IMG/VR virus record: IMGVR_UViG_3300036760_001400
Strand: one strand, 5' to 3'
Source of the DNA: an uncultured virus (IMG/VR IMGVR_UViG_3300036760_001400)
Lineage: Duplodnaviria; Heunggongvirae; Uroviricota; Caudoviricetes
DNA: 23,886 nucleotides
The translations under genes were made by a program, and so were the position numbers. The notes below the pieces were generated by a model. It did not search any database. It saw only the letters and a program-made list of their open reading frames with translations, and was not told the origin of the DNA. Shown here piece after piece: positions 1 to 23,886 of this stretch (position 1 is its first letter; each line of letters starts with the position of its first letter).

Positions 1-1738
1 CAGCATTCATGAGCACGGCGGACGGGATATTGGCAATCAAGGCTTCCAAAGCAGGCTGATTGACATCGAGAAGAATGGGAAGGAAGAACTTAACCCCAAG
101 CTTACCATCGATGTTTCCAAGCATGGCATACTTCACTTCGGGAAAACGCGTCAAGAAGTTCGAGATCATTGCAGCTGCTCCTTCCACTTTCTGTCCCTTC
201 GGTGCAGGCGACATACCTGCAGCCGGCACCTCAACCTGGGGCCTAGAGGCCGCCTGAGGCGGCCGTGCCCCTCCCTGGCCTTTAAGGCTGGCCAGGATCG
301 CATTTAGATCAATTCCAGGAGGAAGACCGGGAATTTGGGGCATTCCGCCCATCCCGCCCCCCATCTGCCCCATCATCTGAGGGACTCCACCCATGAAGGG
401 AGCCATCATAGGGCCGGCGATAGCTCCAAGACCCTTCATGATCGATTCGAGACCGGAGGGCTTCTCATCGGGTTCCTGGCCATCCTTCATCCGTTCGGTG
501 ATCGAGATGATGGCATCAGCAGCCTGCTGGGCCGTCTTCATCGAGTTAAGGCCCGATGAGGACATGATTCCAAAGACATCCTTCATCATCTCGAAATTAG
601 AGTCCTTACCGTTCTTCATGAGTTCGAAGAACTTGAGCTGCATCTGCTGTTGATCGGAGATGGAGCTCTGGGAACCTTCCTTGGCGTTCTTGAGTTCCTG
701 CTTCCGGAGCTCCATTTCAGCCTTAAAGCGCTCATCGCGTTCCTTGAGCTCGGCCATGAACCGTTCCCGATCGAGCCTAGCCTGCTCATCAGTCCTACGG
801 CGCTCTTCCCGACGCTCGTCCTCCTGCTTCTGCTTCTCAGCCCTGGCTTCCTCGCGTCGGGTGACTTCCTGAGTCTCCCTGGCCCTATCCCGCTCTTCCT
901 GGGCCTTTACCTGCATGGCAAACATGGTCTGAAGGGTAGACTCCTTTTCCTTCTGGGAGTCCTTTTCGACAAGGTGTTTAAGGAGCTCCCTGACCTCGCT
1001 ATCGGGTTTAGCGACCGCGGTCTGAGCCTGCTGCTGGCTTCGGACCAGGTCCTTGATCATGTCCTTGAGGTCCGAGATCTCAGAATTACCGGCTTTTTGG
1101 AGTGCCTGAGACGCTTGAGCCTCGATCTTGGCTTCCAGCTTGGCAACGGTTGCCTTCAGGTCAGCCGAGCTATCCTTACCTTTATCCTCAAACATGCTCT
1201 TATAGAGCAGAAGGTTATCCAACCCTCCCATCGAAGAAGTAGGAGCTTCCCTCACATCATCCTCCTCATCATCACCAGCCATCTGCTTCAGGAGCTTAGC
1301 CTGAGCCTTCATGGCCTGAATTTCCATTGAGTCCTTCTGACTCTTTTTCACCATGTTCATGACGTCTTTGAGGGGGTCGGTTGCAAGGCCACCGTTGACT
1401 TCCGCTGGAACGGGCACGGGGACCTCCTTTTCAGTGTATTCGATCTTGACCATGTCGACGCCCTTAAGCTCATGCTTTCGGTCGTCGCAGGGGATAGCGT
1501 AGTATCTAGAAGGGCCATGCTGCATGGCAAACTGATCTTTTATCCTACCCCTAAGACCCTCATAGCTCTCTTTTGCATCAAAAGAGATATGCCCAAGGAT
1601 GCTTTGAATCTCGCCTCCATGAGCGTGATCTTTGCCGATTTTTACCTTCCAGAAGCCTTGGCTCACCGCTTCTTCGGGCAAGCCCTCAAAAAACTCGGTG
1701 AATTTATCCATGCCGATGTGAGCTCGTCGTCCTGCCAT
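1..1738 (-). CDS. Large hypothetical protein (>579 aa, 3' end outside window); central charged coiled-coil followed by a Gly/Met/Pro-rich low-complexity segment
   Basis: Absent from the ORF track because it runs off the window. Manual translation from ATG (CAT at 1736-1738) stays open to position 1: MAGRRAHIGMDKFTEFFEGLPEE...EERDRARETQEVTRREEARAEKQKQEDERREERRR...GGVPQMMGQMGGGMGGMPQIPGLPPG...AVLMNA. Confidence 0.85.
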   Translation of the reverse strand, partial: MAGRRAHIGMDKFTEFFEGLPEEAVSQGFWKVKIGKDHAHGGEIQSILGHISFDAKESYEGLRGRIKDQFAMQHGPSRYYAIPCDDRKHELKGVDMVKIEYTEKEVPVPVPAEVNGGLATDPLKDVMNMVKKSQKDSMEIQAMKAQAKLLKQMAGDDEEDDVREAPTSSMGGLDNLLLYKSMFEDKGKDSSADLKATVAKLEAKIEAQASQALQKAGNSEISDLKDMIKDLVRSQQQAQTAVAKPDSEVRELLKHLVEKDSQKEKESTLQTMFAMQVKAQEERDRARETQEVTRREEARAEKQKQEDERREERRRTDEQARLDRERFMAELKERDERFKAEMELRKQELKNAKEGSQSSISDQQQMQLKFFELMKNGKDSNFEMMKDVFGIMSSSGLNSMKTAQQAADAIISITERMKDGQEPDEKPSGLESIMKGLGAIAGPMMAPFMGGVPQMMGQMGGGMGGMPQIPGLPPGIDLNAILASLKGQGGARPPQAASRPQVEVPAAGMSPAPKGQKVEGAAAMISNFLTRFPEVKYAMLGNIDGKLGVKFFLPILLDVNQPALEALIANIPSAVLMNA

Positions 1739-1746
1739 TGACTGAA

Positions 1747-1755
1747 TTTATAGCA
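1747..1755 (-). promoter_or_regulatory. Extended -10 promoter (TGcTATAAA), probably giving a leaderless or near-leaderless mRNA for the 1-1738 gene
   Basis: Minus strand reads TG-C-TATAAA-ttcagtca-ATG; no Shine-Dalgarno before the ATG. Confidence 0.4.
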
Positions 1756-2293
1756 GACGCGCTAGAAGATATCAAGACAATTTGACCACCCTCTACAATA
1801 ACGCCATCAGAGGGTTTGCAGGGTGTGTTCCGTAGGCCCGTTTCGTTATTCGGTTTGGGACGGTTAAGGAGGCTTAAATGCACTAAAAACTTCAGTAGTT
1901 CCTATCTATTGTAGTATAAAGGAGTTATGCGTATGAAGGTGTCCTAAGCATCTAGGAAGAGGGTATACAGATGGAGACGAGAGGGTCTTTAATGACCTGT
2001 AATTTAATGGAGACCTGGCTTGGTACCGGATATGAGGGGGTGAAAAAGCGCCTGTAGTAGGGAGGCTCTACGCTCGTCATGTCCTTTTTTATGCCCCCCT
2101 TGTCTAGGCTTATAGGGAGCCTAATTAAGTCGAAATTAATTAAGTCGCATAATTCCAGACATTATCCTGGACTAGGGGCCCCTATAGGTACCTTTATACC
2201 ACTTTTACTGCCTGTAGGTACTATGGGAAGACTTGCGGCTCGGTTTAGGCCATCTCCCAGCCTGTCAGATGCGTTCCGCATCAAGTCAGCCTT

Positions 2294-3155
2294 CCGGATC
2301 ATTTCCTTCATTTATTAATTGAAGGGAATTATCTGGCAGGCTATAACCCTGCTGGTCGACCTACTTGACTACCAAGGGTATCAAGTGCCCTGACTGTCGT
2401 GAGACAGACAGGAAGGCGAGCCGTACACCCTACAGCCGTGTAGGGAGCCTGTAGTACACGCGGGAGCGCGTAAACCATCCCCAGGGCCTTACGGACCTTT
2501 AACTGGTCCAGGCCTGACCCGGTGGTCGGCTTCGACGCTATACGAATGCTACGTATAGTGCAAACTGACTATGAACAAGCCTTGTAATAGGGCCCCGGGC
2601 AACAGGTTTGGAAGGAGCGAGGTAATACCTAAGGCCACGAGCGGCCAAGCTATCAGCTTGGCTCGCGATGAAAGCAACCGTGAGGATTCACGGGACGCAA
2701 GGGACCTGACAACGACGATTGTTGGGTGAGAGAATAATGGTTTACGCAACCGCCTGGTAAGAGACGAGCGGAATGGCTCAATTTCAAATATGAGCCAGCA
2801 CATGTAGATGTGCCATGCGCCTTCTAAGGAAGGCCGTTCTGCGTTAGACAAAAAGCGTTGAAGGAACAACCGACCGGTGTAGTTACCCGGCGGGGGTTCT
2901 GGAGCTGAATGTTGACTCTCTGGTAGTAAATTCCGGAGGCACTTCCCTACGGGTTGAGTTTTGCCTAGGGGAAGGTTGGGCAAGGCCATTTGTACCCCTT
3001 GTCTTTCGGAGGAGTAAACCGTGAGTGTACTCCTGCTTCGACGCTGAACTCTCTATAGCTTCTTGTGAGGCTATAGGGTTTTTCCAGCCGGTCTGCTTCT
3101 AGCTTTACGCGACGATCCATATCGGAGATTCCGCCTACGGCGGAATCTCCTATGG
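2294..3155 (+). ncRNA. Candidate large structured ncRNA (~860 nt), class unknown; strand and ends approximate
   Basis: No credible CDS and back-to-back hairpins: ctgtc-GTGA-gacag 2394-2407, ccctaca/tgtaggg 2428-2445, acgcg/cgcgt 2458-2471, gctatacg/cgtatagt 2537-2559, gccaagct/agcttggc 2644-2662, ccgtga/tcacgg 2678-2693, multibranch 2768-2842, ctatagc/gctatag 3054-3077, 12-bp ggagattccgcc/ggcggaatctcc 3124-3150. Confidence 0.55.
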
Positions 3156-3312
3156 GGAGCTTTGGTTAAGGTACCTGCCTATGAGGCATAGGGGCGGGGA
3201 TAGAAGATGAAGGCCAAACCACGGAGCCTACCGGGTGAAAACTCGAACGACTCGTGCATGGAACTACCCATGCACGACCGCTTGAGCTTTTACTCAAGAG
3301 AAAGGAGACAAC

Positions 3313-3405
3313 ATGAAACGGCTTTGGTGCAAGATTTGCAAGCAGATCACCGACTGGTGGGTCTGGGGCAAGTGGGAATGCACGAAGTGTGGTCACGGGC
3401 AGTAG
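3313..3405 (+). CDS. 30-aa zinc-ribbon microprotein
   Basis: Strong RBS (aaaggaga) then MKRLWCKICKQITDWWVWGKWECTKCGHGQ*, two CxxC pairs; below the ORF-track cutoff. Confidence 0.7.
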   Translation: MKRLWCKICKQITDWWVWGKWECTKCGHGQ

Positions 3406-3441
3406 TAGCGCGCCTGACGCTTTTCAGGTAAAGGAGGTTTC

Positions 3442-3681
3442 ATGCCTACGGTAACGCGAGCAGTCGTTCAGTTCGTCCGCCAGTGTGTCCGGTGTGGATT
3501 TGTCCTGGCCTTCAAGTCTCACGACTGGCAGAAGAGCCTTCGGGGCTTTTATGGCTCTTGGGGCAGCACGGGTTGGGTGGATCATATGGATCCGAGAGTC
3601 CAAGTTTCCGCATTCAACCCTGAAGACAGGGTGATCGAAGAGAGGTCGGTCTGCGACCGTATTTCGTGTAATCGGTCTTGA
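3442..3681 (+). CDS. Small Cys-containing hypothetical protein (possible Zn-binding)
   Basis: RBS aaggaggt; CVRC near the N-terminus and CDRISC at the C-terminus. Confidence 0.65.
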   Translation: MPTVTRAVVQFVRQCVRCGFVLAFKSHDWQKSLRGFYGSWGSTGWVDHMDPRVQVSAFNPEDRVIEERSVCDRISCNRS

Positions 3682-3688
3682 TGTTATG

Positions 3689-3727
3689 GGAGACCCGGAG
3701 GTCTAGGACCCTCCGGGTCTCCTTTCT
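3689..3727 (+). terminator. GC-rich hairpin / putative intrinsic terminator, loop TCTAGGAC
   Basis: 13-bp stem ggagacccggagg/cctccgggtctcc followed by tttct. Confidence 0.6.
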
Positions 3728-3768
3728 CGGAAAGCGCGCCCAACGCTTTTTGGGTATGGGAGGAATGT

Positions 3769-4134
3769 ATGAGCAAGCAAAAGCTGTTCGTTTGGTTCTC
3801 AGTAGTCGCATTGGCTGTCATCTACATCCTTGACCTTAACGTGTACCTTGGTCTAAAGAACTCAATCAAGCATCTTGAGGCCAAAGTAACCCAGCTTGAG
3901 GAGAAGGTACATGACATTGACAAGCACGTCATGGTACCTGTAATCAGCAACATCGGATTCTCCGGAATGAACTTTACCCTGACTGAGGGAGTTCCTGGAT
4001 CGGAGCGATTTGGACGTTGGACCACTGTGGAGCTTCGTAATGGAGTTCCTTACTTCCACATCTGCACTGCGCCCAATAAGCCTGTAGAGATCCATAAGAT
4101 TCTTCTTGATCCTATGGACGAGAACAAGCGGTAG
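3769..4134 (+). CDS. Hypothetical membrane-anchored protein with short coiled coil
   Basis: RBS ggagga; N-terminal hydrophobic helix LFVWFSVVALAVIYIL followed by heptads IKHLEAKVTQLEEKV. Confidence 0.75.
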   Translation: MSKQKLFVWFSVVALAVIYILDLNVYLGLKNSIKHLEAKVTQLEEKVHDIDKHVMVPVISNIGFSGMNFTLTEGVPGSERFGRWTTVELRNGVPYFHICTAPNKPVEIHKILLDPMDENKR

Positions 4135-4144
4135 TCATCTCATG

Positions 4145-4186
4145 GGAGGCAGGGAGGTCTAGGACCCTCCCTGCCTCCTCTTTCTA
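4145..4186 (+). terminator. GC-rich hairpin / putative terminator, same TCTAGGAC loop as 3689
   Basis: 13-bp stem ggaggcagggagg/cctccctgcctcc followed by tctttct. Confidence 0.6.
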
Positions 4187-4205
4187 ACTTTTATAGGAGA
4201 ACAAA

Positions 4206-6737
4206 ATGTTTTTCGTTTGGATCTGCGAGAAGTGCGGTGAAGAGAACCGGTCCAGCCAGAACCTGTGTAAGAACGCGGCCTGTCGATTCGTATTTCACCA
4301 GACAAGCGAACAGAAGGTCACCTGTGCCAAGTGCAAGCGTGAACCGGTTGGCGGAAGCCTCTACCGGAAAGGAAGAAATACGACCTTCCCTCTGAAGCGG
4401 TTGACCCGAGAGGGGCTGCTTCATCCGGACTTTGATGTATACGGGAAAGCTGGATTCAAGTTCTTGAATGCCCTTTGGCCTTACGTCAACACCTATCTCT
4501 GTCAAGAGTGTCATCCAGATACGCTTGGCCTCAAGGTGGATTCAAGCCTGAAGAGTTTTGAGGAAGCTGACCCGAGGGTCAAAGGCCGTGTTCTTGAGAA
4601 CGATATGGCCTACCGTAGGATTGCAAAGAAGGTCAAAGAGAATCTCGAAACCCTTCGGAGCGAGAACCCGGATCTGACTCAGGAAGAAGAGATCTTACTG
4701 GCCAAGAAGATGATCCGGAAGATGCGTGATGACGAGTTTATCACGGATGAAATCGACTGGAAGCTCAGGAGGATCGTAAGGGCAGGAGTAGTCTCCCGGA
4801 TCTCGTTCAGGAAGAACATCGATCACGAGCGCTTTGGAGAAAGCCTCTACAGGTTCTGGAGAATCGAGGAAGCTCGCCAGCGGAAAGACATGAGCTACCT
4901 TAGAAAGGTTCTCCGGCAGGAAGCCAAGCGTGCCAAAGAGATCGGTGAAGCGATCATCAACGATGCTCGCGGAGGTCCGGACCTCTTCTCGACTATCGAA
5001 GAGATTCGAGACCTTATGATACGGAAGTCGGACGAGATCGCCCTTAAGGAACACCGGATCAGGGAAGAGGAAGAGATTGGCGAAGGACTGTATGAAAGGG
5101 TTCAGGTCATCGGAGGAAGAATTGAAAGGCTGGCAAAAGCCTTCACAGACTCGAATGACGATAGCTTCCTATTGAGGCTTGGGCCGATTCTGACCCGCCT
5201 TAGAACGGGGCTCAGCCGTGCGGTAGAGGCGTCCCAACGGTTTCTGTCTCCAATCGAAGTGGAAGTTGAAAGGGAAGCCGTAATCAGGATGCAGCGGAAG
5301 TTCATGAGTCATTATGGACCTCTTCTTCACGCGGCTACTCATCTCATCACCTGGGATATCAAGGGGGACATGTGGGAAGGGCCACGTGGAGTACCTGATG
5401 AGGTCAAAAAGTCGTGGGGATACTTCGGAAGATTTGCCCCTATAGACCGGACAAAATATATTCCTCCGGCCTTCTATGTTCCCGGCCAGGATGAACCTGT
5501 CTATGGACTTATGCCGATCCGATGCGAGATCTGTGACAAGGTCACTCAGAAGATCGAGCTTCTCAAGTATCCAGATGGTCAAACCATCAGAGTCTTGGTC
5601 GTATGCAGGGAGTGTACTATTCCGCCTTCGGACGAAGCGAAGAAAGGTCTTCTAGAGAGGCAAAAGAGGCTTCGGACAGAATGGGAAGAGCACGTTAAGC
5701 TGAAACATGATGAGTCAGAAAGGAAGGAATCTCAGCATCGGTACAATCTTGATCAATTCCGAAACCTTCTGCTCGTATGCATGAAAATGTCTATGAGTGA
5801 CCTTCAAAGGATCGGCGTAAAATATGCCTCTCCGATCTTCAAGCTCGAGACCGGAAGAGAAACAAGGATCATCCTGAAAATCGTAGCCTGTCCAGTTTCT
5901 GGAGTTATTCTTCCAAAGCGGATTTTGAATGGGGGGTGTGAAACAGAGATCATAAGTGCTCCATCTTCTTCATGGAAGATGGCTTATCTTTACCACGCTA
6001 TCATGACAGACCTTTCCAAATGGAAGAATAAGGCAAAGAAGCTCGGATATAGACTAGAGCCTATGGGCTTACGGAATTTCTTTGGGTATGTCATGGATGA
6101 GCGAATGGTTGCGCGAATCCTTGGTATGGAGTTTCCGACCTTGCCGATGGGCTACTGGAAAGGAGTATATAAGCTATACGGCATGAAGGATGTTCACGTG
6201 AACTTCCGGTCCAATGTAGAAGACGGGAATATCTGGGACTTCGAGCCCATGCATCCCTATGGAAAGCCGCCCCAAACCGAGGTTGACCGTCAGAAGGCTA
6301 TCAAGAGCGAAATCAAGCGTCGTCAGACAGAAGACCGGAAACGCTGGGACCCCATGACGATCCGGAAGAAGGGCGGTCCATCGCCTAAATCGATGGGTAA
6401 GAAGACGGTCAAGACTCCTGGAGTTCTCTTGATTCAAGAAGCTCCGATGAACCTTCTCTCAAGTACGCTGGTGAAATGGAAGATGGAGAAGACGCCGGCA
6501 TATGTGGTCAAAGATCCGGCTACCAAGGATCTGTCCAAGTTCCTGATGGCTGCGGGCCCTTATCGCGGAGACAACTACACCCATAAGCCGCTCCCTATTT
6601 CTGAGGATAAGGAGTTCTATAGACAGAAGCTTTCCGAAGCCTTGAAGGACCGTGAGGGAGACATAGAGGCTAAGAAGGTGTCGGATAAGATCTGGAAGAG
6701 AAACGATCCCAAGACCTTCACGAAGGTAAAACTGTAG
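4206..6737 (+). CDS. 843-aa hypothetical protein with several Zn-finger motifs (N-terminal RanBP2/NZF-like) and helical regions
   Basis: RBS aggaga; WICEKCGEENRSSQNLCKNAAC, CAKC...CQEC, CEIC...CREC; no recognisable catalytic motif. Confidence 0.85.
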   Translation: MFFVWICEKCGEENRSSQNLCKNAACRFVFHQTSEQKVTCAKCKREPVGGSLYRKGRNTTFPLKRLTREGLLHPDFDVYGKAGFKFLNALWPYVNTYLCQECHPDTLGLKVDSSLKSFEEADPRVKGRVLENDMAYRRIAKKVKENLETLRSENPDLTQEEEILLAKKMIRKMRDDEFITDEIDWKLRRIVRAGVVSRISFRKNIDHERFGESLYRFWRIEEARQRKDMSYLRKVLRQEAKRAKEIGEAIINDARGGPDLFSTIEEIRDLMIRKSDEIALKEHRIREEEEIGEGLYERVQVIGGRIERLAKAFTDSNDDSFLLRLGPILTRLRTGLSRAVEASQRFLSPIEVEVEREAVIRMQRKFMSHYGPLLHAATHLITWDIKGDMWEGPRGVPDEVKKSWGYFGRFAPIDRTKYIPPAFYVPGQDEPVYGLMPIRCEICDKVTQKIELLKYPDGQTIRVLVVCRECTIPPSDEAKKGLLERQKRLRTEWEEHVKLKHDESERKESQHRYNLDQFRNLLLVCMKMSMSDLQRIGVKYASPIFKLETGRETRIILKIVACPVSGVILPKRILNGGCETEIISAPSSSWKMAYLYHAIMTDLSKWKNKAKKLGYRLEPMGLRNFFGYVMDERMVARILGMEFPTLPMGYWKGVYKLYGMKDVHVNFRSNVEDGNIWDFEPMHPYGKPPQTEVDRQKAIKSEIKRRQTEDRKRWDPMTIRKKGGPSPKSMGKKTVKTPGVLLIQEAPMNLLSSTLVKWKMEKTPAYVVKDPATKDLSKFLMAAGPYRGDNYTHKPLPISEDKEFYRQKLSEALKDREGDIEAKKVSDKIWKRNDPKTFTKVKL

Positions 6738-6883
6738 TAAGTTATCTTTCCGAGATAAACTGCCTAACTTCACTATAACTCGGCCCTCCCTCTATCCAGA
6801 CAGCCTGTTCTGAGGACATTCTCTATCCAGAGTGTCCTCAGGTGGGCTGTTCCCCACTAGCCTTCCTTTTGAAAGGAGAAAAG

Positions 6884-7105
6884 ATGAGGAAGGGTAAGTT
6901 CATCGGCATGGTGTTGGTCATGGCGGTCTGGGCCACGGGATCGTATGCCCTTGGCCGGTATCACGGGGTAACTCGTGGTGCCATGGAAGTTCCGGCAGTC
7001 CACATCCAGTGGAAGAAGTCGGAAGAAGTCAAGCAGGCGGAAGTGAAGGATGGTACGGTCGATTACGTTGCCATCTCGAACTCCGCGTGTGAGGTGAAGA
7101 AGTAG
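6884..7105 (+). CDS. Small secreted or membrane hypothetical protein
   Basis: RBS gaaaggag before ATG 6884; MRKGKFIGMVLVMAVWATGSYALG resembles a signal or TM segment. Confidence 0.7.
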   Translation: MRKGKFIGMVLVMAVWATGSYALGRYHGVTRGAMEVPAVHIQWKKSEEVKQAEVKDGTVDYVAISNSACEVKK

Positions 7106-7138
7106 TCCTGCGTGTGACCGGGTAGGTAGTACTACTGG

Positions 7139-7171
7139 GGGAGGGGGAGGCGTAGCCTCCCCCTCCCTTTT
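7139..7171 (+). terminator. Intrinsic terminator
   Basis: gggagggggagg/cctccccctccc stem followed by tttt. Confidence 0.65.
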
Positions 7172-7193
7172 CTTAAAGAGAGAGGATACTAAC

Positions 7194-7475
7194 ATGCCGC
7201 TCGTTTATTCGTTCAAAGCCGCGTCTGAGTTTCCTGACGAGACCAACATTTGCATCTGTTTTGCCAGGAACTCGGCAATCAAGATCCGCACGGGAAGCGG
7301 AGATTTCAGGGTCTTTATCAGAAGGCTGGAGCTTCATCCGGGAAACAATGAGTATTCGTTTATCGGGAAAGTCGGCACAACGGATGTCCAGGGAGTTTAC
7401 AACTCTCTGAGAAAAGATGGGGTCATCATCTTTGTGAAGGAATCCGTCCTTCATAGCTTTGACGCAACCGTATAG
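7194..7475 (+). CDS. Hypothetical protein (93 aa)
   Basis: ATG ORF with RBS gagagga, co-oriented with neighbours. Confidence 0.65.
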   Translation: MPLVYSFKAASEFPDETNICICFARNSAIKIRTGSGDFRVFIRRLELHPGNNEYSFIGKVGTTDVQGVYNSLRKDGVIIFVKESVLHSFDATV

Positions 7476-7590
7476 CGGGGAAACGGGAGAAAGTTTCAGG
7501 AGGCAGCTAGGGCCGTCCTGACATTTACCCCCTCCCTATAGGCTGGAGAGAGTGGGAAACACACCCTGCTCCAGCCTACTTACCAACAAT

Positions 7591-7620
7591 GCCGGGGGTG
7601 GGCCTTGGCCCACCCCCGGC
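7591..7620. repeat. Perfect 14-bp GC inverted repeat upstream of the glycosyltransferase pair
   Basis: gccgggggtgggcc-tt-ggcccacccccggc. Confidence 0.7.
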
Positions 7621-7639
7621 TCCCTGGTAGGATGGTTCT

Positions 7640-8620
7640 ATGAAAGTACTGTACGTCCTTGGAAATTATCCAAAGATTTCCGAGAGCTATATCTCAGCTG
7701 AGCTCAAGTTCATGAACGGCCGTGATATTGAACTTGGCGTCTGGTCTCAAAGGACTGGAAGTCCTGGAGTAATTCCCTTGATTCCTCCTACCCTTGGAAC
7801 TCTTGAAGAGGCGATCTCCTCTTTCAAACCGGACATCATTCATGTCCACTACATCTCAACTCATGACTCTTTTTTCAGCATCATCGAAAGGTCCGGGAAG
7901 CCTGTTACCGTGAGGGGTCATTCCTTCGACTTTTCTGTTGATCGGGTAAGAATCCTTTCCGCAAGAAAGTATATCCGGAAGATCTACCTCTTTCCTCATA
8001 TGGCCAGGATATGTCCTTTTGAGAAAGTCGTACCCCTTCCCGTAGCCTTCGATTCCTTGCTCCATCAACCTTCTTCCAGTAAAGATTGGAATATGGTCCT
8101 TCGTTCCGGGGCTGCAAAACACGGAAAAGGTCTCGAGAGTTTCTTCCATGTCGCCCAGCTTTGCCCGAACTTCAGATTTGTTCTAGTCGCTAATGTCATC
8201 TGGGGAGAAGAGTCCTACATGGACTTTCTTCGTGAGAAAACAATGCTCTCAAAAGGGAGGGTAACCTTCTTTGAAAATATGCCTAATGAAGAGTCAGCTA
8301 GCCTTACAAGGAAAGCGGGCATCTATCTGGATACCAGTGACATAGACGGGCATCCCTTTGGGATGCCCGTTTCTATCGCTGAAAGCATGGCTACAGGGGG
8401 CTATGTCCTTGCCTTGGATCGTATGGGAGCTAAAGAGTACATTGGAGACGCTGGAGCTATCTACAGGTCTTCAGCAGAGGCGGCCAGGATCATCAACTCC
8501 ATGACTCTTTCGACAAAATCGGACCATGAAAAAAGTATCGATCGATCTGTTCTTCAGTCATTTAAGTTCATGGATACCAATGTCTTACCTAAGGTGATCA
8601 ATGACTGGAAATCCATGTAA
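7640..8620 (+). CDS. Glycosyltransferase, GT-B fold (GT4-like)
   Basis: MKVLYVLGNYPKISESYI N-terminus, KPDIIHVH, TVRGH, KHGKG, PFGMPVSIAESMATG (E-x7-E-like signature). Confidence 0.85.
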   Translation: MKVLYVLGNYPKISESYISAELKFMNGRDIELGVWSQRTGSPGVIPLIPPTLGTLEEAISSFKPDIIHVHYISTHDSFFSIIERSGKPVTVRGHSFDFSVDRVRILSARKYIRKIYLFPHMARICPFEKVVPLPVAFDSLLHQPSSSKDWNMVLRSGAAKHGKGLESFFHVAQLCPNFRFVLVANVIWGEESYMDFLREKTMLSKGRVTFFENMPNEESASLTRKAGIYLDTSDIDGHPFGMPVSIAESMATGGYVLALDRMGAKEYIGDAGAIYRSSAEAARIINSMTLSTKSDHEKSIDRSVLQSFKFMDTNVLPKVINDWKSM

Positions 8621-9206
8621 TCCGAAGCTTTCTATCATCATCCCGACTGTCGGAAGAGAGAGTATCCGTGGAACTCTTGCCAGTATCTATGGGCAGCTTC
8701 AAAGGGGAGATGAGGTTATTGTCGTTGGAGATGGGCCTCAGCCTCTATCTGAAAAAGCAGCTAACTACCTTGGGTTAAAGTACTTAGAAACTGAGCCTAC
8801 GCGTGAATGGGGGCACGCTCAAAGGAACTTTGGGATGACGGCTGCGAAAGGCGATTACCTTGCTTTTATCGATGACGACGACTACTACCTTCCTCATGCC
8901 CTTGAATTCATGAGAACAGCTATCCTTGAGGATCCCGGAAAAGTCTTCCTCTTCAAGATCGAGGATGGTGTCCGAGCCATATGGGAGGACGAGAGGGTCC
9001 GTTTCTCAAACGTATCAACCCAGATGTTCGTTGTCCCCAACAACCCTAATAAGCTTGGAAAGTGGCAGAAGAACGTTTACGACCAACATGGAAAAGGAGG
9101 TGACTATCGGTTTATCTGTGACACGGTTGTATTGTACGCCCCGGGAGATCTCATTTACCGCCCAGAGATCATCGCTCGGGTTCCATTTCATTCGGGCGGA
9201 GTCTAG
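8601..9206 (+). CDS. Glycosyltransferase family 2 (GT-A fold)
   Basis: LSIIIPT, EVIVVGDG, AQRNFG...AKGDYLAFIDDDD (DxD motif), GGD. Confidence 0.9.
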   Translation: MTGNPCNPKLSIIIPTVGRESIRGTLASIYGQLQRGDEVIVVGDGPQPLSEKAANYLGLKYLETEPTREWGHAQRNFGMTAAKGDYLAFIDDDDYYLPHALEFMRTAILEDPGKVFLFKIEDGVRAIWEDERVRFSNVSTQMFVVPNNPNKLGKWQKNVYDQHGKGGDYRFICDTVVLYAPGDLIYRPEIIARVPFHSGGV

Positions 9207-9214
9207 GAGGTTTT

Positions 9215-9463
9215 ATGTTCAGTCTGTTTTTCAGACCTGTTAAGGCCGGTCAGATGACCGCCTTACCAAACTTCGAACAGGGTAGCGAAGACGAGGCTGT
9301 TTCAAGGGCTATCAGGCTCTCGCATACCTGTTTTGAAGTCATTGTCAATAATCCTGACGGAAAGTGTTTCCTTCGGATCATCAACAAAGAGGTTGTTTAC
9401 CCGGAGAAAGAGAACCTGGTCTCTTATATGTACCAGGTTCTTGTTGGACTCGAGATCGTTTAG
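9215..9463 (+). CDS. Hypothetical protein (82 aa)
   Basis: RBS aggagg directly after the GT2 stop. Confidence 0.7.
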   Translation: MFSLFFRPVKAGQMTALPNFEQGSEDEAVSRAIRLSHTCFEVIVNNPDGKCFLRIINKEVVYPEKENLVSYMYQVLVGLEIV

Positions 9464-9468
9464 TTTTC

Positions 9469-9511
9469 GAAGGTCCGCAAGGGCTAGGGACCCTGCAGGC
9501 CTTCCTTTTTT
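9469..9511 (+). terminator. Putative intrinsic terminator with CTAGG-containing loop
   Basis: gaaggtccgcaaggg-ctaggga-ccctgcaggccttc followed by a T-run. Confidence 0.55.
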
Positions 9512-9526
9512 AGAGAGGATCTTATA

Positions 9527-9748
9527 ATGACTCCCACTGAAGTCGCCGTAGCCAAGGCCAATATGGAAGCGGCCGGTATGGCTCCCATTATCGTGATCTG
9601 CATGGATTGCGGAGTCACGTACGATGTAAAACCGGGCGGAGAACCTTATCCTCCCGAGCTCAGGAAGTCCCATGGATACTGCCCATCTTGTGGTATTCGA
9701 TTCATGGAGCGTTTCGAGATATGTAAGGACACTCATGAGATCAGGTAG
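9527..9748 (+). CDS. Small Zn-finger protein (CxxC...SHGYCxxC)
   Basis: CMDC and SHGYCPSC; RBS gagga. Confidence 0.75.
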   Translation: MTPTEVAVAKANMEAAGMAPIIVICMDCGVTYDVKPGGEPYPPELRKSHGYCPSCGIRFMERFEICKDTHEIR

Positions 9749-9774
9749 GTTTACGAGTCATTAAGGAGAGAGAC

Positions 9775-9840
9775 ATGGGGAAACAGACGGTTTGGATTCT
9801 GGTTGCGCTGATCGTTCCTCACATTTTGATCAGCTTTTAA
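9775..9840 (+). CDS. 21-aa hydrophobic microprotein
   Basis: RBS taaggag then MGKQTVWILVALIVPHILISF*; followed by a 13-bp hairpin at 9857-9885. Confidence 0.45.
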   Translation: MGKQTVWILVALIVPHILISF

Positions 9841-10049
9841 CCTATCATGGCAGGAAGCCGGGGGCCCCCGATGGGGGCCCCCGGCCTTGGCGCAAGAGTG
9901 AGAGGATATTTCTCACCCTTGAGCCAGGAAGAAGGAAACGTGCCAGTAAGTGGATACTCGTTCACCGGGAAACAGGAGTAAAGACTGATCTAATCTTAGA
10001 TAGAGTATCCCTTATAAGGCAAGTGGTATAAGTGCAGGCGGATCAAAGA

Positions 10050-10076
10050 AGTCACTTTAGTCACTTTAGTCACTTT
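10050..10076. repeat. Three perfect tandem copies of AGTCACTTT
   Basis: Direct reading: agtcacttt-agtcacttt-agtcacttt. Confidence 0.9.
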
Positions 10077-10231
10077 GTGATGAGGGAGACTCCTCGCTTA
10101 AGACCCGGCCTCCACCTGCGGTTCCGGCCGGGACGCTCGTCGTCCTTTGTATTAGCGGATCATCGGGCCCTCTAGATTCGCTTGCACTAGAGTGAAAGAG
10201 TGCACGCGGGCTCTAGGGGAAAGTGCTTCGC

Positions 10232-10260
10232 ACGATAGCAAAATCTTCTGGAAAAGTCAA
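10232..10260 (-). promoter_or_regulatory. Sigma70-type promoter, antisense to the gene flow
   Basis: Minus strand TTGACT-17 bp-TATCGT with an extended TG. Confidence 0.55.
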
Positions 10261-10366
10261 GTGTTTGAGGATGTAAAGTGGAGGGTAAGATACGAAAGAT
10301 GTAACTCCATGTGGCTGCGTAGGTTACGTGTTAGCTTGTTATCAAAAGGAACGAAAGGAGGTGCTC

Positions 10367-10702
10367 ATGAAGCACTGCTCACTGTGTAAGGCGGAGATGC
10401 CGGCCGCCGTAGAGTCCGGTATAGGCTATCAGCATGAGGTCCTGTGTGGGACCTGCCTGAAGGCCGTCCAGAGGGTTTGCCCGCATTCCCTGAGAAAGGA
10501 GGATGGAATCACGTGCAGGGACTGTGAGGCGCGTCCTTGGACCTTTGGGAGGGTTGTACGAGGTGTTCTAGGAGGTGTCAAGACGGTATCTGTAGGGTTC
10601 GCCAAGCTATTTGTCATGTACACGATCTCATCGATCATGGGATCAATCGTGACCTTAGGTTTGGCTTACCTGCTGGGCAAGAAGATTGGCTTCCTGCCCT
10701 AG
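10367..10702 (+). CDS. Zn-finger protein with C-terminal membrane segment
   Basis: RBS aaggaggt before ATG 10367; CSLC, CGTC, CPH, CRDC; hydrophobic C-terminus. Confidence 0.75.
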   Translation: MKHCSLCKAEMPAAVESGIGYQHEVLCGTCLKAVQRVCPHSLRKEDGITCRDCEARPWTFGRVVRGVLGGVKTVSVGFAKLFVMYTISSIMGSIVTLGLAYLLGKKIGFLP

Positions 10703-10737
10703 TTTTGAGGATTTAGAGAGATAAGGGGAAGGTTCCC

Positions 10738-11037
10738 ATGGACAAGTCCAAAGAGTACATTGAGCGGTCGGAAGTCATCCTGGGGAAGGTGAAAGAGCTG
10801 GTCAGTGAAGCATGGCCGGCTTTTGGTATCGAAACCATCATTGTTCCCTTTGGTCAGGGCGCCAGGGTCTGCCTGATTCGGGCAATTGGAAGGGGAGTTT
10901 ATCCGATCGCTACGGCCTGCGTGAACGAGTTTAAGTTCTCTACCAAGGACATCGTGCACGGTCTTTGGGGAGTTCTCAAACTTCGAGCGAAGGACGAGGT
11001 CCAGTACCTGAAGAAGGAGTCGAAGCTCAAGAAGTAG
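10738..11037 (+). CDS. Hypothetical protein (99 aa)
   Basis: ATG ORF with purine-rich RBS, co-oriented. Confidence 0.7.
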   Translation: MDKSKEYIERSEVILGKVKELVSEAWPAFGIETIIVPFGQGARVCLIRAIGRGVYPIATACVNEFKFSTKDIVHGLWGVLKLRAKDEVQYLKKESKLKK

Positions 11038-11097
11038 CATTGTAGTTTCTGTCCTGGTAGTCGTCTTGACACATCTGTAGGCCGCTTATCTCCTATA

Positions 11098-11517
11098 TCG
11101 CTCCTGGGGTGATAGCCGACTGTCATCCCCAGGCGAGTAGTGTGAGAGCAGATGTAGATAGGCAGGGTGGATGGAACGTTCACTCGATGCTGAAGTCTCC
11201 ACGGCTTCTGGCGTTCCTTAGGCCCCTGGTTAACACCAGGGGCAACGGAAGTTGCAGGACAGATTGGAGTTTATTCCCGTCTTGGCGTTCTTCTGGATCG
11301 ATGTACTCGATGACCTGACAAGACCAGCGTCATTAGATGCGTCGGCTTGAAGATCCGGGCGGAACGCTCGGGTGAAGAGCAGTTTCTGTTGTTCCTGATG
11401 TAGGTCCTAAGGATCCTGGCGTACGGCTGCGGCCTACCGCCAGGATCCACCGGACCATCGGCAAGACGGGCCTTGTGGGCCCTAGGGCAGGGATAGCCTG
11501 CCCTAGGGCCCTTTTTT
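11098..11517 (+). ncRNA. Candidate structured ncRNA (~400 nt) ending in an intrinsic terminator
   Basis: TTGACA at 11066-11071 upstream; stems at 11103-11133, 11165-11185, 11222-11243, 11242-11255 (GGAA loop), 11355-11371, 11403-11456; G-U pairs favour the plus strand; terminator 11477-11517; no RBS-led ORF. Confidence 0.55.
11477..11517 (+). terminator. Intrinsic terminator
   Basis: 15-bp stem gggccctagggcagg/cctgccctagggccc followed by tttttt. Confidence 0.8.
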
Positions 11518-11544
11518 ATTAACCAAAATCCCTGAAAGGTTTCC

Positions 11545-11709
11545 ATGAATTGTGATCACGTGAGAGAGGTGGTCAAGGGTAGTCGTTCCCTTTCCCAGCA
11601 TGAAGAAATGCCTTATCTCAGACATCTTCGTGCATGCGGAAAGTGCAGGGTCGAGATAGGTTCGGAAGAACGTAGAAAGGCCATCGAGACGGTAGTGCTC
11701 GAGGACTAG
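11545..11709 (+). CDS. Stand-alone zf-HC2 (ZAS anti-sigma-type) zinc-finger protein, 54 aa
   Basis: RBS gaaaggt; MNCDHVREVVKG...YLRHLRACGKCRVEI, i.e. N-terminal Cys plus HxxxCxxC; below the ORF-track cutoff. Confidence 0.7.
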   Translation: MNCDHVREVVKGSRSLSQHEEMPYLRHLRACGKCRVEIGSEERRKAIETVVLED

Positions 11710-11752
11710 ATAAACCCCAAACCGACCTACCAGGATCGGAGAAAGGAGATTC

Positions 11753-12475
11753 ATGCCGTTTATCACGCGGCCTGTCAGGATGAGCAGGGAAAAGGTTCCT
11801 CGGTTTGACAGGGCATCTGTCCCGTTTTCGGCTGAAAACGAGAAGTACACCCTCCATGTTCTTGAGAATCCACCTGCCTCGGTAACCGTTGTTTTCAAGC
11901 AGAAACTCAAGACTCAACGTGGGGGTTGGTCAAAGAAGCCACCTATGATCTTTAGGTACAAGATAAAGGTGCCCTGGTGCTACTTCTTGATGAGGCAAAA
12001 CAGGTCCGGAGCCATCACGGACACGTTTCTGTTCTTTGCGGAAGACAAGCTGAAGGATACTCGGGGACGTGTATTCTTGCCCCCGCTTCCAAACATCTAC
12101 CCTTCAGGCCATATCTGTAACGGGACGATCAAGGTCAATTTCGACGATCCTCCGCATATCAAGATCGCCGAAGCATTTAGAGCCTTCTGGTCTACCCCGT
12201 TCACGGAAGAGACGTGGCCTGAAGACCGTGGTCTCCTCCCGGCTTGCTTCAATGAGGAAGAGGGGCACGCATACGTTATCGAGTACGGGTACCTGAAGTA
12301 TGTCTTTTCGTACTGGGAGGTCCATGATGAGAACCATGAGGGGTGTTCCGGCAACATCTGGAGGTCATTCAGGCCCCGCTCAAAAGGCGGTCATTATGGA
12401 GGGTATTTGACCTGCCTTCAGCAGGTCATGGATTACGCGCTTGCGTTCAATGTCTTTGATCATGTCCAGACTTAA
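11753..12475 (+). CDS. Prokaryotic E2-like protein (Prok-E2_D / PRTRC protein B-like), copy 1
   Basis: LPPLPNIYPSGHICNG...AFWSTPF motif with the putative catalytic Cys; precedes JAB-E1-Ubl. Confidence 0.75.
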   Translation: MPFITRPVRMSREKVPRFDRASVPFSAENEKYTLHVLENPPASVTVVFKQKLKTQRGGWSKKPPMIFRYKIKVPWCYFLMRQNRSGAITDTFLFFAEDKLKDTRGRVFLPPLPNIYPSGHICNGTIKVNFDDPPHIKIAEAFRAFWSTPFTEETWPEDRGLLPACFNEEEGHAYVIEYGYLKYVFSYWEVHDENHEGCSGNIWRSFRPRSKGGHYGGYLTCLQQVMDYALAFNVFDHVQT

Positions 12476-12488
12476 TAGGAGGTGACTT

Positions 12489-13715
12489 TTGTCGGAAGAC
12501 AAGAACAAGGGCAAGGAGAAGGAGAAGCGTCCTGTCGAGTGCTCTATTGAGTACATTACGGGGCGGGAGGGCTACTACGTCAGGAAGAGTAACCCTCTCT
12601 TTACGGCCGTCGTCAGGGTTGGAACCAATCCTGAAATGGATCCGGTAACCGAGGAACTGACGTATCATGGGAAGAAGATTCCCGGGAACGTTTTCCGTCA
12701 GTGGCTTACCTTTGGAAGGGAGGTGGCTGCGAAGGCCAAGGGAAACTCGGAAGCCGGACTGATCCTCTTCTACCACCCCACAGAATGCACGTGGGGGGCA
12801 TTCCCACCGAAGCAGGATCTCTCGAGTGTGTCGGTTGACTTCACCGGAGTCACTGACTGCATCGGGAAGTTCCGCGAGGAGCACGGAAAAGAATGGCTCA
12901 TGGCAGGTACTCTGCATACCCACCCTGGGGATGCCGGCCCGTCTAGCATCGATGTGGATGATGAAAAGAAGCTCGATGGCATCCATCTCATCGTCCCTGA
13001 CTTTGGACGCGGAGCTGATCGAGGCATCAATTGCCATATCGTGTGCTCCGGAGAGCGTTTTGTGGTCAAGAAACCGGTCGGGTTCTTGATCGATTGGGAT
13101 TCAGAAGAGGGGAAAGCCTCTATTGAAGTTCCCGATTCGTGGCTTACCCAGGTGAAGTTTGGACGGCCTTCCTCGAAGGCCTTTGGTTATTCGGGTGAAG
13201 GGTACTCTTCCGGCTATTACGGCGGCCACAGTGGGTACGGTAACTCGGAGCATATCTTCAAGGGCCAGGGGCCCAAGATGCACAAGGCTACTGTAAACGG
13301 GGTTGATATAAACCTCGTTGGCGAGATCTTCGAGGTACGCGAGATCAAGGCCGTCCTTAAGCGTCTTGGGTTCACAAATGGTCAGAGGAAGTTCCTCCTG
13401 TCCAACTTCGAGGACGATATGGAGGATATTTTGATCGCCTTTGATAAGGCGCGTGAAGCGCTCAAGTTCTCGAAGGAGATCTGCGGTACGGTATCCGATC
13501 ACGAGCACGGCGAGATCGTTGAGAAGATCGCTGATGCAACCACTCAAATCCTCGAGAGCCTGGTGACCATTGCCGAGCGGATGCTTGAGAGTGCTGGCAA
13601 GGGAAGCGGGGTGGATGACGGAGTCAAGGAAGATGCGGGAGAGGAGGACATAAAAGAGGAGTCGCCTTCGATCGAGAAGTCTGTGGGTGAGTTTGATCAC
13701 AGGGATATTTCTTAG
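12489..13715 (+). CDS. JAB/MPN+ metallopeptidase (PRTRC protein A-like), copy 1, with C-terminal extension
   Basis: NSEAG Glu plus GTLHTHPGDAGPSSIDVDDE (HxH-x7-S-x2-D); TTG start with RBS aggaggt. Confidence 0.85.
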   Translation: MSEDKNKGKEKEKRPVECSIEYITGREGYYVRKSNPLFTAVVRVGTNPEMDPVTEELTYHGKKIPGNVFRQWLTFGREVAAKAKGNSEAGLILFYHPTECTWGAFPPKQDLSSVSVDFTGVTDCIGKFREEHGKEWLMAGTLHTHPGDAGPSSIDVDDEKKLDGIHLIVPDFGRGADRGINCHIVCSGERFVVKKPVGFLIDWDSEEGKASIEVPDSWLTQVKFGRPSSKAFGYSGEGYSSGYYGGHSGYGNSEHIFKGQGPKMHKATVNGVDINLVGEIFEVREIKAVLKRLGFTNGQRKFLLSNFEDDMEDILIAFDKAREALKFSKEICGTVSDHEHGEIVEKIADATTQILESLVTIAERMLESAGKGSGVDDGVKEDAGEEDIKEESPSIEKSVGEFDHRDIS

Positions 13716-13723
13716 GAGAAGCC

Positions 13724-14680
13724 GTGGAGGAAAATGCTGTCGTTGTCGCCATCGATCCGGTTACCGGGTTTCAGCCTGTACGGGTGATCCTGGTAGGTCT
13801 TGGAGGGATCGGCTCCAAGCTCGCGGATGAGCTTGCCCGGTACATGTCGTATACGTCGAAAGCTCCCAAGGAGCTCCTTCTCATCGATGGAGACGTGTAC
13901 TCCCAGGGGAACCTCGAACGCCAGAGCATCCTGGAAAGTGACGTGGGCAAGTCCAAGGCTCAGGCGTGGGCCGATGGCCTTGCGGCCGAGTTTCACAACC
14001 TGTCGGTTTCCGCCATGTGTGGCTACGTTGGAAAGGAGGGGACTAAGAAGGACAATGTCGTTCCAATCGACAAGATCTCTCTCGAAGGTTCGATTGTGAT
14101 CCTGGGTGTCGATAACCACAAGACCCGGAACCTGTTCTACCTCTGGTGCCTTGTACACGTGCCCAGTGTGTACCTGATTTCCGGAGGGAACAACAAGTTC
14201 GATGGGTCGGTCATCAACCTGTGGAAGAACAATGGAAACAGGTTGATCGACGGCTTCGCTTTTCATCCTGAGATTTTGAATCCTCAGGATAAGAATCCCG
14301 CGGATCTTTCATGCGCGGAGCTTGCGAAGATCGATGGTGGTACCCAGGTCATCTGGGCCAACGGAATGGCTGCAACAGTGATTGGCAACGAAGTCCACTC
14401 GATTGTGACGGGCGAGTGGGACAAGCTCCGCAAGAGGGGCGAAGTCTACTTCGATATCCTCGAGAACGTTTCTGTTTCCCGTCAGAGACTCGTTACCGGA
14501 AAGGAGGTCACGGAACCGCAGGTAACGAAGGTAGTGGAGAAACCGAAGGTTACGGTGAAGAGAGTGGTCAGGAAGACCAAGGGTAAGAAACCTGTCTCCG
14601 CAGAGCTCAAAGTCGTCGACGAGCGGGGATCGGAATCCAACGAAACCCTGCAGATCTATCCTGCCGGCTCCAGCCAGTAG
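13724..14680 (+). CDS. ThiF/E1-like ubiquitin-activating enzyme, copy 1
   Basis: LVGLGGIGS, LIDGD, NLERQ, DVGKSKA, GVDNHKTR, ISGGN, putative catalytic Cys in DLSCAELA; Lys-rich tail. Confidence 0.9.
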   Translation: MEENAVVVAIDPVTGFQPVRVILVGLGGIGSKLADELARYMSYTSKAPKELLLIDGDVYSQGNLERQSILESDVGKSKAQAWADGLAAEFHNLSVSAMCGYVGKEGTKKDNVVPIDKISLEGSIVILGVDNHKTRNLFYLWCLVHVPSVYLISGGNNKFDGSVINLWKNNGNRLIDGFAFHPEILNPQDKNPADLSCAELAKIDGGTQVIWANGMAATVIGNEVHSIVTGEWDKLRKRGEVYFDILENVSVSRQRLVTGKEVTEPQVTKVVEKPKVTVKRVVRKTKGKKPVSAELKVVDERGSESNETLQIYPAGSSQ

Positions 14681-14764
14681 CCCGAGAAGTGGGAAGTACC
14701 TTTAGCGTGTCCCAAGCGTGTCTGTTTTCTGTTTCACTTTTTTATTCCTTTGAAGGGGGTTCCA

Positions 14765-14942
14765 ATGGTCAAGGTCATGTGCGGCATCAATGCGTACCCG
14801 ACGACGAAGGTCATCGGGATGAAGGTCTCCGACATCAGGAAGAACTTCAAGGATGTGCTGAACATCCCCGCTGATGCCAAGAGCCTCCTGAACGGCCAGC
14901 CCGTGAAGGACGATACGATCGTGCCGGACGGGAGCGAGCTGG
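14765..14942 (+). CDS. Ubiquitin-like (beta-grasp) protein Ubl-1, exon 1
   Basis: MVKVMCG...IGMKVSDIRKNFKDVLNIPADAKSLLNGQPVKDDTIVPDGSEL; follows E1; aligns with Ubl-2. Confidence 0.8.
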
Positions 14943-15536
14943 TCGCGCCACGAGCATAAGAAATTATGCGCAACTACACGAAGGATGAGGGTGGGCCCCT
15001 CGGAGCCATTCTGCAGGGAAAGGCTTCAAGCCACCGTACGCGGCTTTGGTCAAAAGCCACGGTCGTGAGCAGTGCGGGAAAAGGCTTAGGAATAAGTCAG
15101 GCGAGGATCAAGAAGATGAGCGAAAGCAAACCATGGGTGACGCGTCGATAGCTCAAGATGACATCAGAACCAGGGTTGCCAGCTATCTCTGGGATGAGCT
15201 CGGAAGAAACCTGTTTACTGTCCGAGTGATGTCCGGCGTATACGTGGCATGAGCTTGATCTAGGCCTTCGTGTGGAACGTGGGAATCTGTCGCGTGGTGC
15301 CAAGAGAAAACCCTATAAGCGATCATTCGCAAAAGGGGAAAGTATCGATACATGCGACAGACTCGCATCATCTCATAGTAGCGTTGAAGCTCTTGTAATG
15401 AGAGTGGAGCCAAGGAGATGACTTAGTCAAGTGAAGGTACGGTTTCTATACTTGACTGGGACGAGCCGTATGAGTCGAGAGACTCGCGTACGGATCTGTG
15501 AGAGGATTGAGGTGAAATTCCTCTTTCCTACTCGGC
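14943..15536 (+). mobile_element. ORF-less group II intron (IIB, resembles bacterial class D), 594 nt
   Basis: DV gAGCcgtatgagtc-GAGA-gactc-gc-gtacggatc 15463-15496; DVI with bulged A15530 seven nt from the end; DI closing stem ccacg 14948-14952 / cgtgg 15278-15282; EBS1 ccagct 15179-15184 pairs with IBS1 agctgg 14937-14942; DII 15286-15361; DIII agtagcgttgaagctctt-gtaa-tgagagtggagc; DIV reduced to hairpin 15425-15457. Confidence 0.92.
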
Positions 15537-15571
15537 AATTCGTGAAAGAAACTGGGGAAAAGGGTTGCTAG
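15537..15571 (+). CDS. Ubl-1 exon 2 (E-F-V-K-E-T-G-E-K-G-C-stop)
   Basis: Joining 14942 to 15537 gives CTG GAA TTC GTG AAA GAA ACT GGG GAA AAG GGT TGC TAG, matching LEFIRPPGTKG of Ubl-2; spliced protein is 70 aa. Confidence 0.85.
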
Positions 15572-15607
15572 TACCAGTTGTTCAGTGACTTGCATGATGT
15601 TGTGTAG

Positions 15608-16591
15608 TCATTGAATTGTCCGTGGGTCCCGTGGGTTGAGAAACTCACGGGACCCACTCTTTGGAACGTATTTTAATGACATGTGTTTTTTCAAATTACA
15701 TGGACTACAGATCAAACGCAGGTTGCTAAGTTGGTTTATTTTTACGATCTCTTCCAACGTGTTGGCTATGTGCTGAGGAACAATGTGATCTACATGTGAG
15801 TTCTCAACGTTTAAGATAATACCATTGCAACTGGACTGTTCCAGGCACGGTTTGTTTAAGAATGAGCTTAGGTGTAAATAAGCCTCTTCTTTGGAATATC
15901 CAAGAAGCTTAAAGGTAGGCCCCCCTATCTTGCCAAGCTCTTTTCTTCTGAGTGCCCTCCAGATCGCTCCTCTTATTCTGCCTGGAAGTAACTGGACTTC
16001 TCTGAACTCTATTCTGAGCTCCTTCTTAATACATCCACACGACTTGGTCAGTTCCCGTAGCACGCTATGAAGGAAGACAGTCTTTCTATTCCCACAGTCG
16101 CATAGACATTCAACAAACCGCCTTTTTCCTACATGGACTTCCTTCTCGAGAGTCAGCCGGCCGAACTTTGTTCCTTGGACGAACTCCTTCTCAGTTGGCC
16201 TCCCGGAATTCTCTTTTCTAGTACACCCACATGAAGTCGTGTTCTTACGCTTAAGGGAGTTAAGGGTAGTCGTGATAAGCCTTCCGCAGTCACACTGGCA
16301 TTCGAAGGCTCTTCTTCCATACTTAGGATCCGCTTCTCTCAAGATCATGAGCTTTGAGAATTTCATTCCCTCGTGAATAAGATCACGTCTCTTAGCGGCT
16401 GCACTTTTCCATGAGCATCCGCACGACCTAGTCTTTCCCTCTCTAAGATCGCTTAAGCCAGATATGGTCGTATTTCCGCATTCACATAGACACTCGAACA
16501 TCCTTCTTCCTGGCGCTCTTTGGTCTACTTCCTTAACTATCTTCAGTTTTCCGAAAGGCTCTCCAGGAAATATCTCGAGTCTAGCAGGCAC
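15608..16591 (-). CDS. Free-standing HNH homing-endonuclease-like protein with three N-terminal Cys-rich repeats
   Basis: Three repeats of G.xF.+L...CxCxCG...SCGC and C-terminal HVDHIVP...NLRLICSPCNLKK; AT-richer than flanks, opposite strand. Confidence 0.88.
   Translation of the reverse strand: MPARLEIFPGEPFGKLKIVKEVDQRAPGRRMFECLCECGNTTISGLSDLREGKTRSCGCSWKSAAAKRRDLIHEGMKFSKLMILREADPKYGRRAFECQCDCGRLITTTLNSLKRKNTTSCGCTRKENSGRPTEKEFVQGTKFGRLTLEKEVHVGKRRFVECLCDCGNRKTVFLHSVLRELTKSCGCIKKELRIEFREVQLLPGRIRGAIWRALRRKELGKIGGPTFKLLGYSKEEAYLHLSSFLNKPCLEQSSCNGIILNVENSHVDHIVPQHIANTLEEIVKINQLSNLRLICSPCNLKKHMSLKYVPKSGSREFLNPRDPRTIQ
15622..15662 (+). terminator. Hairpin terminator of Ubl cassette 1, overlapping the HNH 3' end
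   Basis: 16-bp stem gtgggtcccgtgggtt-GAGA-aactcacgggacccac followed by tcttt. Confidence 0.6.
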
Positions 16592-16605
16592 GTTCTCATT
16601 CTTAT

Positions 16606-16725
16606 AAAAACAGCCCCAAGCCGGGTGCCCAGAGACCGCCTCGGTGAGAGACGGTCATCCTTCCCGACTCGGGGCTTTTAACGCTTTCTTAGACTTCCAT
16701 GGCGTCTGGGCAAGATCGTCATGGC
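16606..16725 (-). promoter_or_regulatory. Structured leader / attenuator or small RNA upstream of the HNH gene
   Basis: On the minus strand: 14-bp outer stem (16676-16663 / 16625-16612) and 9-bp inner stem (16656-16634) followed by gttttt; G-U pairs work only on the minus strand. Confidence 0.55.
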
Positions 16726-16731
16726 TAAGGA

Positions 16732-16760
16732 AGTATATCCTCTCTTGCATCCAATGTCAA
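16732..16760 (-). promoter_or_regulatory. Near-consensus sigma70 promoter for the HNH leader
   Basis: Minus strand TTGACA-17 bp-TATACT. Confidence 0.75.
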
Positions 16761-16801
16761 ATGTATTTCACAATGCAACTATAGAAAGGAGGCTCAGTTC
16801 C

Positions 16802-17119
16802 ATGGGCGATCCCCGCTGGTTCCATCGCAACACACTCCTTGAGATGTACCGCTCAAGACCAAGGCTATACTATGAATCGAAAGGAGGCGAAGTGTACGGA
16901 GCGCTTATCTCTCTAAAAGATGGGCAGAAGCACAAGGTCTCTTACGGATGCGATGTCGGCGTATCTCCGTACTGTTTTGTCCTTCGGTTCATCTTCGTAT
17001 GGATCTTTTCCATGGGAGAGGTTGCCGAGATCGAACTGTTCAAGAGCGGAAAGTACTTCGAGTCCTATAGTCCAAGGAAAGGCTGGTTCAACAAGTACAA
17101 GGAGGTGATACCGGATTAA
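16802..17119 (+). CDS. Hypothetical protein (105 aa)
   Basis: RBS aaaggagg before ATG 16802; the upstream in-frame start overlaps promoters. Confidence 0.7.
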   Translation: MGDPRWFHRNTLLEMYRSRPRLYYESKGGEVYGALISLKDGQKHKVSYGCDVGVSPYCFVLRFIFVWIFSMGEVAEIELFKSGKYFESYSPRKGWFNKYKEVIPD

Positions 17120-17141
17120 TAAAGATCGGTTCCTGTGTAGG

Positions 17142-17184
17142 GGGGCGCCGGCAGGCTAGGGCTTGCCAGCGCCCCTTTTTATTT
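17142..17184 (+). terminator. Intrinsic terminator with (C)TAGG loop
   Basis: ggggcgccggcaggc-tagg-gcttgccagcgcccc followed by tttttattt. Confidence 0.7.
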
Positions 17185-17206
17185 CAACCGTACTTTGAGG
17201 GCATTT

Positions 17207-17884
17207 ATGGACAAGAAGAAGACGGGCCATTCTCTCAGGATCCAAGGTGAAAATAAGCGCTTTTGGAACACGGCACTCGAGGCTTATCTGGATAGCGTGG
17301 ACAAGAGGAAAAGGTTCGGGTGGAGCGAGGAGAGCGGTGGAAGGAAGCTCTTCCGTTTCATGGGAGGTAAGCTTCCCGGGAGAATCGAAGACTGGGTTCC
17401 CTGCGATACCAGCGGTCGTCCGAGAGCCATCAAGAATGTGAAGAAGGCGGGCTTGGTCTTGAAAAGGAAACGCGTATCAAAAGTCACCCGCTACTGTCAG
17501 GCTCACGGAAAGTTCGGAGGCTACCAGTGGTCGGGTCATCGCAGGGCGTGCGTTTCCCCGGAACTGACAAAGGAGGAATTTCGGGGCAGCGCCAAGCCTC
17601 TCGATGTCAAGGTGGCTAAGGTGGCCAAGCCGAAGGACTCGAACGGTTATATGACGCTCGAGAGCGTTGCTGGCAAGCTGAATTCTCATGTCAGTGACCT
17701 GGAGTCTCAGAAGGCAGCCGTTGTCTCCAATATGGTTTCTCTCGAATCCGAGATAGACGACCTTTTGAAGAAGATCGAAGTTGCGAGTGCAGCAAGGAAA
17801 ACCCTTGATAACCAGCTCAATGAGCTGGAGGACAAGAAGAAGGATTTCCTCTGTCGTGTGGATCTGGTCTTAGAGGACAAATAG
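17207..17884 (+). CDS. Basic hypothetical protein with C-terminal coiled coil
   Basis: Lys/Arg-rich N-terminal half, CQAH...HRRAC, heptad-rich C-terminus. Confidence 0.75.
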   Translation: MDKKKTGHSLRIQGENKRFWNTALEAYLDSVDKRKRFGWSEESGGRKLFRFMGGKLPGRIEDWVPCDTSGRPRAIKNVKKAGLVLKRKRVSKVTRYCQAHGKFGGYQWSGHRRACVSPELTKEEFRGSAKPLDVKVAKVAKPKDSNGYMTLESVAGKLNSHVSDLESQKAAVVSNMVSLESEIDDLLKKIEVASAARKTLDNQLNELEDKKKDFLCRVDLVLEDK

Positions 17885-17909
17885 CCCTCTCTCCAAATCC
17901 CCAACACTG

Positions 17910-17941
17910 GAGTGGGTGCCCCCGCATGGGGGCACCCACTC
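17910..17941. repeat. 14-bp GC inverted repeat (terminator or processing hairpin)
   Basis: gagtgggtgccccc-gcat-gggggcacccactc. Confidence 0.65.
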
Positions 17942-17971
17942 TCTATTGGAAATATTTCTAGGAGGATTAGA

Positions 17972-18685
17972 ATGCCTTTTGTCACTCACGTAAAGGATCC
18001 GGATCGGATCCCGACCAACCGGAAAGCTGATTGGGGAGTTCCTTCCGGACGCGTACGTCATATCGAAGTCAAAGGAGATCATGCCATCTACGTCATCGAA
18101 GAGGAGCCTTCCGTTGTTCCCGTGATCATGAAAGCGGATGATGGGTATATCTCCCATGACGTATGGCTTCCGTGGAGATACTACGTGATCCGCGCTTACT
18201 CAAATTGCAGGGTCTCCGGAAGACAGCCTGGGTACATGTTCTTTGCAAACAAAAGGATCGAATCCTTGGATGACCGAGGCCTTCTGAAGAGGGCTGTTTT
18301 CCCGAATGTTTATGATGGCGGGGGCATCTGCCTTGGCTATACCGGACATGTCTGGGACAGGACCCCTGTTCGCGCGGCCTGGAGAGCGATCCGGCTTCTT
18401 TATTCGAAACCTGGAAACCAGTGGTTTACGGGAGACTATTTTCCAAGGTCTCTTATGATGGGAAAACTCCTTCCTAAAGAGTGCGACAGAACCCATCGGT
18501 ACGGTTGTACGTACGCTTGCTACTGGTCTATGGCTTCCAAGGAAGAAGTTCTGGAGGTCGCTTGGTTCACTGCACCGTACGTGAGCTTGAGTCACTTCCT
18601 GAGTAACGTGGAATGGGACTTCAATTCCATGAATGTGCTTTCGGAAAGCGAGTTCCAGAAAAGGTTGAGAGAAACCGTTCGGTAA
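17972..18685 (+). CDS. Prokaryotic E2-like protein (Prok-E2_D-like), copy 2, directly upstream of the RT
   Basis: RBS aggagg; MPFVT start like copy 1 (MPFIT); LPWRYY, MFFANKRI, FPNVYDGGGICLG. Confidence 0.72.
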   Translation: MPFVTHVKDPDRIPTNRKADWGVPSGRVRHIEVKGDHAIYVIEEEPSVVPVIMKADDGYISHDVWLPWRYYVIRAYSNCRVSGRQPGYMFFANKRIESLDDRGLLKRAVFPNVYDGGGICLGYTGHVWDRTPVRAAWRAIRLLYSKPGNQWFTGDYFPRSLMMGKLLPKECDRTHRYGCTYACYWSMASKEEVLEVAWFTAPYVSLSHFLSNVEWDFNSMNVLSESEFQKRLRETVR

Positions 18686-18695
18686 TTCCAGAAAG

Positions 18696-19622
18696 GTGGG
18701 CTGGTTGGATATTTCCCTATACAAGACGATCCGAATTCCGAAGAAGCGTGGAATCCGGGTCATCCATGCGCCATGCCCTGAGCTCAAGGAGAAGCAGCGG
18801 CAATATCTCCGGAACGAAGTCATGGGTCACTTGAGATGGCCACGGGGGATCACGGCTTTTCTTCCGGGCCGCTCCATTGTCGATGCCGCTCGTCCTCACA
18901 TCGGAAAGAAGTATCTCGTGGCAATCGATATCAAGGACTTCTTTCATCATGTGACTCCCTACCACATCCTCAGGGCTATGGAATTCGAGAAGTTCCTTCC
19001 AAGAGAAATAGAGACGCGGGCTGCGCCTTTGCCTGTAAACTGGAAAAACGCGGCTCCTCCGAATAGCCTCCTGCAGATCTCTTTTATCCCATCTCCGAAA
19101 GTTCCAGGGGAGTTCTGCCTTCCCCAAGGAAGCCCGCTTTCACCTTATCTGTCCCTCATGGCATCGAAAGCGTTCTACTTCAAGATTCTTTCGATGCTCA
19201 GGAACAAGAAGGTGAAGGCTGATCTTACCGTCTACGCTGACGGCATCTTCCTCTCATCCGATGAGAAGAGGATCATTCCCATCGGGCTTCATGGGGTTGA
19301 AAGGATCCTGGCCAGCGAGCGGTTCAGGCCAAACCGTCAGAAGTTCAGGGTCATGCGAAGTACTGGAGCTCAAAGGGTTTGTGGAATTACCGTCAATCGT
19401 AAGCTCTCCGTTCCAAAGGGAAAGCGCCGGGAGATCCGGGGAAGGGTCCATAACCTCTTTATGGACGCGGTCAACGGCAAAGAAATCGATGTCAATGAGT
19501 TCAGGTTCCTTCAGGGTTTCCTTTCCTTTGCACGGCAGATCGATCAGAACTGGACTTTTGGTTTCGAAAAGTCCATGGCTTACATTCGCCTGACTCTCCA
19601 AGCCAGACATAAAATCAAGTAG
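18696..19622 (+). CDS. Retron-type reverse transcriptase with degenerate active site (YADG); true start may be TTG 18705
   Basis: YKTIRIPKKRGIRVIHAP, AFLPGRSIVDAARPH (NAxxH-like region X), IDIKDFF, LPQGSPLSPYLS, YADGIFLS, NRQK, QRVCGITVN (VTG-like region Y); no maturase X or En domain. Confidence 0.88.
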   Translation: MGWLDISLYKTIRIPKKRGIRVIHAPCPELKEKQRQYLRNEVMGHLRWPRGITAFLPGRSIVDAARPHIGKKYLVAIDIKDFFHHVTPYHILRAMEFEKFLPREIETRAAPLPVNWKNAAPPNSLLQISFIPSPKVPGEFCLPQGSPLSPYLSLMASKAFYFKILSMLRNKKVKADLTVYADGIFLSSDEKRIIPIGLHGVERILASERFRPNRQKFRVMRSTGAQRVCGITVNRKLSVPKGKRREIRGRVHNLFMDAVNGKEIDVNEFRFLQGFLSFARQIDQNWTFGFEKSMAYIRLTLQARHKIK

Positions 19623-19629
19623 TACGGTC

Positions 19630-19774
19630 GGGGAGAGCCGGGTACGCATGATCTGGCTGTGCTGAAGGATGTTCCAGATCAGAAAGGGCGGAACGCCCTT
19701 CATATCCAATGTGCTTCTCCTTGTGGAGAGGCGCGCACTGTAGGGTGATGGACTATCGGTATCCGGCTCTCTCT
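19630..19774 (+). ncRNA. Retron msr/msd-like ncRNA downstream of the RT
   Basis: 16-bp inverted arms ggggagagccgggtac (19630-19645) / gtatccggctctctct (19759-19774, 3 G-U); unpaired G19646; two stem-loops (19649-19681, 19684-19700) and a third hairpin (19711-19734). Confidence 0.65.
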
Positions 19775-19805
19775 CTTCCGATTTCAAGTTCTTTTGGAGG
19801 CTTTC

Positions 19806-20681
19806 ATGAGCACTTCCCAGAATGCAGTCATCCTGTTTGACGGACGCGCCTATTCAGCAGAACTGATTGTTCATGCCTCGATGCCTGTCTCAGAAGCTCT
19901 TAAGGGCATGGACGAGATGGGCGAGACAAAGTTCACCTTCGTGCCTCATGGAGATATCTCCTGCGCGGGGTTCGCACGCTTCGAGGATCGTCGATTCTAT
20001 CTCATGTACTTCCCGCCCAAGCGCCGCCAGCTTATCTGGCGGAACAAGCATAACGACGAGCGCCGCCAGTTCGTCCTGTGGTGGCCGCATGTCTACCTTG
20101 GGATCTTCTTCCGGGGAGGATCGATTGAGGATGGTTACGCGATGGCTTCCAGGAAGAAACTGACATCGCTCCAGGAGAAGCTCTGCCGGCTGCCGCTCCC
20201 AAATCTCGGAAAGAAGTTCGGGCATATCTGCGAGGGGGCTAAGGGAATGTGGAATGTCATGGCCCGTCCCGAGGAGTCGGCTTACCAGTATTCCGACTAC
20301 TTCTTCAAGAGCGAATGGCTCAGCGACATCAATGATCACTGGTCGTTTCTCCCGAAGGATCTGTATCCCGCAGGATGGGACTTCTCGAAACAGATTCCGA
20401 GTGAGAATCAGTATGAAGACCTGAACCAGAAGATCCTTGGAGTCTGGGAAGCCATTTCAGAGACAGACCCGAGAGCTGTCGAGAGGATCCAGTGGCCTGA
20501 GCATTTTACGATCGATGACCTTGTCCAGGCGGAATGGAAGGGAAAAATGACGATCGATGGACAGAGCGGAATCACTCTGGAGCAGATTCAATCGATCCTC
20601 GGAGGCCAGACAGGAGCGGCTCCCGTAGCGGGCCTGACTGGCTTACAAGGCATCGTTACTTTCAATAATCAGAACGCTTAG
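19806..20681 (+). CDS. Prokaryotic E2-like protein (Prok-E2_D-like), copy 3
   Basis: RBS ggagg; PPKRR, WWPHVYL, LCRLPLPNLGKKFGHICEG...YFFKSEW. Confidence 0.72.
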   Translation: MSTSQNAVILFDGRAYSAELIVHASMPVSEALKGMDEMGETKFTFVPHGDISCAGFARFEDRRFYLMYFPPKRRQLIWRNKHNDERRQFVLWWPHVYLGIFFRGGSIEDGYAMASRKKLTSLQEKLCRLPLPNLGKKFGHICEGAKGMWNVMARPEESAYQYSDYFFKSEWLSDINDHWSFLPKDLYPAGWDFSKQIPSENQYEDLNQKILGVWEAISETDPRAVERIQWPEHFTIDDLVQAEWKGKMTIDGQSGITLEQIQSILGGQTGAAPVAGLTGLQGIVTFNNQNA

Positions 20682-20689
20682 GAGGAACC

Positions 20690-20995
20690 ATGAAGTTTCC
20701 GTCACCTCAGTACTTTGGAATTGGGGATGTGAAGAAAGCGGACCGTGATCTCGAATCCGCATTATTTTCGAAGATCTCGGGCCTTGGAGAGAGAGGCAGG
20801 TGGCCTCTCATTACGTCGGTTCTCGAAGCTCCGCAGCTCTTCAAGATCAAGAGTCCCATCCGCCAGGAGATCCTTCTTCTCGTTGGAAGGACCATGGAAA
20901 AGATCGGTTTCTCGGGATCCAAGAAGGACAAGCGTATCGGGTTTCAGCTTTGGAAATGGATGAAGGTTCAGGAACAAAGAGGAGGTCTTTTCTAA
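20690..20995 (+). CDS. Hypothetical protein (101 aa) within cassette 2
   Basis: RBS aggagga; its stop overlaps the JAB-2 start (TAATG). Confidence 0.75.
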   Translation: MKFPSPQYFGIGDVKKADRDLESALFSKISGLGERGRWPLITSVLEAPQLFKIKSPIRQEILLLVGRTMEKIGFSGSKKDKRIGFQLWKWMKVQEQRGGLF

Positions 20996-22641
20996 TGGCT
21001 AAGTACTTCATGACCCCGAAGGGAATCTTCAAGGAGCACCAGGACGATCTTTTCACCGGGATCCTGGAAGCCAAACCTCCGTTCTCATTTCACAAGGAGT
21101 ATGACATTTGCGAGACCGTGGACGATGAGATGGAGGAGAAGCTGTCGCTCAAGTTCCAGAGGATGCCGATCTCAGTCTTTCAGGAGGCTCTTGAATTCCT
21201 TCGCTGGTGTCGGCTGAAGCATCAGTCCGAAGGGTTCGTTGCCCATCGATATTTTGCGGAGACCGGGACCTGGAAGAACTATGTACCGTACCAGGCGACC
21301 TCGGGAACGGCCCTCTGCTATCACATGGAACTCGATTTATCCCAGTCCAGTCGAGTGGCTGCGGATACCCACTCTCATCCTCCAAAGGATGAAAAGGGAA
21401 CGGGTGCAAGCTTTCATTCATCGACGGACGGTCTCGATGAAAGGAAGAACGACGGTCTTTTCATCGTCGTGACCGGGTGGACGCCCATGACCTGCGATCC
21501 TGATATCGTCGGATGTGTCGAGGGAAAGAAGTTCCACCTGAAGCCCGAGCAGTTCTTTGACCTCTCGATCTACAATCCGAAGCCCACGTTTCCAGAGGAA
21601 TGGAAGTCCAGAGTCTCCTCATACCCCTGCACCCATTGTGAACGGAAGCGCGATCTCGATCGCCTTTCGAAGGAGATCTCGGATACCTCCAGAGTGTACG
21701 AGGACGAGAAGAAGTATCGCCTGATTCCAAAAAAGGTTCTCGATCTCCTCAGGAGCGCTCCCAATATCGAGCTTCCGGGGAAGGCGATTATGGAGAGCCA
21801 GAAGGCATACGAACGGCTTATGAGCCCGAACTGGCCTCGCATGTTCCGGTGCGACAATCATGGGTGCGGAAAGCTGCAGTCATTTCTTAATTGCACCGAC
21901 TGCAAGCGTGGGGTCGCGACTACCAAGGTATTCGAGATCATTTCCGACATGATGGATGAAATGTATCTCTTTACCGAAAGAAAGGAGGATGTGGCAACGG
22001 CAACCCTGATCGTCGAGGAATCCCTCAAGAAAGAGCCTGTTCTTCCGGATAAAACGGCAGCGATTACCCCTCCTCCGCATTCACTTCCGGTGAGCGCTTC
22101 TACTGGGGATCTTGGACGTAAGGATGAAAGATCCTCAAGTATTGTTGTCGTATCCACGGACAGGAAATGTGGAAACGATTGCATCTACAATGCAATTCCT
22201 CATGAACACGCTGAGTCTAAATCAACCCTGGAAAAAGCGTGGAGGGCCATGAATACCGAGCCTTCTGCCGCGAAGGTCCGCAGTGTCGTTGGGTGCTCCA
22301 GTAGAGCTTGTGTTGAGAGCAAGCATATCTGGGCGATCTGCGAGCTTCGTAAAAGGTACTTTGAGCTCGTGGTAAAGTGTCCTTCCGATTTCTGCAAGGA
22401 AGGCGGCCATACTTGGGATAGATGTGAGGTGAAAGCGTACCTCATTTCCCTTGTGAAGAGCGGCATCGAGTTCTCTGTTCCAGAAAAGAAGTCTTCGATA
22501 TTAGAGCCTGTCGTGATCGGAGACACGTGTGTCTGCTTGCCGGCATGCAGTATGAGGGAGATTCCCCACAGACACGAGCTCTCGGATGACGCGAAGGCGA
22601 AGGCTTCGAGTGAAATGAGCATGTATGGAGATGGAATGTGA
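20995..22641 (+). CDS. JAB/MPN+ metallopeptidase, copy 2, with a long Cys/His-rich C-terminal region
   Basis: QSEG Glu, ADTHSHP...FHSSTDGLDE; translationally coupled ATG at 20995; multiple CxxC/CxxxC/H clusters. Confidence 0.85.
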   Translation: MAKYFMTPKGIFKEHQDDLFTGILEAKPPFSFHKEYDICETVDDEMEEKLSLKFQRMPISVFQEALEFLRWCRLKHQSEGFVAHRYFAETGTWKNYVPYQATSGTALCYHMELDLSQSSRVAADTHSHPPKDEKGTGASFHSSTDGLDERKNDGLFIVVTGWTPMTCDPDIVGCVEGKKFHLKPEQFFDLSIYNPKPTFPEEWKSRVSSYPCTHCERKRDLDRLSKEISDTSRVYEDEKKYRLIPKKVLDLLRSAPNIELPGKAIMESQKAYERLMSPNWPRMFRCDNHGCGKLQSFLNCTDCKRGVATTKVFEIISDMMDEMYLFTERKEDVATATLIVEESLKKEPVLPDKTAAITPPPHSLPVSASTGDLGRKDERSSSIVVVSTDRKCGNDCIYNAIPHEHAESKSTLEKAWRAMNTEPSAAKVRSVVGCSSRACVESKHIWAICELRKRYFELVVKCPSDFCKEGGHTWDRCEVKAYLISLVKSGIEFSVPEKKSSILEPVVIGDTCVCLPACSMREIPHRHELSDDAKAKASSEMSMYGDGM

Positions 22642-23382
22642 TTGGGAGGAAACGTGGCAGAGCGACCGCCGTTTGATTCGATCGTGGTTGTCGGCCTTGG
22701 GGGGATCTTCTCGAGGCTGTGGCTCAACCTTGGAGACCTGGCTGAATTCACGGAAGCTTCTCCAAAAAGGATCCTCCTGATCGATGGGGATGATGTCGAG
22801 GAAAAGAACGTCTCCCGACAGGGATTTATCCGGACAGACCTGGGGAAAAAGAAGTCGCAGGTCTATGAAGACCGGATGCGCCGTCGATATCCGGCGCTCA
22901 CCATAGCATCCAGGGGTGATTTCCTGACCCCGAAGAACATGAGGGATTTCATTCCGGATCGTTCCATCGTCTTGTCTGCTGTCGATAACAACAAGACGCG
23001 CCTGCAGATCTCAGCGCACGCTCAAGCCCTCAAGGATGTGGTCGTCATTTCCGGAGGCAATGAGATCTGGGATGGAACCGTGTATCTCTATGTCCGTGAA
23101 AGCGGGGTTTCGAAGGTGATGCCGCTTGAAGAGAAGCATGAGAGCGTGAAGAACCCGAAGGACAAGAATCCGGGCGAGATGAGCTGTGAGGAACGTCTTT
23201 CCCAGAAAGGAGGGGAGCAGATTCTGGTTACGAATGCCATGGTTGCGGTTCATATGGCCGCGATGTTCCATGACGTTCTTCGTTCATGGACCGAATGGAA
23301 AGGGAAGGAGGTGAAGAAGACGGGGGAAGTCAGTTTCGATGTTCGGGATTACTGCTCGCTGGGCTATGTACGTAATCCCTAG
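22642..23382 (+). CDS. ThiF/E1-like ubiquitin-activating enzyme, copy 2
   Basis: VVGLGGIFS, LIDGD, NVSRQ, DLGKKKS, AVDNNKTR, ISGGN, NPKDKNPGEMSCEE; clear paralog of copy 1. Confidence 0.9.
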   Translation: MGGNVAERPPFDSIVVVGLGGIFSRLWLNLGDLAEFTEASPKRILLIDGDDVEEKNVSRQGFIRTDLGKKKSQVYEDRMRRRYPALTIASRGDFLTPKNMRDFIPDRSIVLSAVDNNKTRLQISAHAQALKDVVVISGGNEIWDGTVYLYVRESGVSKVMPLEEKHESVKNPKDKNPGEMSCEERLSQKGGEQILVTNAMVAVHMAAMFHDVLRSWTEWKGKEVKKTGEVSFDVRDYCSLGYVRNP

Positions 23383-23455
23383 GAATCCGTGACCTTCGGG
23401 CCTGTCGTCCGAAGGTGGTGCAGTATTGTTGACCCCTATTTTCAAAGGAGCTGCT

Positions 23456-23710
23456 ATGTCGTCACAGGTCAGGTGCGGCCCTCGCTGTGTTCCCCAGAGC
23501 TATCAGTGGATCGGGAAGCAGGTTCAGGAGCTCCGTAGGTTTCTCGCGGGAGACCTTCAGGTTCCGGACGGCGCTCCCGCCACGGTCTCGCGTGACGGCG
23601 GAATGACGTCAGTCTCCGTGCGGGAGGACTACAAGGTCCAGCACGGCGATCTCCTGGAGTTCATCCGTCCGCCGGGAACCAAGGGCGTTCGGATCCTGGT
23701 CCGTTGCTAG
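23456..23710 (+). CDS. Ubiquitin-like protein Ubl-2 (PRTRC protein C-like GTKG motif) with a C-terminal extension
   Basis: RBS aaaggag; ...GDLLEFIRPPGTKG-VRILVRC*; follows E1. Confidence 0.8.
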   Translation: MSSQVRCGPRCVPQSYQWIGKQVQELRRFLAGDLQVPDGAPATVSRDGGMTSVSVREDYKVQHGDLLEFIRPPGTKGVRILVRC

Positions 23711-23744
23711 GAGAGAAGCCTAGCCTGGAAGTGAAGTAAGGGTC

Positions 23745-23774
23745 GGGTGGGTGGGCCGGGAGGCCCACCCACCC
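23745..23774 (+). terminator. Hairpin after Ubl-2
   Basis: 13-bp stem gggtgggtgggcc-GGGA-ggcccacccaccc. Confidence 0.55.
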
Positions 23775-23886
23775 ACTTCAACTGGAAGGAAGAGTCTATA
23801 GGACCTTGAGATGGGAGAGGAAGGAGGTTCCCCAAACCTCTCCCATCTCACAGGCTTCCGCGTGTCCAAAGGTACGGTATCCAACA

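Follow-up and report, generated by a model that had tools for sequence, protein, structure and literature searches.

An ORF-less group II intron with unusual ends interrupts the C-terminal motif of a Ubl gene

Introduction

Group II introns are uncommon within the conserved protein genes of bacteria and mobile elements. Their termini follow the consensus 5' GUGYG and 3' AY, which is a consensus and not strictly defining. The gene interrupted by the intron described here belongs to a cassette with the same set of genes (E2, JAB, ThiF-type E1 and a beta-grasp protein with a Gly tail) as the PRTRC-type and Prok-E2_D Ubl cassettes and the Bil and CBASS-Cap2 systems; in the literature searched, we found no intron-bearing member of any of these.

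ORF-less group II introns were rated rare in bacteria in 2015 (PMC4424553), and by 2025 many had been found in phage contigs (PMC12350094). Bacterial ORF-less introns can be spliced by the IEP of a related intron, and C.te.I1 self-splices (Zimmerly and Semper 2015, PMC4424553). Like the introns treated there, one without a protein of its own must use self-splicing or a maturase supplied in trans. RmInt1 of Sinorhizobium meliloti carries a 419-codon IEP in domain IV (DIV), starts with GUGUG and resides in an insertion sequence. Its 3' end is CC, which is also off the AY consensus (PMC4238363, in the part cited). Here we follow up an original prediction, made from sequence, that an ORF-less group II intron separates the Ubl-1 gene from its conjugatable C-terminus. 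The window referred to below is the whole 23.9-kb stretch of DNA that was analysed, which stems from an uncultured microbe of sediment or from a mobile element.

Results

Two predicted products of the Ubl-1 gene

Ubl-1 is the last gene of an E2-JAB-E1-Ubl cassette (cassette 1) on the plus strand. It is preceded by an E2-like gene (Prok-E2_D; 11753-12475, Pfam PF14460 at 31.3 bits against a cut-off of 25), a JAB-like gene (12489-13715) assigned by its position in the cassette, its Prok-JAB match of 16.7 bits falling short of the cut-off of 25, and a ThiF-type E1 gene (13724-14680, Pfam ThiF at 63.9 bits; NCBIfam PRTRC_ThiF at 45.7 bits, under its cut-off of 144.75). A second cassette (19794-23710) is complete and its Ubl gene (Ubl-2) is uninterrupted. 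E2 paralogues are present at 17912-18685 and 19794-20681. Convergent with Ubl-1 lies a free-standing HNH endonuclease gene (15608-16591, minus strand; Pfam HNH at 26.9 bits, PHROG 374 at E 2.1e-40) whose 3' end is 72 nt from the 3' splice site, an adjacency that is kept in a relative about 85% identical. No phage hallmark genes were found in the window by PHROGs, and the E1 protein used as a query recovered no loci in viral or metagenome contigs. An 843-aa neighbouring protein has four relatives, all of them metagenome proteins.

Read without splicing, the Ubl-1 frame runs from the ATG at 14765 to 14959 and encodes 64 residues ending in ...DGSELVAPRA*. When 14943-15536 is excised in silico, the product ends in ...VPDGSELEFVKETGEKGC* with a stop at 15569-15571, and this C-terminus parallels that of Ubl-2 (...GDLLEFIRPPGTKG-VRILVRC). 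Exon 1 (14765-14942, plus strand) comprises 59 codons and the first base of codon 60, with IBS2 and IBS1 inside it; exon 2 (15537-15571, plus strand) supplies the last two bases of a Glu codon followed by FVKETGEKGC and the stop. The intron splits codon 60, which encodes the Glu of the conserved motif at the C-terminus. For exon 1 alone, identity to the intron-less proteins P0002 and P0003 is 78% and 76%; once spliced, the product matches P0002 at 81% identity over 69 aa with no gap, and the FVKETGEKG of exon 2 is unchanged in P0002 and P0007. The original prediction had claimed both that the unspliced gene ends without a Gly motif and that excision yields a Ubl-2-like C-terminus, and the two translations, with the match to P0002, bear it out.

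A profile search of the Ubl family returned 979 proteins at E<=1e-3. The family motif is [LIVM]E[FY]..K..G.KG, also given as [LIVM]-E-F-[VI]-K-x-x-G-x-K-G, and was complete in 26 of the 28 members fetched (28 from 150 listed); in those 26 it is followed by no residue (12 proteins), one residue (9) or two to eight residues (5). Spliced Ubl-1 ends in ...GEKG-C, and the motif is missing from the unspliced product. An AF2 model of P0002 has a beta-grasp fold with elements in the order bb-a-bb-b (pLDDT 79.2). The last strand of the model spans residues 58-62, so that the intron site at codon 60 falls inside this strand, and unspliced Ubl lacks half of it together with the Gly tail and motif. The best fold matches of the model in the PDB were MoaD, ubiquitin, ISG15 and NEDD8 (TM 0.58-0.63, E no better than 3e-3), and the family members P0004 and P0012 score above the Pfam ThiS cut-off. 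The gene neighbourhood suggests that Ubl is activated by the E1 and transferred to targets. With the Ubl alignment as query, no loci were found in metagenome, viral or genome contigs.

According to these translations, the family-defining C-terminus is encoded by the spliced mRNA and not by the unspliced one. Since this C-terminus is conserved throughout the family, splicing would be needed for the function of the cassette-1 Ubl, as had been proposed. Gene callers record the truncated 64-residue protein (P0001) because the intron cuts the motif that carries the activating Gly. A near-identical contig from a second study spans the 5' junction; a third study supplied contigs of about 84-85% identity that span both junctions, with the intron retained at the same site. 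No contig joined across the intron was found in four DNA runs, and intron-less DNA alleles were consequently not seen there. Among the sequencing runs found to contain the stretch, none was of RNA. The search for intron-less alleles suggested with the original prediction was successful for protein homologues (P0002 and P0003) and negative for these four runs.

Fold and class of the intron

The intron is an ORF-less group II intron of 594 nt at 14943-15536 (plus strand), as identified with Rfam and by comparison with homologues. Each of the two Rfam models clears its gathering score, in keeping with the type of intron first proposed: RF01999 (D1-D4-2) matches 14987-15102 at 95.6 bits against 36, and RF00029 (DV-DVI) matches 15461-15536 at 52.3 bits against 40. 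Its minimum free energy is -226.4 kcal/mol (z -5.35), which none of 100 shuffles equalled, and it folds into six domains. A consensus fold of nine introns, that is eight relatives and the window intron, contains 179 pairs, 101 of which show compensatory changes. The window intron forms 156 of the 179, and the outlying lineages L002, L003 and L060 form 162, 164 and 163. This fold and the two Rfam matches establish the anatomy of the ribozyme.

A criterion for IIB introns is an AARC bulge that DI carries in its epsilon'/lambda region (PMC12350094). The window intron has this 4-nt mark as AAGC at 15028-15031, and it is present in all 13 tabulated rows, which represent 12 distinct introns; G3-C4 of the intron can pair with the G-C of the bulge. 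Across D1-D3, 200 plasmid records and several genomes carry group II introns that are 65-71% identical in DNA to the window intron. Judged on these sequence features it is of IIB architecture and close to RmInt1-like (class D/IIB3) ribozymes, class D and the other intron classes being set by the phylogeny of the IEP, which the window intron does not have. At E<=1, Rfam revealed no regulator, riboswitch or other RNA family within the intron or next to it. The exact 31-nt DV pattern had no match in viral contigs, and a phage collection yielded two short matches to parts of the intron and nothing more.

Splice sites and domains

Domains I to III were placed by the consensus fold, domain IV by folding, and domains V and VI by the RF00029 alignment and folding, all on the plus strand. 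Domain I (14968-15280) holds the epsilon' region, EBS2, EBS1 and a candidate EBS3. EBS1 (CCAGCU, 15179-15184) pairs at 6/6 positions with IBS1 (AGCUGG, 14937-14942), and EBS2 (GCUC, 15151-15154) pairs with IBS2 (GAGC, 14932-14935) over only 4 bp. Within the intron the EBS1 hexamer is found a single time, where chance would give 0.14 occurrences, and as read from the sequences L004 has its EBS1 in the same 11-nt loop and in identical register. In the relative about 85% identical, the differences 15182 G>T and 15183 C>T turn EBS1 into CCAUUU; were the intron functional there, exon 1 would be expected to close with AAAUGG (codons GAA AUG G, which keep E-[LIVM]-E). The EBS3 candidate, U15241, comes from a column scan in which its column fits 8/8 introns if G-U is allowed and five other columns fit too. 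An attempt to place gamma-gamma' from J2/3 columns was rejected, because the window intron and the L083 family have A-C in the column that suits L002, L003 and L004. Domain II (15283-15364) and domain III (15368-15421) are followed by a domain IV reduced to a hairpin (15422-15460, 39 nt, with a 33-nt core at 15425-15457) that folds at -15.8 kcal/mol and contains no ORF. Domain V (15463-15496) has an AGC triad at 15464-15466, a two-base bulge and a GAGA loop; domain VI (15499-15534) has a bulged branch A at 15530, the seventh base counted from the intron's 3' end (15536). The 33-nt DIV hairpin without a maturase, the EBS1/IBS1 pairing and the branch A at -7 were all part of the original prediction, and each was recovered here.

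The ends of the intron were aligned with those of its relatives. At the 5' end a CACGAG anchor sets UCGCG against the GUGUG or UUGUG of the relatives, and at the 3' end these finish with ...A-CUCG-GC at the position equal to 15536, where the RF00029 match also stops. Twelve neighbouring combinations of ends were tried; four were in frame, and 14942|15537 alone gives L-E-F. An alternative 3' splice site at 15539|15540, with an AU end and in frame, was rejected because L-E-F loses a residue and the branch A would lie at -10. The junction at 14942|15537 is fixed by EBS1-IBS1, the aligned ends of the relatives, the branch A of DVI and the intron-less homologues. The ligated junction is predicted to read GAGCTGG|AATTCGTG in DNA and GAGCUGG|AAUUCGUG in RNA.

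Unusual intron ends

The termini of the window intron depart from the consensus, with UCGCG at the 5' end and GC (GGC) at the 3' end, a feature that was absent from the original prediction. Such termini bear directly on the ability of the intron to splice. A 3' GC is present in 18 of the 124 loci that share the DV/DVI seed. A 5' U was found in seven distinct relatives from four genomes, all seven of which end in GC. These include four copies within one genome, each preceded by GGGUC, a pentamer that pairs with the GACCC of the EBS1 loop in L083 and L025, and an intron of 1939 nt whose 471-codon frame shares 48% identity with the IEP of L004. A C at position 2 occurs in none of the 12 other tabulated rows, nor among the other 5' ends found. 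Strict covariation of U1 with a penultimate G was rejected, as L131/L045 pairs GUGCG with a GC end. We also rejected the 5' end of L146 and the 3' end of L009 as one intron, because the sequences do not overlap, and L128 (genome G001) as a pair of ends, since one DV is preceded there by two partial copies of DI. L144 and L148 (genome G008) were left out of the analysis, and no claim is based on either.

A penultimate G in RmInt1 (with G1) was one of the substitutions that harmed the second splicing step most (PMC4238363), which indicates that a GC end is not neutral in every context. In a narrow literature search we found no description of a natural covariation between the first nucleotide and the penultimate one, U1...G(n-1)C. 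The natural combination of 5' U and 3' GC, here with 5' UC, offers a ready-made test of the interaction between these two nucleotides.

Search for a maturase

The original prediction advised a search for a maturase elsewhere in the genome; within the 23.9-kb window, neither tblastn nor profile models detected such a gene. Inside the intron the only plus-strand ORFs of at least 50 aa are 14966-15151 and 15046-15252, which lie in DI and not in DIV. When two group II IEPs were compared with the window by tblastn nothing significant was found, the best match (E 0.47) falling on a retron-type RT gene at 18696-19622. With NCBIfam this RT reaches 131 bits for retron St85 and 20.8 bits for TIGR04416, which models group II maturases (cut-off 300), it matches PADLOC retron RT families down to E 2.4e-43, and its only Pfam family is RVT_1. 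Being retron-type by both NCBIfam and PADLOC, and with tblastn negative, it was rejected as the missing maturase. At the position of DIV the relatives have either a longer DIV or an IEP frame of 419-471 codons, and the frames of the nearest IEP-bearing relatives are 48% identical to each other.

Discussion

The explanation that we favour, and consider likely, is that a IIB ORF-less group II intron which has lost its IEP sits in the Glu codon of Ubl-1 and is spliced out, most simply as a selfish and constitutively removed element. The intron would have lost its reverse-transcriptase/maturase ORF, and cassette 1 would be transcribed through it. EBS1 (15179-15184), and probably EBS2 (15151-15154) too, would pair with the last bases of exon 1, and the bulged A15530 would attack the 5' splice site after G14942. 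Joining of the exons at 14942|15537 would then give a 70-residue beta-grasp protein ending in ...LEFVKETGEKG-C; the JAB protease presumably uncovers its Gly for activation by the E1. On unspliced RNA, translation would run five codons into the intron and produce the 64-residue protein without a tail. From these sequences we infer that splicing takes place in vivo, by self-splicing or aided in trans by the maturase of a related intron that lies elsewhere in the cell or replicon. The intron need not be a regulator.

It could instead be that the intron is dead, splicing being blocked by the UC 5' end or the missing maturase, in which case Ubl-1 would amount to a truncated pseudogene, leaving cassette 1 either without activity or with Ubl-2 as a borrowed modifier. 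UCGCG is off GUGYG at two positions and its C2 is without precedent in our sample, the window offers no maturase, RmInt1 mutants with a penultimate G perform poorly in the second step (PMC4238363, in the part cited), and cassette 1 could be dispensable next to the second, complete cassette, whose Ubl is uninterrupted. Against this, the core is intact (the triad, bulge and loop of DV, the branch A of DVI and the AARC bulge), pairing in the consensus fold is no worse than in other lineages, and U1 with a GC end is found in multi-copy and IEP-encoding introns. EBS1 also still matches the exon perfectly, the FVKETGEKG of exon 2 is still the same as in intron-less homologues, and the insertion is retained in a relative about 85% identical; we regard a dead intron as rather unlikely. 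The HNH gene raises a different matter, that of spread at the DNA level: its product may cut intron-less Ubl alleles at or near the insertion site, after which repair would copy the intron together with the HNH gene, and no RT would be needed. The end of this gene is close to the 3' splice site and remains so in the relative, PHROG 374 places the protein in a type of phage homing endonuclease, and free-standing endonucleases at intron insertion sites as well as group II introns with homing endonucleases are described in the cited portions of PMC6083498, PMC2790892 and PMC12350094. Adjacency is nevertheless the sole evidence, any connection between gene and intron is conjecture, mobile DNA commonly carries free-standing HNH genes, and the intron-less alleles sit on contigs of 483-1547 bp, beyond the reach of which their flanking genes lie. 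HNH-aided spread seems improbable to us; it is compatible with the splicing explanation favoured above.

The original prediction went further and suggested that the intron acts as a switch, with conditional splicing (through a trans-acting maturase or ionic conditions) gating Ubl-1 conjugation and the truncated protein serving as a decoy. Two circumstantial points speak for this: with its own maturase absent the intron may depend on a trans factor, and it is placed exactly where the conjugatable tail is removed. Neither a regulator nor a maturase linked to the intron was found in the window, however, and introns generally lie in conserved parts of host genes without a regulatory role (PMC2814812, in the part cited). 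For the decoy we found no evidence, and the truncated product, judged from the model, is unlikely to fold with half of its last strand missing. A selfish intron that is simply removed accounts for everything seen. Switch and decoy are left without support, and we hold this reading to be very improbable indeed. A more specific proposal, to which we would give little credence, is that conjugation of Ubl-1 is controlled through its RNA, splicing occurring only with a class D-type maturase in trans, for instance from a co-resident or incoming retroelement, so that cassette 1 would be armed only then and cassette 2 constitutive; with equally little confidence, and as a separate matter, U1...G(n-1)C might be an undescribed natural covariation.

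The novelty lies in the host gene: the intron, whose boundaries are resolved to the base, cuts a Ubl modifier exactly in the motif with the activating Gly. In gene calls the cassette appears without a proper Ubl, and annotation that ignores introns will miss modifiers of this kind.

Compared with PRTRC systems, every PRTRC model lies far below its cut-off in the window cassettes (NCBIfam PRTRC_ThiF at 45.7 and 54.6 bits against 144.75, PRTRC_B at 17.6 against 131), and no match to a ParB partner was found among the ORFs scanned; as to Bil, BilD matches weakly (E 3e-4). The intron itself is about 65% identical in DNA over D1-D3 to L004, a 1887-nt RmInt1 or RmInt1-like intron (S. meliloti, IIB3/class D) in pRmeGR4c that ends in GCC. 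With RmInt1-like introns it has in common the AARC bulge, the size and register of the EBS1 loop and the layout of DV and DVI, whereas it differs from RmInt1 in its 39-nt DIV, its UCGCG start and GC end, and in having a protein-coding gene as host. ORF-less introns of 651-675 nt with the ends 5' UUGUG...GGC 3' are found in the alphaproteobacterial MAG G002 in multiple copies and in G012 and G013 as single ones. They are 66-68% identical to the window intron, share U1 and the GC end with it and, except for L025 and L060, also the DVI loop GUGAAAUUCC, but they have U at position 2 and a longer DIV, and each copy is preceded by GGGUC. Finally, the known IEP-less introns of about 600 nt match the same Rfam models and interrupt conserved coding regions like the window intron; as here, their boundaries came from intron-less homologues, their splicing was inferred and a trans-acting RT was proposed. 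The window intron is set apart from them by its non-consensus termini and by its host gene, the Ubl of a conjugation cassette.

Gene setting of the Ubl-1 intron

The window holds two paralogous cassettes, both on the + strand. Cassette 1 encodes a Prok-E2_D protein (E2, 11753-12475), a JAB-like protein recognised by a weak match (12489-13715), a ThiF-type E1 (13724-14680) and the small ubiquitin-like protein Ubl-1 (from ATG 14765). Cassette 2 encodes an E2-like protein (19794-20681), a large protein with no family match (20800-22641), an E1 (22642-23382) and a Ubl of 94 residues (23426-23710). In NCBIfam the E2 and E1 are nearest to the PRTRC system, yet far under its cut-offs, and PADLOC returned only weak BilD and Cap2-type E1 matches for the cassettes. 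Elsewhere, most large ORFs of window 1-11700, including those for 579-aa and 843-aa proteins, belong to no Pfam or PHROG family; the relatives of the 843-aa protein are four metagenomic proteins only, and two glycosyltransferase genes lie at 7640-9206.

Fold and relatives of the intron

The original prediction of a group II intron in Ubl-1 (14943-15536) is confirmed by Rfam matches, a covarying fold and boundaries fixed by homologues. The Rfam model group-II-D1D4-2 matches 14987-15102 with 95.6 bits (gathering score 36) and the DV-DVI model 15461-15536 with 52.3 bits (gathering score 40). Folded alone, the 594 nt reach -226.4 kcal/mol, a value that 0 of 100 shuffles equalled (z -5.35), and form six domains: DI (14968-15280), DII (15283-15364), DIII (15368-15421), DIV (15422-15460), DV (15463-15496, AGC triad at 15464-15466) and DVI (15499-15534, bulged A15530). 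DIV contains a 33-nt hairpin (15425-15457) and no ORF, as had been claimed.

Related RNA was found in 200 plasmid records by distant blastn, and a 17-nt DV/DVI seed gave more than 121 loci across species genomes. We aligned the Ubl-1 intron with eight ORF-less relatives (one each from a Methylomonas and a Neochlamydia plasmid, six from MAGs), and RNAalifold found 179 consensus pairs, 101 of them with compensatory changes. The Ubl-1 intron forms 156 of these; of the remainder, 14 are mismatches and 9 fall on gaps. Several mismatches are artefacts of aligning lineage-specific hairpins, and the other outlying lineages form similar numbers (162, 164 and 163).

Plasmid pS13 of Neochlamydia sp. S13 (L003, 852-2785) carries a run of three ORF-less group II introns, each 644-645 nt long and annotated with a 49-residue hypothetical protein. 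They adjoin head to tail without an intervening exon, ...CCCGAU at the 3' end of one being joined directly to GUGUG of the next; their EBS1 loop finds no match in the upstream 'exon'. In Caballeronia sp. SBC1 pSBC1_3 (L001, 1336-2081) an ORF-less intron has its D1D4-2 segment duplicated; it lies some 400 nt upstream of a gene annotated as ltrA, and may be a nested or tandem arrangement.

Splice boundaries

As the original prediction held, EBS1 (CCAGCU, 15179-15184) pairs with all six last exon bases; the hexamer has a single occurrence in the intron, where chance predicts 0.14. Its 11-nt loop and 3-nt prefix recur in the 1887-nt intron of pRmeGR4c (L004), where the exon pairing was checked by eye. 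A conserved CACGAG anchor aligns the 5' UCGCG with GUGUG/UUGUG of the relatives. The EBS2-IBS2 pairing (GCUC 15151-15154 with GAGC 14932-14935), 4 bp long and on its own weak evidence for the 5' boundary, involves a loop that corresponds to the loop of L083, an intron with a 6-bp EBS2 and the same 1-nt spacer. At the 3' side the Rfam match stops at 15536, and the relatives end A-CUCG-GC in the same column.

The search for intron-less homologues, with exon 1 as query, returned two proteins, P0002 (...DGCEIEFVKETGEKG...) and P0003. Aligned with P0002, Ubl-1 spliced in silico shows 81% identity across 69 residues and no gap. The proposed junction also held: 4 of 12 neighbouring junction pairs are in frame and only 14942|15537 gives L-E-F, G14942 with A15537-A15538 being the sole source of the Glu codon.

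Maturase and neighbouring genes

A tblastn search of the window with two related intron-encoded proteins (IEPs) gave nothing better than E 0.47. The reverse transcriptase between the cassettes (18696-19622, +) was considered as a group II maturase and rejected, scoring 20.8 bits with the maturase model against 131 bits with retron St85 in NCBIfam, itself under the cut-off; it matches PADLOC retron RT families down to E 2.4e-43 (RT_XIII). This retron-type gene is flanked by two Prok-E2_D-like genes, that of cassette 2 and a third E2-like one between the cassettes (17912-18685); a reverse transcriptase inside a Ubl-conjugation locus is unusual.

A free-standing HNH endonuclease gene (15608-16591, - strand), which contains three Cys-rich repeats, has its end 72 nt away from the 3' splice site and adjoins the intron in a relative of about 85% identity too. 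Its product may assist homing or may have nothing to do with the intron. The Ubl-1 and HNH genes converge on a strong inverted repeat rich in GC (GGGUCCCGUG...CACGGGACCC, 15623-15660), part of which belongs to the final stretch of the HNH frame; a role as bidirectional terminator is possible, but the repeat lacks a T-run and a scan left it unflagged.

Persistence in environmental DNA

The whole stretch is present in DNA contigs of the likely source sample; no RNA run was found to contain it. In a DNA run of a second study (X2) a 472-nt contig with 3 differences spans the 5' junction; the same run contains a more distant copy whose EBS1 differs, suggestive of further insertion sites. In a third study (X4), contigs of about 84-85% identity cover 14684-15032, across the 5' junction, and 15089-16330, taking in the 3' junction and the HNH gene; the intron therefore predates this divergence. 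Two EBS1 bases are changed there (CCAUUU), which predicts a matching exon change.

Non-consensus termini

The intron begins UCGCG and ends GC, against a group II consensus given as GUGYG...AY (PMC4424553, PMC4238363). Of 124 DV/DVI-seed loci, 54 end AU, 41 AC, 18 GC, 3 CC and 1 CA, and in 7 the final two bases were unreadable. Both ends could be read in 12 distinct introns including that of Ubl-1 (13 rows, L138 being the same locus as L083). The Ubl-1 intron and 7 relatives, which come from 4 genomes, have U1 and end GGC, and the other four have G1 and end GAC, GAU, GCC and GGC; among these 12, U at position 1 is thus found only alongside a 3' GC. An interaction between the first and penultimate bases has been proposed (Chanfreau and Jacquier 1993, cited in PMC4238363), and in RmInt1, a G1 intron, the second splicing step is reported to suffer from a penultimate G more than from most other substitutions (PMC4238363); this would fit covariation of the two positions, though in a small set of introns that includes one G1...GC exception.

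The UUGUG...GGC family comprises L083, L130, L133, L135, L137 and L139-L143 of one alphaproteobacterial MAG, where it is multi-copy and ORF-less, together with L025, L060 and L145+L028. Four U1 copies in one MAG are preceded by GGGUC, for which the EBS1 loops of L083 and L025 have a complementary GACCC. A 1939-nt U1 intron on an Actinacidiphila contig has a 471-codon frame 48% identical to the L004 IEP. Multi-copy and IEP-encoding U1 relatives make U1 with a GC end compatible with mobility, hence with catalysis. C4 of the Ubl-1 intron can pair with G of the AAGC bulge, the relatives having U4 and A or G at these places; C at position 2 occurred in none of the other introns examined. A limited literature search found nothing relevant on 'UUGUG' group II introns.

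What splicing would restore

A profile from four Ubl sequences matched 979 proteins at E<=1e-3. Two members of the family, P0004 and P0012, pass the Pfam ThiS cut-off. In 28 proteins sampled from 150 matches listed, 26 carry [LIVM]E[FY][VILT][KR]..G.KG, followed by no residue in 12, one in 9 and 2-8 in 5. Many family members (P0004, P0005, P0009, P0012 and others) are tandem poly-Ubl proteins of 2-4 repeats, each ending ...G.KG, and resemble polyubiquitin precursors.

The AF2 model of P0002 is a beta-grasp (pLDDT 79.2) whose best PDB matches are MoaD, ubiquitin, ISG15 and NEDD8 (TM ~0.6, E no better than 3e-3). Its last strand spans residues 58-62, and the intron therefore lies mid-way in the last strand of Ubl-1. 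The unspliced product (...DGSELVAPRA*) lacks half of this strand and the Gly tail, and in silico splicing gives ...LEFVKETGEKG-C. The claim that functional Ubl-1 requires splicing is well founded; that of a switch, with the truncated Ubl as a decoy, is unsupported. Judging from the gene set, the JAB protein would expose the Gly and the E1 would activate it. The intron is likely, though far from certain, to be spliced.

Comparison with known group II introns

The 4-nt AARC bulge by which Merk et al. recognise IIB introns (PMC12350094) is present as AAGC (15028-15031) and in 13 of 13 tabulated rows, that is, in all 12 distinct introns. The host gene, the exact site within the conjugation motif and the UC...GC termini are new here. 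Among characterised introns, the RmInt1-like ones come closest, and RmInt1 is described as IIB3/class D (PMC4238363).

Follow-up and report, generated by a model that had tools for sequence, protein, structure and literature searches.

The window analysed here, a stretch of 23,886 nucleotides that forms part of a 148-kb contig of an uncultured virus, carries a ubiquitin-like conjugation gene set at positions 17972-23710, inside which sit a reverse transcriptase (RT) gene and a folded RNA (Table 1). After the RT gene (18696-19622) there is a 183-nt gap, and the genes beyond it encode an E2-like protein, a small protein, a JAMM metallopeptidase, an E1 and, lastly, a small protein with a Gly end. 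The hairpin upstream of the unit is a possible boundary of the preceding transcript, and the two hairpins after the last gene likely mark its end. A promoter-like site at 17946-17973 scored 9 of 12, such sites being present in a number expected by chance. A preliminary description of this DNA had seen no evident T-tailed terminator between 17972 and the gene that it called 'Ubl-2'; a scan of the + strand agreed with this, giving a single weak site in the unit before 20995 (18379-18394, 5-bp stem, within the E2 copy 2 ORF), with terminator-like sites at chance (9 found against 7.1 +/- 2.3 expected).

Table 1. Features of the unit and of the paralogous cassette (window coordinates)
Feature	Position	Strand	Evidence or remark
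Paralogous cassette 1	11753..14680	+	Prok-E2_D, JAB-like, ThiF (Pfam 2.1e-7, 0.0068, 1.6e-17); no RT of its own
GC-rich hairpin	17910..17941	+	14-bp perfect arms, 4-nt loop, no T-tail; directly upstream of unit
E2-like copy 2 (Prok-E2_D-like, conserved PN...C motif)	17972..18685	+	BLASTP to 11753-12475 (E2 copy 1), E 3e-9
Retron-type RT, own lineage	18696..19622	+	Pfam RVT_1 1.3e-16; motif C = YADG
msr/msd-like ncRNA	19626..19778	+	Structure prediction, shuffles
a1 / a2	19630-19645 / 19759-19774	+	16 bp, 3 of them G-U
Unpaired G19646	directly after a1	+	Fold
SL1	19649-19681	+	Stem-loop
SL2	19684-19700	+	Stem-loop, GAA loop
msd-like part	19701-19758	+	Contains hairpin 19711-19734
E2-like copy 3 (distinct subfamily, invariant Cys142)	19806..20681	+	hhalign vs E2_D-like set 98.2%, E 5.6e-14
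Small conserved protein of unknown fold ('Ubl-2' of the preliminary description)	20690..20995	+	No Pfam match; position-conserved orthologues
JAMM/JAB metallopeptidase, Cys-rich C-terminal half	20995..22641	+	E, HxH, SxxD columns invariant in 6 sequences
E1-like adenylating enzyme (ThiF family)	22642..23382	+	Pfam ThiF 1.7e-21
Candidate Ubl	23456..23710	+	Small protein, ends G-x-K-G plus 7-residue tail
Two GC-rich hairpins	23740..23850	+	After last gene; by eye, no tool score

Identity of the reverse transcriptase

Retrons consist of an RT, an msr-msd ncRNA and an effector, and types I-XIII are distinguished in Mestre 2020 (PMC7736814). The ORF of the window RT begins at GTG 18696, 10 nt past the stop of E2 copy 2, or at TTG 18705, a possible start because the database copy has 305 aa. 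In PADLOC, 36 RT families matched it with E values down to 2.4e-43, the best being RT_XIII at 146.9 bits, whereas typed retron RTs score 300-700 bits. The NCBIfam model retron_St85 reached 131 bits, under its cut-off of 235, and all of the PDB matches (12/12) were retron RTs. A FastTree phylogeny of 120 rows placed the window RT in a separate clade with a support of 100, outside all PADLOC-typed retrons. The window RT is thus a member of the retron RT group and, by the PADLOC and NCBIfam scores and the tree, a member of none of the 13 described types. The RT had been called retron-like in the preliminary description, and this stands at the level of the retron superfamily, although not of any typed clade. 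What had been missed is that motif C lacks its second Asp. Among 27 clade members motif C reads YADG in 19, YADN in six and YADD in two, the second Asp being absent in 25, and in the tree the YADD rows are basal and YADG derived. In addition, NAXXH reads AARPH and VTG reads VCG in the window RT, and TG follows I/V in only one of the 27. The loss of the second Asp puts both polymerase activity and msDNA synthesis in doubt. A search of INPHARED phages gave nine records, none from the window RT clade and none with an RT identity above 30%, and in the literature 'YADG' appeared only as the name of an E. coli gene.

The RT might instead belong to another retroelement, either as maturase of a group II intron that has no ORF (14987-15536) or as part of a diversity-generating retroelement. 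That intron RNA, which lacks an RT of its own, does lie 3.2 kb upstream, and group II intron was the only Rfam family to reach gathering score in the window. However, the NCBIfam model group_II_RT_mat matched the RT weakly (E 1.7e-4, against 4e-38 for the retron models), and the PDB matches given above likewise point to retrons. No template/variable direct repeats were found in 16600-23886, where the only repeats were two chance-like 27-nt pairs of 70% identity, and a diversity-generating retroelement was rejected. We consider it extremely unlikely that the RT serves either kind of element.

Structured RNA downstream of the RT gene

E2 copy 2 had been claimed to end 10 bp before the RT, and the ORF at 17972-18685 and the GTG at 18696 confirm this spacing, which is too short to hold an msr-msd ahead of the RT. 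Only 10-19 nt are present upstream of the RT, and the RNA lies downstream in the window and in L001, L039, L002 and L036. In the window, the gap between the RT and E2 copy 3 (19623-19805) folds at -79.6 kcal/mol (z -4.03), with 0 of 200 shuffles folding as well, and the + strand is better by 18 kcal/mol than the - strand (-61.4 kcal/mol). A long-range helix as good as the 16-bp a1/a2 was obtained in none of 500 dinucleotide shuffles. The fold, the a1/a2 arms, G19646 and the stem-loops agree with the msr/msd-like RNA that had been proposed for this gap; the a1/a2 inverted repeats and the G at the end of a1 adjoin the RT as in retron ncRNA, branching being predicted at most. In Rfam, nothing came near gathering score in the gap, and four sediment or freshwater DNA runs gave no variants over the RNA, just identical low-depth pieces of the contig.

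Structured gaps follow the RT in five of six loci. The RNA of L001 has the element order of the window with changed helix sequences: in both, a1 and the G are followed by a spacer of 3 nt, SL1 with 8 bp, SL2 with 7-8 bp and a GAA loop, a hairpin and finally a2. Reading by hand, three a1/a2 pairs and five of the eight SL1 pairs were changed on both sides between the two; the MAFFT/RNAalifold alignments (window with L001, L036 with L002) were non-structural, so that this comparison of few sequences carries no covariation statistic. For L001, 43 of 500 shuffles matched the 10-bp core of the helix on its own, and both strands fold equally well. L039 encodes a canonical retron RT (NAKLH, YADD, VTG), followed by a 403-nt gap (z -6.0) and an E2_D-like ORF, and this gap holds a perfect 15-bp a1/a2 with a G after a1 (0/300 shuffles). 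The post-RT gaps of L002 and L036 are of 0.8-1.0 kb with several candidate counterparts of the window RNA. In L116 the gap between the RT and E2 copy 3 is 1 nt, and no comparable RNA structure was seen elsewhere in that locus; the RNA is thus not obligatory between these two genes.

The state of motif C bears on what this RNA could be used for. If the RT of the window subclade no longer polymerised, it could be an RNA-binding subunit, with the RNA as a scaffold or cis-regulator and without msDNA. The replacement of the second Asp of YXDD by Gly, which is derived in the tree, or by Asn, as described above, is consistent with such a loss, as is the location of a2 and a small downstream hairpin immediately ahead of the ribosome site of E2 copy 3. 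In contrast, all 27 RT sequences retain the Asp of motif A, the first Asp of motif C and the LPQG-PLSP block unchanged, which fits a site still selected for nucleotide chemistry; moreover, some viral RNA polymerases function with GDN or ADN in motif C, and an a1/G/a2 layout has no obvious use in a plain scaffold. An RT that only binds RNA, with no msDNA made, appears to us quite unlikely.

The ubiquitin-like conjugation proteins

The own Pfam match of E2 copy 2 to Prok-E2_D (0.025) is under threshold, and its Cys is conserved in the alignment; L001 (two) and L116/L122 (two) have orthologues ahead of the RT, and the distance to the RT, 10 nt in the window, is 13 nt for L001 and 14 nt for L116. 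The most likely start of E2 copy 3 is ATG 19806, preceded by GGAGG, the listed ORF starting at TTG 19794; orthologues of this copy are present in L001, L002 (two), L036 and L116. Its description as an E2 is favoured by hhalign, by a Cys that is invariant in 24 of 24 sequences and by weak fold matches, and has no Pfam match of its own behind it. The AF2 model (pLDDT 78.7) gave E2/UBC proteins as the top VIA-align rows at weak Z scores of 4.9-4.0, with BubCD (9eav) and CdnG-E2 (8hsb) among the weak matches, and Foldseek against the PDB gave no row at E <= 0.001.

The start of the JAMM peptidase, ATG 20995, was read from the translation, and the best NCBIfam match of the E1 is PRTRC_ThiF (9.1e-15, under its cut-off). 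The protein of 20690-20995 has orthologues at the equivalent place in four loci, at 20-24% identity. It had been named as the Ubl of the unit; a conserved C-terminal Gly-Gly is absent from five orthologues, and it is probably something other than a Ubl. Judged by its sequence, the protein of 23456-23710 is probably the better candidate, five orthologues ending in G-x-K-G with tails of 0-7 residues and the C-terminal Gly being invariant in all five. Its AF2 model (pLDDT 68.7) had a ubiquitin-like domain as the best Foldseek row at a non-significant E of 0.11 and ThiS in the PDB at a weak 0.57; no PDB row was at E <= 0.001 and there was no Pfam match.

The set is akin to PRTRC (operon type 6d), for which Iyer 2006 (PMC1779556) describes Ubl, JAB and proteins resembling E1 and E2 on mobile elements. 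Common to both are the ThiF-type E1, an E2 of the Prok-E2_D type whose Cys is conserved, a JAB that carries the JAMM motif and a small protein ending in Gly, and the loci L021 and L012 match PRTRC_A, PRTRC_B and PRTRC_ThiF. Unlike PRTRC, however, all scores are under the curated cut-offs, there are two to three E2-like paralogues per unit, the JAB has a long Cys-rich tail, and the window unit additionally contains an embedded RT and structured RNA. The ParB family is absent from the Pfam matches of the 23 ORFs scanned in the window, itself only part of the contig. 'Reverse transcriptase' does not occur in the accessible text of Iyer 2006, and among the PRTRC papers listed none is functional by its title.

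Type II CBASS combines a CD-NTase with a Cap2 E1-E2 and a Cap3 JAB, Cap2 and Cap3 being reported to prime and reset the nucleotidyltransferase, and Bil and Bub are bacterial ubiquitination-like defence systems. The window shares with all three the joining of a nucleotide polymerase or immune module to E1/E2/JAB enzymes, and the PADLOC E1-E2 and BilD models match the window E1s weakly, the E1-E2 match being partial and on the ThiF domains. In contrast to type II CBASS, PADLOC detected no CD-NTase, the E1 and E2 are separate proteins and not a fused Cap2, and the part of the polymerase is taken by an RT that has its own RNA.

Recurrence of the unit and its possible function

All loci compared are metagenomic and few in number. 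The order RT, E2 copy 3, JAMM and E1 recurs by tblastn in all four RT-clade loci with downstream flank, namely L001, L002, L036 and L116, whose RTs are 58%, 38%, 42% and 47% identical to that of the window. The Gly-ended protein was matched by tblastn in L001, L002 and L116 and identified in L036 by position and alignment, and the small protein of 20690-20995 by tblastn only in L001 and in the other loci by position and alignment. No other window protein is common to these loci, except for one weak glycosyltransferase match in L116. Six further contigs of matching size (5111, 6066, 4215, 18026, 6485 and 6163) were on the match lists of both the RT and E2 copy 3, an indirect count, and an IMG/VR scan with the E2 copy 3 alignment returned only the two RT-bearing contigs. 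The recurrent synteny of E2, RT and RNA expected from the preliminary description was therefore found in the four relatives and in L039, and homologues of the window RT clade were not seen in unrelated contexts lacking E2 genes. Other gene orders occur in two phage records: L021 has Prok-E2_D, JAB (PRTRC_A 4.7e-14), ThiF (PRTRC_ThiF 7.6e-41), a 196-aa ORF and then the RT, and L012 has the Prok-E2_D, JAB and ThiF families 2.4 kb downstream of the RT. By comparison, 0 of 48 loci of tree rows typed XIII, XI, III-A, I-C, XII, X and Ec107 had an E1, E2 or JAB match. Terminase_6N was not found in the L001 or L002 records, nor Phage_capsid in any of five. Most likely, phages or other mobile elements carry these loci.

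Alternatively, the RT and its RNA might be an independent retron that is carried within or next to the Ubl cassettes of related mobile elements and has no functional tie to them. Retron modules are modular according to Mestre 2020, descent alone can preserve gene order in related elements, and L116 retains the RT and cassette without the RNA. Nevertheless, the loci do not share flanks beyond the unit, the link of RT and Ubl cassette recurs with different gene orders and at 30-33% as well as 52-60% G+C, and the intergenic gaps measure 1-19 nt; furthermore, the RT, E2 copy 3 and E1 agree in their ranks of identity to the window, L001 and L116 preceding L002 and L036. We hold such a retron without a functional link to be very unlikely.

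In 18 of 22 loci of a neighbouring RT clade, the RT has only a ThiF gene immediately before it, without an E2 or JAB match. The ThiF-RT gaps of this sister clade showed no consensus structure, a long-range helix above shuffles being found in one of 15 (L025), with z of 0 to -4.2 on mononucleotide shuffles. This clade hints that the RT is constantly paired with an E1-like enzyme and not with an E2 effector, which would suit a coupling in the reverse direction, the E1/E2/JAB enzymes controlling the polymerase by attaching or removing the Ubl as in type II CBASS. Precedent for a nucleotide polymerase beside such enzymes is an operon with E2+E1, JAB and a nucleotidyltransferase of the pol-beta kind, given next to the Ubl/JAB/E1/E2 type in Iyer 2006. 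However, the unit conserves a separate Gly-ended small protein, and the window RT ends in Lys and not Gly, so that the RT itself is not the adenylated species. The reversed coupling is, in our view, unlikely.

Compared with known retrons, the window has an RT of the retron superfamily, an RNA with a1/a2, an unpaired G, stem-loops and a hairpin, and E2/JAB/E1 genes co-conserved with the RT as putative effectors. It differs in that the RNA follows the RT instead of preceding it, that motif C is YADG/YADN in the clade and NAXXH and VTG are altered in the window, both being kept in L039, and that the partner is a multi-gene E2/JAB/E1/Ubl set. If it acts as an effector, such a set would be new among retrons. 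The main text of Mestre 2020 and the 2026 SPIRE survey (PMC13712802) make no mention of ubiquitin, ThiF, Rossmann, MoeB or JAB; co-mentions and reviews in the wider literature, by title and abstract, gave no link of retrons to E1, E2 or Ubl genes, in keeping with the earlier statement that no retron type has an E2/Ubl effector. Nothing related was found that joins Prok-E2 with reverse transcriptase, or RT with ThiF, phage and retron.

The first interpretation, in which the RT and its RNA gate an E2-like effector or Ubl conjugation, is thus partly supported. We favour the reading, which we regard as evenly balanced, that 17972-23710 is one operon-like unit in which a retron-type RT and its downstream RNA are joined to a PRTRC-like Ubl conjugation set. 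As the combination recurs in related, probably phage-borne, DNA, the reverse-transcriptase and ubiquitin-like machineries may work together. In such a unit the JAMM peptidase would remove the tail of the small Gly-ended protein so that the C-terminal Gly is exposed, the E1 would adenylate this Gly, and the Ubl would be transferred onto an E2-like protein, at its conserved Cys, and from there onto targets. The RT would bind the RNA stem-loops and, if it still polymerises, could prime on the 2'-OH of G19646 and copy roughly 19701-19758 into a short msDNA. The RT-RNA ribonucleoprotein could then act as sensor or regulator, determining the timing or the targets of conjugation, a role modelled on the control of effectors by RT-msDNA in known retrons. 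More broadly, and only as a tentative and rather doubtful proposal, a branch of the retron RT tree found mainly in large phages would have E1-type enzymes as standing partners, either ThiF alone or full PRTRC-like sets, the window clade having lost the second Asp and moved the RNA behind the RT within one phage-borne Ubl-RT machine. If true, one machine of an undescribed kind would combine Ubl conjugation with reverse transcription or with RT-RNA sensing, and in it, for example, a Ubl attached to or released from the RT-nucleic acid complex could serve as a switch.

Retrons are classified by their effectors, and to our knowledge none of the 13 types uses protein conjugation; likewise, we know of no function for the PRTRC-kind E1/E2/JAB sets of bacteria and phages. 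The conserved physical link gives the retron and PRTRC-like modules each a testable partner, and raises the question of whether an enzyme that makes or binds nucleic acid controls ubiquitin-like tagging, or the reverse, outside CBASS. The passage from YADD through YADN to YADG within one clade offers a natural series on the altered polymerase site of a retron RT and, if the carriers are phages, the unit would represent a phage-side use of a retron-like module.

Gene layout and identity of the reverse transcriptase

The window carries a retron-like RT/RNA module inside a ubiquitin-like conjugation operon, and the arrangement recurs in related loci. Two cassettes of ubiquitin-like conjugation genes lie on its + strand, and the RT is contiguous with the second of the two E2/JAB/E1 cassettes only. 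As the preliminary description had it, the RT lies directly 3' of E2 copy 2, the stop of that gene being followed after 10 nt (GTG) or 19 nt (TTG) by the RT start, and the absence of a T-tailed terminator was borne out by a terminator scan that returned no credible site within the RT-containing unit. In the database, the copy of this RT lies on a 147,886-base contig.

Features of the window around the two conjugation cassettes
Feature	Position	Strand	Match or remark
Prok-E2_D, cassette 1	11753-12475	+	Pfam 2.1e-7
Prok-JAB, cassette 1	12489-13715	+	Pfam 0.0068, below threshold
ThiF, cassette 1	13724-14680	+	Pfam 1.6e-17
ORF-less group II intron RNA	14987-15536	+	Rfam matches 14987-15102 and 15461-15536
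HNH endonuclease gene, just beyond the intron	15608-16591	-	phrog_374, 2.1e-40
Perfect 14-bp hairpin	17910-17941	+	5' of the RT-containing unit
E2-like copy 2	17972-18685	+	
Retron-type RT	18696-19622	+	
Gap 3' of RT	19623-19805	+	183 nt
E2-like copy 3	19806-20681	+	
101-aa protein ('Ubl-2')	20690-20995	+	
JAMM protein, 548 aa	20995-22641	+	ATG at 20995
E1, ThiF-family	22642-23382	+	Pfam ThiF 1.7e-21
84-aa protein, candidate Ubl	23456-23710	+	
Two GC-rich hairpins, 3' of the 84-aa protein gene	likely end of unit		by-eye reading

The two E2/JAB/E1 cassettes (11753-14680 and 19806-23710) are paralogous and lie inside one 12-kb stretch; no Ubl candidate for cassette 1 was identified in the window. 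The group II intron RNA (Rfam 95.6 bits for D1-D4, 52.3 bits for domain V/VI) stands directly 3' of the cassette-1 E1, and two ORFs of no known family lie between the HNH gene and the 17910-17941 hairpin.

The window RT matched 36 retron RT models of PADLOC, best RT_XIII (2.4e-43, 146.9 bits), while NCBIfam gave retron_St85 at 4.3e-38, below cut-off, and group II maturases at 1.7e-4. All 12 of its 12 PDB matches were retron RTs. With the maturase match on one side and these retron matches on the other, we consider it extremely improbable that the RT is part of another retroelement. PADLOC labels were given to 93 other RT loci; typed RTs reached 300-700 bits to their own type, and those of L001, L002 and L036, three metagenomic loci with related RTs, were without a family at 1e-70. 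A FastTree analysis of 120 rows (27 clade proteins and 93 locus RTs; 118 distinct) placed every one of the 30 E2-linked rows in a single clade with support 100 and a stem of 0.76, and no row typed XIII, XI, III-A, I-C, XII, X or Ec107 fell inside it; the tree is a quick one with long branches, so that deeper placement is unsure. The RT is of retron type, as first proposed, and stands outside all typed retron rows of this tree.

Motif C of the 27 clade members is YADG in 19 (the window RT among them), YADN in 6 and YADD in two basal ones, so that the second Asp of YXDD (window RT residue 180) is replaced stepwise within one clade. Across the clade alignment the Asp of motif A, the first Asp of motif C and LPQG-PLSP do not vary, and the RT of locus L039 has canonical motifs (NAKLH, YADD, VTG). 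Replacement of the second Asp would suit an RT serving as an RNA-binding subunit devoid of polymerase activity; with the two other Asp residues kept, we regard this as unlikely.

A candidate ncRNA 3' of the RT

The gap between the RT and E2 copy 3 was predicted to fold at -79.6 kcal/mol (z -4.03), and the msr/msd-like RNA described there earlier was recovered: a closing helix of 16 pairs, three of them G-U (19630-19645 with 19759-19774), encloses G19646, which is unpaired, a pair of stem-loops and a 10-bp hairpin. An equal long-range helix arose in 0/500 dinucleotide shuffles. Predicted folding favours the + strand over the - strand by 18 kcal/mol, as expected if G-U pairs count, and no Rfam family matched the gap.

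Loci with flanking DNA in or near the RT clade
Locus	RT identity to window	Source	Gap after RT	Fold of gap	Hairpin-rich modules
L001	58%	IMG/VR contig	365 nt	z -7.2	
L116	47%	contig binned with Nitrospiraceae MAG	1 nt	no fold	
L036	42%		788 nt	z -20.4	959-1187; 1460-1654
L002	38%	IMG/VR contig	1041 nt	no z-score	7185-7468; 7475-7718; 7758-7961
L039	31%		403 nt	z -6.0	

The L001 gap repeats the window plan element for element, with a1, the first arm of the closing helix (3+4+10 pairs), followed by G and a 3-nt spacer, then two 8-bp stem-loops, the second of which has the window's GAA loop, and lastly a hairpin of 18+ pairs and the closing arm a2. Between the two, three a1/a2 pairs and 5/8 pairs of the first stem-loop are changed on both sides with pairing kept; this comparison was read by hand, MAFFT-based RNAalifold alignments of the gaps having come out non-structural. 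L039 has a perfect 15-bp a1/a2 (1501-1515 with 1857-1871) followed by G1516, matched by 0/300 shuffles, and directly 3' of this RNA an E2_D-like ORF (own-HMM E 2.3e-7) runs off the contig. The gaps of L036 and L002 each hold several candidate hairpin-rich modules, among which a counterpart of the window's RNA may lie. In both, one module has an identical 9-10-nt flanking inverted repeat whose first arm is followed by a G, and the L036 gap includes a perfect 72-bp hairpin; the extra modules could be additional ncRNAs or inserted small elements. The RNA 3' of the RT is missing at one locus, L116.

The system resembles retrons in RT group, RNA plan and co-conserved partner genes. It differs from them in that the window RT lies outside every described type, NAXXH/VTG and YXDD are altered, and the RNA is not 5' of the RT. 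The words ubiquitin, ThiF, Rossmann, MoeB and JAB do not occur in the main texts of Mestre 2020 (PMC7736814) and the 2026 SPIRE survey (PMC13712802), whose supplements could list such clusters, and no literature linking retrons with E1/E2/Ubl genes was found by title or abstract.

Recurrence with conjugation genes and their products

A protein search returned 26 close RT relatives besides the window's own copy, at 36-75% identity and all metagenomic, and five loci in or near the clade had flanking DNA. The order RT, E2 copy 3, JAMM, E1 was kept in L001, L002, L036 and L116 (tblastn with window proteins); a search for recurrent synteny had been proposed in the preliminary description. The Gly-ended 84-aa protein gave tblastn matches in L001, L002 and L116, its L036 copy being recognised from position and alignment; the 101-aa protein matched in L001 only, its copies elsewhere being assigned from position (20-24% identity). 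Directly 5' of the RT, L001 and L116/L122 have one or two orthologues of E2 copy 2, whereas L002 differs in having two copy-3-like genes 3' of the RT. L122 (G001:C96), another contig from the MAG of L116 and apparently a strain variant, overlaps L116 1-707 at 94% identity, extends it upstream and shows two tandem E2-like genes 5' of the RT.

RT, E2 copy 3 and E1 give one and the same ranking of the loci by identity to the window (L001 > L116 > L002 and L036), and apart from a weak glycosyltransferase match no other window proteins are common to these loci. Six further contigs, paired by equal size, are common to the RT and E2-copy-3 match lists, an indirect sign that they carry both genes, and when IMG/VR was scanned with the alignment of E2 copy 3, only two contigs came up, both RT-bearing. 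Mere neighbourhood of RT/RNA and cassette would accommodate the loss of the RNA at L116; set against the lack of other shared window proteins and the agreeing identity ranks it appears quite unlikely, and we think it probable that RT/RNA and cassette form one functional system.

E2 copy 3 had no Pfam match, and a profile of 24 members aligned with an E2_D-like profile at 98.2% probability (E 5.6e-14), Cys142 and the preceding P-N pair being invariant or nearly so. Its AF2 model (pLDDT 78.7) retrieved nothing by Foldseek at E <= 0.001, and the leading rows of a wide VIA-align search were E2/UBC enzymes, weak at Z 4.9-4.0. Six sequences, including the 548-aa protein and its cassette-1 paralogue, have the E, HxH and SxxD columns of the JAMM motif without variation. 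The C-terminal half of the 548-aa protein (21700-22641) is Cys/His-rich with several CxxC-like pairs, partly kept in L001, L116 and L002, and may, judging from sequence, form zinc-binding modules.

The 101-aa protein had been named Ubl-2 but is probably not the Ubl, no terminal Gly being conserved across five orthologues. It had no Pfam match, and the 84-aa protein is favoured instead. In five loci the latter ends in G-x-K-G followed by 0-7 residues, in sequence terms the pattern of a JAB-trimmed Ubl precursor. Its AF2 model is fair only (pLDDT 68.7); the best Foldseek row was a ubiquitin-like domain at a weak E of 0.11. A ThiS chain appeared at E 0.57, and an Atlas lead at 0.84 had ThiS on 10% of cluster members. 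The 84-aa protein is likely the Ubl of the unit. Compared with the PRTRC / type 6d operons of Iyer 2006 (PMC1779556), the unit has E1, E2 and JAB in common, the 84-aa protein with its G-x-K-G end and weak Ubl-fold match being a candidate counterpart of their Ubl, and no ParB was found in the window.

Proposed function and wider association with E1 enzymes

We propose that the genes would be expressed as one hairpin-bounded transcription unit, in which the JAMM protein would trim the small Gly-ended protein, E1 would adenylate its terminal Gly, and the Cys residues of the E2-like proteins would carry it to targets. The RT would bind the RNA and, if still active, make a short msDNA from G19646, and the RT-RNA complex would sense or regulate conjugation. 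This whole reading, an RT/RNA complex regulating Ubl conjugation, has in our judgement an even chance, and the direction of control is held less firmly than the existence of one system. In type II CBASS, Ubl machinery is reported to act on the nucleotidyltransferase, and by analogy the conjugation proteins could instead control the RT; we rate this reverse control as rather unlikely.

E1, E2 and JAB profiles built from these loci were run over the ORFs of 115 loci. The E1 profile matched 26 loci, 22 outside the profile-building set; the E2 profile matched eight (outside the set L012, L039 and L122) and the JAB profile six (outside it L012), with matches in 0/48 typed rows. L021 and L012, both from complete records of large phages with 30-33% G+C, adjoin the E2-linked clade on the tree and have Prok-E2_D, Prok-JAB and ThiF next to a YADD RT (952-7144 and 5971-12563, respectively), with NCBIfam matches to PRTRC_A (4.7e-14, 1.2e-12), PRTRC_B (1e-5) and PRTRC_ThiF (7.6e-41, 1.8e-21). 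In L021 a 381-nt stretch 5' of the operon also folds strongly (z -9.1), and the RT is followed by a SpoVG-like gene.

A second untyped RT clade, mostly on IMG/VR contigs, has a ThiF gene of ~223 aa (Pfam 1.6e-25, 6.9e-22) 5' of the RT in 18/22 loci (L033 at 4775-6900, L006, L011, L017, L018, L020, L022, L024, L025, L028, L030-L032, L035, L093, L095, L112 and L118). It lies within ~0.4 kb of the RT in 15 of the 18 and 1.4-1.6 kb away in L017 and L118; three of the four ThiF-less loci are without upstream DNA. No E2 or JAB was found in this clade by profile search, and its gaps held no clear retron-like RNA. The L021 record (188 kb) has terminal repeats; it and those of L012 (207 kb) and L033 (133 kb) carry completeness ratings of 99-100%, and in all three Terminase_6N scored above cut-off. 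No such match was found in the fragments L001 (23% complete) and L002 (65%). The carriers of the RT/RNA with conjugation operon are probably phages or other mobile elements. Because of the matches in L021, L012 and the ThiF-RT clade, and of the phage records with terminase, the link of this RT branch to E1-type enzymes exceeds the window's own clade and is, at least in part, phage-borne.
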